The notes beneath the pieces were generated by a model. That model was not told the origin of the DNA. It did not search any database and saw nothing but the letters and a program-made list of their open reading frames with translations. The translations under genes and the position numbers were made by a program. Shown piece by piece: positions 1 through 64,000 of a stretch of DNA of 64,000 nt. How positions within the stretch are numbered: position 1 is the first letter of the stretch; the number at the start of each line of letters is the position of its first letter. The DNA is from Candidatus Moraniibacteriota bacterium (lineage in GTDB: Bacteria; Patescibacteriota; Minisyncoccia; Moranbacterales; UBA1568), in assembly GCA_030648835.1 (NCBI GenBank), contig JAUSGT010000002.1, positions 373,458 to 437,457 of the forward strand. The letters run 5' to 3'.

Positions 1-2
1 CC

Positions 3-2018
3 ATCTACGAGCAAGACTTTAAATATAAGAGGCGCTTTTCTCAGAAAGTTGTGATTCCAAAAATATCTAAGGAATACTCATTATTTTGGAGTAGTGTAGT
101 AGGTAATTACCCTAAAGAGTTTAGGAATATTATTTTAGAGGAATATAAGTCAGCATTAGATATAGAGATTCCAACGTTGAAACCAAAAATTCTCAGTAGT
201 CTTTATAAGAATAACAAACTAACCCCTAGAGCAATCTCACGTTTTGAGCTAGATAATTATTCTTCAGCTGGGCTTTTTACTGACACTATTTTTTTTATGG
301 ATGCCACTAAGGGGTTGGACATAATAGATTTTTGGAACTTAAGAGCTACAGGAAGAAAAGTTGTCCCATTTCCTATCCAGTATTCGAAAGATAAAGAAAT
401 TCAGAAAATTGTTCGTGATTTTATAAATATGTCTTATGGTTCTTTAAAGCACAACCCTAAAATATTCAATCACGCATCTTTTATAAAGAGCCGTAGCCTG
501 GAGATGAAACAGATGGAGCAAGCTGTTAAAAGTTTAAAAGTTAGAAAGAAATCTTCTCCAAAAGGTGGGCTATATTTTTCATTGCAATGGTGGTACCCAA
601 GAATGTGGCAAGAAAATTATGTTGATTCTGATAACGTAATACCTGTCGAGGTTTATAATAGTACTCAGAGCATAGATGTAATAGATGAAGATGGAACAAT
701 CTCTTTGCCACCAGTCTTACCTAAGTTTCTTGGGGAAAATCAATCTCTTTTCAGAAGAAAAGTAGGATATGTAAATGAGATAAACATTACCCCTTATAGT
801 TTTGGTTCAAAAATGATTTCTCAAGTATTTCCAATGGGTAAGGAGAACACTTTAAGAGTTATTGATCCTTTGGGGATGCCTGAACAATGGAGAGTAGGGA
901 AAAAGTCTTTAATAAGAGAAGTCTCTTATCAGCATTCCCAGAGGTGGGCTGTTCCTGATTCTCAAGATATATTTTTTTCTTGGCTTAAGGATCTTGGTTT
1001 TAGCGACCTCAAACTTTCTCCCCCTGGTATTTTAGCTAAACAGATTTTTTTTCAGTTAGATGGTTGGCTTAGGATTTTTGCTATTAATGGCATTCTAGAA
1101 CTTTTTGATTCAATGAGTAGGGGGTCTCATAGTGAAGTTGGTATGGCTGTAGGGGCTGTGAAGTCAAAGATCGAACTAATGGGTCGTGATACACAGTTCT
1201 TGGATTTTTTAAATACAAAGAAGATATTTAAAATTGGTGCTAATATTCAGTGCCCGAAGTGTTTCCGTCATTCTTGGTACAGTCTTAGTGATCTAAAAGA
1301 AGAAACAATTTGTTTGAAGTGTCTTAATTCGTTTCCTACAATTTCAAGTATTAATAATAAATGCTGGTATTATAAAACAGCCGGACCTTTCAGTATAGGA
1401 AATCACGCAGAGGGAGCGTATTCTGTCTTGCTATGCTATGATTTTTTCGTAAATGTTATGCATCTGAAAACTAGCGTTGCGTTTAGTTTTAATTTTGAGA
1501 AAAACGGGGAAAAACTTGAAGCTGATTTGGGCTTGTTATGGCTTGATAGTCTTTTTGACAATGTTTCAAATAATACGTTATTCGCAGAGTGTAAGTCTTA
1601 TAACAATTTTGAACAAGGAGATATAGATAGGATGGCTCTTTTAGTTCAAAATTTTCCTGGGGCTGTAATAGTCTTTTCCACACTTAAAAACGAGCTTACT
1701 GTCAACGAGAAAAAGATGATTAAGAAACTTGCAAAAAAATGTAGGAAGTATCATAAAAATAATCTTCCTATAAATCCGCTGCTTGTGCTTACCTCTAATG
1801 AATTACTTTCATTACATCACCCACCGTATTGTTGGAGGGGGAATAGCAAACTTACAGAGAGAGAAAAAAGTAGTATACACTCTTTGTATGATATATGTAA
1901 TGCGAGCCAAAAAATTTATCTTGATCTACCTTCTTGGTATTCTGAATGGGATGAAGAGTGGAAAAAGAAATCTGCTGTGAGAAAAAAGAAGCTGAATGCA
2001 GAATATGTTTGTGAGTAA
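3..2018 (+). CDS. Large hypothetical protein (at least 655 aa, probably 5'-partial). Contains a C4 zinc ribbon (CPKC...CLKC). Lies in the AT-rich island.
   Basis: Frame-3 ORF is open from position 3; the ORF track start at 51 is a GTG. No upstream stop within the window. CxxC-x17-CxxC motif. No recognisable catalytic motif. Confidence 0.45.
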   Translation: MYEQDFKYKRRFSQKVVIPKISKEYSLFWSSVVGNYPKEFRNIILEEYKSALDIEIPTLKPKILSSLYKNNKLTPRAISRFELDNYSSAGLFTDTIFFMDATKGLDIIDFWNLRATGRKVVPFPIQYSKDKEIQKIVRDFINMSYGSLKHNPKIFNHASFIKSRSLEMKQMEQAVKSLKVRKKSSPKGGLYFSLQWWYPRMWQENYVDSDNVIPVEVYNSTQSIDVIDEDGTISLPPVLPKFLGENQSLFRRKVGYVNEINITPYSFGSKMISQVFPMGKENTLRVIDPLGMPEQWRVGKKSLIREVSYQHSQRWAVPDSQDIFFSWLKDLGFSDLKLSPPGILAKQIFFQLDGWLRIFAINGILELFDSMSRGSHSEVGMAVGAVKSKIELMGRDTQFLDFLNTKKIFKIGANIQCPKCFRHSWYSLSDLKEETICLKCLNSFPTISSINNKCWYYKTAGPFSIGNHAEGAYSVLLCYDFFVNVMHLKTSVAFSFNFEKNGEKLEADLGLLWLDSLFDNVSNNTLFAECKSYNNFEQGDIDRMALLVQNFPGAVIVFSTLKNELTVNEKKMIKKLAKKCRKYHKNNLPINPLLVLTSNELLSLHHPPYCWRGNSKLTEREKSSIHSLYDICNASQKIYLDLPSWYSEWDEEWKKKSAVRKKKLNAEYVCE

Positions 2019-2065
2019 AATCGGGACTCTGATAAAGTAGAGGTATTATTTTTTTACTACTGTTT

Positions 2066-2305
2066 ATGAGTAATCAAGAAAGAATTTATAAGTTATGTTT
2101 TTATTGTGAGCACCCCATTATAGAGAATGACAGATTATCAATTGGCTCTATAACTCATGCAGGACTGAAATATAATATCTCAAAGAGACACAGGGAGAAA
2201 ATAGCCTCAATTACTAATAGCGCAGCTTACGAATCGGATCTTATGCACTTACATTGTTATGATTCCGTTGCGTCAGAATTAGGGTTTGGTAATGGTATGT
2301 ATTGA
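2066..2305 (+). CDS. Small Cys-containing hypothetical protein (79 aa)
   Basis: ORF with CFYC motif. AT-rich island context. Confidence 0.3.
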   Translation: MSNQERIYKLCFYCEHPIIENDRLSIGSITHAGLKYNISKRHREKIASITNSAAYESDLMHLHCYDSVASELGFGNGMY

Positions 2306-2423
2306 AGAGGTTGAGACCACTATGTATATCAAAGGGAATTGTAGTAAATGTCACGAATACGGTAGTCTTGAACCAGACGATTCTTTTCGGAATGGTTTTT
2401 GTGAGGATTTTGATTTATAAAGT

Positions 2424-3230
2424 ATGAAAAAACAATTTACCATATTATCAATTATAGCTTTACTATTTTTGGGGAGCCTTGTTTTCGCTATCCCAACAGT
2501 ATCTTCTGCTGAATGTTGGATTTATGGATCGGCTGCAACGGAGGATTACTTAACGGGAGAGTGTAAATGCAGAGCGGGCTATATTATGAGTGATAGACAC
2601 TGCACAAGTGGGGCTACGGCGTGTCTTCTTAAAAATGGCGGATTTTCAACGTATAATGAATCGAAAGGTTCTTGTGAATGCCTTTTCGGCTATACGCTAG
2701 ATAACACTAATCGATGTGTTAAAAAACAAAATAATGTTTACTTTACATTAGAGGAATTAGATACGGGCAACAAGAAGGCGATAATTAGAAGTAACAGTGA
2801 TTTTAATTACTACTTAGTGATTTATAATACTGGTTGTTATGATCGTTCGTTTGAAAGGTATTTAGGAAAACAGATAGTTATAAATTTAGGAACGGATTAC
2901 TATTTGGATACTTTGGACAAAATAGTGTTACAAGATGACAATGAAACATGTGACATAATAAGTAGAGAAAAAGTTGATTCGAGTACAACTTTAAAAGAAG
3001 AAGGTGTGATAATCAAAAGAAGTTATCCATCAACAGTAGTTCCTGAAATTAAAAGAAAACAGGCTGCCATACCTGATACCAACAACAATCCAACAAAAAA
3101 TTCTTCAGTAGAAACTAATACAAATGAAAGTGGATTTAACCCATTTTTTGTTTTAGTTTTTATAATTCTTAGCGGAGGATTTGTCTGGATAATTTGGAAA
3201 TCAATGAAGAATAACATTGAAAGATTATGA
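2424..3230 (+). CDS. Secreted or surface-anchored Cys-rich protein with EGF-like CxC...C repeats (signal peptide plus C-terminal TM anchor)
   Basis: N-terminal signal peptide MKKQFTILSIIALLFLGSLVFAIPTVSSA. Repeated ECKCRAGY...C and SCECLFGY...C modules. C-terminal hydrophobic helix FFVLVFIILSGGFVWIIW. Stop overlaps the next start (ATGA). Confidence 0.6.
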   Translation: MKKQFTILSIIALLFLGSLVFAIPTVSSAECWIYGSAATEDYLTGECKCRAGYIMSDRHCTSGATACLLKNGGFSTYNESKGSCECLFGYTLDNTNRCVKKQNNVYFTLEELDTGNKKAIIRSNSDFNYYLVIYNTGCYDRSFERYLGKQIVINLGTDYYLDTLDKIVLQDDNETCDIISREKVDSSTTLKEEGVIIKRSYPSTVVPEIKRKQAAIPDTNNNPTKNSSVETNTNESGFNPFFVLVFIILSGGFVWIIWKSMKNNIERL

Positions 3231-4444
3231 AAAATAAAATATTCAGTTTAATCAAAGTTACCTCGCTGGTATTTTTAGTAATATTTATTGCACTAGTTAT
3301 TAATTATGCATTCCAATATTTCTGGATTTCTCCACGCTATTGGGGTGGCACAGTTACGCGATCAAACGAGAAAGTGGCAAATACTACGAAAAACTTTATT
3401 AACCTCTATGGATCTGAAAAATTTGCCGCGCTCAATCCTGCTCAAATCAAAAAAGATTATTCTGCGCTCGGCTATAATCTTTTTCTTGAGATAAGACGAA
3501 GTAATCAGGTTGTCGTACGTACTACCTATGCGATTTCTACTATCTTAGATGACCCAAAGACCCATTATACGATTGATTGTGCAATTCCCGGTGTGGGTGA
3601 AAGCTGCTCTATTTTAATTCTAGAGGATGTTAATTCTAAAGCACGTGATTTTAACGCAAATCATACCAATTGGTTGAAAAACTGGTTTATCGCCCCAAAA
3701 GATAATTTCGAAGATAAATATAATAACATTACATGGCCGTTTTTTGTAGCTTTGAGTAGCTCTTCATTGATTGCGACTATTATTCTTGGTTGGTATTTTT
3801 ATGCTAACAAGAAAAAAAGAATATTTCGGGAAAAAGAAGAAGAAAGTCAGAAACTTGAAGAACATATAATAGAGCTTCATCAGATTTTAAGTAATACAAA
3901 AGAGGAAGCTGAAACGGCGAGAGTTGAACTAGACAGGCTTAATTCAGACACAACAACAAACACACAAGAAAATGAGTCTGAAAAGCAGAGACTGCATGAA
4001 AGGGTTAATGAATTAGAAGCCGAGAAGAAAGAGGTAGATGAGGAGGTATTAGTATTTATTGACATTCGGGCAATAGAGAGAGCTATGCGCAATATAATTC
4101 ACAAAAAACTGTCTCAGAGATACCCCCATGGGAATTATTGGGATGTCGCAATTCCAAATGACATAAGAGAACGACTAAGGGATCGTTTAACTTGGCTTAA
4201 GGAGCAAGACAACAGAAAAAGGATTGATGAAACCTATTTCGGCGAGTGCAGAGATATTATAAGGTACAATTATGGTTTATTTGTGGGTATATTTGGGAGA
4301 AAAGATGACGCAATGTCGTATTTCAGAATACTGATTAATACCAGGAATGCACTAGCTCATGACAGAGAAAACAGTGATTTGAGATATATACCTAACGCCA
4401 TAGAATGGGCAAAAAGAAAACTGGAAATAAACAACGATGCATAG
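3227..4444 (+). CDS. Membrane-anchored (2 TM) coiled-coil protein with a C-terminal DUF4145/HEPN-like domain (Rx4H motif RNALAH). Putative RNase-type effector.
   Basis: TM helices near residues 10-35 and about 165-190. Charged coiled-coil (EEESQKLEEH...ELEAEKKEVDEE). C-terminus IDIRAIERAMRNIIHKKL ... FRILINTRNALAHD matches DUF4145/HEPN signatures. Translationally coupled to the flanking genes. Confidence 0.55.
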   Translation: MKNKIFSLIKVTSLVFLVIFIALVINYAFQYFWISPRYWGGTVTRSNEKVANTTKNFINLYGSEKFAALNPAQIKKDYSALGYNLFLEIRRSNQVVVRTTYAISTILDDPKTHYTIDCAIPGVGESCSILILEDVNSKARDFNANHTNWLKNWFIAPKDNFEDKYNNITWPFFVALSSSSLIATIILGWYFYANKKKRIFREKEEESQKLEEHIIELHQILSNTKEEAETARVELDRLNSDTTTNTQENESEKQRLHERVNELEAEKKEVDEEVLVFIDIRAIERAMRNIIHKKLSQRYPHGNYWDVAIPNDIRERLRDRLTWLKEQDNRKRIDETYFGECRDIIRYNYGLFVGIFGRKDDAMSYFRILINTRNALAHDRENSDLRYIPNAIEWAKRKLEINNDA

Positions 4445-5909
4445 GGAGATACTAACTTTTATGGAAAGTACACTTTTTATTACGCCGAGTAGACCACTTG
4501 ATGAAATAAGCCGGCTTATTGGCAATGGGCTAAAAAAGAACGGCCTTATCGAAAAAGGAAATCCGCGAAGAGCGAATACTCGTTTTAAATTATCTGAGAA
4601 TGATTACTTTGTAGGGTTTTCTTGGTGTTACGAAACTATTCCTGATAGTGTAGTAATCCTTCTGGAAATCTCAAAATACTATGAAGAAGAGGAGAGAAAG
4701 AAGGATACCCCATCTAAGTTAACCAAGCCTGAAATAATCAACTATGCCAAAAGCTTTAAGAAATATATTGAATCTGAACAACTGCCAATATCAGAGGTGA
4801 AAATAAAACAATTTAAATTATCGAAGTCTTTGTCTGTAGAATATGAACTGGGTAATAAAATTGTTTCGCCATCAAAGAGGGGGGCATTGCATAACCCATT
4901 TGAACTTAGAGCGTTGCCGGAATCAATTCGTGTATATTGGCCTGCGGGGTCTCTTAACGAAAGTGATCGGGCGTGTAGAATGCTTGCCGATAGTTTGATA
5001 AGATTCGGCGTTAGGGGGGCAAGAATGTTCCCAGAACTTTATAATAATCAAACGCTACCTTTACCGGATAATGATTCTTTTGAGTGTATAATTATTATTC
5101 CTAATATTGAGGATGAATTAGCAAAGCCACTTATTGTAGAATTAAAGAAACGACCCAGGGGCATACATATATTTGATTTTGATGATAATGGCAATCAATA
5201 CAAATTTGACAATTTGGCCGCTGGTATTTTATATAATAGTGGCAGTGAACTTTGGAGAGTTCATGGTTTGGATCAAAATAACTCCATATATGTTGGTATT
5301 GACTTAGGTCACGACCCCAAACTAAGAAAGTCTAAAATATGTATGACTTTTATTGACAAGAATGGTCGGGAGCTTTCTGAGCATAGGTATATTGCAGAGG
5401 ACTTACCTTTGAATGAAAAACAACAACTGATAGGTATTCTTACTGATAAGTTAGAAAAAATTCAAAAAGAAAATGGATTTGAAAACGTTATTATTCACAA
5501 AGATGGCCGAATTCTGGAAAATCACGATACGCTTTATTACACACTAAAACAAAAATTTGGAAGCGTCTCGCTTATTGAAGTAGTAAAGTCAAATTCAGCC
5601 TTTATTCTAGATCCAGAATCTAAAATGGGTGATATTTTTGATTTTGGAAATTTTATACTTTTACAAACGTTACCATTTAACCACCTTGGGAAATGTACTG
5701 AGCCTATAAAAATTAAGATACTGAAATCCGATTTAGATAGGATGTTTCTTATTGACAATGTATTTAAACTTTCGAAGGCTTTTTGCGGAGATTCATTATA
5801 CGCAGACAAGAAATTACCAATTACAACACATATTGCTGATCGATTCTCATCATTCCAAACAGGTAAGACGTTACAGTCGTTTAATATTGCGAAAAAGTGG
5901 ATAAAATAA
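4437..5909 (+). CDS. Short prokaryotic Argonaute (MID-PIWI, about 480-490 aa). PIWI motifs GIDLGHD, IIHKDGR, IEVVKS and SLYADKK are present.
   Basis: Motif-level match to Argonaute PIWI. GIDLGHD matches the GxDVxH beta-strand that carries the first catalytic Asp. VIIHKDGR matches IHRDGR. SLIEVVKSNSAFIL matches the VEVVKSGN segment. FILLQTLPF...GKCTEP matches FYLxSQ..GTxRP. SLYADKKL matches YYADxxA, which carries the last catalytic residue. A preceding Rossmann-like MID segment (CIIIIPN ... NQYKFDNLAAGILYNSGSELW) is present. An alternative start at 4461 has an AGGGAG RBS. Confidence 0.65.
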   Translation: MHREILTFMESTLFITPSRPLDEISRLIGNGLKKNGLIEKGNPRRANTRFKLSENDYFVGFSWCYETIPDSVVILLEISKYYEEEERKKDTPSKLTKPEIINYAKSFKKYIESEQLPISEVKIKQFKLSKSLSVEYELGNKIVSPSKRGALHNPFELRALPESIRVYWPAGSLNESDRACRMLADSLIRFGVRGARMFPELYNNQTLPLPDNDSFECIIIIPNIEDELAKPLIVELKKRPRGIHIFDFDDNGNQYKFDNLAAGILYNSGSELWRVHGLDQNNSIYVGIDLGHDPKLRKSKICMTFIDKNGRELSEHRYIAEDLPLNEKQQLIGILTDKLEKIQKENGFENVIIHKDGRILENHDTLYYTLKQKFGSVSLIEVVKSNSAFILDPESKMGDIFDFGNFILLQTLPFNHLGKCTEPIKIKILKSDLDRMFLIDNVFKLSKAFCGDSLYADKKLPITTHIADRFSSFQTGKTLQSFNIAKKWIK

Positions 5910-5956
5910 AAATATGAAAAATAAACTTCTCTATTTTGCGGTAAACTTTTAAATAA

Positions 5957-6463
5957 GTGAGACAGAAAAACATGGAAACAAAAGATCCTATTCAAAAAGA
6001 TTCAGGAAAAAAGTGGCCGAAAACACTGCTTAAATATTTGTTTGCCATAATCATCATTTTCGTATTGCTGTTTAGTTTGGTCGGTTCTTACGAAGATCTA
6101 CTTGATGTGTCCTTTTTGGTCTTCGTTCTTGCGGTGATTACCGTTATAGCACTTATAGCCGGGGGTTTGCTGACAGGGTATGAACATGTTAAGCCGATAG
6201 CAGATAAATTTGAGGACGAGAATGTATGGCAGTATATCAGAATGGCGATCATCAGATTATTGATTGGTGGGTTCATAATTTATTGGATGATTGGTGGCGA
6301 GGGATTTCTTAGTCTTGACAGCCTCGAAAATATCGTTCATAATCTTGGGAAATTTTCTCTCTGGATTTTTGCAATATATTTTGTTCTGGCCGGGCTAAAG
6401 AGTCTCTATTGGGTTATTCGAGAAGTAATAAAAAATTTAACGAGTGATGGAGACGAGGATTGA
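5957..6463 (+). CDS. Small 4-TM membrane protein, possibly part of the pAgo module
   Basis: Four hydrophobic helices. Acidic C-terminus. Begins 48 bp downstream of the pAgo gene. Confidence 0.5.
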   Translation: MRQKNMETKDPIQKDSGKKWPKTLLKYLFAIIIIFVLLFSLVGSYEDLLDVSFLVFVLAVITVIALIAGGLLTGYEHVKPIADKFEDENVWQYIRMAIIRLLIGGFIIYWMIGGEGFLSLDSLENIVHNLGKFSLWIFAIYFVLAGLKSLYWVIREVIKNLTSDGDED

Positions 6464-6478
6464 TTTCAAGAGATAAAG

Positions 6479-7420
6479 ATGAACCAGGATAATTTCGTTA
6501 AAATTGAAGGGTGTTTCAGACAAGCTAGAATCACTAGCGAGCTTGCGGATTCTTCGGTTGCAAAATATCGTGATTCAATTAAGAAATTCTTTTCTGTCAT
6601 TGGCAACAAAGATTTTGAATTACTGGTAATCGTTGACTTTGAGAACTTGATTCTAAAAATGCGGGATAATGGTGCGGGTAATTCCAGGATTGCCAACGTA
6701 ATTTCTGCTGTTAAGTGGCTTACTAAAAAACTTCAAGATGGGGGAAAAATACCAAAAACGCTTGATTTAGAGAAGGTAAAAAAACCGAAAATTGAAAGGA
6801 AGGAAGTTGAATATTTGAACGATCAAGAAATAAAAAGGCTCATTGACTGTATTTTAGACGATCTTTCAAAAGGGGAATTCATAAGGAAGGTGAGGATAAT
6901 GGCGCTTGTAGTGTTTTTACTAGAAAGCGGTGCAAGAATTGGCGAAGCCCTTTCAATCAAAATTGAAAAAATTGACTGGGATAACAATGAAATCCCCATT
7001 GTTGGAAAAGGGAAAAAACCGAGAACGTTGTTTTTCAGGGATCGTTCTAAATATTGGTTTCAAAAGTATTTATCCATAAGAAAAAGTGATAGCGAGTTTT
7101 TGTTTGTTACTCTCAGTGGCTTGGCTAAATGGTCACAAACAGACGTAGGGAGATCTTTTAGACGGTATAGGAACTTGTCCGGAATAAAGAAAAAGCTTGT
7201 TTTGCATACACTGAGGCATACTACTGCTACCCAACTATCATTTAAGGGCGCTCAATTTAACGAAATACAAGCCCTTTTGGGTCACGCTCGACTAGAAACC
7301 ACAGTAAAGTATTATATCGGCGCGGCAGGAAAACAGAGGGTCAAGAAAATGATGCAGGATAAATACTATGATTTCATTCCTGAATCAGTGTTGAAAGTTA
7401 ATAAATCAGTGAAGGCATAG
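6479..7420 (+). CDS. Tyrosine-type site-specific recombinase/integrase (XerC/XerD-like)
   Basis: SGARIGEAL (Arg box I). HTLRHTTATQL (HxxR). LLGHARLETTVKYY (catalytic Tyr region). Confidence 0.8.
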   Translation: MNQDNFVKIEGCFRQARITSELADSSVAKYRDSIKKFFSVIGNKDFELLVIVDFENLILKMRDNGAGNSRIANVISAVKWLTKKLQDGGKIPKTLDLEKVKKPKIERKEVEYLNDQEIKRLIDCILDDLSKGEFIRKVRIMALVVFLLESGARIGEALSIKIEKIDWDNNEIPIVGKGKKPRTLFFRDRSKYWFQKYLSIRKSDSEFLFVTLSGLAKWSQTDVGRSFRRYRNLSGIKKKLVLHTLRHTTATQLSFKGAQFNEIQALLGHARLETTVKYYIGAAGKQRVKKMMQDKYYDFIPESVLKVNKSVKA

Positions 7421-7682
7421 TAAATGTCGTCAAAACGTTATTCTTTGGTTTAGCCTCCAAGCTGCCAAATCTGGTCGGGTAGAATACGACAGCGTCCACC
7501 ATAATCTCCAAAGGCTCATCAAAGAGGCTCTTAGGCCTACTAATTGGCGTCTGATGAGCGATGGAGTCACTTATCGCCTTGGGTTTCCTCCAAGGGCGCT
7601 TAAGAGGTGTAGAAGGTGAAGAAGCTCTCCGAAAGCTCGTAGAATTAGAGCAAAAAAAGTTAACTCCTAAAAAGAGGAATTT

Positions 7683-8462
7683 ATGAACGAAAATGCCAAG
7701 GGAAAGATCGAATTTCTTATTCAAGATAACCTACGCGCCATTAAATCGAAACATCCAAAGATCGCGTTGAAGGCAGATCCCAATATTTTAGAACAAGACA
7801 AAAAGAAATCTGCGGAAGAGATCGCGCTTACTCTGCCTTCTCTTCAGAAGCATCTTGATGAATTGTTACCATTTATCCAAAATCTTCGAAAGCATATTCA
7901 GGATATTACTGAACAGACGCATATTTGTGCTGCTTATCTGTTACTTGCTCGTGCTACGCAAGATTGGAAATCGTTACTTTCCTTGGCAGAGAAGGGAGAT
8001 ATCGGCTGTTGGTCATTCATACGTCTAATTAAGGAATCTGTAGCACTCGCAGATCTTTTCGCTTTGGAATCTAGAGGAGATAGTCGTAAGTATATTGAAA
8101 AATGGTTTTCCGGACAGATTATTGGTCATGCAGCCTACAGAGAGGTTCAGACGGAATTCATGCGTCAAGATCCAAGCAACGCAGGTATTGATATAGAAGC
8201 CATGGCCACGGAGCTTTATCAAATGGAGTCTTTGGTAATTCACGCTTCATATAGCACGATGCTAGAGAGCGTAAGTCCATTCACGGAAGATTTTGACTAT
8301 ACAGGCCGTACCCAATATTCTCGTACTAGTAAGGCTTTGGGATATGCTCATGGCACTATGGTAAATATGAATATTGTTCTGAAATCAGTCTATCTTTTCC
8401 TAATCAAAGATAGCAATGCATACGAGGATCTTGATAAGATACTGATTAAATACTCGAGATAG
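7683..8462 (+). CDS. Hypothetical protein (259 aa), first cassette-like unit after the recombinase
   Basis: ORF with an AAGAGGAAT RBS. No recognisable domain. Confidence 0.45.
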   Translation: MNENAKGKIEFLIQDNLRAIKSKHPKIALKADPNILEQDKKKSAEEIALTLPSLQKHLDELLPFIQNLRKHIQDITEQTHICAAYLLLARATQDWKSLLSLAEKGDIGCWSFIRLIKESVALADLFALESRGDSRKYIEKWFSGQIIGHAAYREVQTEFMRQDPSNAGIDIEAMATELYQMESLVIHASYSTMLESVSPFTEDFDYTGRTQYSRTSKALGYAHGTMVNMNIVLKSVYLFLIKDSNAYEDLDKILIKYSR

Positions 8463-8475
8463 ATAGAGACACCAA

Positions 8476-8639
8476 GCTGTCTCATATGGTAAAATAAGAC
8501 AGGGTCTGTCCTGTGTCTCATTTGTCTCGTTTTACCCCCAAAACCGCGACCCGAGAGCCTCAATCCACTCGTCGGCCAAGACCTCCAAGAAATCCCTCAA
8601 CGGCTTGATTTCTCAAAGTTCTAGACCGATGACGCCCGC
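8476..8639. repeat. About 164 bp GC-rich intergenic repeat, copy 1. Contains the hairpin GGTAAAATaAGACA...TGTCTCGTTTTACC.
   Basis: Near-identical to 9891..10054. Its 3' half matches 13986..14080. Confidence 0.85.
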
Positions 8640-8861
8640 AGTGAACGTTAGTGAACGGAGGAGAGGAGGAAGCCAACTGCTTGGCTTCCGTGATGGATGA
8701 GAAAGGCGGAGCGATGTTTCGCGAGTACGCGAAACCGTGAGCCAGGGTCGTGGAAATTTATGAGCGTCGGCGAATAAATTATCCCTGACCGAATCCCTGC
8801 CTCTCTGTAGGCAGGTTTCCCTCTTCGCCAAAATTGAAAATCGGAATCGGAAGCTGAAAAT

Positions 8862-9842
8862 ATGAGTAAGGAAAAGAAATTCGGAATTATCGCTGGAGCA
8901 GTTCTCATTGCTATTGCGGGTCTGTTTATAATGAACCGTGTATTTTTCAACGCACCTCAATCTCAGGAAGAAAAGACAGTTTTTATTATGAATCGTAGTC
9001 AAACCGAAACACAAACATTGGATAAATTAAAAACTCAAGGATTGATTAGAAATAAATGGGCATTTAAGTTGGTTCTATTTCTCAAGCATAACAAAATTGA
9101 GCCTGGCGGTTATACTGTGTCAAAAAGTATGAGCGCTTGGCAAATCGCCAACAAACTTATTTCTGCTCCTGATATGAAATGGGTGGTAATCCCCGAGGGA
9201 CTGCGAAAGGAGCAGATTGGGGAAAAACTGGCGGAGACATTCGATTGGAGTGACGAAGAACTTGGTAAATGGAATACGGAATACACTAAAATGAGGATAG
9301 ATTATATCGAGGGGACGTATTTCCCTGATACCTATCTTATTCCGGTAAATGAAGGCGGATTCAAAATGGCTGAACGAATGACGAGGCGTTTTGATGAAAA
9401 ATTTGCTCCGTATATCAGCCAGTTTGCCCAACAAAATATCCTGTGGACTACTGGGCTCAAATTAGCTTCAATTATCCAGAGAGAAGCCGGGGGGAAAGAC
9501 GATATGCCCCTTATCGCTGGAGTCATGTGGAACAGGCTCGATCAAAATATGAATTTAGAAATAGACGCGACTGTCCAGTATGCACGAGGGAAAGCCGAGG
9601 CTGGCTGGTGGGCACCCGTTACATCTGGAGGTATACAAAGCATCGATTCTCCATACAATACTTACAAAAACAAGGGACTACCTCCCTTTCCTATTTCTAA
9701 TCCAGGGATTGATGCGATTGAAGCGGTCTTACATCCAGTTGAAACTGATTGTCTATACTACCTTCACGACAGCGATCGGCAAATCCACTGCGCTAAGACG
9801 TTTGAAGAACACAAGGAAAATATAGAGAAGTACTTGCGGTAA
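8862..9842 (+). CDS. mltG: Endolytic murein transglycosylase MltG (YceG-like)
   Basis: N-terminal TM. YceG-like motifs (GGYTV, EGLRKEQI, SIIQREAG, GVMWNRL, LEIDATVQY). Confidence 0.75.
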   Translation: MSKEKKFGIIAGAVLIAIAGLFIMNRVFFNAPQSQEEKTVFIMNRSQTETQTLDKLKTQGLIRNKWAFKLVLFLKHNKIEPGGYTVSKSMSAWQIANKLISAPDMKWVVIPEGLRKEQIGEKLAETFDWSDEELGKWNTEYTKMRIDYIEGTYFPDTYLIPVNEGGFKMAERMTRRFDEKFAPYISQFAQQNILWTTGLKLASIIQREAGGKDDMPLIAGVMWNRLDQNMNLEIDATVQYARGKAEAGWWAPVTSGGIQSIDSPYNTYKNKGLPPFPISNPGIDAIEAVLHPVETDCLYYLHDSDRQIHCAKTFEEHKENIEKYLR

Positions 9843-9890
9843 TCACATGAAAATGTACCTCTACGGAAACATCCAAAAGGGAGACATCCC

Positions 9891-10054
9891 GCTGTCCCAT
9901 ATGGTAAAATGAGACAAGGTCTGTCCTGTGTCTCATTTGTCTCGTTTTACCCCCAAAACCGCGACCCGAGAGCCTCAATCCACTCGTCGGCCAAGACCTC
10001 CAAGAAATCCCTCAACGGCTTGATTTCTCAAAGTTCTAGACCGATGACGCCCGC
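9891..10054. repeat. About 164 bp GC-rich intergenic repeat, copy 2
   Basis: Near-identical to 8476..8639 (a few substitutions). Confidence 0.85.
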
Positions 10055-10301
10055 TAAGATTATTTTTCACCCTTCTGGGTGTAAAATAGGCTTTGTTGAT
10101 TGGAAGGATGAGAAGGGCGTGAGTCGGATGCGAACAAGCGAGCATCCTGTGTGTAGCGCCCAGGCTCCGAGTCGGAGCGAGGAGGAATCCCTCCTTCTCC
10201 GCCCTCGCTCGCCGAAGCGAACCTTCGGCGTGACGAAGTCCGCTGTAGATACGTGAAAGTTTTCGAGGTTCCGGTTGATGATCTTTTGAAGAAATAAAAC
10301 T

Positions 10302-11288
10302 ATGAAAAAATTAATTGTACATAAAGTAAATATTTCTCATCAGCGTCTTGTTGAACTATCTAAACTAGCCGATCAGGCAAAGCCTTTTTACGATTGGGTT
10401 GAAAAGGTAGCAAAAAAAGTTACTGGATCGCACAGAAGTTTGAACGAGATAATTTTTCAGTCATCAAAAAAAGAAATTCATACCATAATTAAAAGTTGTT
10501 ATTCCAATGGAGCGGAAACAAAACCTTTTTTGTTTGATGGCGTTGGTAGAGTTTATCCTCACTTTAAGGCTTGTTTTTACTTTTTTGCTTGGATAGTTCG
10601 AGACGCTCCACAACAAAGACTTTCCCCCTTAATTAGTCGTATGCAAAAAGCCGACAAGGTTTCTAAAATTACGGCGGAAACAGATGCGCTTGTAAAATTA
10701 ATTTTTGAATACAAATCTGTAGTAAAAAGTTTTGAATGGCAAGCTGTGCGAGAAGTGATAATTGATAGGTTGGAGGGGTCTAGGCGAAGTATTCGCGGAC
10801 ATGCTTTAGAGGCGAGCGCGCGAACAAGCTTGGTTACCGCTATTCAAAATTATTATTCAATTCACGGAGATTACGGGAAATTTAAGAAAGTTGAAATTGC
10901 TGATAAGCAGATAAAAATAGGTAGGCACACTGTAGACGTTTCCGCTTTGCTCTATCCTAAAAATGAATCAGTTCCTATTCGACTGCTTATCCCAATAAAG
11001 ACAAGGGAGACCGAAGGCGGTGGTCATTCTCATATCTTCACTAGAGATGTAATTTCCGCGATTACTGATATTAAAGCCGAAAAGAAAAAAGATCATATTA
11101 TAGTTGTGATTGTTGCCGAAAATTGGTCTCCAAGAGAAATCCAGACAATAGATGATGCGATTGATTTGATTTTTCATTTCAATATGAGTCCGAATGCATT
11201 TGAGGGCTTTGACGAGAGCGCTCAAGTTACATTGAATCAGTATATTGAAAAAATATTTAGCGAATATGAAAAGCAAGCACGAAAATAA
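10302..11288 (+). CDS. Hypothetical protein, putative restriction endonuclease partner of the downstream methyltransferase
   Basis: Overlaps the MTase gene by 44 nt in the same operon. No nuclease motif could be confirmed by eye. Confidence 0.35.
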   Translation: MKKLIVHKVNISHQRLVELSKLADQAKPFYDWVEKVAKKVTGSHRSLNEIIFQSSKKEIHTIIKSCYSNGAETKPFLFDGVGRVYPHFKACFYFFAWIVRDAPQQRLSPLISRMQKADKVSKITAETDALVKLIFEYKSVVKSFEWQAVREVIIDRLEGSRRSIRGHALEASARTSLVTAIQNYYSIHGDYGKFKKVEIADKQIKIGRHTVDVSALLYPKNESVPIRLLIPIKTRETEGGGHSHIFTRDVISAITDIKAEKKKDHIIVVIVAENWSPREIQTIDDAIDLIFHFNMSPNAFEGFDESAQVTLNQYIEKIFSEYEKQARK

Positions 11289-12150
11289 AATACTACTTGG
11301 TGATGTACGGGAAGTGATAAAAATCTTTCCCGATCTGCACTTTCAAGCTATTATCACTAGCCCGCCATATTTTGGTCATAGAAAATATTCAGAAAAAAGT
11401 TCTAGTGGCGAGGTGGGTCGGGAATCAAACCCAGAACAGTATATTGAGAATATTAGGCAAATTTTCAACGGGCTTAGGCCAAAATTAAAAGACAATGGAT
11501 TATTGTGGTTAAACCTTGGCGATACCTACAGAGAGAAAACCCTACTTGGTATTCCGTGGCGGACTGCTCTGGCTTTGCAATCTGACGGCTGGATACTCCG
11601 AAGTGATATTATTTGGCGAAAAACAAATGCTATGCCGTCGTCCATCAAAGATCGACCTACTACTGATCATGAGTATGTATTTATGTTTTCCAAAACTCCA
11701 GAATATCTTTATTACGCGGACGCAATTAGAGAGCCACATGTTACGTTTTCTGATAAATCCAAAATGAAGGGTGGAAGAAATCATTTTGGGAAACGAGACG
11801 GTACACCGGAAAACGGAAAGAATGGCGGCAACTCAAATCTTCACAATGGAAGGTGGGATCAAGCTTTTCACCCAAATGGAAGGAATAAAAGAACTGTTTG
11901 GGATATTTCTCTAGGCAAGTTTAGAGATACGCATTTTGCGGTTTATCCTGAAAAGCTTGTAGAAACTTGTATTCTTGCATCTACAAAAGAGGGCGATTTG
12001 GTTTTTGACCCATTTATGGGTTCTGGTACAACAGCATTGGTGGCGTGTAAGCTAGGGAGAAATTTTACTGGTGTTGAGTTAGTCGAAAAATATAAAGACA
12101 TGGCGGAAAAAAGAGTCTCGCCTTATCTTAAACAAGCAAAATTAGTATGA
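11245..12150 (+). CDS. DNA methyltransferase, beta-class N4-cytosine/N6-adenine (motif IV SPPY before motif I FMGSGTT)
   Basis: IITSPPYFG (D/S-PPY). DPFMGSGTTALVA (FxGxG SAM-binding motif) near the C-terminus. Confidence 0.85.
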   Translation: MKKYLANMKSKHENKILLGDVREVIKIFPDLHFQAIITSPPYFGHRKYSEKSSSGEVGRESNPEQYIENIRQIFNGLRPKLKDNGLLWLNLGDTYREKTLLGIPWRTALALQSDGWILRSDIIWRKTNAMPSSIKDRPTTDHEYVFMFSKTPEYLYYADAIREPHVTFSDKSKMKGGRNHFGKRDGTPENGKNGGNSNLHNGRWDQAFHPNGRNKRTVWDISLGKFRDTHFAVYPEKLVETCILASTKEGDLVFDPFMGSGTTALVACKLGRNFTGVELVEKYKDMAEKRVSPYLKQAKLV

Positions 12151-13208
12151 ATGAAAGACAACAGATAATCAAAGAAATTGAGGATTTGCGAGGTTCGCGC
12201 GTTATAACCTACATAACGAGCGATAGACCCGGAATAATCTCAATGATTGATCCAATGGATTTACGAGAGATTTTTGATCATCTGAAAGATATCCCCAAAG
12301 ATACAAAAATTGATTTATACATTTACAGTCGCGGTGGAAATTCCGTAACTGCGTGGGCTCTCGTAAATCTTATTCGCGAACACACTAAAGATTTTAATGT
12401 TCTTGTACCTTATCGCGCACACAGTTGTGCTACTGCTATTGCAATTGGGTCAAATGAAATAGTTATGGGACGAATGGGAGAGTTAGGACCAATAGACCCA
12501 ACACTTTCTGCAATAGTTGATAATAAAAAAGTTGATGTCTCAACCGAAGATTTATCTAGCTACATTGCTTTTTTGAAAGAAAAGTTTGGTATCAATCGTC
12601 AAAAGCATACGATTCAAGCATTTAGCCAACTTGCCGAAAACGTAAAACCTCTTTTGCTTGGTAGAGCGTACCGCTCGTATCTCAAAGCAACTGATGACGC
12701 GATAAAACTTTTGCGACTACATTTGAGTGACGAAAGGAAAATCAAAAGCATTGCTGAACATCTTGTTGAGAAACTTTATGCCCACGATCATATTATCTCT
12801 CGTAGGGAAGCTAAAGAAAAAATTGGCCTGAACGTTCTTTGCGCTGAAGGAGATTTGGAAAAGAAAATGTGGGAGTTATACCTCAAATACGAGGATATGC
12901 TAAAATTAAAAGAACCATACAAGGATGAACCAACGACAGGAAACGATCCAAGAATTTTGCCGGTTACTGTCGTTGAAAGTATAACTATGACTAGCAAAAA
13001 GAACGTTCGACAATTCATTAAGGAAGTCAGCTTGCCACAGCAAAATATGGCGGCGATGCCTGTTATTGTTGGTGATAAGCCCGCGCTCATGTTCCCAAAC
13101 GGACAAGCTATTCAGATTGTAACAGAGGGGCAAACTGTTGTTTTAGATCAGAAGTTTTTTGCTAAAACGGAAACTATAGTTTGGGAACAAGAGGTAGTAA
13201 CGGAATAA
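12147..13208 (+). CDS. ClpP/SppA-superfamily (S14/S49-like) serine peptidase with a C-terminal extension
   Basis: IDLYIYSRGGNSVTAWALVNLIRE ... YRAHSCATAIAIGSNEIVMG aligns with the ClpP core (DIYLYINSPGG ... GQAASMG). ATGA overlap with the MTase stop. Confidence 0.5.
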   Translation: MNERQQIIKEIEDLRGSRVITYITSDRPGIISMIDPMDLREIFDHLKDIPKDTKIDLYIYSRGGNSVTAWALVNLIREHTKDFNVLVPYRAHSCATAIAIGSNEIVMGRMGELGPIDPTLSAIVDNKKVDVSTEDLSSYIAFLKEKFGINRQKHTIQAFSQLAENVKPLLLGRAYRSYLKATDDAIKLLRLHLSDERKIKSIAEHLVEKLYAHDHIISRREAKEKIGLNVLCAEGDLEKKMWELYLKYEDMLKLKEPYKDEPTTGNDPRILPVTVVESITMTSKKNVRQFIKEVSLPQQNMAAMPVIVGDKPALMFPNGQAIQIVTEGQTVVLDQKFFAKTETIVWEQEVVTE

Positions 13209-13598
13209 TGCGCGTAGCGATTTCCCTGCGGTCTTGCCGCAGGAACCACTAAGGAAAGTTTGAAAACCTTGGTTTTCAAGTTAGACTATAGTGGCAAAGC
13301 CTCGGGTCATACCCTGTGGTCTTGGCATAGGGTTGTTGATTTTTGTTGCTTGAAATTCGCCAAAAGAAAACAGCGGAGCAAATGGAAAATTCCTCCCCAA
13401 ACCCCTCCTCCTCCGCTTGCGACATCCGAATTCAAAAACAAATGAGCGTACGAGGCAGTCTCGAGCCACCACGCGCTCCGTGCGTGCGATTAGTCGGCAT
13501 CATGGTTGCTTTCAAAATACATTCGAACTTTGTATAATACACACCGCATCAAACTCATAGTATCGAGTAGACTTGAGCTTTAATAATAAGAAAACAAT

Positions 13599-13985
13599 AT
13601 GGGAGAGTTTATTGCATTTTTAAGTTTTCTAGGTACTAACATACAGGCACTAAGTTTTTTAGTTGTGGTGGTTGGAGGAGTTTTTGCTTGGGTAAAATTT
13701 AGAGAGTACGTAAAAGATAAGAGATTTACAACTTACCATAATTTGATAGATCAGCTTGTAGATGATAAAAGCCATCCAAGTGGAAAGTTGATGTTGGATA
13801 GACAAATTGCAATTGTTTTTGAACTTAGAAGTTTTCCTAAATATTATAAAGTTACTCAGAGAATTCTAGAGGGACTTAAGAATGAAGAAACCTGGAAGAC
13901 TGGAAATCCAAGACTTGTTGAAGAAGTCGATCTAACTTTAGAATATATAAACTCAAATATATTCTGCCGATTGTTTAAGAGATAA
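13599..13985 (+). CDS. Small membrane protein (128 aa), hypothetical
   Basis: N-terminal hydrophobic segment. A consensus TATAAT box about 60 bp upstream. Confidence 0.4.
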   Translation: MGEFIAFLSFLGTNIQALSFLVVVVGGVFAWVKFREYVKDKRFTTYHNLIDQLVDDKSHPSGKLMLDRQIAIVFELRSFPKYYKVTQRILEGLKNEETWKTGNPRLVEEVDLTLEYINSNIFCRLFKR

Positions 13986-14080
13986 TGCGACCCGACCTTT
14001 CCAATCCGTTCGTCGGCCAAGACCCCTAAGAAATCCCTCAACGGCTTGATTTCTCAAAGTTCTAGACCGATGACGCCTGC
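13986..14080. repeat. Partial (3' half) copy of the 164 bp repeat, copy 3
   Basis: Matches the 3' roughly 95 bp of the copies at 8476 and 9891 with a few substitutions. Confidence 0.8.
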
Positions 14081-14109
14081 ACCGAGTATTAAGTATCGGA
14101 TATACCCAT

Positions 14110-14721
14110 ATGGATGATTTCGAGCTATCGGAAGTTAAAGAATTAATAGAACTCGTTCGTCTTAAAGTCGATGATGGGTTTTGGATGGTTCAATACCTAC
14201 GACTCCAATCAGTCTATATATATTTTCAATATGCAGTAGTACAGACAAGAATTCAAGAAGAAAATTTAAAGTTAATGGAGAATGGGGAACATAAGAACTT
14301 CCCTGCACATGAAGCATATGCTGAGAGTGATTTAAGGATTTATTCATCAGCTTTGTCGACATATGCCTACATGCGTACGTGTCTTCATATCACTTATGAG
14401 TTAGCTGAAGCTATACCTAATGATGAAGAACTTAAAAAATATAGAGAAGAGAATAAGGCATGGGGAAAGGATTTAATAGATAAGAGAGATAAGCTGCAGG
14501 CTCATCCGTACAATGAATGTGCATTAGTCTGGAAAAGAACTATGCGAAGCAGTGATGGGAGAATAGAATTTCCGATTAGGAACTTGGTCGATTTATCTAA
14601 GAGTGAAAAAATAATGATTTGGCCTAGGAAAAACCTTGAAGAGGTGCGAATATATTTACAAACCATTTCTATCCACCTAAAAAGGTTATATGGTAATTTT
14701 GTCTCGAGCGTTTCAAAATGA
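14110..14721 (+). CDS. Hypothetical protein (203 aa), last gene of the AT-rich island
   Basis: ORF. No recognisable domain. Confidence 0.4.
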   Translation: MDDFELSEVKELIELVRLKVDDGFWMVQYLRLQSVYIYFQYAVVQTRIQEENLKLMENGEHKNFPAHEAYAESDLRIYSSALSTYAYMRTCLHITYELAEAIPNDEELKKYREENKAWGKDLIDKRDKLQAHPYNECALVWKRTMRSSDGRIEFPIRNLVDLSKSEKIMIWPRKNLEEVRIYLQTISIHLKRLYGNFVSSVSK

Positions 14722-14725
14722 TAGT

Positions 14726-14768
14726 GGAGACACTCTTCAAAAAGCCTTAATGAGAGTGTCATTTTTGA
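14726..14768 (+). terminator. Rho-independent terminator (GGAGACACTCT...AGAGTGTC plus T-run)
   Basis: 8 bp stem, 16 nt loop, ATTTTTG tail immediately after the stop at 14721. Confidence 0.6.
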
Positions 14769-14812
14769 TAGTGCTCAAATCCGAATAACTTGCAGTAAAC
14801 ATTTTTACCGTT

Positions 14813-15730
14813 ATGAAAATCACCCCACCGGTTGTTATATTGCCGCTTGAAGAAATTACTATCAAGAAAGGAAATGTCCGGATATTTGGCAACGGTGTTT
14901 GGGGGACGGCGCTTGGTAGCGTCATTTCTCGACCACCGGCCGGTCTCAAGGTTTTTATATTTGCTTTGCCGACGAACGTGCTGCGGAACGTTCTTTGGGA
15001 AGTGAAGGATCGGATAGATAACAAGACGCTGGTCATCAATGCCAGCAAGGGCATCGAGCAGAAGACACACAAACTTCCTTATGAAATCATCGAAGAGGTG
15101 CTTGGCAAAAGAGCGCATTATTTTTCCTTGATCGGACCCGGGTTTGCCCAGGAGGTAGTAAAGAAAAATCCGACCATCGTGAATCTGGGGTATCGTAATA
15201 AAAAATATCTGGCAGCAGCCAGAGCGGTTTTTCAAAAATCTTATTTCGATGTTGTCCCTACTCCGTGTCTCTACGCTATCGAAGTGATGGGATCGTTCAA
15301 AAATATCTATGCTATAAGTTGTGGTATTGCGGAAGGGCTGGGGTATGGTGTCAATACAAGAACGAAACTGATCCTCTTGGCATATCAGGAATTGAAAAAA
15401 CTTCTGATCGCGCTTGGTCATGATTATAATCGGTCTGCGGAGATCGCTTTTATGGGGGATCTCATCTTGACCTGTAGCAGTACCGAGAGTCGCAATTTTA
15501 CTTTCGGAAAGTTTTTGACACGTCACTCCGCCAGGGAGAGTCTGAATAAAATCAAGGAAACGGTAGAAGGGCTTTCTTCTGTCTCTTCGGTACGTTTTTT
15601 CGAACAGAAGGCTCAAATAAAATTGCCACTGGCGAGATTGATTCATGATATTATCGATATGAAGAATCATAGACTTGCGAAGAAACATTTTACGGATTTT
15701 ATCTTGCGTTCCCATTTGGAAGTAGTCTAG
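14813..15730 (+). CDS. gpsA: NAD(P)H-dependent glycerol-3-phosphate dehydrogenase
   Basis: GNGVWGTALG. GPGFAQEV. GDLILTCSSTESRNFTFG. Confidence 0.8.
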   Translation: MKITPPVVILPLEEITIKKGNVRIFGNGVWGTALGSVISRPPAGLKVFIFALPTNVLRNVLWEVKDRIDNKTLVINASKGIEQKTHKLPYEIIEEVLGKRAHYFSLIGPGFAQEVVKKNPTIVNLGYRNKKYLAAARAVFQKSYFDVVPTPCLYAIEVMGSFKNIYAISCGIAEGLGYGVNTRTKLILLAYQELKKLLIALGHDYNRSAEIAFMGDLILTCSSTESRNFTFGKFLTRHSARESLNKIKETVEGLSSVSSVRFFEQKAQIKLPLARLIHDIIDMKNHRLAKKHFTDFILRSHLEVV

Positions 15731-15873
15731 AAACACTTGATCCGTTATTCAAAAAAGTCCCTAAAAAGCTCTTTTTTCGTTTTTTATCGTATATGGTAGA
15801 ATGAAAACCACAAAGAAGCGGGGCATCAGTATTGTGTTTGTGATAATCAAATAATTTTTTAGGAAGTACGTTT

Positions 15874-16602
15874 ATGGAGAACGAAGTACCAAAGGCAGAG
15901 ACGAAGGCAGGAGAAATGAAGACATCGCAAGCGGAGGTAATCGGAGCAAAAACTGCTTCGGTGAAAAAGTCTCTCGTTGCGAAAATAGCGGCGCTCAAGG
16001 AGCATGTAGCAAAAATGAGTCGGACGACCAAGACTTTTGCCGGCGTGCTTGTAGTGTTTGCCATTCTTTTGGGAGCTTTGTATTATTTCAAGGGGGTATT
16101 TGTGGCGGCGACGGTCAATGGCAACCCGATCAGCCGGTTGAGCATCGTTTCAGAACTGGAAAAGAAAGCCGGTAAAAGTATTTTGGACACGGTAATTACC
16201 AAGAAGCTTATCGAAAACGAAGTAAAAAAACAGGGGATTGTCGTCTCGAGCGAGGACATCGATACCGAAATCAAAAACGTGGAAGCCCAAATCGCGGCCC
16301 AGGGCGGGACTTTGGAACAGGCGCTGTCTCAGCAAGGTATGACGACAGAGGATCTACGGGAACAAATTATGATCAACAAAGAGCTGGAGCAGGTGCTCGG
16401 TGACAAGCTTGCAGTGAGCGACGAAGAAGTCAATCAGTATTTGAGCGCGAATAAAGTGTCTCCGACCAAAGGAGCGAGTTCGGATGATCTCATGAGTCAG
16501 ACACGGGAACAACTGAAAGGACAGAAATTCAACACGGAAGCGGCGCGATTGATCGATGACCTGCGGGCCAAGGCAGTCATTAATTATTACACGCAGTACT
16601 AA
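15874..16602 (+). CDS. SurA N-terminal domain-like periplasmic chaperone
   Basis: TM anchor followed by VNGNPISRLSI ... EVNQYL, typical of the SurA/PpiD N-domain. Confidence 0.55.
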   Translation: MENEVPKAETKAGEMKTSQAEVIGAKTASVKKSLVAKIAALKEHVAKMSRTTKTFAGVLVVFAILLGALYYFKGVFVAATVNGNPISRLSIVSELEKKAGKSILDTVITKKLIENEVKKQGIVVSSEDIDTEIKNVEAQIAAQGGTLEQALSQQGMTTEDLREQIMINKELEQVLGDKLAVSDEEVNQYLSANKVSPTKGASSDDLMSQTREQLKGQKFNTEAARLIDDLRAKAVINYYTQY

Positions 16603-16646
16603 CTTTTACCTGATATTGTCTATGAACTCATATTAAGTTACCCCTC

Positions 16647-16723
16647 TGTCATTCCCGCGAAGGCGGGAATCCAGGCTCTACGGAAAGATTATTTCTGGAT
16701 CCCGTATCAAGTACGGGATGACA
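16647..16723. repeat. Palindromic element TGTCATTCCCGCGAAGGCGGGAAT ... ATCCCGTATCAAGTACGGGATGACA
   Basis: TGTCAT/ATGACA termini enclose two hairpins. Related copies at 36825..36877 and 54539..54609. Confidence 0.7.
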
Positions 16724-16789
16724 AAAGAAAAAGTCTTTTACTGGCTTGTTGGAAGCCTAGGTGGAAATTACTTACTACGGGTTATATAG

Positions 16790-16827
16790 AAAAAAGAGTT
16801 ACGTAATCAGTTACGTAATTCTTTTTG
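16790..16827. terminator. Bidirectional hairpin terminator between the convergent SurA-like and comF genes. Contains the double TTACGTAA palindrome.
   Basis: AAAAAAGAGTTACGTAATCAGTTACGTAATTCTTTTT: an A-run, a roughly 13 bp stem, then a T-run. Confidence 0.5.
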
Positions 16828-16829
16828 TA

Positions 16830-17564
16830 TCAGCGAGCCAAGACTATCCCGAAAACTTTTTTGGCGCCGGATTTTTTGAGGACTGTGGCGCATTCTTCCA
16901 GTGTAGTACCGGTCGTGGCGACATCATCGATGAGCCAGAGTGTCTTCCCTTGGATGAGCGGGATACTTTCCTCTGTGATGGCGAAGGCATTCCTCAGGTT
17001 GGCTAAGCGTTCTTTGCGCGTCTGTGTTTTTATCTGCGGCTTGGTGAAGCGGGTGCGCAAAAGACAGTTCTCCAAGACAGGAATGTCGAATCCCGGCGTG
17101 AGTATGTCGGCCAGTGTCCGAGCGAGGAGTGTGGATTGATTGAACCCGCGAAAACGCAGCCGGCGCGAGTGGAGCGGTACCGGAATGAAGTAATCGGGGA
17201 GCGCCACATCGGCTTCCGTGATTCTTTCCGCGAGCCAGTTCCCGAGCGGCTTGGCAAAGGCAGGGATGAAACGATATTTGAATATATGGATCGATGCCGA
17301 GACGATGGGAGAGCGGTAGAGAGACGCAGCAAAAAGCCCATCGAGGGAATGTATCCCAAAACAAGAAGAACAAACTTCACCGCGCGGAGTGGTGGTTTTG
17401 AGACAAGTGGGACAGCGTTGGCGCAAACGTCGGGGGAAAATATTGAGACACGTTTGGCAGAGATACTCCTTTGGAACATCACAACCGAAGCAACGGATAG
17501 GGAACAGCGTATCCAATATGCCAACGCCGATTTTTTTCAACACTAACTGGACATTGGGTGACAC
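16830..17564 (-). CDS. comF: ComF family phosphoribosyltransferase (competence protein ComFC)
   Basis: N-terminal Cys4 zinc finger (CFGC...CQTC). C-terminal PRTase motif LWLIDDVATTGTTL. Confidence 0.8.
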   Translation of the reverse strand: MSPNVQLVLKKIGVGILDTLFPIRCFGCDVPKEYLCQTCLNIFPRRLRQRCPTCLKTTTPRGEVCSSCFGIHSLDGLFAASLYRSPIVSASIHIFKYRFIPAFAKPLGNWLAERITEADVALPDYFIPVPLHSRRLRFRGFNQSTLLARTLADILTPGFDIPVLENCLLRTRFTKPQIKTQTRKERLANLRNAFAITEESIPLIQGKTLWLIDDVATTGTTLEECATVLKKSGAKKVFGIVLAR

Positions 17565-20062
17565 ACAACCATGTCATTTTTTAGCGAGAGACGAAGGGAC
17601 TTTTTTTCCGGAGCATCGATGAGTTCTTCTGCGATGCTTTTTTCGACGAAGTCTTGGATATTTTTTCTGACCAACCGAGCGCCTTGTTCGGGGGCAAAGC
17701 TTTTTTTCGCGATAAAGCGTACCAAGGCGTCAGGATATTTCAGAATTATATTTTGTGGCTTCAAGCGTTTGGCAAGGACCCCCAGTTCCAAACGAGTGAT
17801 AGCGTGAATGGCTTCTTCAGAGAGGGCGTTGAAGACGATGGTATGATCGAGACGCGCCAGAAGTTCCGGACGCATTTCTTTTTTGAGTTCATCGAGGACT
17901 TCACGTTTGATTATCTCAAATCGTTCTTTTATCCAAGAGTTTTTTGCCGCTGTCTTGGCCGTTCCGCCAGAGACGGTGGTTGCGAAACCGATGCGGGCGG
18001 TTTTGGTGAAAGAAGCGGTACCGATATTGGAAGTGAGAATAATGAGCGCGTTTTTGAAACTGACCCGCCGCCCCTCGGCGTCAGTGAGGATCCCTTCATC
18101 GAGAATTTGGAGAAGAATACTCCAAACATCCGGATGCGCTTTTTCAATCTCATCAAACAGGATGACAGAATAGGGTTTGCGGCGCACGGCTTCGGTCAAT
18201 TTTCCACCTTCACCGTAGCCGACGTAGCCGGCGGGAGCACCGAGAATCTGAGCTACGCTGTGGCGTTCCATAAATTCACTCATATCGAGGCGAATCAGCG
18301 CGTTTTGATCACCAAAAAATTCTTCGGCCAAAATCTTGGCGGCCAGGGTTTTGCCCACGCCAGTCGGACCGAGAAAAAGGAACGATCCCAAGGGACGATT
18401 CGGATCGCCGATACTTGAGAGCGAACGGGTCAGCGTTTTTTCGAGAGCCAGAGCCGCTTCTTTCTGCCCGATGAGTTGGGTATCGAGGGCTTTATGGAGA
18501 CGAGTGAGTCTCTGCCGCGGATTTTCTTTAGAAAGCTTGGCAAAAGGAATGCGCGCCATTTGGGAAACAGTTTTCAATATATGCTCTCCGGAAACCGTGA
18601 TTCGTTCATTTTCCGAATTTTCTTTCAGTCCTTCTTTGAGGGTGGTGATTTTTTGGGAAAGGGCTTTTTCTCGCGCGTGCCATTTGGCGGCGTCATCATA
18701 ATTTTCGTCTTTGATGAGGGATTCTTTGAGGTCACGCACGGTCCGCCGTTCTTCTCCCAGCTCAATCAAAATCTTGGTTGTTTCCGGTATCTCCCGTTTT
18801 TGTTTTGCCAAGGTAGAGGCCTCATCGATGATATCGAGCGCTTTGTCCGGCAGAAAACGCTCAGGGAGGTAGCGGACGCTGAGCTCCACGGCCATATCAC
18901 TGACTTCTTTGGAGAGGGCGATATGGTGGAAATCCTCGTAGCTTTTTTTGATGTGCCAAAGGATTTCTTTTGTCTCATCAATGGTCGGTTCCACGATAAG
19001 GACAGACTGGAAGCGTCGATCCAGCGCCGGATCTTTTTCGAGGTGGCGTTTGTATTCGGTGAATGTCGTCGCGCCGATGCATTGGATCTCACCGCGCGAA
19101 AGAGCGGGTTTGAGAATATTGGCCGCGTCGAGACCGCCACTGGTGTTACCGGCGCCAACGACGGTATGAATTTCGTCAATGAAAAGAATTGTGTCGTGAT
19201 TCTGTGTGGCTTCACGGATAATTTCTTTGAGACGGGATTCAAATTCTCCCCGGAAATTGGTACCGGCAACGACGAGTGTCAGATCGAGTGAAAGTATGCG
19301 TTTGCCGAGAAGCGTATGCGGAACGGCCCCGCGTTGAATCATCTTGGCCAGCGCCACGATGAGAGCGGTCTTGCCGACACCGGGATCGCCCAAGAGGAGC
19401 GGATTATTTTTTCGTTTGCGGGTAAGGATCTGAATGATTCGGTCAAGTTCTTTTTCTCTCCCCACGAGTGTTTCTTCGGCATAGCTTGGCGACCTTGCCA
19501 TATCGACGGCGTATTGGTCGAGAAAAGGAGTGGCATTGCTTTTTGTTGTTCTGTTTTTTGTGAGGAGATTTTCCGGGAGATCGAGCATTTTGGAAAGTTG
19601 GGGGAAGTGGTCGAAGTTCAGATGCGATTCGAGGGTGGCACGCACTTTGGTATCGTTGATTTTGAGCGCGCTCAAGATACGCTCGAGGGTTTCGTTTTCC
19701 GATTCAAAGAGGGCGTAGAGGATATGTTCCGTGCCGACGTAAGGATAATGGAACTGATTGGCGAGAAAATAGGCGCGACGCAAGATGTCCTTGAGTGCAG
19801 AAGAGAGCGGGAGCGGATGGTTGACCGGGAGTGATTTGCCCTTTGTTTTTTTCTTGAGACACAGCTTGACCAAAATTTCTCTTTCGAATCCTATGTTTTG
19901 GAGAAGGATACCCCCGAGGCTAGTGCTTTCGAAAAAGATAGCTATGAGCACATGTTCCGGTTCTATGGATGTATGGCAGGCAGCGCGCGCGATGTCTCGG
20001 GCTTCTTTGAGACTGTGTCTGGCGTGCAGAGTCAGTTTTTGACTGAAATTTGTTTCAAGCAT
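17543..20062 (-). CDS. clpC: ATP-dependent Clp protease ATP-binding subunit ClpC
   Basis: Clp_N repeats. Two AAA+ modules (GDPGVGKTA; GPTGVGKT). 839 aa. Confidence 0.9.
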   Translation of the reverse strand: MLETNFSQKLTLHARHSLKEARDIARAACHTSIEPEHVLIAIFFESTSLGGILLQNIGFEREILVKLCLKKKTKGKSLPVNHPLPLSSALKDILRRAYFLANQFHYPYVGTEHILYALFESENETLERILSALKINDTKVRATLESHLNFDHFPQLSKMLDLPENLLTKNRTTKSNATPFLDQYAVDMARSPSYAEETLVGREKELDRIIQILTRKRKNNPLLLGDPGVGKTALIVALAKMIQRGAVPHTLLGKRILSLDLTLVVAGTNFRGEFESRLKEIIREATQNHDTILFIDEIHTVVGAGNTSGGLDAANILKPALSRGEIQCIGATTFTEYKRHLEKDPALDRRFQSVLIVEPTIDETKEILWHIKKSYEDFHHIALSKEVSDMAVELSVRYLPERFLPDKALDIIDEASTLAKQKREIPETTKILIELGEERRTVRDLKESLIKDENYDDAAKWHAREKALSQKITTLKEGLKENSENERITVSGEHILKTVSQMARIPFAKLSKENPRQRLTRLHKALDTQLIGQKEAALALEKTLTRSLSSIGDPNRPLGSFLFLGPTGVGKTLAAKILAEEFFGDQNALIRLDMSEFMERHSVAQILGAPAGYVGYGEGGKLTEAVRRKPYSVILFDEIEKAHPDVWSILLQILDEGILTDAEGRRVSFKNALIILTSNIGTASFTKTARIGFATTVSGGTAKTAAKNSWIKERFEIIKREVLDELKKEMRPELLARLDHTIVFNALSEEAIHAITRLELGVLAKRLKPQNIILKYPDALVRFIAKKSFAPEQGARLVRKNIQDFVEKSIAEELIDAPEKKSLRLSLKNDMVVCHPMSS

Positions 20063-20174
20063 AGGTAAAGATGAGTATAACCATTCTATTTTCTATTGTC
20101 GCTCATGTCAACCATGTTGTTCACAAACGATGGAGTTGACACTCTTGCTAAAGACTTTTGGCGCCTACGAAAAT

Positions 20175-20184
20175 GTGTTATACT
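20175..20184 (+). promoter_or_regulatory. Extended -10 promoter (TGtTATACT) upstream of pilM
   Basis: TGTTATACT lies about 50 bp upstream of the pilM start. Inference only. Confidence 0.35.
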
Positions 20185-20234
20185 AGATACATACTTGAAC
20201 AAATATAAACAAGTTTTCGTTTGATAATAGACAT

Positions 20235-21359
20235 ATGGTCTTCGGTTTTGGAAAACCACATTTTCTTGGTATTGATTTTGGTACAGCTTCTATCAAGGCG
20301 GTGGAGCTTTCTGTTGAAGATGGTCATCCGGTGCTTACGAACTATGGGCAAATAAGTTTGTCGGATCTGGAGAAAGGTACACCAGCTCAGGGACGTTCGT
20401 ATGATGAAGAGATCGTGCTCCACCTCCAGGCACTTATAGAGCGTATGAAACCCAAGAGTCGCGCGGCTTACGTGGCAATGCCGGCTTTTATCGGGCTCAT
20501 ATCGTTGGTGGAGTTTCCCGTGATGGAAGAATCAGAACTGGAGGAAGCAGTGCGTTTTGAGGCGCATAAGTATATTCCTTCGTCGCTTGATGATGTGGCG
20601 CTCAGTTGGGAGGTTATCGAGAGACGAGGCGCCCCGGGTGGAGAGGAAAAAATGGAAGTACTCCTGGTGGCGGCGCTCAATAAGGAAGTGGCGCGCTATG
20701 AGCGCTATATCAACAAAGCGGGGCTAACAGTCGATTTTTTGGAATTGGAAACGTTTTCTTTGGCGCGTTCGATTGTCGGAGAAGAGCCGGGGCTTTCGCT
20801 TATGATCGATATCGGTTCGCGAGCGACCAACCTTGTGTTGATCGAAAACGGATTGGTGAGAGTGAGCCGCAATCTCGATATCGGTGGAAGAGATATTACC
20901 CGGACTCTGGCGGAGAGTCTCAGTATCACGCAGGAGCGTTCGAAAGTATTGAAAAAAAGCGGTAAGGATTTTCTTACCAATCCACAGTCGGCTCTGGTCT
21001 TCCCTGTTCTGCAAATGATTGCCGGTGAGGCTACGAGAATTCTGGCTTCTTATCAGGCAAAGCATTCTGGTGTACAATGTAAGAACATAATACTCTCGGG
21101 TGGCACGGCCCAATTTACCGGGTTGGTGAAATACTATACGGACATATTCAAATTGCCGGTGGTTCTCGGCAACTCATGGAGGAATATAAAGTACGATCCA
21201 AGACTTGCCAAAAAAATCCAGGAATCGGGCACGTCGTTTTCCATAGCAGCCGGACTGGCGTTGCGTGGTACGGAAACGGTTTTGAAGAAGAAAGAAAATC
21301 TGTTTCCTGTTTCGAAAAAGAAATTTTCTTTGAAAGAGCTTTTCACAAGAAAAATATAA
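20235..21359 (+). CDS. pilM: Type IV pilus assembly protein PilM
   Basis: Actin-like ATPase. Starts FLGIDFGTASIKAVEL. Confidence 0.85.
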   Translation: MVFGFGKPHFLGIDFGTASIKAVELSVEDGHPVLTNYGQISLSDLEKGTPAQGRSYDEEIVLHLQALIERMKPKSRAAYVAMPAFIGLISLVEFPVMEESELEEAVRFEAHKYIPSSLDDVALSWEVIERRGAPGGEEKMEVLLVAALNKEVARYERYINKAGLTVDFLELETFSLARSIVGEEPGLSLMIDIGSRATNLVLIENGLVRVSRNLDIGGRDITRTLAESLSITQERSKVLKKSGKDFLTNPQSALVFPVLQMIAGEATRILASYQAKHSGVQCKNIILSGGTAQFTGLVKYYTDIFKLPVVLGNSWRNIKYDPRLAKKIQESGTSFSIAAGLALRGTETVLKKKENLFPVSKKKFSLKELFTRKI

Positions 21360-21411
21360 GAGCCAAAACAAGCGTGAGAATACGCTCGAATAAACATTAA
21401 AACACAAAGCG

Positions 21412-21936
21412 ATGGCCGGATTGAATCTTTCCTCGTCAGGAGGAGAAAAAAAAGAGGGTGGCGGGGGAATTTCTGACAGTTCTCTCATAGTCATTTCGTC
21501 TATTTTTTTTCTTGTGATTGCCGGTTGGGGCGGTATGCGTTGGTATATCAAAACGCAGAATGATACGTTGGCGAAGCTCGATGCCTCGCTTGAAGAAAGT
21601 TCCTCACAGTTGCGGGGGAACAAGGTAAACCGCGTGGCATATTTTGATGCTCGTTCGGGGCTTATCGGAGAGCAGTTGAAAGGTGAATCTGTTGATGCCA
21701 AGAAACTTCTCAGTCAGATAGAGGGGCTTACCGTGCCTCAGGTCCGGTTGACAAAATATGAATATAACGCGACGGAAAGGTTTGTGGAAGTGGTAGGAGA
21801 GACGGATAACTTCAGATATATCGCAGAACAGATTATCAGTCTCAAATCGGAGAATCTGTTTGCGGGAATAAAAGTGAATTCGTTGAAGCGGACCGAAACG
21901 GGGCGTATAGAGTTTTCCCTCAAGGCCCAATTCTAA
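21412..21936 (+). CDS. pilN: PilN-like pilus assembly protein
   Basis: Single N-terminal TM plus a periplasmic domain. Sits between pilM and the PilO-like gene. Confidence 0.5.
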   Translation: MAGLNLSSSGGEKKEGGGGISDSSLIVISSIFFLVIAGWGGMRWYIKTQNDTLAKLDASLEESSSQLRGNKVNRVAYFDARSGLIGEQLKGESVDAKKLLSQIEGLTVPQVRLTKYEYNATERFVEVVGETDNFRYIAEQIISLKSENLFAGIKVNSLKRTETGRIEFSLKAQF

Positions 21937-21955
21937 TAAACTATTTATAATTATT

Positions 21956-22693
21956 ATGCGGCTCAAAGTACTCATCCCGCCTTTCCTTATTGTCATGATA
22001 CTCATTTTGTCTATCGGATTTATCAAACCCGACATTGAAGTCTTGCAGGCGAAGAAGACGGATATTCTTGTTAAAAAAACCATGGTGGCAAATGTGGATG
22101 CGGTCATTGCCGATATCGGCACTCTGAACAGCTCTCTGGATGCCAAGCAGGATTTTGAGAAATTCGTGTATCGCTACTTGCCGAGCACGCAGAATCAAGA
22201 GCAGGCGATAGATGCTTTTAACTTTTTTGCTATGCAGTCCGGAGTGGTTATCACCAAAATGGATTTGAAGCAACCGTTAGTTCAGAATATGCTGTCGGAA
22301 GAGGGGAATGGAGAAACCTCCGATTTGTCTCAAAAACCCGCTCTTTCGGTGGCCAAGACATTTACTTTTTCAGGCAGTGTTATTGGGTCGTACGAAAACA
22401 TCAAGGCATTTTTCAATCGTCTGGTTCATATGGAACGGTTTCAAAAAATAAGTTTTTTTTCCATAGCTACCGATACCAATACGGAGTCCCTTGATACGAG
22501 TCACCTAGTGGGCGAATTTGAAACGGAGCTTGGGTATTTGCCGCCGGAACCGTTGGCAACGGCAATCAATACGCCGATTTTTCTGAATTCTCAATTTGAT
22601 TTTTCGAACGTGAGTAAATCATTGGAGCGGGTGACGGGTGCCATGCCGGTTCTTGAGAAAGGCCCAACCGGTAGGCCAAATCCGTTTCAGTAG
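21956..22693 (+). CDS. pilO: PilO-like pilus assembly protein
   Basis: N-terminal TM. Sits between pilN and pilB. Confidence 0.45.
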   Translation: MRLKVLIPPFLIVMILILSIGFIKPDIEVLQAKKTDILVKKTMVANVDAVIADIGTLNSSLDAKQDFEKFVYRYLPSTQNQEQAIDAFNFFAMQSGVVITKMDLKQPLVQNMLSEEGNGETSDLSQKPALSVAKTFTFSGSVIGSYENIKAFFNRLVHMERFQKISFFSIATDTNTESLDTSHLVGEFETELGYLPPEPLATAINTPIFLNSQFDFSNVSKSLERVTGAMPVLEKGPTGRPNPFQ

Positions 22694-22802
22694 TAGAAAT
22701 TTGTTATACTATCTCACATTCTTTTATCTTTGCCGTCGAACGAAACAGTTGTCTTCAGCGTTGAGGCAAGCTCTCGAGTGAAAACTTTTATGTTCATAAG
22801 GT

Positions 22803-24482
22803 ATGTCGGAAGCATCATCAAAAGAGACAGACAATGCCCACAGTGAGGCTCTTGACGCGACCACTCTTGCGGCGAAAGCAGAAACACTCGGAATGCCGTT
22901 TCTCGCGGAGGCGCCCAAAGGGATAGACAAAAATCTGCTTTCGGTCATCCCCGAAGATACCGCAAAGCGATATGGTACGATACCGTTTCGCAAGGAAAAG
23001 GGTGTTCTTTCCGTGGCAATGACAAATCCGCAGGATTTTGAGGCGCTCAATGTCCTTCGCTTTATTGCCGAAAAAGAGCAGGTCAGCATCGAGGTATATC
23101 TTGTATCGGAGAAGGTTTTTTCCAATATCGCCAAATACTATACCGGGACGGATATGGCTTTGAAGGAGGCCATCTTTTCGTTGAAAAAGGAGTCTGAGGA
23201 AATCACGGATCCCTCAGAAGAGAAAAAGAAAAACAAGGACGCGGAAATTTTTCAAGACGCGCCGATAGCCAAGTTGGTGGAAGTCATTGTCAAACATGCT
23301 CTTGATGGACGGGCGAGTGATATTCATATCGAACCCATCGAGGGGAGTTTCCGGGTGCGTTTTCGTGTGGACGGGATTCTCCGTTCTCAGCTCGTTTTTC
23401 CGCTCGAGATAGGCCGAGCGGTTATTTCGCGTATCAAAATTTTGGCTAATCTCAAAATCGACGAGAAACGCAAACCGCAGGATGGGCGTTTTCGCTTCGA
23501 AGGCGAGGCTGGGCATGCCGTTGACTTGCGTGTTTCCAGTTTGCCGGTCATTGATGGAGAGAAAATCGTCATGCGCGTGCTCGACAAAACTTCCAATTCG
23601 ACGGATATTGAGAAACTTGGATTGTGGGGGAGGAACCGTGTCGTCTTGGAAAAGCGTATTCGTGAACCGTTCGGCATTATACTCATGACCGGGCCTACGG
23701 GATCGGGGAAAACGACGACCCTCTACGCCTTTCTTGAAATCTTGAATAAAGAAGAGCGGAATATCGTGACGCTGGAAGATCCGGTGGAATATTATGTCGA
23801 GGGTATCAATCAGAGCCAGATCAAACCGGAAATCGGGTACACGTTTGCGAGCGGGCTCAGGTCTATTTTGCGTCAGGATCCAAACGTCATTATGGTGGGT
23901 GAAATTCGCGATGCCGAGACGGCGGAATTGGCTATTCACGCGGCGTTGACCGGGCATCTCGTCTTTTCGACACTGCACACCAATGATGCTGTCGGCACCA
24001 TTCCGCGTCTCGTGGATATGGGGGTGGAATCCTTTTTATTGGCTTCGTCACTCCAGGTGGTGGCGGCGCAGCGTCTGGTGAGACGCATCTGCGAGAAATG
24101 TCGGGAAGAGGCTTCTCTCACGGAACTGCAAAAGAAGCGCATCCAAGGATTGTTTGATTCGATCGCTCCCAAGGAAGTGGAAGCGTACGGGCTTGACCCG
24201 AAACAAAAAATCATATTTTATCAGGGGAAAGGTTGCAACCAATGTAATGAATCCGGTTATCGAGGACGCGTGGCTATTTACGAAGTGATAGAAGTGGATG
24301 AAGAAATGCGGGCTATTATCACCGATCAGAAAGGCAATGAAGGAGAAGTACAGAAAGCCGCCATTCGGCAAGGTATGTCCAGCATGAAGCAGGATGGTAT
24401 TCTGAAAGCGCTCAAAGGACTGACGACGCTTTCGGAAGTGGAGCGTGTTACGGAGGGAAAAATTTTGGTTGATGAGGCATAA
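22803..24482 (+). CDS. pilB: Type IV pilus assembly ATPase PilB (GspE family)
   Basis: GspE N-domain. Walker A GPTGSGKTTT. CxxC...CxxC zinc motif (CEKC...CNQC). Confidence 0.9.
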   Translation: MSEASSKETDNAHSEALDATTLAAKAETLGMPFLAEAPKGIDKNLLSVIPEDTAKRYGTIPFRKEKGVLSVAMTNPQDFEALNVLRFIAEKEQVSIEVYLVSEKVFSNIAKYYTGTDMALKEAIFSLKKESEEITDPSEEKKKNKDAEIFQDAPIAKLVEVIVKHALDGRASDIHIEPIEGSFRVRFRVDGILRSQLVFPLEIGRAVISRIKILANLKIDEKRKPQDGRFRFEGEAGHAVDLRVSSLPVIDGEKIVMRVLDKTSNSTDIEKLGLWGRNRVVLEKRIREPFGIILMTGPTGSGKTTTLYAFLEILNKEERNIVTLEDPVEYYVEGINQSQIKPEIGYTFASGLRSILRQDPNVIMVGEIRDAETAELAIHAALTGHLVFSTLHTNDAVGTIPRLVDMGVESFLLASSLQVVAAQRLVRRICEKCREEASLTELQKKRIQGLFDSIAPKEVEAYGLDPKQKIIFYQGKGCNQCNESGYRGRVAIYEVIEVDEEMRAIITDQKGNEGEVQKAAIRQGMSSMKQDGILKALKGLTTLSEVERVTEGKILVDEA

Positions 24483-24537
24483 TGCCGATTACTTTGTGGT
24501 ATACTGGAGGTAAAGATGTTTCAAAACAAAAAGAAAA

Positions 24538-25617
24538 ATGGAAACACTACATACAGAACAGCGGTTGAAAAATCTTTTGTTGCTTGTTGGGCAACAGGGA
24601 GCTTCCGATTTGCATTTGGTGGTTGGACGTTATCCGACGCTCCGCGTCGATGGCAAGCTCCAGCCGATTACCGGGGAAAAAGTCCTGACTCCGGCCGATA
24701 CAAAGGCTTTGAGTGATGTATTGTTGACAGAAGACAAAAAACAGGAGCTGACCGGGATGGGGCAGACGGATTTTTCCTATAATTTTGAGGATCGGGTGCG
24801 TTTTCGCACCAACGTTTTTTTTCAAAAGGGCTACGTCAGCGTCACCATGCGCTTCATCATGGATCGTTTGCGCAACTTAGAGGAGTTGAGCATGCCAAGT
24901 TCGTTGTATGGTTTCGCGAACTATTCTCAGGGGCTGGTACTGATTACCGGTCCGGTGGGACACGGCAAGTCGACGACTCTGGCTGCCATCATCGATTATA
25001 TCAATCACAATCAGGAAAAACACATTATCACCATTGAAGATCCGATTGAGTTTGTTTACAATCAGGATCGTTCCATCATCAATCAGCGTGAAATCGGTCG
25101 GGATGCCAAAAATTTCCCGGATGCTTTGCGCGCCGTCTTTCGTGAGGATGCCAATGTGGTGCTTTTGGGAGAACTGCGTGATTTGGAAACTATTAGTACG
25201 GCGATGACGGCGGCTGAAACCGGGCATCTTATCTTCGCGACACTGCATACCAACGACAGCGCGCAGACGATCGATCGTATCATCGATGTCTTCCCGTCTC
25301 ATCAACAAAATCAGATTCGTTCGCAGTTGGCAAATGTGCTTCTCGGTGTCATTTCACAGCGTCTCATCCCGCGTGTCGGCGGCGGCCGTATTCCGGCGAC
25401 GGAAATTATGTTCAAGAATCACGCCGTAGAAAACCTCATTCGGGAAAACAAGGTGCACCAGCTGGATTCAGTCATTGAAACAGGATTGAAAGAAGGGATG
25501 ATGTCTTTGGACCGGGTTTTGGCGGATTTGGTGCGCAGGGGGCTTATCGCTGTCAACGATGCTTTTATTTATGCCAAAAACCGTGAGTATCTTCAGATGT
25601 TGATGAGCAAAGAGTAG
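24538..25617 (+). CDS. pilT: Twitching motility ATPase PilT
   Basis: GPVGHGKSTTL. AETGHLIFATLHT. Confidence 0.9.
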   Translation: METLHTEQRLKNLLLLVGQQGASDLHLVVGRYPTLRVDGKLQPITGEKVLTPADTKALSDVLLTEDKKQELTGMGQTDFSYNFEDRVRFRTNVFFQKGYVSVTMRFIMDRLRNLEELSMPSSLYGFANYSQGLVLITGPVGHGKSTTLAAIIDYINHNQEKHIITIEDPIEFVYNQDRSIINQREIGRDAKNFPDALRAVFREDANVVLLGELRDLETISTAMTAAETGHLIFATLHTNDSAQTIDRIIDVFPSHQQNQIRSQLANVLLGVISQRLIPRVGGGRIPATEIMFKNHAVENLIRENKVHQLDSVIETGLKEGMMSLDRVLADLVRRGLIAVNDAFIYAKNREYLQMLMSKE

Positions 25618-25621
25618 CGTT

Positions 25622-26857
25622 TTGTACTCTAATCGGTATAATAAATATATGAAATTTCTTTTTAAAGCAAAAAATGATGCTGGCCAGATCCGGGAAGGAT
25701 TGGTGGAAGCCATAAATTGGGAAACGGCCGCGCAGATCCTCGAGAAGAATGGTCTGATACCGATTACCGTCCAGGAACAAAAATCATCCATGCTTTTTAT
25801 GAAAAGCTTCCAGAAGCTTTTGGAGGGCGTGAGTCAAAAAGAGCTGATGACATTTTTCCGTCAGCTGGCGACTCTCATCGAAGCGCGCGTGCCTATCACT
25901 TCCGCACTGCATACTATCGGGGAGCAGATGGAGAACAAATATTTGCGCATCATCGTCAAAGAGGTAGAAGATACCATCGGGGACGGTATGCCATTTTCCG
26001 AGGCGTTGGCGAAACATCCGGACGTCTTTTCCCCTCTTACCGTCAATATGATTCGTTCCGGTGAAGCTTCCGGCAGTTTGCAGAAAGCCATTGTTTTCGT
26101 AGCCGAAAATATAGAAAAGAGCTACCAGTTGACATCCAAAATCAAGAGCGCGTTTTATTATCCGATTTTCGTTTTCTCTGTCGCTTTTATCGTTGGGTTT
26201 TTGGTGGTGACATTCATTTTGCCCAAGATTACGGCGCTTATCAAGGATATGAATATACCTATTCCCTGGTACACGGCATTTCTTGTCTGGCTCGGAGACT
26301 TTATGAATCAGTATTGGTGGGCGGTGCTTCTTGTTATTGTGGCCGGTGTAGGTACTTTTGTCTATTACATCCGAACGGAAGCCGGCCGCTATGAGTGGCA
26401 AGTCATTCTTCTCAAGATCCCTGTTATTGGCACTTTGGCACGCAATATCTATATCACGCGTTTTGCCGACAATCTGAGCGCTCTTCTCGGTGGCGGTATC
26501 CCGGTCGTGCGGGCGCTTTCAATTGTGAGCGAGGTTATCGGAAATCATGTTTTTCGAAAGATTATCCTCCGGGCCGCGGAAGAAGTACGGGCCGGTGGCA
26601 CTATGAGTACCGTATTTTTGCAAACGAAAGAGATACCACCGATTGTTTCGCAGATGGTGCGCATCGGGGAAGAGACGGGGTTGTTGTCCCAGGTTCTGAA
26701 GAAGACCGGAGATTTCTACAGCCAGGAGGTGGAACTTACGACGAAAAATTTGACCACACTTATCGAACCAATATTGATTGTACTTCTCGGTATCGGTGTG
26801 GCTATCTTGGTGGTGGGAGTTCTCTTACCTATTTATAATATCGCGGGGCAGTTATAA
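25622..26857 (+). CDS. pilC: Type IV pilus inner-membrane platform protein PilC (GspF family)
   Basis: Duplicated GspF domains. 3 TM blocks. Confidence 0.85.
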   Translation: MYSNRYNKYMKFLFKAKNDAGQIREGLVEAINWETAAQILEKNGLIPITVQEQKSSMLFMKSFQKLLEGVSQKELMTFFRQLATLIEARVPITSALHTIGEQMENKYLRIIVKEVEDTIGDGMPFSEALAKHPDVFSPLTVNMIRSGEASGSLQKAIVFVAENIEKSYQLTSKIKSAFYYPIFVFSVAFIVGFLVVTFILPKITALIKDMNIPIPWYTAFLVWLGDFMNQYWWAVLLVIVAGVGTFVYYIRTEAGRYEWQVILLKIPVIGTLARNIYITRFADNLSALLGGGIPVVRALSIVSEVIGNHVFRKIILRAAEEVRAGGTMSTVFLQTKEIPPIVSQMVRIGEETGLLSQVLKKTGDFYSQEVELTTKNLTTLIEPILIVLLGIGVAILVVGVLLPIYNIAGQL

Positions 26858-26981
26858 GAGGGGTTGACAGAACTATCCACAAATGTGTCAAAAAGAGGTA
26901 CAATAAGAGTAGGCTTGGGAGGCTTTTCGAAGACTTTCAAACAGCTAAAAAATAAAAACAAAAATAGAAGGAGGTGAGCAT

Positions 26982-27347
26982 ATGAAAAAAATATTCAAGG
27001 GATTTACCCTCATTGAACTCCTCATCGTTATCGCCATTATTGGCATTCTCGCCTCTATCGTATTGGTAAGTCTTTCGGGTGCTCGGACAAAAGCTCAAAA
27101 GGCCGCGTTCAAGGCAGAGGTATCGAGCGCTGTTTCGGGATTTACTCTCCAGTGTGATACAGATGATCCGACAGCTCAACCAGATACTACCGTGACTAAT
27201 TGGGATGATGCTTTTGCTGCTACCCCGGATTGCGGGTCGACAGGGGCTGGAACATTCTCAATTGGTGCGGCTCCGGTAGCCACTATCGCTGGCTGTACTG
27301 CCGCGACCGTGACTGAAACAGGTGCTGATTTTACGAGTTGTCCATAA
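26982..27347 (+). CDS. Type IV pilin (prepilin; class III signal [21 protein letters not shown])
   Basis: Canonical G|FTLIEL N-methylation motif. Strong RBS AAGGAGGTGA. Confidence 0.85.
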
Positions 27348-27411
27348 GATATTCGTAAGGTAGAATAAAAAATAAATCATTATAAAGTTGAAAGGGGAGG
27401 TGAAAAATATT

Positions 27412-27795
27412 ATGAAAAAAACACTTAAGGGCTTTACCCTTATAGAACTTCTCATCGTTATTGCCATCATCGGTATTTTGGCATCCATCGTATTAGTGAG
27501 TTTGAGCAGCGCGCGTAGTAAAGCAAATGTCGCTGCGTTTAAGGCAGAAGCTGCCGGTTCGGTAGCTGGATTTATTATTGCGTGTGATACAGATGCGGCA
27601 ACATTAACAGCTTCAGCGGCATCTGCAACCTCGGCGAGTTCAAATGTTACGTTTGCTATAACTGCCTCGCCATGTGGTCCTACCGGAACTGGATTATTCA
27701 CGGGGACGGCAGCTCCGAAAAAAACTCTTTCGGTAACGTGTACTCCGACAGCTATTTCGTCAACCGGAGTCACATTCCCCAGTACCTGTATCTAG
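27412..27795 (+). CDS. Type IV pilin, second paralogue
   Basis: [25 protein letters not shown] at 27412 preferred (RBS GGGGAGGTG) over the ORF-track start at 27388. Confidence 0.8.
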
Positions 27796-27820
27796 TCGGA
27801 TTTTCCAAATTTGGAACAAA

Positions 27821-27846
27821 AAACGCGGTAATTCCGCGTTTTTTTG
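27821..27846 (+). terminator. Rho-independent terminator (AACGCGGTAATTCCGCGTT plus T7)
   Basis: Hairpin plus T-run after the pilin stop. Confidence 0.65.
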
Positions 27847-27928
27847 TTATATATGGATACACAAATTTTCTCCCCATTTCTTTTTTGGCTCTCTTTGTTT
27901 TTTTCCCATTCAGACGTATACTATAAAC

Positions 27929-28720
27929 ATGTTCTCTCTCACATTTTCATTTTTTATTCTTGGCCTGATCATCGGGAGTTTTCTCAATGTTTTGGTGTAT
28001 CGCCTGAAAGATGTCGAGACTCTTTTGGGGCGCTCGTTTTGCCGTAGTTGCAGACATCAGATTCGCTGGTATGACAATATCCCGCTTCTCAGTTTCGTAC
28101 TGCTCAAAGGAGAATGTCGCGACTGCAAATCGGGCATTTCTTGGCAATATCCGTTTCTGGAAATCTTGACAGCTGGGTTGTTCGCTTTCGCGGGGGCTTA
28201 TTTTTTCTCTCCGAGAGACGTCTCTTCTTGGTTGGAGACAGCGTGGCTGCTCGGTATCATAGCCTGTTTTGTCGTTATTGCGGCGTATGATCTGCGCTAT
28301 ATGGAAATTCCCATCATTCTGCTTTTTGTCAGTCTTGGTTTGACGCTTTTATTTTTTACTCTGCAATTTCATAGCGGACAAGCCCTCTGGTCAAGCCGCA
28401 TCGGGCTGGGTCTGTTTGGCGGAGCCGCGGTCTCGCTTTTCTTTTTCGCGCTTGTTTTTATGTCGAAAGAGACATGGATGGGCTGGGGCGATGTCTGGCT
28501 TGGTTTCGTCTGCGGAATGATTGTCGGCCTGCCTTTGGCGTTGTTTATGCTGACGCTTTCTTTCACCCTCGGGGCTTTTGTCGGTGTGGCGGGCATTTTT
28601 CTCAAAGGCAAGAGTTTGAAAAGTCAGGTGCCGTTTGCGCCTTTTCTCGTAGTGGGGACACTCTCTACTGTTTTTCTTCAGCATATTTTTCCGGAATTTA
28701 TCCGCTTCTTTTTACTCTAG
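27929..28720 (+). CDS. pilD: Prepilin peptidase PilD (A24 family)
   Basis: CRSC...CRDC zinc motif. Multiple TM helices. Confidence 0.85.
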   Translation: MFSLTFSFFILGLIIGSFLNVLVYRLKDVETLLGRSFCRSCRHQIRWYDNIPLLSFVLLKGECRDCKSGISWQYPFLEILTAGLFAFAGAYFFSPRDVSSWLETAWLLGIIACFVVIAAYDLRYMEIPIILLFVSLGLTLLFFTLQFHSGQALWSSRIGLGLFGGAAVSLFFFALVFMSKETWMGWGDVWLGFVCGMIVGLPLALFMLTLSFTLGAFVGVAGIFLKGKSLKSQVPFAPFLVVGTLSTVFLQHIFPEFIRFFLL

Positions 28721-28758
28721 TTTTCTGATACAATAAAATATGCAACGTACATAAAAAA

Positions 28759-29247
28759 ATGAAAATTCCAAAATTGAAATTGTTTTCCGGTTTTACCATT
28801 ATTGAACTTCTCGTCGTTATTGCCATCATCAGTATCATCACTGTCGTCTTATTGCTCAGTTTCGGGGATAGTCGGGTCAAGAAGGAGCTGGAAACGAACG
28901 CCAATGAGTTCGCTGGGGTGGTGCGCGAAGCACAGAATTATGCTCTTACGGGAAAACAGGCCGGAGGGGGTACCGTGTGCGCTTTCTCCGTGACTTGGAC
29001 AACTCCGTCAACGTATAGCTTGGGGTATACCGCGTCTGGAAGTTGCGCGACAGCACCCACTTCTCTTGTCAGTTATTCTCTCAAAAATGGAGTAATCTTC
29101 AGCAATTCTGGAGCGGTTTCTTTCAAGTCACCGTGGGCGGAGGTCACAACAGGCGATGTGCAAGTAAATTTTTCCCGATCGGGAAATACCCACTCTGTCT
29201 GTGTCAATGCGGAGGGAAAGATATCCGAAGGGATAACCTGTCCATAA
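28759..29247 (+). CDS. Pilin-like (minor pilin/pseudopilin) protein
   Basis: SGFTIIELLVVIAIISI prepilin leader. Confidence 0.7.
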   Translation: MKIPKLKLFSGFTIIELLVVIAIISIITVVLLLSFGDSRVKKELETNANEFAGVVREAQNYALTGKQAGGGTVCAFSVTWTTPSTYSLGYTASGSCATAPTSLVSYSLKNGVIFSNSGAVSFKSPWAEVTTGDVQVNFSRSGNTHSVCVNAEGKISEGITCP

Positions 29248-29257
29248 GAATATTGTT

Positions 29258-29827
29258 ATGTTTTTTTTCGCGTGGAAGCGTTTTTTAAAGAAACCGGCCC
29301 GGAAAGGGTTTTTATTGGGTGAGATACTGCTGGCGGTGTTTGTGCTGGCAGTTGGCCTGACTTCAATCATCGCTATTATCGGGAACAGTCTCCAATATTC
29401 TCTTGAAAGCCAAAATATAATTGTGGCTTCTCAACTGGCTCAGGAAGGTATAGAGCTTGTACGCAATGTCCGTGATAACGATTTTGCGACCGGGGGGACC
29501 GGGTTTGCGGCTTTTTCCGGGAGTAAGCACTGCCGTATCGACTACAACAATTCCACAACAAACCTAAATTGCAATTCGTCTCTAGGATCGGCGGCTCGTT
29601 ATACACTGACGTATTCGGGCGGATTTTACCAGCATCAGGAATCTTCTCAAGAGCGTTTTTCGCGGTATGTCTATATTAATTACAGCGCGTCCGATTATGG
29701 CAAGGCTACGGTAAGAAGTTTTGTTTATTGGGGAACGTTTATACCGCTGAGTTCTGGCGAAGTCACCGGCTGTACGGCAGGGAACAGGTGCGTATTCAAT
29801 GAAGTCGATCTCAGAGGGTGGAAATAA
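29258..29827 (+). CDS. Minor pilin-like protein
   Basis: RKGFLLGEILLAVFVLAVGL, a prepilin-type leader with Glu at +5. Confidence 0.5.
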   Translation: MFFFAWKRFLKKPARKGFLLGEILLAVFVLAVGLTSIIAIIGNSLQYSLESQNIIVASQLAQEGIELVRNVRDNDFATGGTGFAAFSGSKHCRIDYNNSTTNLNCNSSLGSAARYTLTYSGGFYQHQESSQERFSRYVYINYSASDYGKATVRSFVYWGTFIPLSSGEVTGCTAGNRCVFNEVDLRGWK

Positions 29828-29841
29828 TCTCTCACATATTT

Positions 29842-30393
29842 ATGATACGAGTCTTTTCTCAAAAAAATCGGAGCGGTTTCACACTGATAGAAGTGTTGGT
29901 TTCGGTGGCTATTTTTCTTGTCGTTATGGTAACCACGTCGTATATCTTCACGCGGGCCTTCGCGGGGTACAAGGAAACGAAAGCTCTCCAGCACGATATC
30001 GAGAACGCGCAGTACGTACTGAATCTTCTGGCCAAGGAATTGCGCACCAGTTCTATCGCCGATTTCGGTTCGGATTGGGTGCAGTTCATTGATTATTCCC
30101 AGAGCATATGTTTTCGATATCGGATCAACGGTGGAAGTCTGCAGGTGGCGAAAGTATCAAGTATGAAAACGCTTTCTGCTTGTCAATCGAATAGTTTCGT
30201 ATCAGGGGACTACACGACCATCAGTACCGGAACGGTAAGCGGGAAGTTTAATGTCATACGCTCAGATCCGACCGTGGGTTCGAAAAGAGTCGGGAAAGTC
30301 ACTACTTCGCTTGTTATCCGTGAAGGAACGGCGCATGAGGCTCGTATCCAGACAACAGTTTCCCTTCGGGATTTCGGTTATATCGTACTTTAA
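29842..30393 (+). CDS. Minor pilin-like protein
   Basis: SGFTLIEVLVSVAIFLVV. Internal ATG at 29842 preferred over the ORF-track start at 29818. Confidence 0.65.
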   Translation: MIRVFSQKNRSGFTLIEVLVSVAIFLVVMVTTSYIFTRAFAGYKETKALQHDIENAQYVLNLLAKELRTSSIADFGSDWVQFIDYSQSICFRYRINGGSLQVAKVSSMKTLSACQSNSFVSGDYTTISTGTVSGKFNVIRSDPTVGSKRVGKVTTSLVIREGTAHEARIQTTVSLRDFGYIVL

Positions 30394-30414
30394 ACGAAGT
30401 CTCCATTTTTGCTT

Positions 30415-30442
30415 TGAAAAAGCTCTTTTTGGAGCTTTTTTT
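30415..30442 (+). terminator. Rho-independent terminator ending the pilus operon
   Basis: AAAGCTCTTTTTGGAGCTTT followed by T7. Confidence 0.65.
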
Positions 30443-30533
30443 CATTCCTCCAAGATGGTATACTGTATGTATCAGAACCCATCTCAAGTAGAATCCTCTG
30501 TCTTTCTGAGCAAAGCGAAGAATCCCGTTATAG

Positions 30534-32852
<2,319 letters not shown>

Positions 32853-32975
32853 AATGTTTTCAATACCTAAGACCTAATATCCAATACCTAATAAAAATTT
32901 AATGCTTAAATTTCAAAATTTACATATTGGATATTTATTAGAAATTAGGAATTAGATATTAGAAATTTTTGAAGT
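32853..32975. repeat. AT-rich palindromic word spacer S1a (CCTAATAT / ATTAGGAATTAG words)
   Basis: Reverse complement of 35386..35500. Confidence 0.7.
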
Positions 32976-33263
32976 ATGTTAACGAAAGAAGAAGTAAAAA
33001 ATATTGCTCTATTGGCTCGTATCGGAATCAAGGAGGACGAGGTAGAGAAGTACCAAAAGGACCTTTCGGCGGTGCTTGATTTTTTTCGTGAGCTGGAAAC
33101 AGTAAAAACAGACGGTGTAGAACCGATTGGCCATATTACCGGAATGGTCGGTGTGGCGCGGACGGATCAAACGGAAGATTTCGAAAGTGTGGGGAAAGCG
33201 GAAATCATCAAGAATGTTCCGGAAACGAAAGATGGGTTCGTGAAAGTGAAGTCCGTATTTTAG
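32976..33263 (+). CDS. gatC: Asp-tRNA(Asn)/Glu-tRNA(Gln) amidotransferase subunit C
   Basis: 95 aa. Immediately upstream of gatA. Confidence 0.8.
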   Translation: MLTKEEVKNIALLARIGIKEDEVEKYQKDLSAVLDFFRELETVKTDGVEPIGHITGMVGVARTDQTEDFESVGKAEIIKNVPETKDGFVKVKSVF

Positions 33264-33395
33264 TGTATGCCCGGTAGTAGAATTTCGACCGGGCAAGTTT
33301 GTAAACGTACTTAAAGTTATGACTAAAAGATTAAGAAGGATTTAAATTTCTAGAATGTATGTGTTGAATACATTGTCGAAATTTCACTACCGGGT

Positions 33396-34847
33396 ATGAT
33401 TCGCGAGCTTCATGAAAAACTTGTCAGAGGTGAGATAACCTCTGTCAGCCTTACAGAAAAATATCTCCAAGCCATCGAAGCAAAAGACGGCGAAATAGGG
33501 GCGTATTTGACGGTGCTGCGCGAGCAATCTTTGGTGGAAGCGTCTTTTGTGGATGAACAACTAAGGCGAGGGGAGAAGATTGATTTGCTTTCGGGTATCC
33601 CCGGCGCGATCAAAGACAATATCTGTGTGGCGCGTGTTCGGGCAACCGCCGGTTCAAAGATCCTCGACAATTATATCGCTCCGTACGATGCCACCGTGAT
33701 TGAAAGGGTCAAGAGGAAAGGGGCTGTTGTATTGGGGAAAACCAATATGGATGAATTCGCTATGGGTTCATCGACAGAAAATAGCGCTTATCGGAAAACC
33801 AAGAATCCAGTCGATATTTCGCGGGTGCCGGGCGGCTCTTCCGGTGGATCGGCCGCCGCTGTGGCGGGAGGTGAAGCGGTATGGGCTCTGGGGTCCGACA
33901 CCGGCGGTTCTATTCGCCAGCCAGCCTCGTTTTGTGGTGTGGTGGGGCTCAAACCGACCTATGGACGCGTATCGCGCTTCGGGCTGATAGCGATGGCATC
34001 GAGTCTGGATCAAATCGGTCCATTTGGGGAGAGTGTGGAAGATGTGGCTATAGTTTTTTCTCGGATAGCCGGGTTTGATAAGAAGGATGCGACAACGGCT
34101 CCAAGCGGCAATGACAAGCCTTTTGAAGAATATCTGACTGGTGATATAACTGGGCTTTCTATCGGCATCCCCAAGGAATATTTTTCCGAAAGTTTGGATC
34201 CGCGTGTCCGAGCAATTACGGATAAAGCTATCGAACGCTTTACATCACTTGGGGTAATCGTAAAGGAAATCTCTTTGCCACACAGTGAGTACGCCTTGCC
34301 CGTGTACTATATCATCATGCCTTGTGAGGTGAGTTCCAATTTGGCGCGTTTCGACGGCATCAAATATGGGATGCGTGTCAACGATGTCAAAGATTCTCTT
34401 GCCCATACGAATGCACTGCTGGAAACGTATTTGGATACACGGCGGGTTGGTTTTGGCACAGAGGTGAAACGACGTGTTATGCTGGGGACGTACGCGCTCT
34501 CTGCCGGGTACTATGACGCGTATTATCTCAAGGCGCAGAAGGTCCGGGCGCTTATCAAGCAAGATTTTGAAGAAGCTTTCAAACAGGTAGATTTGATTTT
34601 TTCTCCGACCACCCCGGAGCCGGCATTTCGGTTCGGTGAAAAGGGAGATGATCCGCTCAAGATGTATCTCTCGGATATTTATACGGTGACGGCGAATCTG
34701 GCCGGTGTCCCGGCAATTTCCTTTCCAATGGGGACTATTGAAAAGGGAGATAAAGCGCTTCCGATCGGTGGGCAGCTTTCCGCCAAATGGTTTGATGAGG
34801 AAACTCTCTTGCGGGCGGCGGATGCTTTTGAAAAAAGCTTAAAATAA
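33396..34847 (+). CDS. gatA: Glu-tRNA(Gln) amidotransferase subunit A (amidase signature)
   Basis: Amidase signature GGSSGGSAAAVA. Confidence 0.9.
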   Translation: MIRELHEKLVRGEITSVSLTEKYLQAIEAKDGEIGAYLTVLREQSLVEASFVDEQLRRGEKIDLLSGIPGAIKDNICVARVRATAGSKILDNYIAPYDATVIERVKRKGAVVLGKTNMDEFAMGSSTENSAYRKTKNPVDISRVPGGSSGGSAAAVAGGEAVWALGSDTGGSIRQPASFCGVVGLKPTYGRVSRFGLIAMASSLDQIGPFGESVEDVAIVFSRIAGFDKKDATTAPSGNDKPFEEYLTGDITGLSIGIPKEYFSESLDPRVRAITDKAIERFTSLGVIVKEISLPHSEYALPVYYIIMPCEVSSNLARFDGIKYGMRVNDVKDSLAHTNALLETYLDTRRVGFGTEVKRRVMLGTYALSAGYYDAYYLKAQKVRALIKQDFEEAFKQVDLIFSPTTPEPAFRFGEKGDDPLKMYLSDIYTVTANLAGVPAISFPMGTIEKGDKALPIGGQLSAKWFDEETLLRAADAFEKSLK

Positions 34848-34854
34848 ATAGGGT

Positions 34855-35385
34855 ATGGAGACTGATATTTTTGGTGCCGCATATATCATTTGGCAAAATC
34901 TGGCCCAGTTTTTTTCCGGCTCTTTTCTGGTTGCGGCGATAAAATTCTTTCTCTTTATCTATGTTACAGTTTTGTTTATCGACATCATCCTGCTCCTCGT
35001 GTTGCGCGGAGTTTCCGCGGATATCAAGAAGACGCTTTTCGGTACCCACCGCCCACTCCTTTTGCGTTCCACGGCAATCAATCGTTTTGAAAAAAGTCTT
35101 GCTCGTTTGAAAAGCGGCAATCCGTCACAGTACAAAGTGGCTCTGCTTGAGGTGGATGCCTTTGCTGACGAGGTTCTTTCCGATATCGGGTATAAGGGCG
35201 CTACAATGACCGAGAAATTGGAGAGTATCCAAGATGGTCATTTGGGGGCAAAAGATCTCCTGATTGAGGCTCACCATGTTCGTAACCGTATCATTCACGA
35301 AGCCGATTTCGCGCTTACCTATGAAGAAGCCGAGAAATGGATAACCACCTATCGCGTGTTCTTCAACGAAGTGGAGCTATTTTAA
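34855..35385 (+). CDS. Membrane-anchored protein with a C-terminal DUF4145/HEPN-like motif (RNRIIHE)
   Basis: Two N-terminal TM helices. YKVALLEVDAFADEVL ... AHHVRNRIIHE resembles the C-terminus of the island protein at 3227..4444. Confidence 0.4.
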   Translation: METDIFGAAYIIWQNLAQFFSGSFLVAAIKFFLFIYVTVLFIDIILLLVLRGVSADIKKTLFGTHRPLLLRSTAINRFEKSLARLKSGNPSQYKVALLEVDAFADEVLSDIGYKGATMTEKLESIQDGHLGAKDLLIEAHHVRNRIIHEADFALTYEEAEKWITTYRVFFNEVELF

Positions 35386-35500
35386 AATTCCTAATATCTA
35401 ATTCCTAATTTCTAATGAATGCTCAATTCATAAATTTTGAAATTAAAACATTGAAATTTTGTTAGGTACTAGATATTAGGTATTAGGCATTGAAAACCTA
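35386..35500. repeat. AT-rich palindromic word spacer S1b (inverted copy of S1a)
   Basis: TTCCTAATATCTAATTCCTAATTTCTAAT is the reverse complement of S1a 32940..32968. The outer ends also match in inverted orientation. Confidence 0.7.
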
Positions 35501-35571
35501 TTTTTTAGCAGAGTATTGGATGTTCGCAGCCACGTTGACAAGAGGAAGTCTATCTGATATCTTAGCTACAT

Positions 35572-35591
35572 AAAGCCCTCGGGGCTTTTTT
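35572..35591 (+). terminator. Hairpin plus T-run (AAGCCCTCGGGGCTTTTTTT) between a TTGACA/TATCTT promoter and secE
   Basis: GC hairpin followed by T7. Preceded by TTGACA - 17 nt - TATCTT at 35537..35565. Confidence 0.5.
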
Positions 35592-35615
35592 TAAGAGGGA
35601 AAGTAGAGAGTTTTT

Positions 35616-35801
35616 ATGAATAAGCTATTTTCATTTCTGGCAGAAGCCAAAGTCGAGCTTTCCCGCGTCAATTGGCCGACAAAGAAGCAGATTACCCGGT
35701 ACACCATTTTGGTTATTATTATCAGTCTTGTTGTGGCGCTTTTTCTCGGTAGCTTGGATTTTGTGTTCAGTTCTCTTGTCGAAAAATACCTCATCAAATA
35801 A
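35616..35801 (+). CDS. secE: Preprotein translocase subunit SecE
   Basis: 61 aa with a single TM. Conserved position upstream of nusG. Confidence 0.75.
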   Translation: MNKLFSFLAEAKVELSRVNWPTKKQITRYTILVIIISLVVALFLGSLDFVFSSLVEKYLIK

Positions 35802-35825
35802 TACCCACGTTAATTATCTTTTGTT

Positions 35826-36371
35826 ATGGCAAAACAAACGCAACATCATGGACGCGCGTGGTATGTGCTTCACACGTACTCGGGCTATGAAGACAATGTG
35901 GCGCGCAATCTGAAACAGAGAATTGAGTCGATGGATATGCAGGAATTTATCTTTGATGTCCTTGTCCCCAAAGAAAAGAAGATCAAGATCAAGGGTGGCA
36001 AACGTGTGGTAGTGGAGGAACGCATTTACCCCGGATACGTGTTGGTGGATATGATGGTGACGGATGCTTCATGGTATGTCGTACGCAACACGCCCAATGT
36101 GACCGGTTTTATCGGTTTGGGCACGACACCGACTCCGATTGATACCAAGGAAATCGAGGCTTTGAAGAAACGGATGGGTGTCGCCGAACCGAAGTACAAA
36201 ATCGATGTGCACGTGGGAGATGCGATCAAGATTATTGATGGTCCATTCAAAAACTTTGACGGTAAGATTCATGAAGTGGATGAGGAAAAGGGGAAAGTGA
36301 AGGTATTTGTTTCTATTTTCGGACGCGAGACGCCGGTGGAATTGGATTTCCTTCAGGTGAGAAAAGCATAA
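35826..36371 (+). CDS. nusG: Transcription termination/antitermination factor NusG
   Basis: NGN domain (WYVLHTYSGYE). KOW motif near the C-terminus. Confidence 0.9.
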   Translation: MAKQTQHHGRAWYVLHTYSGYEDNVARNLKQRIESMDMQEFIFDVLVPKEKKIKIKGGKRVVVEERIYPGYVLVDMMVTDASWYVVRNTPNVTGFIGLGTTPTPIDTKEIEALKKRMGVAEPKYKIDVHVGDAIKIIDGPFKNFDGKIHEVDEEKGKVKVFVSIFGRETPVELDFLQVRKA

Positions 36372-36389
36372 TTTATCAAAGAATATATT

Positions 36390-36818
36390 ATGGCAAAGAC
36401 AATCAAGACCGTTATCAAACTGCAAATTGCCGCGGGTAAGGCGAATCCGGCCCCTCCGGTGGGCCCGGCTCTCGGTCAACATGGTCTGAATATTCAGGAT
36501 TTTTGCGGCAAATTCAACGAGGCGACCAAGGATCGTATGGGTGATGTTGTGCCGGCTGAGATTACCGTGTATGAAGATCGAACATTCACATTCGTTTTGA
36601 AAACATCTCCGGCTGCCGATCTCTTGAAGAAAGCCGCCAAGATAGACAAGGGTGCAGCCAATCCGCTCAAAGACAAGGTAGGCACCGTGACCAAGGCTCA
36701 AGTTCGTGAAATTGCCGAAAAGAAAATGGCGGATCTCAATGCCAATGATGTGGAAATGGCCATGCGGATTATTGAAGGTTCCGCTCGTTCGATGGGAATT
36801 AAAGTGACAGAAAATTAA
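36390..36818 (+). CDS. rplK: 50S ribosomal protein L11
   Basis: [26 protein letters not shown]. Confidence 0.95.
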
Positions 36819-36824
36819 ATTTTC

Positions 36825-36877
36825 TGTCATCCCCACGAAAGCGGGGATCTAGATCCCGGATCAAGTCCGGGATGACA
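36825..36877. repeat. Palindromic element TGTCATCCCCACGAAAGCGGGGAT...ATCCCGGATCAAGTCCGGGATGACA
   Basis: Same family as 16647 and 54539. Confidence 0.7.
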
Positions 36878-36941
36878 ATAAGATTATCATTAATAATGTG
36901 GGAGAGTTATAGTAAAAAACTCGTTTGTACCACGTAAAATT

Positions 36942-37631
36942 ATGTCTAGAGGAAAACAGTATCGCAGCGTAGCGGAAAAGCTTGACGTCGAAAAAGAATA
37001 CGCCCCGGAAGAAGCTATCGCATTTTTGAAGGAGAATAAGACCGCGAAGTTTGATGAATCTGTGGAAGTGCATGTGCGATTGGGGATCAATATCAAGAAA
37101 TCCGATGAAATGGTGCGGGCAACGATCGTTCTGCCGGAAGGCACCGGTCGGTCTCAAAGAGTGGCTGTCGTTACCAGTACGAAAGAAAAAGAAGCCAAGG
37201 AGGCAGAGGCGGATCTTGTAGGTGGTGAAGAGCTGATCAAAGATATTAAGGATGGCAAGGTGATCCCCGGTCAGGCGTTTGACGTTTTGCTCGCGACACC
37301 GGAAATGATGCCGAAACTCGCTCCGATTGCCAAAATCCTTGGCCCCAAAGGAATGATGCCGTCACCCAAAACGGAAACCGTCACCCCCAAGATCAAGGAG
37401 GCCGTTCTGATGCTCAAGAAGGGAAAAAAAATCAGTTTCAAGAACGATGATACGGGCAATCTGCATCAGATTATCGGCAAACTCTCTTTTACCGCCGAAG
37501 CATTACTTCAAAATTATCAGGCTCTTCGTGAAGCGCTCAATAAGATAAAACCGGAGAATATGAAGGGGAAACTCATCAAGTCAATTACTCTCTGTTCGAC
37601 GATGGGGCCGAGTCTCCAAATCAAGACATAG
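36942..37631 (+). CDS. rplA: 50S ribosomal protein L1
   Basis: L1 signature. Conserved rplK-rplA order. Confidence 0.95.
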   Translation: MSRGKQYRSVAEKLDVEKEYAPEEAIAFLKENKTAKFDESVEVHVRLGINIKKSDEMVRATIVLPEGTGRSQRVAVVTSTKEKEAKEAEADLVGGEELIKDIKDGKVIPGQAFDVLLATPEMMPKLAPIAKILGPKGMMPSPKTETVTPKIKEAVLMLKKGKKISFKNDDTGNLHQIIGKLSFTAEALLQNYQALREALNKIKPENMKGKLIKSITLCSTMGPSLQIKT

Positions 37632-37642
37632 TTCTCCCAAAA

Positions 37643-37670
37643 GATCCCGCTGTGGCGGGATTTTTCTTTT
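37643..37670 (+). terminator. Rho-independent terminator after rplA
   Basis: GATCCCGCTGTGGCGGGATTTTTCTTTT. Confidence 0.65.
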
Positions 37671-37727
37671 GTTTGACCGGCTTTTTCGCCTTTGGTATAC
37701 TGAAAGGGACCTTTTACGTGTAGTGCT

Positions 37728-38408
37728 ATGGCCGCCGGTTTTGAAATTGAAATAAAGAGCTTGCTCGGAAGCAAGGAAAATGCCGACGCTTTGAAAGAAC
37801 GTTTTTTTGTTTTGTTCCCGCAAGCAAAACTGGTCAGCAAGAACAACCAACTCAATCATTATTTCGAAGGAGGGGATATTGTAAAATTGCGGGAAAAATT
37901 TGCGGAGCGCGTCCCGACTGATCACAAGGATGCTTTCGAGAATATCTTGCGTGTTGGGAAAAATCACTCTGTCCGCACACGACAATTGGACAAAACGGTT
38001 ATTTTGGTCATCAAAGCATCGATCGATGATACGACCAGTTCCAACGGTATCTCACGTATGGAATGCGAAGTGATTTTTCCCGAGCTCACTCTCGACCAAC
38101 TTGACCAACTGTTACTTGAAGCGGGTTTTACGTATCAGGCAAAATGGTCGCGGGAACGGGAGCAGTATGAAGCTCCCGAGATGACGTTGTGTATCGACAA
38201 GAATGCCGGGTATGGTTATTTGGCCGAATTTGAGAAAGTAGTCCAATCTGCCGAAGCCGCGGAAAAAACGCGCGATGAATTGCGCAAGGTTATGCACCAA
38301 TTGGAGGTTGCGGAGCTTTCTCAGGAACGACTCGAGCGTATGTTCGCTTTTTACAACGCTCATTGGCCCGAATATTATGGAACCGATAAAGTATTTACTA
38401 TTGAATAA
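37728..38408 (+). CDS. CYTH-domain protein (triphosphate tunnel metalloenzyme family)
   Basis: N-terminal ExExK motif (FEIEIK). Confidence 0.55.
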   Translation: MAAGFEIEIKSLLGSKENADALKERFFVLFPQAKLVSKNNQLNHYFEGGDIVKLREKFAERVPTDHKDAFENILRVGKNHSVRTRQLDKTVILVIKASIDDTTSSNGISRMECEVIFPELTLDQLDQLLLEAGFTYQAKWSREREQYEAPEMTLCIDKNAGYGYLAEFEKVVQSAEAAEKTRDELRKVMHQLEVAELSQERLERMFAFYNAHWPEYYGTDKVFTIE

Positions 38409-38417
38409 TACAAGCAT

Positions 38418-38981
38418 ATGTATCTCTCCGATCGTGATATCAAACAGGCGGTGAAGGAAGGGACGATTACCATCCGTGATTTCGATCCGAAACGCTTGGG
38501 CCCGGTCAGCTATGACGTCATTCTTGACAATGATTTTATTGTGACGGACGTGCATCGGACGTTGGTCATCGATCCCGTAAAAAAAGTGTTTCCTCAAACG
38601 AAAGAGCACCATGTCAAAGAAGGAGAACCGTTCTATCTCTTCCCTGGGGAGACAGTGCTCGGCAAGGTGCGCGATTTTGTGGGGAGCGACAAATACCTCA
38701 TCCAGATTTCAGGCAAAAGCAGTTTGGCGCGCATTGGCCTCGTCGTGCATAATACCGCGGGGCTTATCAATCCCGGGCATTATCTCAATCTGACACTGGA
38801 ACTCTCCAATATCAATCGTGTTCCGCTCGTCTTGCGTCCCGGGATGCAGATCGCGCAATTCGTGTTTTCGACTCTGACGAGTCCCGTTATGAGCAATTAC
38901 AAGGAAGTTGGCCGCTTTCATAAGAATAACTGGGAACATTTCAAGCCAGCCAAGTCGCGCAGCATCAAGAAAAAGAAGTAA
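38418..38981 (+). CDS. dcd: dCTP deaminase (dUTPase superfamily)
   Basis: MYLSDRDIKQAV...PVSYDV... beta-barrel dUTPase-like motifs. Confidence 0.8.
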   Translation: MYLSDRDIKQAVKEGTITIRDFDPKRLGPVSYDVILDNDFIVTDVHRTLVIDPVKKVFPQTKEHHVKEGEPFYLFPGETVLGKVRDFVGSDKYLIQISGKSSLARIGLVVHNTAGLINPGHYLNLTLELSNINRVPLVLRPGMQIAQFVFSTLTSPVMSNYKEVGRFHKNNWEHFKPAKSRSIKKKK

Positions 38982-38991
38982 TATCAAAACC

Positions 38992-39990
38992 ATGGAAACG
39001 AAACGTCATCCGGAATATCAGTACCTCGATCTTTGCCAAGATATTCTTGACCATGCGACACGTCAAGAGGACCAAGGAACGGGTGATGTAACGCACAGCG
39101 TGTTCGGTCGTCAGATACGCTTTGATTTGGCTCACGAGTTTCCGCTGCTCACTACCAAGAAGGTATTTTGGAAGGCAGTGATACACGAACTGTATTGGTT
39201 TATCTCCGGTCAATCCAACGTACAGTATCTGGCCAAAAACGGCGTGCATATATGGGATGATTATCCGTACCGGATCTACCGTGAAAAGATAAGCAAGGGT
39301 CTCATGCCGGAGATGACCAAAGAAGATTTTGTTAAAAAGCTCATAGAGGATGATACGTTTGCCAAAGAACACGGAGAACTTAAGCATATTTATGGAGAAT
39401 TATGGCGACGGTGGCCAGCAACCGATGGACGAAACGTTGATCAGTTGGCCTGGGCGGTAGAGGAACTCCGACATGATCCGAACGCACACAATGTTATTGT
39501 GACTTCGTGGAATCCACAGTATCTCTACGGTATGGCGCTTCCGGAAGAGGCACTGCGTTTCCCAATTTGTCACAATATGTATCAATTGAGTATCCAGCAC
39601 GAGAAAGTCTGCCTTCAACTCTATCAGCGGAGCGCCGATATTTTTCTCGGTGTGCCTTTCAACATCGCAAGCTACGCACTTTTGACGCATATTGTGGCGC
39701 GCGCGTTGGGGCGAGAAGCGGGTGAGTTTATCCATACATTCGGGGATGTGCATGTGTATGAAAATCATATTGAACAAGTGAAGGAACAGATGGGTCGTGA
39801 GCCGCGGCCTTTCCCGCAGATTTCCCTTGATGCCAGCGTGAAGAGTATTGATGATTTCCGCCCCGAGCATGTCACTTTGACCGGGTATGATCCTCATCCA
39901 GCGATCAAGGCAGAATTGGCGCTGGTCGGTGGAAAAAGCTCGTCAGAGTGGAAAGAATTTATACGGAAGAAGAAAGCGAGTATACAGTAA
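38992..39990 (+). CDS. thyA: Thymidylate synthase ThyA (with insertion)
   Basis: EYQYLDL. Active-site RFPICHNMYQ (Cys nucleophile). ATG at 38992 preferred over the ORF-track start at 38908, which would overlap dcd. Confidence 0.85.
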   Translation: METKRHPEYQYLDLCQDILDHATRQEDQGTGDVTHSVFGRQIRFDLAHEFPLLTTKKVFWKAVIHELYWFISGQSNVQYLAKNGVHIWDDYPYRIYREKISKGLMPEMTKEDFVKKLIEDDTFAKEHGELKHIYGELWRRWPATDGRNVDQLAWAVEELRHDPNAHNVIVTSWNPQYLYGMALPEEALRFPICHNMYQLSIQHEKVCLQLYQRSADIFLGVPFNIASYALLTHIVARALGREAGEFIHTFGDVHVYENHIEQVKEQMGREPRPFPQISLDASVKSIDDFRPEHVTLTGYDPHPAIKAELALVGGKSSSEWKEFIRKKKASIQ

Positions 39991-40006
39991 TGGGTTTTGA
40001 TCAGCT

Positions 40007-40495
40007 ATGCAGAAACCGCGTATCAGCATGATTGCCGCCATCGCGAAAAAAGACCGCGCTATCGGGAAAGATAACGCGCTTCTGTGGCATATTCCGGAAG
40101 ATTTCCAGCATTTCAAGAACACGACGAGCGGGCATGCCATTATTATGGGAGAGAACACGTTCAAATCAATTGGCAAAGCGCTTCCCAGCCGTATCAATAT
40201 TGTGCTGTCGCTGACGCCGGATTTCGCGCCGGAGGGCTGTCTTATGGTACATTCTCTTGATGAGGCGCTGGCCGTAGCCAAAGAACATGAATCGGAAGAA
40301 ATTTTTATTTGTGGTGGAGCGAGCGTCTATAAGCAAATGATTTCGTATGCTACACGTTTGTACCTGACACTGGTGGAAGGTAATTTTGAAGCCGATACTT
40401 TTTTCCCCGAGTATGGCGAGTTTACGAAGGTGGTAAGCGAAGAAAAAATCGATACCGGGGAATACGCATTCACGTTTGTGGTGCTAGAAAGATAA
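40007..40495 (+). CDS. folA: Dihydrofolate reductase
   Basis: ISMIAAIAKKDRAIGKDNALLWHIPEDFQHFK. Confidence 0.85.
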   Translation: MQKPRISMIAAIAKKDRAIGKDNALLWHIPEDFQHFKNTTSGHAIIMGENTFKSIGKALPSRINIVLSLTPDFAPEGCLMVHSLDEALAVAKEHESEEIFICGGASVYKQMISYATRLYLTLVEGNFEADTFFPEYGEFTKVVSEEKIDTGEYAFTFVVLER

Positions 40496-40512
40496 ATAAT
40501 TAATAGGTAAAT

Positions 40513-41070
40513 ATGCAAAAAATTATTATCGGTGTCGCGGGAGAAATCGCTTCCGGTAAGGATACGGTGGGAAAATATATAGCGGAAAAGTATGACGCTT
40601 TGCCACTCCGGTTTTCTCAGCCTCTGCGGGACATTCTTGATAGAATAGGGATAGAACAAAATCGGGAAAATATGGCCAAGCTTTCTCTCTATCTACGCAA
40701 AGCTTTCGGTGAAGATATCCTTTCGAGATCTATCCTCATTGAAGCGGAAAAAAGTCCGAAGAACCTTGTGGTAGTGGATGGCGTGCGCCGATTGCCGGAT
40801 ATCATTCATATGGAAACGGATGAACATTTCTATTTTGCCTTTGTGGAAGTTTCTTCGGAAAAACGTTACGAGCGGCTTATCAAGAGGCGACAGAATGTGG
40901 ATGACGCGACAAAAACCCCTGTTCAGTTCGACAAGGATGCCAAGCTGGAGACGGAGCTGCAGATCGGCGATCTGAAGACACGGGCAGATTTCATAATCAA
41001 TAATGACGGGACATTGGAAGAGCTGTATACACAGATTGACAGGGTAGTGGAAGAGTTGAAAAAAAGATAA
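40513..41070 (+). CDS. P-loop nucleoside/nucleotide kinase, putative (d)NMP kinase
   Basis: Walker A GVAGEIASGKDT. Sits within the pyrimidine dNTP cluster. Confidence 0.4.
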   Translation: MQKIIIGVAGEIASGKDTVGKYIAEKYDALPLRFSQPLRDILDRIGIEQNRENMAKLSLYLRKAFGEDILSRSILIEAEKSPKNLVVVDGVRRLPDIIHMETDEHFYFAFVEVSSEKRYERLIKRRQNVDDATKTPVQFDKDAKLETELQIGDLKTRADFIINNDGTLEELYTQIDRVVEELKKR

Positions 41071-41075
41071 GGCCT

Positions 41076-41690
41076 ATGGCAGGAAAGATGATCACGTTGT
41101 ATGGAGTGAATGGCATCGGGAAAACGACCCAGGCAGGGCTTTTGATAAAATTTTTGTGGGGAGAGGGAAAACGGGCCAGTCATTTGAAGTATCCGGTGTA
41201 TGATTTGGAACCGGAAGGGCCGTTCATCTACAAATATTTGCGAGAAGCAGATTTTCGCGGGAAGAATGAGTTGACGACAGAAGCTTTGCAGAAAAAGTAC
41301 GCTGACAATCGCAGGCGCTACGAGACAAAACTTATGGAACGGCTCTCAGCGGGGGAATGGATTGTAGCAGAGGATTATATCGGTACCGGTATCGCTTGGG
41401 GACTGACATGGGGAGCGAATCTGGAATACTTGGAAGAAATAAATGAGGACCTGTTTCAGCCTGATTTGAATGTTTTTATGTATGGTGAGGGCTTCAAGAC
41501 GGCGGTGGAAGCGGGACATCGCAATGAAATGGCTGATGAAAAAATGCAGATTTGCAAGAATTTTTATTTGCTTCTTGCTGACAGATATGAATGGAAAAGG
41601 GTAGATGGGAATCAGAACATTGAGGCAGTTTCACATGATATAATAGCTGCAGTAAAGGATTGTTTTTCTTCTGAGTTTAAAGAGAAGTGA
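41076..41690 (+). CDS. tmk: Thymidylate kinase
   Basis: ITLYGVNGIGKTTQ P-loop typical of Tmk. Confidence 0.65.
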   Translation: MAGKMITLYGVNGIGKTTQAGLLIKFLWGEGKRASHLKYPVYDLEPEGPFIYKYLREADFRGKNELTTEALQKKYADNRRRYETKLMERLSAGEWIVAEDYIGTGIAWGLTWGANLEYLEEINEDLFQPDLNVFMYGEGFKTAVEAGHRNEMADEKMQICKNFYLLLADRYEWKRVDGNQNIEAVSHDIIAAVKDCFSSEFKEK

Positions 41691-41727
41691 GAACTCTGAA
41701 ATCCCATATTCTTAATTTTTTCCCAAA

Positions 41728-43209
41728 ATGAAATACAATGTCACTATCGGTATGGAGGTGCATGCGGAGTTGAAAACCGACTCCAAGATGTTTTGTACGT
41801 GCAAAAATGGACTGGGCTTGGAAAAAGAGCCCAATGTGCATATTTGCCCGGTCTGTACGGCCCAGCCAGGAACGCTACCGGTACCCAATCGCCGGGCTAT
41901 TGAAGCTGTTCAGCGGGTGGGGTTGGCACTCGGCTGTACACTGCGTCTCCACTCCAAATTTGACCGGAAGAATTATTTCTATCCTGATATTCCGAAGGGG
42001 TATCAGATTTCCCAGTATGACGAACCGTTTTGCGAGAAGGGCGAAATGGAAATTCAAGATGGAAAGGAGACAAAAAAATTCCGGATTACGCGTATCCATC
42101 TTGAGGAAGACACCGGGAAGTCGATGCATCCGAGTGGCGCGGATTACACGCTGGTGGACTTCAATCGGGCTGGGGTGCCTTTGATGGAGCTGGTGACGGA
42201 GGCGGATTTTACCACCGGCAGAGAGGCCAGTTTGTTTTGCCAGAAATTGCGGCAGATCCTGCGTTATCTCGATGTCTCCAGCGCCGATATGGAAAAAGGT
42301 CAGATGCGTTGTGAGGTGAATATTTCACTTTATAAAGACGGCGCAGAGCGATTATCTGGAACAAAGGTAGAGGTCAAAAATATCAATTCTTTCCGTTTTG
42401 TTGAGCGCGCCATCGAGTATGAAATAAAACGTCAGACAGAGATGTTGGAAGCGGGGAAAAAGATAATACAGGAAACGCGAGGGTGGGATGAAGTGAAAAA
42501 CGTAACTGTTTCCCAAAGAAAGAAAGAATCAGCCCATGATTATCGCTACTTTCCGGAGCCGGATATTCCGCCATTTGAATTTACTCCAGGCTATGTGGAA
42601 CAATTACGGACAACTCTGCCGGAACTTCCGGATGCCAAGTTGAAACGTTTTATTATGGAATATGTACTGCCAGAGGCTGATGCGGTGATTCTGACCGAAG
42701 ATCACAAGTTGGCAACTTACTTTGAAAATGTCGCAAGCGAGCTCATGGAGAAAATCGAATCGAAAGAAATCAGCGCATCATTTGAACGGACTATCAAACT
42801 GGCCGCGAATTATATGTTGACGGAACTGCGGAAGTATATGGCGGAGAGTGAACAGGAAGTTACCGATATTGCCATCACCCCCGAAAATTATGCCGAATTT
42901 ATCGGTATCGTAGCGGATGGAAAAATCAATTCCAGTGCGGCGCAGACATTGCTTACCGAGATGTATCGAGGTGGTGACAACGATCCATCACATATTATAG
43001 ATCGCCTAAATTTGGCTCAAGTAAGCGATATTTCGGAGCTTGAAACGGCAGTGGCTACAGTGCTTGTAGCCAATGAAAAATCTGTTACTGATTATAAAGC
43101 CGGTAAGCAGAATGCTTTGCAATTTCTTATGGGGCAAGTTATGTCGGTTACGGAGGGGAAAGCCAATCCAAAAATGGTGTTGGAGTTACTGAAGAAAAAG
43201 CTTGAGTAA
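41728..43209 (+). CDS. gatB: Asp-tRNA(Asn)/Glu-tRNA(Gln) amidotransferase subunit B
   Basis: MKYNVTIGMEVHAEL N-terminus. C-terminal GatB/YqeY domain. Confidence 0.9.
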   Translation: MKYNVTIGMEVHAELKTDSKMFCTCKNGLGLEKEPNVHICPVCTAQPGTLPVPNRRAIEAVQRVGLALGCTLRLHSKFDRKNYFYPDIPKGYQISQYDEPFCEKGEMEIQDGKETKKFRITRIHLEEDTGKSMHPSGADYTLVDFNRAGVPLMELVTEADFTTGREASLFCQKLRQILRYLDVSSADMEKGQMRCEVNISLYKDGAERLSGTKVEVKNINSFRFVERAIEYEIKRQTEMLEAGKKIIQETRGWDEVKNVTVSQRKKESAHDYRYFPEPDIPPFEFTPGYVEQLRTTLPELPDAKLKRFIMEYVLPEADAVILTEDHKLATYFENVASELMEKIESKEISASFERTIKLAANYMLTELRKYMAESEQEVTDIAITPENYAEFIGIVADGKINSSAAQTLLTEMYRGGDNDPSHIIDRLNLAQVSDISELETAVATVLVANEKSVTDYKAGKQNALQFLMGQVMSVTEGKANPKMVLELLKKKLE

Positions 43210-43249
43210 ATGATCTCAAATCTCCCGGGAAGATTCTTGCGACAAAAGA

Positions 43250-44272
43250 TTAATCTTGTTGACCAATAATTTCAAAAGCTTCTTTTGGATCGGTAATCCA
43301 ATGGATTGAGGCGCCGAGTTTTTCGAAACGTCGGAGCCAAGTGAGCTGGCGTTTGGCGTAGTGCCAAATTTCATGTTTCAAATTTTCTTGCATCATATCG
43401 CGTGTGATTTTCCTCTCTAGGAAGAGAGCGATGTTTTTGTATTCCAATCCGAAACTTTCCAGTCTTTTCCAACTGACGCCATCCATATGCAGGTGTCTTA
43501 CTTCGGATACCATACCCTTCTTTAACCTTTTTTCTAGGCGCGTCTCGATATTTTTTTGTAATGTTTTTTTGTTGGGATTCAATGCGATGATGAGAAAATT
43601 TGAATCTTGAATATCGAATCTCGAATTTTGCTCGGGAACGGTTCCAAGGGATTCGCATATTTCAAGAGCACGGATAAGACGTATTTTGTTGTGTTGATCT
43701 ATGTCAGTTGCACGTCTTGGGTCTTTCTTCTGAAGCATTACAAAAAGTCTCTCGGTTGATAATTTGCTAAGCTTTTCCCGTAACTTCGCATCAGGTTTCA
43801 CAGCGGGGAAAGCATTGTTCTCAATCAGCGCTTGTACCCAAAATCCGGTACCGCCACAAACGATAGGTATCTTTTCGCGTTTTTTGATATCGATGATAAT
43901 CTTTTTGGCATCGCGGACAAAATGAGTAACGTTGTAGTTTCTTTTCGGACTAGCGACATCGATGAGGTGATGGCGGATGCCATCTGAGTAGAAAAAGCTG
44001 TCATTTCGAGCTTGTTGAGGAATCTTATTTTTTATAGCACTTACTTTGTAATTACGGGATCCTTCGACAAGCTCAGGATGACTCGCAACTTTGTCGCGAG
44101 CCACCTTACCGGATCCTATGTTCATCCCTCGATACACTTGGCGGCTGTCGGCAGAAATAATTTCTCCATTGTATTTGCGCGCCAAAAGAATAGCTAAATC
44201 CGACTTACCTCCAGCTGTTGGCCCCACTATTATGAGCGTTTTTTTCAAAATATTTTCCCCTGTAGATTTCAT
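43250..44272 (-). CDS. miaA: tRNA dimethylallyltransferase MiaA (with insertion)
   Basis: P-loop GPTAGGKS. ISADSRQVYRGMNIGSGK. Confidence 0.85.
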   Translation of the reverse strand: MKSTGENILKKTLIIVGPTAGGKSDLAILLARKYNGEIISADSRQVYRGMNIGSGKVARDKVASHPELVEGSRNYKVSAIKNKIPQQARNDSFFYSDGIRHHLIDVASPKRNYNVTHFVRDAKKIIIDIKKREKIPIVCGGTGFWVQALIENNAFPAVKPDAKLREKLSKLSTERLFVMLQKKDPRRATDIDQHNKIRLIRALEICESLGTVPEQNSRFDIQDSNFLIIALNPNKKTLQKNIETRLEKRLKKGMVSEVRHLHMDGVSWKRLESFGLEYKNIALFLERKITRDMMQENLKHEIWHYAKRQLTWLRRFEKLGASIHWITDPKEAFEIIGQQD

Positions 44273-44386
44273 GGCAGTTTTTTAAGCTTATGGTCGTGTA
44301 TTATGTATAACGCATTATATATTATGCGAAGAAGAAATTAATTTAGTATCATACGTGATGCCTGAACACTATACGAGATACATTCT

Positions 44387-47300
44387 CTACCCAACGGATT
44401 CTACTCCTTCCAGCGTCTTTATTTGTGTGAGGTGTTCTTCGGTTGGAGCAAGGGTGAAAGTGGTAACGATAGTGGCGCCCTGGATCCTCACCGCCACTTT
44501 TTTTGACCCAACAGGGATAGTTTTCAAAAGTTGAGAAAGATGTTCAATGATTTTTGGTGGGGCGTCATTTTTGACAGTAATAACAAGATGTTTATCGGTA
44601 TTTTCCTCTGGAGGTGCTTGCGGGTGGTTTTTGGCGCGCGTGGCTTCGGCACGGGCGAATTGATGCACGGTATTTTGGGAAATGCGTTCGACGCCTTCGG
44701 CAATGCACCGGAACATACTGTCTTTGTGTGAAACGCGGGCGTCAACGATAACAATCTCATCTTCGATCCATGATTCTCCCGTTTGGAGGGCGGTTTTGCC
44801 GAAAACCAGGAGTTCAACGCGGCCAGTCATATCTTCGAGACCGATGAAGTACATAGTATTTTGATTTTTGGTGAGGATTTTTCGGACGCCTGTGATGACA
44901 CCGCCGATGCGGACGCGGGCCTGGTCCGGTTTCTTCTCCAGTTCATGTAGCGGTACAGTAGCTTTATCGAAGTAAGCTTGGTATTCAGTGACCGGATGAT
45001 CGCTGACATAGAGACCCAAGAGCTCTTTTTCCCAGCCCAGTTTCATTTTTTTGGTCGCCGGAATGGCAGGAGCCAGCTGAATGGTGCTGGTTGCTATGGC
45101 CATAGCGCTAAAAAGACTGTTCTGGTGCGTATCAGCGATGGCCTTCAGATTTTTTCCGTGTTTTTGTATGGCATCGATGCTTTCCAAGAGTTGATTGCGT
45201 TCACCGAAACCCTCCAGTGCTCCCACTTTGATCAAAGCTTCAACGGATTTTTTATTCAAATCCTTGGTTTTTACGCGTTCGATGAATTGTTCGAGAGTGG
45301 CATATTTTCCTCCGCGTTTGCGTTCCTCGACAATTTCTTGAGCAACGATATGTCCGACATTTTTGATCGCATTCAGTCCGAAACGCACTCGTTCCACTCC
45401 GTCGGCACCGATGATGACAGCGAACTCTTCGAAGCTTTCGTTGATATGTGGTGGGAGAACAGCGATGCCTATTTCTTTGGCTTCGTGCACTTCGATAGCG
45501 ATACGATCGATATTATCCTGGTCAGAGGTAAGGAGCGCCGCCATAAATTCCGCCGGATAATGCGCTTTGAGGTAGGCGGTCTGATAACCGATGAGCGCGT
45601 AGCAGGCGGCATGTGAGCGGTTGAAACCATAGCCGGCGAACGGTTCGATGAAGGAAAATACCTTCTCCCCGATATTTTTTCTGATGCCATTTTTGACACA
45701 GCCTTCGATAAATTTTTCCCGTTGTTCCGCGACCAATTCTTTGATCTTTTTACCGACTGCTTTGCGCAAGACATCCGCCTCTCCATAGCTGAAGCCCGCC
45801 AGATCGCGCGCGATCTGCATCAGTTGCTCCTGATAGACGGCGACACCGTAGGTGTTCTTGAGGATTGGTTCGAGTATTGGGTGAAGGTATTCGATTTTTT
45901 TCGTACCATGTTTGCCGGCGATAAAATCGGGAATATACTCCATCGGTCCCGGTCGATAGAGGGCTACCATGGCGACAATATCTTCGAAAACGGTCGGCTT
46001 TAGTTGTTTTAGATAGCGTTTCATGCCGGAGCTTTCCAATTGGAATACGCCGGTGGTCCGGGCTTCCTGAAGGAGCTCGAATGTCTGTTTATCATCGAGT
46101 GGTATGCGTTCGATATCGATGTCCGGTTGTTTTATTTTTCGGACGATGCGCAAAGTATTCTGAATGATGGTGAGGTTTTTTAGTCCCAGAAAGTCCATCT
46201 TCAGCAAACCGATTTTTTCGACGGCATTCGATTTGGTAGAGGCGGAGTATTGTGTCACGACACCAACGTGCGCTCCTGAAACACGTTGGAGCGGCGTATA
46301 CTCGGTGACGGGGTCTTTGGTGATGACGACACCACAGGCGTGCATCGAAGCGTGCCTGACGAGACCTTCGACTTTCATGGCGGCATCAACCAATCTTTTT
46401 ACATCAGCGCTCCCCCCGTACCACTGTTTGAATTCCGGCACTTCCAGAAGTGCCTTCTTGATTGAGGTGAACATCGGAATCATTTTGGATGTTTTGTCGC
46501 AAAGTTCGTAAGGAAATCCAAGGGCTCGACCGACATCACGGACAGCGGCCCTTGCAGCCATTGTTCCGAATGTTATAATCTGCGCGACATGGTCATTACC
46601 GTATTTTTCACGCACGTAATTGAGCACATCATCCCGGCGATCATCGGCGAAGTCCATATCGACATCGGGCATCGAAATGCGTTCGGGATTGAGGAAGCGT
46701 TCAAAGAGAAGATTGTATTCTATCGGGTCGATGTTGGTGATGCCGGTGAGATAGGCGACGAAACTTCCCGCTGCCGAACCACGACCCGGGCCGACGACAA
46801 CGCCATTATTTTTTGCCCAGTTGACGAAATCCTGTACGATCAAGAAGTACGAGGCGAAGCCGGTACTTTTGATTACCCCGAGCTCATACTCCATACGTGT
46901 TCGCTGCTCGGTTGTGATTTCTTTTCCGGTGTAGCGCTTTTGGAGTCCTTGTTCGCAGAGTTCGCGTAAAAAATCGTCAGCCAGTTTTTCTTTCGGCAAG
47001 GGGAATTCCGGCAGATGACTCTCATCCATGCGAATTTTGAAATCGCAAAGAGCGGCGATTTTTTCCGTGTTCTCGATTGCCGCAGGAAAACCCTTGAAAA
47101 TTTCTGTCATCTCCTCTCCCGACCTGAGCGACAAGTCAAGCGCCATCATACTGAAACGTTCTTTGTCAGTCACTTTTTTGTTATCGCGGATACAGAGGAG
47201 AATGTCTTGAATTTCCGCGTGTTCTCGTTTGACGTAGTGCACGTCCGACGCAGCCACTACCGGGATGCCCGTTTCGCGGCTGATCTCCGCGAGACCTTGG

Positions 47301-47857
47301 TTGGCGATTACTTGGTTTTCATACTCGAAATTGGGTCCCAATTCGAGATAGAAGTTTTCTTTGCCGAAAATATCCTGATATTCGAGGGCAGCGATTTTGG
47401 CGCGCTCATAATTTCCGTAAATGATTTCCGAAGGCACTTCGCCCTGGAGCGATCCGGAAAGCGCGATGAGTCCTTCATGGTATTGTCTGAGGAGATTCTT
47501 ATCGGCGCGGGCTTTGTAATAGAAACCATCCAGCTGAGCGATGGAGATGATCTTCATCAGATTTTTGTAACCGATTTCGTTTTTGACGAGGAGAACGAGT
47601 TGGTTACGGCGACGGTCTTCAGTCGTGTTGTTTTTACTGTGGAGGTCTTTGCAAACGTATATCTCCGCGCCGATAATCGGTTTGATGCCATATTCCTTGG
47701 CCTTGCTCTGAAATTCCACGGCGCCGTAGAGAGCCGACGTGTCAGTGAGAGCGAGGGACGTCATACCGAATTCTTTGGCCTGCGCCAAAAGTTCCTCAAC
47801 CTTCGGTAGGGCAGTCAAGAGGCTGTAATGCGAGTGAACGTGGAGATGAGTGAACAT
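44387..47857 (-). CDS. dnaE: DNA polymerase III alpha subunit DnaE
   Basis: PHP domain (HLHVHSHYSLL). 1156 aa. Confidence 0.95.
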   Translation of the reverse strand: MFTHLHVHSHYSLLTALPKVEELLAQAKEFGMTSLALTDTSALYGAVEFQSKAKEYGIKPIIGAEIYVCKDLHSKNNTTEDRRRNQLVLLVKNEIGYKNLMKIISIAQLDGFYYKARADKNLLRQYHEGLIALSGSLQGEVPSEIIYGNYERAKIAALEYQDIFGKENFYLELGPNFEYENQVIANQGLAEISRETGIPVVAASDVHYVKREHAEIQDILLCIRDNKKVTDKERFSMMALDLSLRSGEEMTEIFKGFPAAIENTEKIAALCDFKIRMDESHLPEFPLPKEKLADDFLRELCEQGLQKRYTGKEITTEQRTRMEYELGVIKSTGFASYFLIVQDFVNWAKNNGVVVGPGRGSAAGSFVAYLTGITNIDPIEYNLLFERFLNPERISMPDVDMDFADDRRDDVLNYVREKYGNDHVAQIITFGTMAARAAVRDVGRALGFPYELCDKTSKMIPMFTSIKKALLEVPEFKQWYGGSADVKRLVDAAMKVEGLVRHASMHACGVVITKDPVTEYTPLQRVSGAHVGVVTQYSASTKSNAVEKIGLLKMDFLGLKNLTIIQNTLRIVRKIKQPDIDIERIPLDDKQTFELLQEARTTGVFQLESSGMKRYLKQLKPTVFEDIVAMVALYRPGPMEYIPDFIAGKHGTKKIEYLHPILEPILKNTYGVAVYQEQLMQIARDLAGFSYGEADVLRKAVGKKIKELVAEQREKFIEGCVKNGIRKNIGEKVFSFIEPFAGYGFNRSHAACYALIGYQTAYLKAHYPAEFMAALLTSDQDNIDRIAIEVHEAKEIGIAVLPPHINESFEEFAVIIGADGVERVRFGLNAIKNVGHIVAQEIVEERKRGGKYATLEQFIERVKTKDLNKKSVEALIKVGALEGFGERNQLLESIDAIQKHGKNLKAIADTHQNSLFSAMAIATSTIQLAPAIPATKKMKLGWEKELLGLYVSDHPVTEYQAYFDKATVPLHELEKKPDQARVRIGGVITGVRKILTKNQNTMYFIGLEDMTGRVELLVFGKTALQTGESWIEDEIVIVDARVSHKDSMFRCIAEGVERISQNTVHQFARAEATRAKNHPQAPPEENTDKHLVITVKNDAPPKIIEHLSQLLKTIPVGSKKVAVRIQGATIVTTFTLAPTEEHLTQIKTLEGVESVG

Positions 47858-47945
47858 GTCGTGTATAGTGTATCAAGTATTATGTATCATGTATGGGGTT
47901 TGCTTAATACCTAATACTTTATACATGATACTTTTCAAACAAAAA
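47858..47945. repeat. AT-rich palindromic word spacer S2a (GTATCATGTA / TACATGATAC words)
   Basis: Shares words in direct orientation with 51405..51530. Confidence 0.6.
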
Positions 47946-48149
47946 AACGCCAATCAGAATGAAGGGCGAAATATCGGAAAAATAAAAAGTGTTTTCATAA
48001 GGTCGAAAGTCTCCCATCGCCCGGATCACTCCATGGGCTTTTGCGGAGAAATTATTGCATGTATACAGTAGCATTTTTTAAAGATAAAAAAAAGGGGAGT
48101 ATTTCCTTATGGTAGGCCGAAAAGAAACCTCAGAGTATAATAGACACAT

Positions 48150-48905
48150 ATGCAAGAAACAACTTTTGAAAAAGAGCGGGAGCGAAGCCTTTTGGGGTAT
48201 GCGTTCGTCGTGGGTATCGATGAAGCAGGGCGGGGGCCTTTAGCCGGGCCCGTTGTAGCTGCCGCAGTCACTTTAAAAAACCAAGATTTTGGAAGTTTTG
48301 GAAGCAAGGCTTCCAAAAATGAGAATGAGAATCAAGAGAATGCGAAGATGTGGTATTTGGTTCGAGATTCAAAGAAACTTTCGGAGAAACAGCGGGAGAA
48401 AATGTTTGATTTTATTCACAGGCACTTCCATGTGGGGATCGGTATTATCAACGCGGAAACTATTGATCGAGTGAATATTTTGCAAGCCACGTTCCTCGCG
48501 ATGAAAAGCGCAGTCGCTGCGCTCAGAAAACAGTTAGCAGTTAATGGCCAACAAAAATTTACAGATGAGGGACTGTACTTGCTCGTTGACGGGAATCAGA
48601 AAATACCCAATTGTTCGTACCAGCAAGAAGCGGTGATCGGGGGAGACGGGACGGTGAAATCCATCGCCGCGGCATCTATCGTTGCGAAGGTGACGAGGGA
48701 TCGGATGATTGTGGAATATGACAAAGAATATCCAGATTATGGTTTTGCCAAGCACAAGGGCTATGGCACGAAGATGCATATGGATGCATTGCGCCGTTTG
48801 GGGCCGTCGCCCATCCATCGGATGTCGTTTAGGCCCGTACAGCTTTCTATCCCAGAGAATGTGAATAAGAGGTTTGGTAATGTTTTGAAACCGAAAAGGA
48901 AATAG
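48150..48905 (+). CDS. rnhB: Ribonuclease HII (with insertion)
   Basis: GIDEAGRGPLAGPVV. Confidence 0.85.
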   Translation: MQETTFEKERERSLLGYAFVVGIDEAGRGPLAGPVVAAAVTLKNQDFGSFGSKASKNENENQENAKMWYLVRDSKKLSEKQREKMFDFIHRHFHVGIGIINAETIDRVNILQATFLAMKSAVAALRKQLAVNGQQKFTDEGLYLLVDGNQKIPNCSYQQEAVIGGDGTVKSIAAASIVAKVTRDRMIVEYDKEYPDYGFAKHKGYGTKMHMDALRRLGPSPIHRMSFRPVQLSIPENVNKRFGNVLKPKRK

Positions 48906-49182
48906 ACATTTACTGACATATATCTGCAGCTAAAATCTTTCCGGGAGAGTTGAAGTTTTTTTGAGCACGGCGCCGTCCCGCCAGGGCGGGACGGATCAAA
49001 AAAAGTTCATAAGTGGAGTTCATCGCTGGATGAACGAACGACTCTCGGAAAGGTTGTTAGCTGTCAGGTATATGTATTGGTCGGTTGCAGATACATCGGT
49101 TGTGAGCGGCGGTGCTTATGCGGAGTCTTGCCAAAAGCGAAAACGGATGTTAGAGTAAAAATGTTATTCATTTTATACCGTT

Positions 49183-49395
49183 ATGGCAAATCCAAAGCAA
49201 CGACATACCCGTCATCGTCGCGATCGCGCGCGCAAGCAGTATGATACCGTTCTCAAGAACACCCAGGAATGTCCCAAGTGTCAGGCACGGATTCTTTCAC
49301 ACCGTGTGTGCCCAAAGTGTGGGACATACAAGGGTAAAGAAATGGTAAACACCGCGCCAAAACTCAAATCTGACAAAAAGAAAAAGGCTGCCTAA
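49183..49395 (+). CDS. rpmF: 50S ribosomal protein L32
   Basis: N-terminal basic KQRHTRHRRD. CxxC...CxxC zinc ribbon. Confidence 0.7.
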   Translation: MANPKQRHTRHRRDRARKQYDTVLKNTQECPKCQARILSHRVCPKCGTYKGKEMVNTAPKLKSDKKKKAA

Positions 49396-49502
49396 GATGC
49401 GAATTCTTGCCTACCGGCAGGCGGGCTTGCCCGTCTGAGCGAGAGATCTTTTCTCCACTTTCGGTAGGGTACGCATATGTTTCTTAGGTTGTTCTCACCA
49501 AC

Positions 49503-50114
49503 ATGGCAAATCGGCACCTTCAAAGATCAGTAGCGATGCAGTCCCTCTTCGAGTGGGATTTTCAGGGCAAGCACGATGAAAAATCTCGTGACGTTTTGCG
49601 ACGCAATATCGGTGAATTCGCGCCGGGGTTGGAGGAGACTGTTTTTGCCGAGCATCTGATGGAAGGGACTTTGCGTGAACGCAAAACTATCGACAAACTC
49701 ATCGAAAAATGCGCTCCGGAATGGCCATTGGAGCAGGTGACGGTCATTGACAGGAATATCCTGCGTCTGGGAATCTACGAACTCATGTTCGGAAATTATG
49801 ACGAAGTGCCGCCGAAGGTTGCGATCAATGAGGCTATCGAGTTGGCCAAAACGTTCGGGAGTGATAGTAGCCCCCGTTTCGTCAATGGTGTTTTGGGGAC
49901 CATCTATCGCGAAATGGGCGAACCGATGAAGGATGATATTTCCGAAAATCACAAGCGCAATCTCGAAGCAGAAGAGAAAAAGTCTGCCAAAGGAAAATTT
50001 CAGCTCAAGGCCGTCCAACCTCGGGCTGGCGCAAATCCTGACGGGAAAGAAGTGAAGACAAAAAAAGCTTCCAAAAAAACTACTTCAAAAGCCATCAAAA
50101 AGAGCGTCAAGTAG
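49503..50114 (+). CDS. nusB: Transcription antitermination factor NusB (with Lys-rich C-terminal tail)
   Basis: [10 protein letters not shown]...FVNGVLG. Confidence 0.8.
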
Positions 50115-50146
50115 ACGCTTTTTTCTACAATATTTCACACCAAGTT

Positions 50147-50842
50147 ATGGAAACGCCTATCAATCTCACTCAATTGAAAAAAAAGTTGGCCATCGAGATA
50201 CAGAATCCCGATTTGTTTCAAGAGGCCTTGACGCATCGTTCCTATCTCAATGAACACAAGGAGTACGAACATCCCCACAATGAGCGGTTGGAATTTTTGG
50301 GTGACGCGGTGCTCGAACTTTCGGTGACTAAATATCTTTTTGATCACTTCGATAATCCGGAGGGGGAGTTGACGAGTTTTCGTGCGGCACTCGTCAATGG
50401 GGATATGCTGGGAAAGATCGGCTACGATCTTGGTATACAGGATTTCCTTCTCATGAGTCGCGGCGAAGCCAAAGACACCGGGCGGGCGCGCAACTATCTC
50501 GTCGCCAACGCGATGGAATCCATCATCGGCGCGCTCTATATCGATCAGGGATATGATGCCGCCAAAGATTTCATCGAGAAACATATCATCTCGCATCTGG
50601 ACGAAGTCCTCAAACAAGAACTTTATACCGATCCCAAGAGTCGTTTTCAAGAATTGGCCCAGGAGAAGACCGGGGTGACACCGGGGTATCGCGTCTTGAA
50701 GGAATGGGGACCGGATCATGACCGACATTTCATCGCGGGGGTGTTTTTGGGCGAAGAGCTCGTAGCGGAAGGTGAGGGCATATCCAAACAAGACGCTCAG
50801 CGCGAAGCCGCTCGGCAGGGGCTTATTGTTAAGGGTTGGTAA
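50147..50842 (+). CDS. rnc: Ribonuclease III
   Basis: ERLEFLGDAVLEL catalytic signature. C-terminal dsRBD. Confidence 0.9.
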   Translation: METPINLTQLKKKLAIEIQNPDLFQEALTHRSYLNEHKEYEHPHNERLEFLGDAVLELSVTKYLFDHFDNPEGELTSFRAALVNGDMLGKIGYDLGIQDFLLMSRGEAKDTGRARNYLVANAMESIIGALYIDQGYDAAKDFIEKHIISHLDEVLKQELYTDPKSRFQELAQEKTGVTPGYRVLKEWGPDHDRHFIAGVFLGEELVAEGEGISKQDAQREAARQGLIVKGW

Positions 50843-50998
50843 TTTTATTGATTTAGACGGAGGATAAGCCAACTTTTTCCTCTTGACCCCGCACCAATTC
50901 TTGCAGAATACTTGATATAGTAGCAAGTGTAAGCCGATAGGTGGCTACGCCTGGCATCTTGCTGTAAGTTATGAGTTTTCCCTGGAATTGGTGCGGGG

Positions 50999-51027
50999 TT
51001 GACAAAATCAGTAAAAAGGCGTACAGT
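50999..51027 (+). promoter_or_regulatory. Near-consensus sigma70-type promoter (TTGACA - 17 nt - TACAGT)
   Basis: TTGACAaaatcagtaaaaaggcgTACAGT. The -35 lies in the 3' arm of a 17 bp hairpin (50880..51005). Confidence 0.5.
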
Positions 51028-51069
51028 GTTAGGTTATTTACCAAATGAAATTTCAACGGAGGATGTGCC

Positions 51070-51339
51070 ATGCCCAAGACAATCGTTAGCGTACAAGAAG
51101 CGTCGCATGTAATCCATCAGGAAGGGGGAAAATTTGGACCGCATCGTACGATGTGCCCACTCCATCCGGAACGGGAGGCTCACTCCCATTGTTTCGTGAG
51201 ATTTCCCGGCACGCTTGAGGCGCTGCAAAGGGACAGGGAGGCAGGGCATCGGGAGGACGCGGGGGTTTCCACCGGTGGGTTTTGTTGCCACACTCTATAC
51301 CCTACCTTGGCGCAGAATGACAGCGTCAGGGATACCTGA
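51070..51339 (+). other. Small His/Cys-rich ORF (89 aa) or structured sRNA, with promoter, GGAGG RBS and downstream terminator
   Basis: GGAGGA 7 nt before the ATG. GC-rich and hairpin-rich. Terminator GCGGGTGG...ACCCCCGC plus T9 at about 51350..51400. Confidence 0.3.
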
Positions 51340-51404
51340 TTTCGATTGTGGTACTGCGGGTGGTAATGCTGATTCTTAGCAGAACCCCCGCTTTTTTTTT
51401 GCTT

Positions 51405-51530
51405 CAAAATAGGATATACTGGGGAAGAATTAGGTATTATGTATAGTGTATTATGTATCAGGCGAGAGGTCTGAGCATTTTCTTTGTATTTATACATACT
51501 ACTTGATACCTGATACTTGATACTTTTTCA
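51405..51530. repeat. AT-rich palindromic word spacer S2b
   Basis: TGTATAGTGTATTATGTATCA and TGATACTTTTTCAAA words shared with S2a. Confidence 0.6.
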
Positions 51531-51533
51531 AAA

Positions 51534-53834
51534 ATGTATTTAAAGAAACTCGAAATTTCCGGTTTTAAATCCTTTGCCAATAGGACTGTTTTGGATTTTC
51601 TTCCCGACTTTGACGTTGCCGGGAGCAGTAAATCAGGGATCACGGTCATCGTCGGACCAAACGGCAGCGGTAAGTCCAACGTAGCTGACGCCATACGCTG
51701 GGCCATCGGCGAACAATCGCTCAAGAATTTGCGCGGCAAGAAATCCGAAGACGTCATCTTCGCGGGGACGGACAAAAAAACCCGTCTCGGTACGGCTTCG
51801 GTGACTCTGTATTTCGATAATTCCGACAAACGCATCCCGATAGAGTTTGCGGAAGTGTCCATTACGAGAAAGGTCTATAGGAGCGGTGAGAGCGAGTATC
51901 TTATCAATGGCGCGCGCGTGCGTTTACTCGACATCGTCGATCTTTTGGCGAAGGCCGGTATTGGTAAGGACAGTTATTGTGTCATCACGCAGGGGATGAG
52001 TGATGCGGTACTGAATGCATCGCCTATTGAGCGACGGGCGGTTTTCGAAGACGCGGCCGGAGTGAAACAATACCAAATTGAAAAGGAACGCGCCTTGCGG
52101 AAGTTGGAGAGTACGCGCGAGAATCTGGTACGGGTGGACAGTCTTCTTCAGGAAATCGAACCGCATTTGAAGAACTTGCGTCGCCAGGCGGAAAAAGCCG
52201 GTGCCGGTAAAGAGATCGCGGAAAAACTGCGTGTCAAACAAGTGCTCCTCTACAGTTTTCTTTGGGATAATTTTCAGGGTGAACGGGGAGTTCTCCTCAA
52301 GGAGCGCGACACGGCGCAGAAACAGGTATTCGATTTGGAAGTAGAGACCAACACTCTCAAGCGCGAAGTGACGGAGGCTTCGGGAGCAATGGAAGATCAA
52401 AGCCAGGAAGAGAAAATCGGTCACGCTCTGGACGCCGCGCGTAATGAAGCAAACATCCTTTTGCGCGATAGAAGTATCATTGAGGGGAAAATTGAGATCG
52501 AGAAAGAAAAGCAAAAAATAGAGGAAGCTATCCGTGTCATTCCTGTCGATCTCAAGTACGTCAAGCGGGCGCTTGAAGAAATTCGCGCCAATCAAAGCGA
52601 GCTTATCGATCGCATTCAAAACGCGGAGAAACTCGAAGACTTGCAGGATATTCGTGAATTTGCCCAAGTTATCAAACAAAAACTTTATGATTTGTACGAG
52701 AAGGCCGGCAAAGGGAGTGTCAAAGAAAAGCAGATTATCGCCTTGCCGGATGCGGAGAAGAAAATAAGCGATGAGCGTTTGGCGTCTCTTATAAAAGAGA
52801 AAGAAACTTGCAATAAGCGTTTGGGAGTCTTGGAGAAGACCATTCAGGAGAAAGAACGGGAGTTGCAAGTTTTGCGTGCGGCCAGTCGCAGCAGTCGGGA
52901 AATTTTCTTTAGCAAGGAGAAAGAGTGGCGTGAGAAGGAATACAAACTAACCTCGCTCAAGGATCAATTGAACGAAGTGAAAGTGCGGTTGGCACGGGTG
53001 GAAGTGCGTGAAGAAGATCTTGTTAATCTGGTTCGCGCGGAGCTCTCACAGGGAGTGGATACTCTCAAATATGACGGTACTCCCGTGGAACGTGAGAAAT
53101 TGGAACGTGAAATCGCGCGGCTCAAGGTAGAGGTGGAGCATATCGGTACCATCGATCCAATGGTCATGGAAGAATATCAGGAAACGGAAGAACGCTTTAC
53201 TTTTTTGACTCGCGAGTCGATCGATCTCAAGCAAGCGACAGAATCACTGCATACGGTTATCAAAGAAATGGATCAGAAGATCGATAAAGTATTCCACGCG
53301 GCGTTTTTGGAGATTAAGAAAAAATTTACAGCCTATTTCAAAATCATTTTCGGAGGTGGCAAAGCAGATATCGAAATAGTGAAGATAAGGAAGCGCAGAG
53401 TAGGTATCGAAAATGAAGATTTAGGAGAAGAGAATGAAGAATCCGCCGACGCCGAGGCTGTGGCGGACGAGGTTGGTATCGAAATTTATGCTTGTCCCCC
53501 GGGGAAGAAAATCACCCATCTTTCGATGCTCTCCGGCGGTGAACGCTCTTTGACATCTTTGGCACTTCTCTTTGCTATCATTTCACACAATCCGCCACCG
53601 TTCGCGGTCTTGGATGAGGTGGAAGCGGCTCTCGATGAAGCCAATTCCAAGCGTTTTGGCACGATGCTCCGTGAACTCTCTCTTCACACACAATTTATTG
53701 CTATCACACACAACCGTGAAACGATGTCCCAAGCTGGACTGCTCTATGGCGTGACGATGGGTGCGGATGGTGTTTCTCAACTCCTCTCTGTTCGTTTGGA
53801 TCAGGTAGGAGAGAATGGGAAATTGAAAGCGTAA
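51534..53834 (+). CDS. smc: SMC-family chromosome segregation ATPase (short, 766 aa)
   Basis: Walker A GPNGSGKSN. Coiled coils. ABC signature LSGGERSLTSLALL. Walker B FAVLDEVEAALD. Confidence 0.8.
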   Translation: MYLKKLEISGFKSFANRTVLDFLPDFDVAGSSKSGITVIVGPNGSGKSNVADAIRWAIGEQSLKNLRGKKSEDVIFAGTDKKTRLGTASVTLYFDNSDKRIPIEFAEVSITRKVYRSGESEYLINGARVRLLDIVDLLAKAGIGKDSYCVITQGMSDAVLNASPIERRAVFEDAAGVKQYQIEKERALRKLESTRENLVRVDSLLQEIEPHLKNLRRQAEKAGAGKEIAEKLRVKQVLLYSFLWDNFQGERGVLLKERDTAQKQVFDLEVETNTLKREVTEASGAMEDQSQEEKIGHALDAARNEANILLRDRSIIEGKIEIEKEKQKIEEAIRVIPVDLKYVKRALEEIRANQSELIDRIQNAEKLEDLQDIREFAQVIKQKLYDLYEKAGKGSVKEKQIIALPDAEKKISDERLASLIKEKETCNKRLGVLEKTIQEKERELQVLRAASRSSREIFFSKEKEWREKEYKLTSLKDQLNEVKVRLARVEVREEDLVNLVRAELSQGVDTLKYDGTPVEREKLEREIARLKVEVEHIGTIDPMVMEEYQETEERFTFLTRESIDLKQATESLHTVIKEMDQKIDKVFHAAFLEIKKKFTAYFKIIFGGGKADIEIVKIRKRRVGIENEDLGEENEESADAEAVADEVGIEIYACPPGKKITHLSMLSGGERSLTSLALLFAIISHNPPPFAVLDEVEAALDEANSKRFGTMLRELSLHTQFIAITHNRETMSQAGLLYGVTMGADGVSQLLSVRLDQVGENGKLKA

Positions 53835-53917
53835 GGGATCGTGATGATGGGGTTGACGCGCTTTGAAAAGTACGTTAGAGTAAAACCTGTATTGTTATAA
53901 AACTATTTATTTGAATT

Positions 53918-54532
53918 ATGTTGGCTATCCGTTTCAACCGCACAGGCAAGAGAAACCACGCGTCTTTCCGTGTGGTGCTTCAAGAACATACCAAGGCCCC
54001 GGGGAAACGCCATGTGGAAATTTTGGGGAGTTACGATCCGCACAAGAAGGCCACCATTTTGAATAAAGACCGAATTTTGTATTGGATCGGTCAGGGCGCA
54101 CAGACTTCCCCGGTGGTAACAAATTTGCTCATTCGTGAGGGTATCATCGAAAGGAAAAAGATTGCCAAGAAAATGCCCCGTCCCGTCGTAAAAGAGCCCG
54201 CCGCCGCTCTAGCTGTGGCGGACAAGCCCGTTGTTGAAGCGAAAGCAGAGGAAGCTGCTGCTCCAGTTGTAGAAGAGGGGGTTAAGGTAGAAGAGACCCC
54301 CGCATCAGTTGCCCCAGAAACGAAAACGGAAGAGGCATCCGTATCGGCTGAAGGAGTAAAGATAGAAGAGGTTTCTGCCGAAGCTCTCGTGGAAGAAGTA
54401 AAAGTATCAGAAACAGCGCCAGCTGAAGCTAACGCGGAGATGGTTGCCGAAACAGCAGTTGAAGCCAAGGAAGAAGTGCCTGTTGTCGAGAGCGTTCCTG
54501 CAGCAGAAGTCTCTGCTGAACCAAAAGCCTAA
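53918..54532 (+). CDS. rpsP: 30S ribosomal protein S16 with a roughly 120 aa Ala/Glu/Val-rich C-terminal extension
   Basis: MLAIRFNRTGKRNHASFRVV core. Low-complexity tail. Confidence 0.85.
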   Translation: MLAIRFNRTGKRNHASFRVVLQEHTKAPGKRHVEILGSYDPHKKATILNKDRILYWIGQGAQTSPVVTNLLIREGIIERKKIAKKMPRPVVKEPAAALAVADKPVVEAKAEEAAAPVVEEGVKVEETPASVAPETKTEEASVSAEGVKIEEVSAEALVEEVKVSETAPAEANAEMVAETAVEAKEEVPVVESVPAAEVSAEPKA

Positions 54533-54538
54533 TACTTG

Positions 54539-54609
54539 TGTCGTCCCGGACTTGATCCGGGATCCAGAGAATCATCATTCTAGATTCCGGCTCGGTGGCC
54601 GGAATGACA
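54539..54609. repeat. Palindromic element, inverted-orientation copy (GTCGTCCCGGACTTGATCCGGGAT ... CCGGCTCGGTGGCCGGAATGACA)
   Basis: Reverse complement of the hairpin-2 region of the 36825 copy, plus an ATGACA terminus. Confidence 0.65.
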
Positions 54610-54770
54610 AACGGGGAGGGCTTGACTGGAAAGAGGAAAAAGAGTACCATCAATATACAACAAAATATCCGTAGACATGAGGCAAAGAAGTAAGTCCTCA
54701 CGAGGAATGACTCAGAGTGTGCTCCAAAAGATAGCACTCAGGAGTTGTTTATAAAGAGATTTTCTCACAG

Positions 54771-54800
54771 TCTGCGGTTCTTGCCGCAGATTTTCGTTTT
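54771..54800 (+). promoter_or_regulatory. L10 leader hairpin (TCTGCGGTTCTTGCCGCAGA plus T-rich), putative autoregulatory attenuator
   Basis: Stem-loop plus TTTTCGTTTTT immediately upstream of rplJ. The same hairpin motif occurs at 13225..13243. Confidence 0.4.
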
Positions 54801-54820
54801 TAAATGTCATATTACATTAT

Positions 54821-55342
54821 ATGCAGAACAAACAGCAGAAAAAAACACTTGTCGCGGAAGTGACCAAGAAAATCAAAGCTTCCAAAGCTCTGGTGTTTGC
54901 CAATTTCAAGGGGGTGTCAGTGAAGGATGTGACGACCGTTCGCAAGGAACTGACGCAGAGCGGTTCCGGTTGGCAAGTGCTCAAGAAAACACTTTTGAAT
55001 ATCGCGCTCAAGGATGCCGGTATCGCAATTGATGTAAGAAAACTGGATGGGCAGATTGGTGTGGCATTTTCTCACGATGAAGTCACCGCCGCCAAAGTAC
55101 TCGCTCAATTTGCCAAAGCTAACAAAGAGATACCGTTTACCATCGAAGGCGGAGCACTCGGCGTCAAAGAGCTTTCCATAGACGAGGTTAAAGCGCTTGC
55201 CAAGCTCCCGAGCCAAGATGAGCTCAGAGCGCAATTGGTGGGGACGCTCCAGGCGCCGATTTCCAGTTTTGTCCGAGTTTTGAGTGGCAATCTCCGTGGG
55301 TTGGTGCAGGTGTTGAAAGCGATTGAAGAAAAGAAAGCATAA
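54821..55342 (+). CDS. rplJ: 50S ribosomal protein L10
   Basis: L10 family sequence. Upstream of rplL. Confidence 0.9.
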   Translation: MQNKQQKKTLVAEVTKKIKASKALVFANFKGVSVKDVTTVRKELTQSGSGWQVLKKTLLNIALKDAGIAIDVRKLDGQIGVAFSHDEVTAAKVLAQFAKANKEIPFTIEGGALGVKELSIDEVKALAKLPSQDELRAQLVGTLQAPISSFVRVLSGNLRGLVQVLKAIEEKKA

Positions 55343-55381
55343 TTTTATTATCAACTAAGTAATTTAAATAAGTATAACTCT

Positions 55382-55789
55382 ATGTCAGAGGAAAAGAAGG
55401 AAATCGTGGTGCCGGCGAAGTTTGAAAAACTCGTGGCAGAAATTGAGAAAATGAGCGTGCTCGATCTTTCCGAGCTTGTGAAGGTTCTCGAGGATAAGTT
55501 TGGCGTGTCAGCCGCCGCTCCAATGATGATGGGGGCGATGCCGGCTGCCGCGGGAGTTGCCGAAGCTGCCGAAGAGAAAACCGAGTTTGATGTCGAACTA
55601 ACGGCCGCCGGTCAGCAGAAGATCAACGCCATCAAAGCGGTGCGGGAAATCACCGGTCTGGGGTTGAAAGAAGCCAAAGATATGGTAGACGCCGCTCCGA
55701 AGGTTATCAAGGAAAAAGTGTCCAAGGCCGATGCCGAGAATTTTAAAAAGAAGCTCGAGGAAGCCGGCGCGACTGTGACCTTGAAGTAA
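55382..55789 (+). CDS. rplL: 50S ribosomal protein L7/L12
   Basis: Ala-rich hinge plus a conserved C-terminal domain ([21 protein letters not shown]). Confidence 0.95.
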
Positions 55790-55825
55790 TCGGATATTTT
55801 GAAGATTCTTTTGAAAAATACCCCG

Positions 55826-55852
55826 ACTGTTTGTCCGGGGTTTTTTCTTTGT
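55826..55852 (+). terminator. Rho-independent terminator after rplL
   Basis: CCCCGACTGTTTGTCCGGGG plus T-run. Confidence 0.6.
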
Positions 55853-55897
55853 TGTTTCTCGGGTATAATGAAGAAGGTAAACCGGTAAGAATGTACT

Positions 55898-56494
55898 ATG
55901 GAATTTTTTGGGATTGATTTGATATCTTTGATCAAAGCAGTCGGGTATGTTGGGGTATTTTTTATAGTGTTTGCGGAAACAGGGTTATTTTTGGGATTTT
56001 TTTTGCCGGGAGATAGTCTTCTCTTTATAGCGGGTCTGTTGGCAAAGCAGGGTTTCTTTTCTTTGTCGGTGCTTGTCTTCGGGTTATTTATTTCCGCTGT
56101 TTTGGGAAATCTGTTCGGGTATGAATTTGGACGACGGATCGGGCCGAAACTTTTCAGCCGAGAAGACTCGCTTATTTTCAAAAAGGCGCACGCGCTCAAA
56201 GCGCAGAGTTTTTACGATAAGCATGGACCGAAGACAATCCTTCTGGCGCGCTTTATGCCTATTGTGCGGACATTCGCGCCGATTGTGGCAGGGGTAGCCA
56301 ATATGCGTTACCCGGTGTTTTTTTTGTATAATCTTATTGGGGCGTTTCTCTGGACAATCGGGCTTGTTTTTCTCGGATACTTTCTGGGAAATGTAATTGA
56401 CGTCGACAAATATCTTTTGCCAATCATACTTATCATTATTTTCCTCTCTTTTCTTCCAGCAATCACTGCGTATGTACGAGAGAGATATCGGTAA
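55898..56494 (+). CDS. dedA: DedA/TVP38 family membrane protein
   Basis: GFFLPGDSLLF motif. Multi-TM. Confidence 0.8.
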   Translation: MEFFGIDLISLIKAVGYVGVFFIVFAETGLFLGFFLPGDSLLFIAGLLAKQGFFSLSVLVFGLFISAVLGNLFGYEFGRRIGPKLFSREDSLIFKKAHALKAQSFYDKHGPKTILLARFMPIVRTFAPIVAGVANMRYPVFFLYNLIGAFLWTIGLVFLGYFLGNVIDVDKYLLPIILIIIFLSFLPAITAYVRERYR

Positions 56495-56496
56495 AC

Positions 56497-56526
56497 AAAA
56501 ATCCCCACTTCTCAGCGGGGATTTTT
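56497..56526. terminator. Bidirectional terminator (AAAATCCCCAC...GGGGATTTTT) between convergent genes
   Basis: A-run, 6 bp GC stem, T-run. Confidence 0.6.
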
Positions 56527-56540
56527 GTTATGACCTTTTG

Positions 56541-57353
56541 TTACCACATCCAGCGAGTGAGAACGAAAAAGTAGATGATGAGAAGAACCCAAAAGCTTGA
56601 AATAAAGAAGCGGCGGCCTCGGGCTTTCAGTTGTTCGTTCATGGCTATTTCTTTTGTCACCAAACCGAAATCTTTGAAGACAAAAATAGATTCATAGAGC
56701 CGAACAATGACGACCCACGTGACGAAGAGCATCACCAGGATGCCGAGTCCTGCCAGAGAAGGATTGGCGAGTTCCGCTGTCGGTGTCCCACCGCCAAACT
56801 TTAGCCACTTCATCCATCCGCTCCATTTCATCGCATAGACGTGGATGAGGGTGAAGAGAATGACGAGGCGGAGTCCCCAACGTTGTAAAAACCACCAACG
56901 ACTCGCGCCTATGAGATCGATGGCTCTCTTGAAAGAAATGATAAAAAGAAAAAGGAGCAAAACCGTCCCGATCAGCCCGGCAGCGAATGGTAGAGAGTCA
57001 AAAGTCAGGTATACTTGGGGAAACTTGAGGGGGAGCATGAAATACGAAATGAACGCATGAAAGAAAACGAGAAATCCGCCCACGATACCAATTTCTTTGC
57101 GGTAACCGAGCCACTTATCGAAGCGGTCGAAATAGCGCACGATTGGACCGATGAGAAACGCAAAAGCCAGAAGTACCGTACCGACCCCGACGATCGCTTT
57201 ATTGGGGACATAGAGCATATCGGCAGTCGGAGGCGCGTCGAAAAAATAGCCACGGCGGATAAGAAGGTAACAACCAAAGAACACCGTTAACGCACTTGCA
57301 ATAAGCAAAGAAATGAGGTAGTCACGAAAACCAGATGGTTTGTGCATGTCCAT
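56541..57353 (-). CDS. Polytopic membrane protein, possibly ferric-reductase-like/MsrQ-like
   Basis: Six or more TM helices with conserved His (FHAFISYF; IHVYAMKWSGW). Confidence 0.4.
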   Translation of the reverse strand: MDMHKPSGFRDYLISLLIASALTVFFGCYLLIRRGYFFDAPPTADMLYVPNKAIVGVGTVLLAFAFLIGPIVRYFDRFDKWLGYRKEIGIVGGFLVFFHAFISYFMLPLKFPQVYLTFDSLPFAAGLIGTVLLLFLFIISFKRAIDLIGASRWWFLQRWGLRLVILFTLIHVYAMKWSGWMKWLKFGGGTPTAELANPSLAGLGILVMLFVTWVVIVRLYESIFVFKDFGLVTKEIAMNEQLKARGRRFFISSFWVLLIIYFFVLTRWMW

Positions 57354-57429
57354 TTTATTGTTATTAATTACTTAATAGTATAGCATCTATTTTGTGTTTT
57401 CGTGGCTGGAAAAGTATCATACGTCGTGG

Positions 57430-58053
57430 TCAAAGTGGTGTTGTTAATAAACGAGAGAGTGCATCTATGATTGGCTTCATTTCTAGCTGTTCTTCTTTTT
57501 GGGTATGTTGTACCGCTGGTTTATTGGTAGCTTTGGAAATATAGAGGGCGCGCACCGGCATCTGGATGTGTGTTTCCCCGAACTCTTGATCGGTCAAGAT
57601 GACCTCTCGTTTGGAATCGGCTGTGTGTATAGTCCCATCGGGATCAAGCAAGACGAAAGCTTCTATCCACGCTGCGTCTACTTTTCCCCCGTGCTTTTTT
57701 GCGATCTTTCTCCAAAATTCCAAAAGAGCTTTTCCGATTTCTTTTTTGGTGAGTGTCTGCTCGTTTTTCCCCGCCAGAGCGATTCTTTTTGGCGCGTCGA
57801 CGAGACCTTCTCCTTCAACGAAGAAGCCGGTATCGTTGGCAAGAATCGGCATAGCGACTTTTCCGAAGTAGGCGCGCGCTTTGATTTCCGCGTTTTCAGC
57901 CAAGGTTTTTCCATTTTCTTCGGCCTCGATGTCTTCGATTTTCAAATCGAGAGGCGTGAAAACCTCCACGTCAAACCCGGTATGGCGGATGAGATCTTTG
58001 AATCTTTCAATCTTTCCTTCGTTTTGTGTGGCGAGGAATATTTTCTTTCTCAT
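57430..58053 (-). CDS. rdgB: Non-canonical purine NTP pyrophosphatase (RdgB/HAM1)
   Basis: FLATQNEGKIERF is N-terminal Ham1-like. Confidence 0.7.
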   Translation of the reverse strand: MRKKIFLATQNEGKIERFKDLIRHTGFDVEVFTPLDLKIEDIEAEENGKTLAENAEIKARAYFGKVAMPILANDTGFFVEGEGLVDAPKRIALAGKNEQTLTKKEIGKALLEFWRKIAKKHGGKVDAAWIEAFVLLDPDGTIHTADSKREVILTDQEFGETHIQMPVRALYISKATNKPAVQHTQKEEQLEMKPIIDALSRLLTTPL

Positions 58054-58062
58054 AGATTTCGA

Positions 58063-58659
58063 TTACTGTAGTTTTTGGACGATATCTTCCCATGAGGAAA
58101 CACGGACGATAGGGGGAAAGACCTCCATCTGATTCCATGGACGATTAAAGAGAAAAACCTGTTCGCAGACAGTCGCGACATCGAGAGCGTGGGCGGGGCC
58201 GTCTTCGACGAACACCTGGATGCCAAGCCGTCTGCAGAGCTCACTTTTTGTCCTACGCTTATTTTTATCCCCAAGCCAATGGTTCGTGAAATGAATAGAT
58301 TGGAACATTGCGGGAAAGTGTTTCTCCAGCCACTTTACAGTCAGGGGGCGTAAATAGTCAGGTTTGGAAGTGACCAGGATAAGCGAGTGATTCTTTCTTA
58401 AACGTTCGATGCCTTGCACGGCGCCTGATACGGGCAGGGCATTTTTGTGTTCATCGGTGAGATAGAAATCAACTATTTTGGCAACAGCCTCTGCTCGTGT
58501 GCATTTCCAGATGTCTTCTATAAAGTATGACGTCACGTCTTTGTGCTCGAAGGACGTCCCATACGTAGCATTGTGCCAGGCATAGAGGGTAGGATTGAAA
58601 TCAAGGAGGACATCATCCAAATCAATGCCAATAATTTTTTTCTTCTTTTGCGTATGCAT
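58063..58659 (-). CDS. HAD-superfamily 5'(3')-deoxyribonucleotidase (NT5C-like)
   Basis: N-terminal GIDLDDVL DxD motif. Confidence 0.6.
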   Translation of the reverse strand: MHTQKKKKIIGIDLDDVLLDFNPTLYAWHNATYGTSFEHKDVTSYFIEDIWKCTRAEAVAKIVDFYLTDEHKNALPVSGAVQGIERLRKNHSLILVTSKPDYLRPLTVKWLEKHFPAMFQSIHFTNHWLGDKNKRRTKSELCRRLGIQVFVEDGPAHALDVATVCEQVFLFNRPWNQMEVFPPIVRVSSWEDIVQKLQ

Positions 58660-58684
58660 TATGTTTATTGGTCATTGGTTTTTT

Positions 58685-59800
58685 TTAGCGTACTGTCTGA
58701 TAACCACCATGCACCCCGTTTTTGGAAAGCACAATCTGCCAGAGTTGGCTGTCACGAGCACGAAATGCCCCTGCCACACAGAGGAGATAATATTTCCACA
58801 TACGATAGAAGCGCTCATCATATTTATCTTTGAGCCGTGGCCAGGCAGTATCAAAGTTGGCAAACCAGACCATGAGGGTTTTATCGTAATCTGCACCGAA
58901 GTTATGCCAGTCCTCCATCACAAAAAGACCCTCAATCGCCTTCCCTATCTGTGAAATTGAAGGGAACATACCGTTGGGGAAAATGTACTTATCGAACCAA
59001 GGGTCGCCGATAACAGTCGTTTCATTACCCCCAATCGTATGAAGGAGGAATATTCCATCATCAGTGAGATTTCGATATACCACCCTCATGAGCTCTCGAT
59101 AATTTTTATACCCCACGTGTTCAATCATCCCGCAGACAAGGATTTTATTAAAGCTGCTCTTAAGGTCTCGGTAATCCTGTAAGCGCAGTTCTACAGGGAG
59201 GCCTTTGGTAAACTTTTTTGCATAGGCTAGTTGTTCTTTTGAAATCGTAATTCCTGTGACCGAGACGCCAAAATGAAGTGCAGCATATTTAGCAAATCCT
59301 CCCCAGCCACAGCCAATGTCGAGTACTCTATCGCCGGGCTTGAGTCGTAGTTTTTTGCAAATGAGATCTAATTTTTGTTCCTGCGCAACGTTGAGATTTT
59401 CTGTGTTTTTGAAATAGCCACAGGTGTATTGATTGTACGGATCCAGAAATGAGGTATAGAGTTCTGTACTAAGATCATAGTGTTCGCGCGCAACAATTGT
59501 TGCGCGTGCTCTCGATTGTCTATTGAAAAGGACACTGGCAATATTTTGTAAAATCTTTCCAGTTTGGCTGATTCGCTTATCCAGTCGCATGTGTAACACT
59601 CTTGTAAAAAATTCATCTAAACATTTTACATCCCACCACCCGTCCATATAGGACTCGCCTAAGCCGATCGATCCTTGAAACAAAACTCTGCGATAAAATC
59701 GCTCGTCATGAACGGTAACATCCCATGGTCGGTCGCCATTTATTTGGATGTCAGCTTCAGCTAATATCTTCTGTGATTTTTCTTTGAGAGAGAGGGTCAT
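58685..59800 (-). CDS. cfa: Cyclopropane-fatty-acyl-phospholipid synthase family SAM-dependent methyltransferase
   Basis: VLDIGCGWGGFAKYAA motif I. CFA synthase-like N-terminal region. Confidence 0.8.
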   Translation of the reverse strand: MTLSLKEKSQKILAEADIQINGDRPWDVTVHDERFYRRVLFQGSIGLGESYMDGWWDVKCLDEFFTRVLHMRLDKRISQTGKILQNIASVLFNRQSRARATIVAREHYDLSTELYTSFLDPYNQYTCGYFKNTENLNVAQEQKLDLICKKLRLKPGDRVLDIGCGWGGFAKYAALHFGVSVTGITISKEQLAYAKKFTKGLPVELRLQDYRDLKSSFNKILVCGMIEHVGYKNYRELMRVVYRNLTDDGIFLLHTIGGNETTVIGDPWFDKYIFPNGMFPSISQIGKAIEGLFVMEDWHNFGADYDKTLMVWFANFDTAWPRLKDKYDERFYRMWKYYLLCVAGAFRARDSQLWQIVLSKNGVHGGYQTVR

Positions 59801-59813
59801 TTTTTTGACTCAT

Positions 59814-60716
59814 TCAAGCACCCAAGAGGTATTTTAGCAGAGCCATACGGATGAGCAAGCCGTAATGAGTTTGTTTGAAATAAATGGCTTTTTTGGATTT
59901 GTCTACTTCCGGAAGAATCTCATCCACGCGTGGCAGGGGGTGCATAATAATCGATTTGGTTCGCATCCGTTTTACCAGCTTTTCGTCTATCTGATAACAG
60001 CCTTTGAGTTTCTGGTATTCTTCTTCACTTTTGAAGCGTTCTTTCTGAACTCTCGTCACGTAAAGAACATCCACTTTGGAAATGACAGTGTCGAGATCGG
60101 CTGTTTCCGTGTAATCAATCCTGTGTTCCTCCAGATAGCTTTTGATATCGTCACCGACTTTCAGAACGTGTGGTGAGACAAAGTATATCTTGATATTTTT
60201 GTATTTTCCGAGCAAGTAGGAAAGCGAACGGATTGTCCGGCCATTTTTCAGGTCGCCGATGAATGCGATGCTGATATCATCAATTTTTCCGAGTTCCTTT
60301 TTAATGGTGTAGAGATCGAGCAGAGCCTGAGTAGGATGTTGGCCGGCTCCATCGCCGGCATTGATGAGCGGTACTTCGGAAACGGTGGCCGCCCTGGCCG
60401 ATGCGCCTTGCTCATAATGACGCATCACGATCACGTCGACGTAGTTGTTGATGACGCGGATGGAATCTTCCAAGGTTTCTCCTTTGGCAGCGGAAGAAAA
60501 CTCTTTGGCGTTTTCCGTGGTGATGACACTGCCACCGAGGCGGAGCATTGCCGATTCGAATGAAAACCGGGTCCGTGTGCTCGGTTCGTAAAAAAGAGCC
60601 GCCATTATTTTCCCTTTGAGCGGCGTTCCGGTTTTTTTCTCCAACTTGTCTGCCATGGAGAAAAGCTGGCCAAGTATTTTCCGGTCAAACTGCTGTGACT
60701 CGACAACGTGTTTCAT
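59814..60716 (-). CDS. pyrB: Aspartate carbamoyltransferase catalytic subunit
   Basis: STRTR. HPTQALLD. HPLP motifs. Confidence 0.8.
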   Translation of the reverse strand: MKHVVESQQFDRKILGQLFSMADKLEKKTGTPLKGKIMAALFYEPSTRTRFSFESAMLRLGGSVITTENAKEFSSAAKGETLEDSIRVINNYVDVIVMRHYEQGASARAATVSEVPLINAGDGAGQHPTQALLDLYTIKKELGKIDDISIAFIGDLKNGRTIRSLSYLLGKYKNIKIYFVSPHVLKVGDDIKSYLEEHRIDYTETADLDTVISKVDVLYVTRVQKERFKSEEEYQKLKGCYQIDEKLVKRMRTKSIIMHPLPRVDEILPEVDKSKKAIYFKQTHYGLLIRMALLKYLLGA

Positions 60717-60895
60717 ACGTTTGGAGATTATGATTTAACAATTTATCGAGTATTTTGAAAAAATTTGATATTTATCTATTTTACAATACCACAAATAGAA
60801 AAGCCCCTAAAGAGAAGCTTCAATTTTCTTGTTTGATTTCTACCTCTAAATTATATCAAATTTTGATACCAAAAGGCATCAAAATTTGCTAATGC

Positions 60896-60967
60896 TGGGG
60901 AGGAAGGGATCGAACCTTCGCATGGAGGCTTCAAAGGCCCCTGCCTTACCGCTTGGCTACTCCCCAT
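60896..60967 (-). tRNA. tRNA-Gln (anticodon UUG) with U1:A72 pair and G73 discriminator. CCA not encoded.
   Basis: Manual fold of the reverse complement: 7 bp acceptor stem, U8, anticodon stem GGGGC/GCCTC, loop CTTTGAA, T-arm GAAGG-TTCGATC-CCTTC. Confidence 0.75.
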
Positions 60968-60975
60968 CGTAAGGA

Positions 60976-61016
60976 ATTTTCAATTTACAATTATCAATTT
61001 TCAATTTTTGAAATCA
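60976..61016. repeat. AT-rich word spacer S3a (CAATTTACAATTATCAATTTTCAAT)
   Basis: Shared with 62721..62850. Confidence 0.55.
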
Positions 61017-62717
61017 CTAGGATTCACTCACAAGTTTCCCACCGAGGAGATCCATCGCCTGGCTGACGAGGGGATTGAGAACAGCTTCATTAGCTGCACT
61101 AGCTTCGTTAGCTTTTGGAGCAGGAGTGTCTTCAACCACGATGCGGATTTTTATTTTTGATTTGAGTATCGTATCAAAGGCGGTAGCCAGTGTCAATTGA
61201 TTGGCGCGTTCATTCAAGCGTTCCTTGTGAAAAGGATATTTGACGGCGATAACGACGGTCGAACCGGTGGTCTCGATGGGACGGGAGGTAGAGAGGGCGA
61301 GGGAAAGCCCAGCATTCAACTGCTTGGCAGTATTGAGAATTATAGACCACTTCTCCTGTATAGTATCGAGAGAGATTGAATTTTGAACCTCTGAGGCTGT
61401 TGTTAATTTTTCTTTATCCTGATTCGTAATTCGTAACTCCTGCCCGTCCGCCAAAGCTTTAGCGACGGAGGGATTCTTTTTCGTAGTTGTTGCTGTTTTT
61501 GTTTCAACTTTTGGTGATTCTTTTTTAATGGTGGAAGGTATCGAAGGTTTTGACGGCACAGCCGGTGTGTGTGGCGGCTTACTGTTACCTGTTGATTGTT
61601 GATTGCCTGCCTGTCCGGTAGGCAGGTTGTCTGACAAAATCTTCACGATGGCGATCTGGAGGGGGAGTTCCGGGATGACGGAGGTTTTGCTCGTGACCTG
61701 GGCAATTTGGAAATATTCCAGCATCCGGACGACTTCCGCCGGCGAGAATATTTTTGCCAGTTCAAGGAGCGCTGTTTGTTGCTCGTCGGTGAGCAAATCC
61801 AGTTCGCTCGGGCCGTTCAGAGGGTCGGCGGAAACAAGCAGGAGATCGCGGAGGTAATGCAGGAGCGTGCCGGAGAATATTGAAAGGTCGGCACCGTCTT
61901 CCGAAAGCGAGCTTACGAAGCGGAGACTGGCGTAGAGTTCGCGCTGACCGATGAGCCTGAGAAGCGTAACGATACTTAACTTCTTGGTGGTGCCGAGGAC
62001 TTCGATGACCTTGTCCTCAGTGATGGGGGAGGCTTCGAGTGAGATGATCTGCATCAAGAGTGATTCTGCGTCCCGCATCCCGCCTTCGGCTGTAAGTGCG
62101 ATCATTTCGAGTGCCCCTCGGTCAATCTTCAGCTTTTCTTGTTTGGTGATCATTTCCAATTTTTCTATGATGCTTTTCACCGGGAAACGGGAAAGGTCAA
62201 AGCGCTGGCAGCGCGAAAGAATCGTGTCGGGGACTTTGTTGAGCGCCGTGGTGGCGAGGATAAAGATGACATGGGCCGGTGGTTCTTCCAGAGTTTTCAA
62301 GAGCGCGTTGAACGCCCCGATGGAGAGCATATGCACTTCATCGATGATATAAATCTTGTGTGAACCGAGGGTCGGCGGGAGGTTGGCTGTCTCGCGCAGT
62401 TCGCGGATATTGTCAACACCGGTATGTGAAGCCGCATCAATTTCGATGACATCAAACGAACGTCCTTCGGCCATGAGAACGCAGTGCTCGCATTTGTTGC
62501 AAGGTTCCGCGCCATGGCGGTTGGAACAATTAACGGCTTTGGCGAAGAGGCGTGCCAAGGTGGTCTTCCCGGTACCGCGCGGACCGGTCAGAAGATACGC
62601 CTGCCCGATTCGAGCCAGCTTGAGAGCGTTGGTGAGAGTGGTGACGACGTGTTTTTGTCCGACGACTTCGGCGAAGGTCTGCGGGCGGTATTTACGGTAG
62701 AGGGCGGTAGAGGACAT
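61017..62717 (-). CDS. dnaX: DNA polymerase III subunit gamma/tau
   Basis: YRPQTFAEVVGQ. GPRGTGKTT. C4 zinc module. Confidence 0.9.
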   Translation of the reverse strand: MSSTALYRKYRPQTFAEVVGQKHVVTTLTNALKLARIGQAYLLTGPRGTGKTTLARLFAKAVNCSNRHGAEPCNKCEHCVLMAEGRSFDVIEIDAASHTGVDNIRELRETANLPPTLGSHKIYIIDEVHMLSIGAFNALLKTLEEPPAHVIFILATTALNKVPDTILSRCQRFDLSRFPVKSIIEKLEMITKQEKLKIDRGALEMIALTAEGGMRDAESLLMQIISLEASPITEDKVIEVLGTTKKLSIVTLLRLIGQRELYASLRFVSSLSEDGADLSIFSGTLLHYLRDLLLVSADPLNGPSELDLLTDEQQTALLELAKIFSPAEVVRMLEYFQIAQVTSKTSVIPELPLQIAIVKILSDNLPTGQAGNQQSTGNSKPPHTPAVPSKPSIPSTIKKESPKVETKTATTTKKNPSVAKALADGQELRITNQDKEKLTTASEVQNSISLDTIQEKWSIILNTAKQLNAGLSLALSTSRPIETTGSTVVIAVKYPFHKERLNERANQLTLATAFDTILKSKIKIRIVVEDTPAPKANEASAANEAVLNPLVSQAMDLLGGKLVSES

Positions 62718-62720
62718 AGA

Positions 62721-62850
62721 GCAGGAGATAAAAAAATCAATTTACAATTATCAATTTTCAATGAATTTACAATGATTCAATATTTCAAAGATTATAGTAT
62801 TGTGACATTGCAATTTGAAAATTGATTGAAAATTGGAAATTGAACATTGA
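62721..62850. repeat. AT-rich word spacer S3b
   Basis: CAATTTACAATTATCAATTTTCAAT plus further CAATTGAAA-type words. Confidence 0.55.
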
Positions 62851-62886
62851 AAATTTATACGTCCTCATTATACCCTTTCTTAGCCA

Positions 62887-62916
62887 AGAAAAAAAGCCTG
62901 AGAATATCAGGCTTTC
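62887..62916 (-). terminator. Rho-independent terminator (minus strand) downstream of the GtrA-like gene
   Basis: On the minus strand: AAAGCCTGATATTCTCAGGCTTTTTTT. Confidence 0.6.
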
Positions 62917-62933
62917 AGACGATGAAAATGGGG

Positions 62934-63419
62934 TCATTTTTTAAAAACGAAGAATTTGTAACCGATAAAGTTCCAAATGAGAGAGACTCCGGTAGCCATC
63001 AGTTTGGCGATATTGGCCCAAAGGACAGCACTCAAACCGAAGAGCGGCGGAATGTAAGAAGTGATGCTTGTGAGTATCAATCCGTTGATAATGATGCCGA
63101 TGATACTGACGGCCAGAAATTGTGAGAATTTTATCGGTTCCTGCTGTGTTTTCGTTTTGTCTTGGAACGTCCAATGTTTGTTCATGAAGTAGCTGTTGAT
63201 AACAGCTACCGAAAAAGAAATACAATTCAAAATAAACAATTCGACACCGGCCGTGACGCCGGTGATATAGATGAGGATATTCAGGATAAAAAAATCAATG
63301 CCGGTGTTGATACCTCCGACAATAATGAATTTGGAAAACTGTTTGACCAGTTTTAAAAAAAGGCCTTGATCAGCAGGCATCGCCATGAGGGGAGAGTTCT
63401 CTATTATCTCATTGTTCAT
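62934..63419 (-). CDS. GtrA-family membrane protein
   Basis: KFIIVGGINTGIDFFILNILIY. 4 TM helices. Confidence 0.65.
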   Translation of the reverse strand: MNNEIIENSPLMAMPADQGLFLKLVKQFSKFIIVGGINTGIDFFILNILIYITGVTAGVELFILNCISFSVAVINSYFMNKHWTFQDKTKTQQEPIKFSQFLAVSIIGIIINGLILTSITSYIPPLFGLSAVLWANIAKLMATGVSLIWNFIGYKFFVFKK

Positions 63420-63441
63420 AAATGGTATGTGTTTTTATTCG

Positions 63442-63984
63442 TTAGGATGTTTGCTTGATTTCTTTTTCGATTTCTTCCATATCGCGTACCCAGGAGTCGA
63501 GCATATGTGTGTCGCCACGCGAGGGGGTATCGGCAGGCTTTATTATTTCAGATGCGATTGGAGATTTATCTTTCAATTCTTTTTTCCAACTGTTGATATT
63601 TTCATTCTCTTCTTCGGCTTTGGAGAGAGCCGATTGCCAGTCCTGGTGAGCACCTTTTTGGATGACATTCTCGATGGCTGCCCAGGTGGCGTCGAGACCG
63701 TGTGGGATGACGATAGCTACCTCATCGCCGGGAGCCGCCTTGAAATACGTAATGGAAGCCAAGAGGACACGGTATGGTTTGCCATTGGCGAGGATGTAGT
63801 AATTGCCGTTTTCATCCTGGGTTACGACGGCGATGGCATGGCGACGTTCGATTGGACCGATTTGCTTATAGAGAAAAGCACCATCCGCCGTGATGGTCAG
63901 TTTCAGCATATCGCCTTCGACAAGTTTGGATTTGGAGGCGTAATTTGCCGGCACGGGATATTGTTTGCCGTCTGTGCCAAGCAT
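63442..63984 (-). CDS. Hypothetical protein (180 aa)
   Basis: ORF with start ATG at 63984. No recognised domain. Confidence 0.35.
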   Translation of the reverse strand: MLGTDGKQYPVPANYASKSKLVEGDMLKLTITADGAFLYKQIGPIERRHAIAVVTQDENGNYYILANGKPYRVLLASITYFKAAPGDEVAIVIPHGLDATWAAIENVIQKGAHQDWQSALSKAEEENENINSWKKELKDKSPIASEIIKPADTPSRGDTHMLDSWVRDMEEIEKEIKQTS

Positions 63985-64000
63985 AATCTGACCATCGAAC

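What the first reader, a model, noticed from the sequence alone, without database searches (positions are those of the whole stretch)
6479..14770. Tyrosine recombinase followed by a cassette-like array punctuated by a conserved roughly 164 bp repeat (integron-like organisation)
Downstream of the recombinase, gene units (7683..8462; mltG; the R-M-protease operon; the 128 aa membrane protein; 14110..14721) are separated by a conserved GC-rich repeat, with full copies at 8476..8639 and 9891..10054 and a 3' half copy at 13986..14080. The array ends at a strong terminator at 14726. A repeat at each unit boundary resembles attC-type recombination sites or a MITE that seeds cassette boundaries. However, the recombinase is co-oriented with the units rather than divergent, the repeats show no obvious R''/L''-L'/R' symmetry, and one unit is the housekeeping gene mltG.
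Basis: partly seen in the sequence, partly recalled or inferred. Interest (0 to 1): 0.6.

Follow-up and report, generated by a model that had tools for sequence, protein, structure and literature searches.

The report
Conserved boundary repeat, not an integron
The repeat is real and belongs to an undescribed ~178-bp intergenic element of Moranbacteria-like candidate-phyla bacteria, whose 3' end is a recurrent DNA breakpoint interchangeable with the 3' end of tRNA-Ser genes; it is not an integron and the neighbouring recombinase is not demonstrably its partner.

Summary
There are two full copies (8466-8643 and 9881-10057, 97% identical) and one 3' part copy (13986-14083), each directly after a co-oriented gene.

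The integron reading fails on its defining features:
- The recombinase is Xer-like, not IntI.
- No attC core motifs occur in or near any copy.
- Homologous recombinases elsewhere have no copy of the element within up to 10 kb.
- 25 other loci carrying the element have no tyrosine recombinase, and none of about 40 flanking ORFs matches a recombinase or transposase family.
- mltG is vertically inherited, and copy B sits at an ancestral position.

The element (E) is absent from Rfam. It has two modules:
- A 5' promoter-like module with GAGACA/TGTCTC repeats.
- A 97-nt 3' module whose bottom strand forms a long imperfect hairpin and which ends sharply at GCCCGC.

In relatives, identical DNA follows either E or a tRNA-Ser gene from exactly this end. 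This includes a 2.45-kb two-gene unit at 99.6% identity in two contexts. Related genomes hold different genes between E copies, and the window carries tRNA-Ser 3'-end fragments.

Best reading (about 0.45): E is an attachment-type junction module with an outward promoter. Inserted DNA accretes at it, catalysed in trans. Rival readings are a MITE-like selfish repeat and a regulatory RNA.

The parts
6479..7420 (+). Xer-like tyrosine recombinase (313 aa). Its link to the repeat is not conserved.
   Evidence: Pfam Phage_integrase 3e-30. Best NCBIfam hit XerA 162 bits (cutoff 220); IntI TIGR02249 64 bits (cutoff 265), C-terminus only. PDB best hits XerA, XerC-like and XerD. More than 230 homologues in Patescibacteria. 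Five other genomic contexts lack the element.
7430..7650 (+). Remnant of the 3' end of a gene that is intact just upstream of mltG in relative L037
   Evidence: 84% identity to L037 9748-9883; alignment.
7683..8462 (+). 259-aa ORF of unknown function. Together with copy A and varA it is an insertion or replacement relative to L037, L038 and L040.
   Evidence: No Pfam, NCBIfam or PADLOC hit. Absent from the orthologous loci.
8466..8546 (+). Element copy A, 5' module: GAGACA-N6-TGTCTC palindrome, -35-like GAGACA, 18-nt spacer, TGGTAAAAT extended -10, then TGTCTCATTTGTCTC
   Evidence: Promoter scan hit 8466-8495 with TG extension. The -10 variants in other loci keep T1, A2 and T6.
8547..8643 (+). 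Element copy A, 3' module: CGACCCGAG ... imperfect hairpin ... GTTCTAGACCGATGACGCCCGC, with a sharp 3' end
   Evidence: Alignments; folding.
8644..8861 (+). varA: GC-rich palindromic modules including GGATGAGAAAGGCG. It replaces the native mltG promoter region.
   Evidence: Homologous, with compensatory hairpin changes read by eye from the alignment, to DNA after the element in L014 and L025.
8862..9842 (+). mltG (YceG), a native housekeeping gene
   Evidence: Pfam YceG 4e-70. Smooth 91-66% identity series in Moranbacteria. Orthologous loci L037-L041.
9881..10057 (+). Element copy B (full), at an ancestral position downstream of mltG
   Evidence: A diverged full-length element lies at the same place in L037 (11015-11197) and L040/L041.
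10058..10301 (+). varB: GGATGAGAAGGGCG module ending in a tRNA-Ser 3'-end-like sequence (10185-10202), then a palindromic module ending TGACGAAGTCCGC (10204-10243)
   Evidence: Weak RtT hit, E = 0.044. Exact 18-nt tRNA-Ser 3'-end motif against 0.19 expected. The same module follows the tRNA-Ser gene of L018.
10302..13208 (+). Type II restriction enzyme, N6/N4 methyltransferase and ClpP-like SDH protease: accessory unit
   Evidence: PADLOC REase_II 3e-84 and MTase_II 5e-90. Pfam SDH_protease. Absent from the orthologous region of L037.
13209..13598 (+). Mosaic spacer: terminator-like hairpin 13311-13333, tRNA-Ser 3'-end-like fragment 13399-13416, and a ...CACCGC|ATCAAACTCATAGTATCGAG junction at 13544-13572
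13599..13985 (+). 128-aa predicted membrane protein. Its homologues elsewhere are not flanked by the element.
13986..14083 (+). Element copy C: 3' module only, of a different sequence subtype from copies A and B
   Evidence: It starts at GCGACCCGA directly after the stop codon.
14110..14770 (+). 203-aa ORF followed by a terminator-like hairpin (14726-14770)

Best explanation
The repeat is one member of a family of about 178-bp, strand-specific intergenic elements ('E') found in Moranbacteria-like Patescibacteria. It has two modules.

The 5' module (about 80 bp) is a sigma-70-type promoter that reads outward into the next gene. It is overlaid by five GAGACA/TGTCTC hexamers, which probably bind a protein.

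The 3' module (about 97 bp) begins at CGACCCGAG, contains a long imperfect hairpin that pairs better on the strand opposite the genes, and ends abruptly at GTTCTAGACC-N7-GCCCGC. This 3' end acts as an attachment-type recombination junction:
- Foreign or relocated DNA joins exactly after ...CCGC, the same position used at the 3' end of tRNA-Ser genes.
- An inserted unit can carry its own copy of the 3' module at its far end.
- Repeated events therefore leave gene units punctuated by full and part copies.

Applied to the window:
- Copy B is the resident, ancestral copy after mltG.
- The RM-protease-128aa block ending in the foreign-type part copy C is inserted DNA.
- Copy A, 97% identical to copy B, is a recent duplicate that arrived with the 259-aa ORF and now supplies mltG with a promoter.

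The enzyme acts in trans and is not identified. The adjacent Xer-like recombinase is a candidate only by proximity.

Shown: the anatomy, the conservation, the breakpoints, the synteny and the absence of integron features. Inferred: promoter activity, site-specific recombination as the cause of the breakpoints, and use of the folded bottom strand.
For: 1. Distribution. There are 30 copies in 26 sequences, all with the same sharp 3' end. Part copies all start at (C)GACCCGA directly after a stop codon.

2. Breakpoints.
- L023 and L025 share 2,450 nt at 99.6% identity.
- The right end of that segment is the element's GCCCGC.
- The left end is the 3' end of tRNA-Ser in L023 and the end of a diverged element in L025.
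- In L003 the same 31 nt follow both its tRNA-Ser gene and its element.
- The L024 element is followed by the same ~85-nt trailer as the L023 tRNA-Ser gene.
- More CCGC|ATCAAGC..TATCGAG junctions occur in L006, L014 and at window 13544.

3. Variable content between copies at one locus in related genomes:
- L014, L015, L024 and L025 downstream of the same ATPase-cupredoxin pair.
- L003 and L024 with different inserts between a full and a part copy, upstream of the same FAD-binding gene.

4. The pattern 'full copy, insert, part copy' recurs in the window, L003 and L024.

5. The window holds tRNA-Ser 3'-end fragments: 2 found against 0.19 expected.

6. Copy B is syntenic with diverged elements in L037 and L040. 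These keep the hexamers, CGACCCGAG, GTTCYAGAC and GCCCGC.

7. Promoter.
- The geometry is conserved, with an extended -10.
- The native mltG promoter region is replaced by copy A plus varA.

8. Strand asymmetry of the hairpin.
- 94% of cells pair on the bottom strand against 79% on the top.
- DNA folding gives -17.3 kcal/mol (z = -2.5) against -9.2 (z = -0.2).

9. The element is non-coding: indels are not multiples of three. No Rfam family matches.
Against: - No recombinase or transposase is linked to the element in any of 25 loci, so the catalyst is unknown.
- True compensatory changes in the hairpin are almost absent within the main family: 1 pair, and the shuffle control is not significant. 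The structure rests on wobble-compatible one-sided changes and on one A-T to G-C swap in the diverged subfamily.
- Many copies sit alone between ordinary genes with no obvious inserted unit.
- Homologues of the 128-aa gene occur elsewhere without the element.
- The left junction of the copy-A insertion does not follow a CCGC-ending site.
- No circular or empty-site forms were seen.
- Part of the breakpoint pattern could come from homologous or illegitimate recombination among repeated intergenic modules.
Confidence: 0.45

Rival explanations
1. Selfish miniature repeat (MITE-, ERIC- or REP-like). Under this reading the 97-nt module, and the promoter-bearing long form, is itself a non-autonomous mobile element. 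It inserts between a stop codon and the terminator, or after ...CCGC targets, and is moved by an enzyme encoded elsewhere. The 'cassettes' would simply be whatever genes lie between insertions.
For: - Both ends of the 97-nt module are sharp.
- Identity of 90% or more between loci whose flanking genes are only about 68% identical at the DNA level.
- Many solitary copies sit between ordinary genes such as MscL, an ABC permease, NUDIX, a cupredoxin and mltG.
- Other small modules are shared across genomes in the same spacers, including a 41-nt palindromic unit that starts after CCGC and ends in CCGC.
- The hairpin-rich architecture and strand specificity recall ssDNA-mobilised repeats.
Against: - There are no terminal inverted repeats and no target-site duplication.
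- Only 1-3 copies per 8-64 kb were sampled, and the exact-word scan found hits on only one or two contigs per MAG (16 loci in 14 MAGs).
- It does not explain why a 2.45-kb two-gene segment is bounded by the element's end on one side and by a tRNA-Ser or element end on the other.
- Copy B and the L037/L040 copies are orthologous, so the element is not freshly inserted.
- No HUH or DDE transposase lies nearby.
Confidence: 0.22
2. Functional RNA or regulatory leader. Under this reading the element is a promoter plus a conserved transcribed segment, either a small RNA ending at GCCCGC like a tRNA or a 5'/3' UTR element. It would be conserved for an RNA-level or transcription-control role. Rearrangements around it would be a by-product of repeated homology.
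For: - Promoter-like 5' module with an operator-like palindrome.
- Read by eye from the alignment, intrinsic terminator-like hairpins follow within 10-50 nt in L012, L018, L023, L011 and L037.
- The element occupies the same slot as a tRNA-Ser gene in front of an identical trailer and terminator.
- Strict co-orientation with flanking genes.
- Very strong sequence conservation.
- It supplies mltG with a promoter in the window.
Against: - On the transcribed (+) strand the consensus fold is poor: 9 pairs at -4.3 kcal/mol for the 3' module, and -10.2 against -19.4 for the whole element. The hairpin would carry four consecutive A.C mismatches.
- No conserved promoter exists for the strand that folds well.
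- Part copies lack the promoter.
- No Rfam family matches, even at E up to 10.
- Downstream genes share no theme.
- It does not by itself explain the precise breakpoints.
Confidence: 0.2
3. A true integron. Under this reading the recombinase at 6479 is the integron integrase, the repeats are attC sites, and the units are mobile cassettes captured at an attI.
For: - A tyrosine recombinase lies upstream of an array of co-oriented units separated by a conserved repeat.
- The bottom strand of the repeat folds better.
- A promoter-like motif reads into the units.
Against: - The IntI model scores 64 bits against a cutoff of 265 and matches only the last ~60 residues. The best matches are XerA, XerC and XerD.
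- There are no RYYYAAC/GTTRRRY motifs.
- The repeat sequence is conserved where attC sites are conserved mainly in structure.
- The recombinase-repeat linkage is absent in five other contexts holding recombinase homologues and in 25 loci holding the repeat.
- mltG is native, and copy B is ancestral.
Confidence: 0.03

Closest known systems
Integron attI/attC sites with the Pc promoter
   Same: - A site sits at the 3' end of each gene unit, directly after the stop codon.
- The breakpoint is at the 3' edge of the site.
- The bottom strand forms the better imperfect hairpin.
- A promoter-bearing long form stands at the head of units.
- Content varies between relatives.
   Different: - There is no IntI and no R''/R' core motifs.
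- The site is conserved in sequence.
- No integrase is linked.
- Copies are mostly solitary.
- A housekeeping gene lies between two copies.
- The same breakpoint is used at tRNA-Ser genes.
Tandem accretion of integrative elements at tRNA-gene att sites (for example ICE/CIME accretion; integration at the 3' end of tRNA genes)
   Same: - The arrangement is a full copy, then inserted DNA, then a part copy of the 3' portion.
- Junctions coincide with the 3' end of tRNA-Ser genes.
- tRNA 3'-end fragments are scattered in the array.
- Some islands lack their own integrase.
   Different: - The repeated site is not a tRNA gene but a separate 178-bp element with its own promoter-like module.
- Identity between the tRNA end and the element end is only about 13 of 23 nt plus the shared CCGC.
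- Inserts can be as small as about 0.6 kb.
- No integrase was found in any unit.
Promoter-carrying intergenic repeats: Neisseria Correia elements and enterobacterial ERIC/IRU (from general knowledge, not tested here)
   Same: - They are 100-180-bp conserved imperfect-hairpin repeats in transcribed intergenic DNA.
- They can donate promoters.
- Long and short forms exist.
   Different: - The element here has no terminal inverted repeats or TA duplication.
- Copy number is low.
- It lies in a single orientation relative to genes.
- Its 3' end is sharp and coincides with rearrangement breakpoints.
E. coli tyrT distal repeats / RtT RNA (Rfam RF00391)
   Same: - The spacers next to the element (varA, varB) are repeat modules that end in a tRNA 3'-end-like sequence.
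- varB gives a weak RtT match (25 bits, E = 0.044).
   Different: - The match is below the gathering score of 45.
- It concerns the flanking modules, not the 178-bp element itself.
- The tRNA and the phylum are different.

Membership tests
Integron | IntI-type integrase carrying the integron-specific additional domain | tested here: not met
   TIGR02249 scores 64 bits against a cutoff of 265, in two short stretches of which the best covers residues 221-278; PRK15417 scores 39 against 435. In the PDB, IntI4 aligns only to residues 219-278, while XerA, XerC-like and XerD align along the protein.
Integron | attC sites with inverse core RYYYAAC and core GTTRRRY at the ends of an imperfect palindrome | tested here: not met
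   A regex search on both strands of all three copies plus or minus 20-30 nt found no match.
Integron | The recombinogenic bottom strand folds into an imperfect hairpin | tested here: inconclusive
   The bottom strand pairs in 94% of cells against 79% for the top, and folds at -17.3 against -9.2 kcal/mol. Only one compensatory pair was found and the shuffle control is not significant.
Integron | Integrase gene physically linked to the array (intI-attI-cassettes) | tested here: not met
   There is no element copy within the flanks fetched (up to 10 kb) around recombinase homologues in five other genomic contexts, nine loci in all. There is no tyrosine recombinase in 25 loci with the element. 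In the window the gene is co-oriented and separated from copy A by another ORF.
Integron | Cassettes are mobile units that travel together with their site | tested here: inconclusive
   For: a 2.45-kb unit ending in the site occurs in two contexts. Against: homologues of the 128-aa gene lack the site, and mltG is native.
tRNA-gene-targeted integrative island (att duplication) | Inserted DNA is bounded by an intact target and a direct repeat of its 3' part | tested here: met
   Window copy B (full) to copy C (3' part), and likewise in L003 and L024.
tRNA-gene-targeted integrative island (att duplication) | The junction lies in or at the 3' end of a tRNA gene | tested here: met
   This holds in relatives: the tRNA-Ser 3' end is interchangeable with the element end. 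The window itself has only tRNA-Ser 3'-end fragments.
tRNA-gene-targeted integrative island (att duplication) | Integrase encoded inside the island next to an att site | tested here: not met
   There is no recombinase in the B-C unit or in any unit of 25 loci. The window recombinase lies upstream of copy A, but that linkage is not conserved.
MITE / ERIC / Correia-type repeat | Terminal inverted repeats and a target-site duplication | tested here: not met
   The ends are GAGACA... and ...GCCCGC. The flanks show no duplication.
MITE / ERIC / Correia-type repeat | Many dispersed copies per genome | not testable with these tools
   Only 64 kb of the source genome is held. The exact-word scan of one genome per species found hits on one or two contigs per MAG, 16 loci in 14 MAGs.
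XerC/D chromosome dimer resolution system | Recombinase reaches the family score and acts at a dif site in the replication terminus | tested here: inconclusive
   The XerA, XerD and XerC models are the best hits but fall below their cutoffs (162 against 220; 124 against 330; 123 against 335). GC skew is monotonic across the window, so no terminus lies here. Homologues sit in variable, defence-rich DNA.
Any Rfam RNA family | Covariance-model match at or near the gathering score | tested here: not met
   Nothing overlaps the element at the gathering score or at E up to 10 in 8300-10400. Nothing overlaps it at E up to 1 in six loci.

The most novel reading that the evidence does not exclude
The element defines an integron-like but integrase-unlinked gene-capture platform in Patescibacteria. 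Under this reading it is a sequence-conserved attachment site that recombines as a folded bottom strand, mimics the 3' end and trailer of tRNA-Ser genes, and brings its own promoter. An unlinked, possibly Xer-type, recombinase or DNA taken up by natural competence would then stack and express foreign genes, including defence systems, next to housekeeping genes in these tiny genomes.
Probability: 0.2. Interest if true: 0.8.

Novelty: new variant of a known kind. Interest (0 to 1): 0.55.

Why it matters
Candidate-phyla bacteria have very small genomes, few recognisable mobile elements and no genetic tools, yet they carry variable defence islands. A short, sequence-conserved element would give a concrete, searchable handle on how these organisms gain and express foreign DNA if three things hold: it marks where DNA is swapped in and out, it behaves like the 3' end of a tRNA-Ser gene, and it supplies a promoter to whatever lies downstream. 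It would also provide a candidate landing site and promoter for future engineering. If instead it is a selfish repeat or a regulatory RNA, it is still an unannotated, strongly conserved non-coding family absent from Rfam. Either way, annotators should not call such arrays integrons.

Tried and rejected
- Known RNA families. Rfam at gathering and permissive thresholds, plus ARAGORN, on the window and 22 loci found only tRNAs and a weak RtT hit in the flanking spacer.
- Protein-coding reading. An ORF runs through the element in several loci, but the start codon is not conserved and indels of 1 or 2 nt occur. Rejected.
- tRNA-like fold of the 3' module. No acceptor or T-arm pairing and no tRNA model hit. 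Rejected. Only the last ~23 nt resemble a tRNA 3' end in register.
- Phage or plasmid origin. No match in viral contigs, the INPHARED phage collection or PLSDB plasmids.
- Conserved neighbouring protein. All-against-all blastp of 204 flanking ORFs and Pfam on about 40 of them found no recurrent family, recombinase or transposase.
- Cognate recombinase. The contexts of five homologous recombinases contain no copy of the element.
- Cassette test with the 128-aa gene. Its homologues are not flanked by the element.
- Extra copies or motif clusters near 59.8-61.6 kb. The weak blast and motif hits lie inside genes on the other strand and are chance.
- Walking beyond the window start to find the left edge of the low-GC island. 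The protein was not on record.
- Covariation with the diverged subfamily. MAFFT misaligned the hairpin, so the alifold counts there are not usable.

Full report
**1. The observation**

The repeat is real.
- The repeat finder returns a 174-nt family at 8466, 9881 (97%) and 13907.
- Alignment and blastn place the limits at 8466-8643 (copy A), 9881-10057 (copy B) and 13986-14083 (copy C). Copy C holds the 3' part only and is about 89% identical.
- No other copy exists in the 64 kb.
- All three copies follow a co-oriented ORF, with the stop codon 3, 38 and 0-2 nt away.
  - tyrosine recombinase at 6479-7420;
  - MltG at 8862-9842;
  - type II restriction enzyme, methyltransferase and ClpP-like SDH protease at 10302-13208;
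  - small ORFs at 13599 and 14110.
- The window comes from a Candidatus Moranbacteria MAG.

**2. It is not an integron**
- The recombinase scores 64 bits against the IntI model (cutoff 265), in two short stretches of which the best covers its last ~60 residues. Its best matches are the XerA, XerD and XerC models and structures.
- No RYYYAAC/GTTRRRY core occurs on either strand in or near any copy.
- The recombinase belongs to a large Patescibacteria family, with more than 230 homologues at E of 1e-20 or better; the 120 best share 49-91% identity with it.
- In five other genomic contexts (nine fetched loci) these homologues sit among variable, often defence-related genes. None has a copy of the repeat within the flank fetched, at most 10 kb.
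- Conversely, 25 loci that carry the repeat contain no tyrosine recombinase.
- None of about 40 flanking ORFs matches a recombinase or transposase family.
- MltG shows the smooth identity series of a vertically inherited gene.

**3. What the repeat is**

Exact-word scans found the repeat in 16 genome loci and 9 metagenome loci, nearly all Patescibacteria. Several carry doubtful 'Bdellovibrionales' labels. A profile search gives 30 copies in 26 sequences. I call the element E. It has two modules.

*The 5' module*
- It starts with GAGACA-N6-TGTCTC.
- It continues with TGnTAnnnT, whose variants TAAAAT, TATATT, TAGAAT and TAAACT keep the key -10 positions.
- It then has GAGACA...TGTCTCATTTGTCTC.
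- The scan calls this a promoter with a TG extension in both full window copies.

*The 3' module*
- It starts at CGACCCGAG and ends sharply at GTTCTAGACCGATGACGCCCGC. Beyond that point every locus differs.
- Several copies, like window copy C, consist of the 3' module only and begin right after a stop codon.

*Other properties*
- Indels of 1-2 nt show that E is non-coding.
- No Rfam family matches.
- E is absent from the phage, plasmid and viral collections.

**4. Strand and structure**
- The 3' module contains a hairpin of about 25 bp.
- On the strand opposite the genes, 94% of cells form standard pairs. On the gene strand only 79% do, because five positions are G.T on one strand and A.C on the other.
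- Consensus folding gives -15.4 against -4.3 kcal/mol.
- Single-strand DNA folding gives -17.3 (z = -2.5) against -9.2 (z = -0.2).
- One arm is almost invariant, so true compensatory changes are nearly absent and the shuffle control is not significant.
- The diverged subfamily adds one A-T to G-C swap, which I read from the alignment.
- The structure is therefore suggestive, not proven.

**5. The 3' end is a recurrent breakpoint equivalent to a tRNA-Ser 3' end**

This is the key result.
- L023 and L025 share 2,450 nt at 99.6% identity. The segment holds two ORFs plus a part copy of E.
- The shared segment ends exactly at GCCCGC.
- It begins, in L023, exactly at the 3' end of a tRNA-Ser gene (..CTCTTCCGC|ACAAAGCTCG..).
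- It begins, in L025, at the end of a diverged full element (..GTGGCCCGC|ACAAAGCTCG..).
- L024's canonical E is followed by the same ~85-nt trailer and terminator.
- In L003 the same 31 nt follow both its tRNA-Ser gene and its E.
- The module after L018's tRNA-Ser gene also follows E in L009 and L027, and closes window varB.
- Further CCGC|ATCAAGC..TATCGAG junctions occur in L006, in L014 and at window 13544-13572.
- The window has two tRNA-Ser 3'-end-like fragments, at 10185-10202 (exact) and 13399-13416, against 0.19 expected.

**6. Variable content between copies**
- Four related genomes share a P-type ATPase and a cupredoxin gene upstream, but differ in what lies between these and E:
  - nothing (L014);
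  - a cation-efflux gene (L015);
  - an M23 peptidase gene (L024);
  - a diverged E plus the 2.45-kb unit (L025).
- L003 and L024 hold different small inserts between a full copy and a part copy, upstream of the same FAD-binding gene.

**7. History of the window locus**
- In relatives L037 (MltG 89% identical) and L040/L041 (85%), mltG is followed at the same position by a diverged full-length E. It keeps the hexamers, CGACCCGAG, GTTCYAGAC and GCCCGC. Copy B is therefore ancestral.
- Copy C is of a different sequence subtype. It closes a block (RM, protease, 128-aa ORF) that is absent from L037. This fits inserted DNA that brought its own 3' module.
- Upstream, window 7430-7650 matches the DNA just before mltG in L037.
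- The mltG promoter region conserved in L037, L038 and L040 is replaced in the window by the 259-aa ORF, copy A and varA, up to about 15 nt before the ATG.
- Copy A is thus a recent duplicate that probably now drives mltG.
- Upstream of mltG is a defence hot spot in the relatives too.

**8. Interpretation**

The data fit best an attachment-type junction module with an outward promoter, at which DNA accretes by recombination catalysed in trans (confidence about 0.45).
- It works like an integron or tRNA-att platform but is a member of neither.
- The main rival is a MITE-like selfish repeat (0.22). It explains the sharp 97-nt unit and the solitary copies, but not the 2.45-kb unit bounded by element and tRNA ends.
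- The second rival is a functional RNA or leader (0.20). It explains the promoter, the terminators and the tRNA-like slot, but not the poor fold on the transcribed strand or the breakpoints.
- Evidence against a strict cassette system: homologues of the 128-aa gene occur without E, and no enzyme is linked.

**9. Limits**
- Only 64 kb of the source genome and 8-20-kb flanks of relatives could be read.
- Collection scans required exact 21-mers, which biases the sample toward the conserved form.
- No reads were available to look for circles or empty sites.

Noticed in passing
window 3227-5909: A short prokaryotic Argonaute (4437-5909; PADLOC pAgo/PprPIWI about 1e-20, NCBIfam argonaute 1e-12) overlaps by 8 nt an upstream 405-aa partner (PDC-M34B-like, 1e-10). 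Both lie in DNA that is about 35% GC over window 1-6000, rising to about 39% by 8000, against 46-48% for most of the window.
   Followed up: partly
window 8695-8708 and 10106-10119 (varA, varB); L009, L011, L012, L014, L023, L025: GC-rich 'GGATGAGAARGSCG' modules follow the element in several genomes. They are built of perfect hairpins. By eye they show compensatory changes between genomes, start like a tRNA-Ser 5' end and end like its 3' end. varB gives a weak RtT RNA match (25 bits, E = 0.044).
   Followed up: partly
window 10185-10202 and 13399-13416: tRNA-Ser 3'-end-like fragments (GAATCCCTCCTTCTCCGC exact, and a version with 2 mismatches) occur with no tRNA gene present. Only 0.19 are expected by chance.
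   Followed up: yes
window 10204-10243; L018 3730-3770; L009; L027: A ~41-nt palindromic module (CTTCG...CGGCGTGACGAAGTCCGC) starts right after a ...CCGC end and itself ends in CCGC. It is found after a tRNA-Ser gene and after copies of the element.
   Followed up: partly
L036 7813-8039, 11580-11727, 13492-13537: In a genome with a 69%-identical recombinase, the gene units downstream of it (SNF2 helicase, radical SAM) are separated by a different conserved repeat of about 108 nt plus a terminator-like 46-mer. This is the same layout with a different repeat.
   Followed up: partly
L028 299-367 and 1200-1268; window 3090-3238: A conserved ~70-150-nt upstream module that includes the start codon precedes different genes in the 91%-identical recombinase locus and in the window.
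   Followed up: no
L037 1-9941; L040 1-9848: The region upstream of mltG is a defence-island hot spot in Moranbacteria relatives. L037 has a type IIG RM, DUF4365 and an FtsK-like gene. L040 has a type I RM, a reverse transcriptase and a KAP NTPase.
   Followed up: partly
window 12147-13208: A ClpP-like SDH-family serine protease gene overlaps the end of the type II methyltransferase gene by 4 nt, which suggests one operon with the RM system.
   Followed up: no
window 27000-27073, 27430-27503, 28789-28862: Three type IV pilin-like N-terminal segments (GFTLIELL...) occur in tandemly arranged genes.
   Followed up: no
window 47863-47902 and 51434-51473: A 40-nt GTAT-rich direct repeat (73% identical), spaced 3.6 kb apart.
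   Followed up: no
L004, L007, L009, L010, L012-L015, L017, L018: The record titles call these MAGs 'Bdellovibrionales' or 'Gammaproteobacteria'. However, L012 shares synteny and 68% DNA identity with the ClpB region of the Moranbacteria window, and several others share the element and neighbouring genes. The labels look wrong.
   Followed up: partly

What the first reader, a model, noticed from the sequence alone, without database searches (positions are those of the whole stretch)
10302..13208. Type II R-M pair translationally fused to a ClpP/SppA-like serine peptidase
A 328 aa unknown protein (putative REase), a beta-class N4C/N6A DNA MTase (SPPY plus FMGSGTT), and a 353 aa ClpP-fold peptidase with a C-terminal extension overlap each other by 44 nt and 4 nt, so they form a single operon. 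A dedicated peptidase coupled to an R-M unit is unusual. It could be a protease-gated toxin/antitoxin-like control of the endonuclease, a phage-derived prohead-protease remnant, or a new three-component defence module.
Basis: partly seen in the sequence, partly recalled or inferred. Interest (0 to 1): 0.55.

Follow-up and report, generated by a model that had tools for sequence, protein, structure and literature searches.

The report
NheI-type R-M plus portable SDH protease
A known NheI-type restriction-modification gene pair has been joined, gene end to gene start, to a separately mobile ClpP-fold serine protease, and relatives of that protease repeatedly sit beside or inside unrelated restriction and other anti-phage systems, which makes it a candidate new defence-associated gene and not a dedicated part of this R-M pair.

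Summary
The three ORFs are real, co-directional and overlap stop-to-start. All three are under strong purifying selection (dN/dS 0.04-0.07).

- **The 328-aa protein is not unknown.** It is a NheI-family Type II endonuclease (PADLOC REase_II, E 3e-84; 68% identical to a protein NCBI names NheIR).
- **The 301/294-aa protein** is its beta-class PF01555 methyltransferase.
- **The 353-aa protein** is an SDH-type (PF01972) ClpP-fold serine protease with invariant Ser93/Asp117/His213.

The block is not a fixed three-component system. DNA homology to other contigs breaks exactly at the ATGA overlap. The same R-M pair (R 97% identical) occurs elsewhere without the protease.

Close relatives of the protease (72-96% identical) lie next to at least five unrelated R-M systems, a Lamassu-like system and a MORC-like ATPase. 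Distant relatives (43%) are embedded between mod and res of Type III R-M operons. An E. coli relative is a lone prophage moron. Methyltransferase genes cluster at positions ±1-2 from the protease and are absent further away.

Best reading: this is a composite operon of a known R-M cassette, which has lost its controller gene, and a portable protease module associated with defence systems. The protease's mechanism is unproven. I favour an autonomous or guardian-type defence protease.

The parts
10256..10297 (+). Remnant of the last ~14 codons of a controller (C, HTH) gene. In related NheI-type cassettes this gene precedes R.
   Evidence: tblastn of the L092 C protein matches residues 54-67 at 71% identity. 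DNA homology to L092-L096 begins at 10274. A full C gene is present in L092-L096 and L143.
10302..11288 (+). NheI-family Type II restriction endonuclease, 328 aa. The GCTAGC specificity is inferred.
   Evidence: PADLOC REase_II PDLC03531, E 2.8e-84, full length. 68% identity to 'NheIR' of Planktothrix tepida. dN/dS 0.04 against L092. The AF2 model is weak (pLDDT 74.5) and its top, non-significant hits are PD-(D/E)xK REases.
11266..12150 (+). Beta-class N4C/N6A DNA methyltransferase. It is 294 aa from the ATG at 11266, or 301 aa if the TTG at 11245 is used.
   Evidence: PF01555 E 7e-54. PADLOC MTase_II PDLC03387 E 4.5e-90. SPPY lies upstream of FMGSGTT. The start is set by homology with the 294-aa calls in L092-96 and L142. 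dN/dS 0.05.
12147..13208 (+). SDH-type (PF01972) ClpP-fold serine protease, 353 aa, with an all-beta C-terminal domain (~269-350). It is an independently mobile module.
   Evidence: PF01972 73.7 bits, above the 31.3 cut-off. S93, D117 and H213 are invariant. AF2 pLDDT 88.3, pTM 0.86. Fold matches to ClpP, SppA and 1510-N and to giant-virus SDH proteinases. The homology block starts at 12146. dN/dS 0.06-0.07.
12147..12150 (+). ATGA stop/start overlap. This is the junction between the R-M module and the protease module.
   Evidence: blastn: R-M homology (90%, L092) ends at 12150 and protease homology (84-89%: L007, L097-99) starts at 12146. Junction alignment A2. The three-way alignment shows no breakpoint inside M.
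13311..13343 (+). Terminator-like hairpin followed by a T-run, the probable end of the operon.
   Evidence: Consensus scan only.
9881..10060 (+). Direct repeat copy 2, upstream boundary of the R-M/protease/128-aa block.
   Evidence: 97% identical over 174 nt to 8466-8639. Identical 50-nt core at 10002-10051.
13987..14081 (+). Direct repeat copy 3 (core only), downstream boundary of the block.
   Evidence: About 89% identical over 97 nt to copies 1 and 2. Identical 50-nt core at 14028-14077.

Best explanation
The block is a composite operon built from two modules that circulate independently among Patescibacteria-like (CPR) genomes.

Module 1 is a classical NheI-family Type IIP R-M cassette. 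The beta-class methyltransferase marks the recognition site (GCTAGC by inference) and the endonuclease cuts unmarked DNA. This copy has lost the HTH controller gene that precedes R in its closest relatives.

Module 2 is an SDH-type ClpP-fold serine protease gene. Its start codon is set into the stop codon of M (ATGA), so it is co-transcribed and probably translationally coupled with M.

The protease is not specific to this R-M. It is a portable companion gene that is repeatedly placed at the edge of, or inside, unrelated R-M and other defence operons. In E. coli it occurs alone as a prophage moron.

The most likely role, which is an inference, is a cytoplasmic defence-type protease that works autonomously or as a second-line 'guardian' next to R-M systems. 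It would be made together with the R-M proteins, stay latent, and be triggered during phage infection to cleave a phage or host target.

Shown: gene identities, the module boundaries, the recurrent association, the intact active-site residues, and purifying selection. Inferred: the GCTAGC specificity, co-transcription, and any anti-phage or guardian activity.
For: Identity of the parts.

Module boundaries:
- Window 10274-12150 is 90% identical to L092-96 and that homology stops at the M stop codon.
- Protease homology starts at 12146.

The R-M occurs without the protease:
- L092-96: C-R-M, then a 176-aa gene, SMODS and GIY-YIG.
- L142: Planktothrix, R-M only.
- L143: C-R-M plus a 1053-aa gene.

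Protease homologues at 72-96% identity lie beside different partners:
- TdeIII-like R + Dam + beta M (L098, gap +3 nt).
- DUF4145 + M + TdeIII R, then a serine recombinase (L007).
- M + HinfI/TdeIII R in a housekeeping context (L087).
- Dcm + HNH + Vsr downstream of the protease, between murC and murB (L090).
- Type III mod + res helicase (L146).
- A Lamassu/ABC-3C-like trio with an integrase (L004).
- A MORC-like GHKL ATPase (L011/L102).

Distant homologues (43% identity) form mod-protease-small ORF-res operons that are conserved at 57-79% identity.

Position control: PF01555-like MTase ORFs were found in 9 of 276 genes at ±1-2 and in 0 of 392 further away in 96 distant loci. In close loci the counts were 4 of 37 and 0 of 63.

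Other frequent neighbours are MazF toxins, integrases and Uma2.

E. coli: the homologue is in 47 of 5426 genomes. In all three contexts inspected, one phage-plasmid and two chromosomal prophages, it lies between Q and the holin on the opposite strand. The phage-plasmid also carries a separate HK97 prohead protease.

Active site and fold. Selection.

GCTAGC is absent from the 64 kb window against 11.8 expected by composition.
Against: - There is no experimental or literature evidence for any function of PF01972 proteins.
- PADLOC v2 has no model for the family.
- In the wider family most immediate neighbours are unrelated housekeeping genes. Only about 6% of loci have an adjacent MTase, so the link is an enrichment and not a rule.
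- Two close-clade loci show no obvious defence gene (L097: LexA and an 80-aa ORF; L099: a 117-aa ORF and TspO).
- The tight coupling to M, and the loss of the C gene here, would also fit a restriction-control role.
- The GCTAGC depletion is not significant once general CTAG avoidance is modelled (1.6 expected).
- Gene neighbourhoods come from metagenomic contigs with crude ORF calls.
Confidence: 0.6

Rival explanations
1. Generic restriction-control protease. The protease degrades or delays endonucleases (or Res subunits) when the chromosome is under-methylated, easing establishment of a newly acquired R-M or protecting against self-restriction. It would be a built-in equivalent of ClpXP-dependent restriction alleviation. 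In this locus it might replace the lost C protein.
For: - It lies directly downstream of, and overlaps or abuts, the MTase or R-M genes in W, L098, L007, L087 and L146, and sits between mod and res in L042, L060 and L067.
- MTase ORFs are enriched at ±1.
- The C gene is lost in the window but present in the protease-less relatives L092-96 and L143.
- ClpXP degradation of HsdR during establishment is an established precedent (PMC12707154 section 25; PMC4231737).
Against: - The partner endonucleases are non-homologous (NheI-type, TdeIII/HinfI-type, HNH, Type III Res), so a common recognition mechanism is hard to see.
- The protease also accompanies non-R-M systems (Lamassu-like, MORC-like).
- It stands alone in E. 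coli prophages with no adjacent REase in the three regions inspected.
- The C-gene correlation rests on a single case. L142 lacks both the C gene and the protease.
Confidence: 0.15
2. Co-location without shared function. The protease is an ordinary accessory or stress protease of mobile islands, and R-M and other defence cassettes simply accumulate in the same islands or hotspots. The ATGA junction would be an accident of compact CPR genomes.
For: - Most neighbours in the wider family are unrelated genes. HSP20 (6 of 142) is as frequent as MTases.
- Integrases or recombinases are nearby in W, L004 and L007.
- CPR genomes are gene-dense with frequent 4-nt overlaps. For example, M overlaps the unrelated 176-aa gene by 4 nt in L092.
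Against: - The adjacency is very local (±1-2 genes, none beyond) and on the same strand.
- The mod-protease-res order is conserved across about 40% sequence divergence.
- The protease changes chromosomal position together with its defence neighbours: murC/murB, gatA/pyrD, yceG/gpsA.
Confidence: 0.15
3. A dedicated three-component R-M-protease defence system. The protease would be an obligatory, co-evolved partner of this endonuclease and methyltransferase.
For: Overlapping co-directional genes with a single terminator-like site after the third gene. All three genes are under purifying selection.
Against: - No other locus combines this R-M with this protease.
- R-M relatives at 97% and 82% identity, and the Planktothrix relative, all lack it.
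- The protease's nearest relatives (95-96% identity) carry other partners.
- The homology blocks end exactly at the gene junction.
Confidence: 0.06
4. A remnant of a phage head-maturation (prohead) protease.
For: Weak NCBIfam matches to ClpP-related head-maturation protease models: NF045542 at 43 bits and NF045540 at 28.7 bits.
Against: - Both scores are far below their cut-offs (120 and 475).
- There are no capsid, portal or terminase genes in the neighbourhood.
- There are only 3 distant hits in 2.9 million viral contigs and one partial hit in 50,697 phage genomes.
- The structure matches phage Clp-like proteases poorly (TM about 0.3), compared with SDH proteinases at TM 0.5-0.65.
- The gene is intact and under purifying selection.
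Confidence: 0.02

Closest known systems
NheI restriction-modification system (Type IIP, GCTAGC)
   Same: The endonuclease is 68% identical over its full length to a protein named NheIR and matches the corresponding REBASE-derived PADLOC model. A beta-class PF01555 methyltransferase lies immediately downstream, and the same R-then-M order is seen in four contexts.
   Different: The controller (C) gene of its nearest relatives is reduced to about 14 codons. A protease gene is set into the M stop codon. Specificity and activity are untested.
SDH family Clp-fold serine proteinases (Pfam PF01972, NCBIfam NF047768; formerly 'serine dehydrogenase proteinase')
   Same: It scores above Pfam's gathering threshold, has invariant Ser/Asp/His residues, and has a ClpP-like fold. 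An E. coli protein that PGAP gives this name aligns with the same catalytic residues.
   Different: It is far below the NCBIfam equivalog cut-off (78.6 against 250 bits). It carries a roughly 90-aa all-beta C-terminal domain found in only about 8 of 3648 family clusters. It lacks the roughly 71-aa downstream partner ORF typical of much of the family.
PrrC anticodon nuclease embedded in the EcoprrI Type IC hsd locus (an R-M 'guardian')
   Same: It is an unrelated effector gene placed inside or at the end of an R-M operon and co-expressed with it. Distant homologues sit between mod and res, much as prrC is embedded within the EcoprrI hsd locus.
   Different: The effector here is a protease, not an RNase. 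Its partners are many unrelated R-M types and also non-R-M systems. No evidence exists for latency, for binding to R-M proteins, or for activation by anti-restriction proteins.
ClpXP-dependent restriction alleviation of Type IA/IB enzymes
   Same: A ClpP-fold protease is functionally connected with control of restriction.
   Different: ClpXP is a housekeeping, ATPase-dependent machine that acts on translocating HsdR. Here the protease is encoded in the R-M operon, no ATPase partner is seen, and the R-M in the window is Type II.
Protease or protease-like components of other defence systems (Lit, BrxL of BREX, Lamassu protease effectors)
   Same: A predicted protease is encoded with methylation-based or other anti-phage systems.
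   Different: The folds and families are different (Lit is a metalloprotease, BrxL has a Lon-like domain), and there is no sequence relationship.

Membership tests
Type II R-M, NheI family | Endonuclease homologous to the characterised or REBASE-listed enzyme over its full length | tested here: met
   PADLOC REase_II PDLC03531, E 2.8e-84, residues 5-319 of 328. 68% identity, 99% coverage, to 'NheIR' P0190. The name is the source's own and was not verified here.
Type II R-M, NheI family | Adjacent cognate DNA methyltransferase with catalytic and AdoMet motifs | tested here: met
   PF01555 E 7e-54. SPPY (motif IV) precedes FMGSGTT (motif I). The same R-M pairing is seen in L092-96, L142 and L143.
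Type II R-M, NheI family | Recognisable nuclease catalytic fold | tested here: inconclusive
   AF2 pLDDT 74.5, pTM 0.49. No Foldseek hit below E 0.02. The top weak hits are PD-(D/E)xK REases (BbvCI, MspJI, AspBHI, PaqCI). Invariant D212, K233, E236 and E238 are candidate catalytic residues.
Type II R-M, NheI family | Cleavage and methylation at GCTAGC | not testable with these tools
   Indirect only. GCTAGC occurs 0 times in 64 kb (11.8 expected by composition, 1.6 by an order-4 Markov model).
C-protein-controlled R-M | Intact HTH controller gene upstream of R | tested here: not met
   Only the last ~14 codons remain at 10256-10297. The gene is intact in L092-96 and L143.
SDH-type ClpP-fold serine proteinase (PF01972) | Profile match above the curated threshold | tested here: met
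   PF01972 73.7 bits against a 31.3 cut-off. The NCBIfam NF047768 equivalog threshold is not reached (78.6 against 250), so this is a divergent subfamily.
SDH-type ClpP-fold serine proteinase (PF01972) | Conserved Ser, Asp and His in that order | tested here: met
   S93, D117 and H213 are invariant in 40 diverse homologues, and also in the E. coli and Type III-embedded homologues. That these three form the triad is taken from the family's name and description.
SDH-type ClpP-fold serine proteinase (PF01972) | ClpP/crotonase-like fold | tested here: met
   Foldseek against PDB hits SppA, ClpP1P2 and 1510-N at E about 1e-4, TMt 0.5-0.63. BFVD 'serine dehydrogenase proteinase' hits reach E 4.6e-12.
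SDH-type ClpP-fold serine proteinase (PF01972) | Proteolytic activity | not testable with these tools
ClpP (ATP-dependent Clp protease proteolytic subunit) | PF00574 match above threshold with the Ser-His-Asp arrangement | tested here: not met
   PF00574 14.9 bits, below 20.2. I infer from memory of the ClpP sequence, not from an alignment made here, that the window's GPIDP segment occupies the place of ClpP's His motif.
SppA / peptidase S49 | S49 profile match with a Ser-Lys dyad | tested here: not met
   No S49 family is listed at E<=0.1 in Pfam or NCBIfam. There is only fold-level similarity to SppA.
ClpP-related phage head-maturation protease | Profile match above threshold and adjacency to capsid or portal genes | tested here: not met
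   NF045542 43 bits, below 120. No structural phage genes are nearby. In an E. coli phage-plasmid the homologue coexists with a separate HK97 prohead protease.
Known anti-phage systems in PADLOC v2.0.0 | Protease matches a model of a known or candidate defence protein | tested here: not met
   Only a chance-level Cmr5 match, E 0.013.
R-M 'guardian' effectors (PrrC-like logic) | Effector gene embedded in or co-transcribed with an R-M operon | tested here: met
   In the window it is the last gene, overlapping M. In L042, L056/60 and L067 it lies between mod and res.
R-M 'guardian' effectors (PrrC-like logic) | Latent effector held by the R-M complex and activated when restriction is inhibited | not testable with these tools
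   This needs biochemistry and phage assays.
Integron cassette array (considered for the three direct repeats) | Integron-type integrase with attC-bounded cassettes | tested here: not met
   The integrase at 6479-7420 is Xer-like. TIGR02249 scores 64 bits against a 265 cut-off. I saw no R'/R'' core motifs by eye, one 'cassette' would hold housekeeping yceG, and the other is 4 kb with four genes.

The most novel reading that the evidence does not exclude
SDH-type ClpP-fold proteases (about 3,600 sequence clusters across bacteria, archaea and giant viruses) may be an unrecognised family of anti-phage or R-M 'guardian' effectors. Many carry a conserved ~71-aa partner protein. They plug into R-M operons of Types II and III and into other defence systems, and they ride as morons on E. 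coli prophages. The window would show one such module freshly joined to an NheI-type R-M that has lost its transcriptional controller.
Probability: 0.35. Interest if true: 0.7.

Novelty: new variant of a known kind. Interest (0 to 1): 0.5.

Why it matters
The R-M pair itself is ordinary. The value lies in the third gene. This is a sizeable, uncharacterised protease family with no published function. It shows a tight, statistically supported and phylogenetically repeated association with DNA methyltransferases and restriction systems, including a conserved mod-protease-res operon.

If the family proves to be a defence or restriction-control factor, it would add a new protease-based layer to R-M biology. 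That layer would be comparable in logic to PrrC or to ClpXP-dependent restriction alleviation.

The E. coli prophage homologue makes the idea directly testable in a model organism. The case also illustrates how defence operons in CPR genomes are assembled by exchanging whole genes exactly at stop/start overlaps.

Tried and rejected
1. **Recombination inside the MTase 3' end as the swap point.** blastn extended the L098 homology into M. The three-way alignment shows that the window's M follows the NheI-type M (L092) to its stop codon and resembles L098 only at conserved motifs. Rejected.
2. **The C-terminal beta domain of the window clade as a fused copy of the ~71-aa partner protein.** Motif resemblance was seen by eye. 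The HMM search found no match and hhalign gave a probability of 0.3%. Rejected.
3. **Integron-like array for the three direct repeats.** The integrase is Xer-like, far below the integron-integrase cut-offs. Not supported. The nature of the repeats is still open.
4. **The repeat or the flanking GC-rich spacers as a known RNA.** Only a sub-threshold RtT match, 25 bits against 45, E 0.14.
5. **Strain-level presence or absence of the block.** Exact-protein look-ups for YceG, GpsA and the protease returned only short contigs of one sample, broken at the repeats, or nothing.
6. **Literature on PF01972, DUF114, SDH family or ClpP-like proteases with R-M.** Nothing relevant. The 'DUF114' hits were DUF1145 and DUF1149.
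7. **Solved structures by sequence for R and the protease.** None.
8. **The downstream 128-aa and 203-aa ORFs and the upstream 259-aa ORF.** No family hits and no conservation with the protease elsewhere.
11. **A dN/dS value for L087.** Discarded because I used a start coordinate out of frame with the called gene.


Full report
**Observation**

Three + strand ORFs occupy 10302-11288, 11245-12150 and 12147-13208. They are separate reading frames (0, 1, 0), so nothing is fused. M's stop overlaps the protease start as ATGA.

The R/M overlap is 44 nt only if the TTG at 11245 is used. Gene calls on near-identical relatives begin M at the equivalent of the ATG at 11266 (294 aa), which gives a 23-nt overlap. 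A terminator-like hairpin with a T-run follows only after the third gene (13311-13333).

The block lies in a stretch of lower G+C, 0.39-0.40 against about 0.47 for most of the window.

**What the three genes are**

- **The 328-aa protein.** It has no Pfam domain. It matches PADLOC's REBASE-derived REase_II model PDLC03531 end to end (E 2.8e-84). It has 629 homologues, most 65-70% identical across phyla, including one that NCBI names NheIR in Planktothrix tepida (68% identity).
- **Its fold.** There is no solved relative. An AF2 model from 20 sequences is only moderate (pLDDT 74.5, pTM 0.49) and gives no significant Foldseek match. The best weak hits are all PD-(D/E)xK restriction nucleases, and D212, K233, E236 and E238 are invariant.
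- **The second protein.** It is a PF01555 methyltransferase (E 7e-54) with SPPY upstream of FMGSGTT, which is the beta-class order. From general knowledge of these enzymes, SPPY suggests an N4-cytosine methyltransferase.
- **The third protein.** It matches PF01972, the 'ClpP-like SDH-type serine proteinase' (73.7 bits against a 31.3 cut-off). It is below the cut-offs of ClpP (PF00574), of the NCBIfam SDH equivalog (78.6 against 250) and of the ClpP-related head-maturation proteases (43 against 120).
- **Its active site and structure.** In an alignment of 40 homologues down to 31% identity, S93, D117 and H213 are invariant. They are also invariant in the E. coli and Type III-embedded homologues. 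The AF2 model is confident (pLDDT 88.3, pTM 0.86). It has a ClpP/SppA/1510-N-like core and an all-beta C-terminal domain at about 269-350.
- **Selection.** All three genes are under strong purifying selection: dN/dS is 0.04 for R, 0.05 for M and 0.06-0.07 for the protease.
- **Recognition site.** GCTAGC does not occur in the 64 kb window and is the most depleted palindromic hexamer. CTAG itself is depleted about four-fold, so the order-4 Markov expectation is only 1.6. This is consistent with an active NheI-type system but is not proof.

**The block is a mosaic of two modules**

blastn against fetched relatives shows two homology blocks with sharp edges. Window 10274-12150 is 90% identical to contigs L092-L096, and that homology ends at the M stop codon. 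Protease homology (84-90% DNA identity to L007, L097-L099 and L011/L102) begins at 12146. A three-way alignment shows no breakpoint inside M.

At the junction, the 3' end of M (AAATTAGTATGA) resembles the sequence that precedes the protease start elsewhere (AAT..TATGA).

In L092-L096 the R-M pair (R 97% identical) is preceded by a 66-aa HTH controller gene. It is followed, again with a 4-nt overlap, by an unrelated 176-aa gene, a SMODS gene and a GIY-YIG gene, with no protease. Only the last ~14 codons of the controller gene survive in the window (10256-10297).

Two further NheI-type R-M loci also lack the protease. One is the Planktothrix chromosome and the other is L143, which has a C gene and a 1053-aa gene.

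**Where the protease occurs**

The nearest relatives are in Candidatus Saccharibacteria and Kaiserbacteria MAGs, followed by Omnitrophota (48-49%) and many bacteria and archaea. The window therefore probably comes from a Patescibacteria-like genome.

Across close homologues (72-96% identity), only the protease gene is shared. I found the following distinct contexts.

- NheI-type R-M in the window.
- TdeIII-like R + Dam + beta M, followed 3 nt later by the protease (L098).
- DUF4145 + M + TdeIII R, followed 3 nt later by the protease and then a large serine recombinase (L007).
- The related M + HinfI/TdeIII R among gatA and pyrD housekeeping genes (L087).
- murC, then the protease, then Dcm + HNH + Vsr + a zinc-finger protein, then murB (L090).
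- Type III mod + res helicase, followed 10 nt later by the protease and then a Schlafen/AlbA_2 gene (L146).
- A tyrosine integrase and a Lamassu/ABC-3C-like trio, followed 39 nt later by the protease (L004).
- A MORC-like GHKL ATPase (L011/L102).
- An unknown 322-aa protein (L001).
- Two loci without obvious defence genes (L097, L099).

So five unrelated R-M types and two other defence-type systems flank essentially the same protease, and its chromosomal position changes with them.

**The wider family**

phmmer over 1.84 billion representatives finds 3648 clusters at E<=1e-3. Only about eight of the 150 best-scoring clusters listed match through the C-terminal domain.

In 96 distinct loci with 34-49% identity, the commonest immediate neighbour families were as follows.

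| Pfam family | Members (of 142 neighbours) |
|---|---|
| N6_N4_Mtase | 6 (at least 5 match Type III Mod models) |
| HSP20 | 6 |
| PemK/MazF | 5 |
| Phage integrase | 3 |
| Uma2 | 2 |
| rve | 2 |
| ResIII | 2 |

All other families listed among the 25 most frequent were single, mostly housekeeping genes, apart from the two DapB domains (3 members each) and DUF212 and Phage_int_SAM_1 (2 each).

Three loci carry mod (667-681 aa), then the protease at +3 nt or with a 4-nt overlap, then a small ORF, then res (ResIII plus an endonuclease domain, 848-857 aa). These are L042, L056/L060 and L067. Their mod, protease and res genes are 57-79% identical between loci, so this is a conserved operon type.

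As an internal control, I counted PF01555-like ORFs by position relative to the protease.

| Position from protease | Distant loci | Close loci |
|---|---|---|
| ±1 | 7/154 | 2/21 |
| ±2 | 2/122 | 2/16 |
| ±3-4 | 0/195 | 0/27 |
| ≥5 | 0/197 | 0/36 |

My rough hypergeometric estimates are about 3e-4 for the distant loci and about 0.02 for the close loci.

At least 45 loci also carry a conserved ~71-aa ORF directly downstream, with the motif PFG…Y.EP.TTN…IEI.F.G..Y.VPKTTGG. The window clade lacks it, and its own C-terminal domain is not homologous to it.

**Cultured organisms and viruses**

The only close look was possible in E. coli. A 33%-identical homologue, named by PGAP 'SDH family Clp fold serine proteinase', is present in 47 of 5426 complete genomes. 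In all three contexts inspected, one phage-plasmid and two chromosomal lambdoid prophages, it is a single gene on the opposite strand between the Q antiterminator and the holin. This slot is, from general knowledge, a typical moron position. The phage-plasmid also carries its own HK97 prohead protease.

Phage genome and viral contig collections hold almost no relatives. The best viral structural matches are 'serine dehydrogenase proteinase' paralogues of giant viruses. Phage prohead proteases match much more weakly.

**Interpretation**

The comparative data rule out a fixed three-gene system and a prohead-protease remnant. They do show a real, repeated and very local association between this protease family and R-M or defence genes.

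I therefore read the locus as a known R-M cassette joined to a portable protease module associated with defence systems.

For the protease's role I favour an autonomous or guardian-type defence function, for three reasons:

- It accompanies non-homologous endonucleases and also non-R-M systems.
- It stands alone in prophages.
- When embedded between mod and res, it resembles the way prrC sits in the EcoprrI locus (PMC12707154, section 73).

A generic restriction-control role, analogous to ClpXP-dependent alleviation (PMC12707154 section 25; PMC4231737), is the main alternative. It is hinted at by the tight coupling to methyltransferase genes and by the loss of the controller gene here. Pure co-location in islands cannot be excluded.

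None of these roles has experimental support. No paper in the searchable library mentions a function for the family, and PADLOC v2 has no model for it.

**Surroundings**

Three direct repeats share an identical 50-nt core (8587, 10002, 14028) and form a long imperfect hairpin. They bracket yceG and the R-M/protease/128-aa segment. They do not occur in the other fetched loci or in viral contigs.

Short-read contigs from one sample (SRR13727527) break inside the repeats. The neighbouring integrase is Xer-like, not an integron integrase. Whether the repeats mark insertion boundaries is unresolved.

**Verdict**

The R-M is a new member of a known family. The protease-R-M association is, as far as I could find, undescribed, and I rate the finding as a new variant of a known kind, namely an accessory effector plugged into R-M operons. 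Interest is moderate (0.5), driven by the family-wide pattern and its testability in E. coli, not by this locus alone.

Noticed in passing
window 8466-8645, 9881-10060, 13987-14081: Three direct repeats. Copies 1 and 2 are 97% identical over 174 nt, and all three share an identical 50-nt core and a long imperfect hairpin. They flank yceG and the R-M/protease/128-aa segment. They are absent from the rest of the window, from related loci and from viral contigs. Short-read contigs of sample SRR13727527 break inside them. Their nature is unknown (att duplication, cassette boundary or lineage-specific terminator).
   Followed up: partly
window 51-5909 (and 5957-7420): Four co-directional, partly overlapping ORFs (655, 268, 405 and 490 aa) in a low-GC (0.35) stretch with no Pfam match. 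They are followed by a 168-aa membrane-like ORF and a Xer-like tyrosine integrase. This may be the cargo of an integrated element.
   Followed up: partly
L021, L024, L025, L031, L060 and at least 40 other loci, directly downstream of the protease gene: A conserved ~71-aa ORF (motif PFG…Y.EP.TTN…IEI.F.G..Y.VPKTTGG) directly follows or overlaps the 3' end of distant SDH protease genes. This suggests a two-gene module in which the small protein is a substrate, inhibitor or partner. The window clade lacks it.
   Followed up: partly
L042:2-4027, L056:5979-11923, L060:1994-7938, L067:301-6179: A conserved Type III R-M operon with the SDH protease, and usually the small ORF, inserted between mod and res. 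All junctions are tight (+3 nt to a 4-nt overlap).
   Followed up: partly
L138:6992-7987 (E. coli plasmid NZ_CP081794), L140 and L141:5001-5996: An E. coli SDH-family protease gene is a solitary, opposite-strand insert between the Q antiterminator and the holin of lambdoid prophages. It is present in 47 of 5426 complete genomes, which makes it an experimentally tractable homologue.
   Followed up: partly
Foldseek BFVD hits: Giant viruses (Mimivirus-like, Klosneuvirinae, Marseillevirus, Hyperionvirus) encode several 'serine dehydrogenase proteinase' paralogues. These are the closest viral structures to the window's protease.
   Followed up: no
L092:277-4186 (also L093-L096): The nearest NheI-type cassette (C-R-M) is followed, with 4-nt overlaps, by a 176-aa unknown gene, a SMODS nucleotidyltransferase and a GIY-YIG nuclease. 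This is another example of defence genes chained at stop/start overlaps.
   Followed up: no
window 10061-10255 and 8646-8861: GC-rich, ORF-poor spacers follow repeat copies 2 and 1. They are weakly similar to each other. There is only a sub-threshold RtT match (25 bits, E 0.14) at 10087-10204.
   Followed up: partly
whole window: CTAG is about four-fold under-represented (55 observed, 241 expected by composition). GCTAGC, ACTAGT and CCTAGG are among the rarest palindromic hexamers.
   Followed up: partly
L087:7067-8135: DNA homology to the window's protease starts 2 nt after the upstream REase stop codon, but the gene is called only from 7164 (323 aa). This may be a 5' frameshift or an alternative start in this copy. 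The same contig has a GyrB with an intein domain.
   Followed up: no
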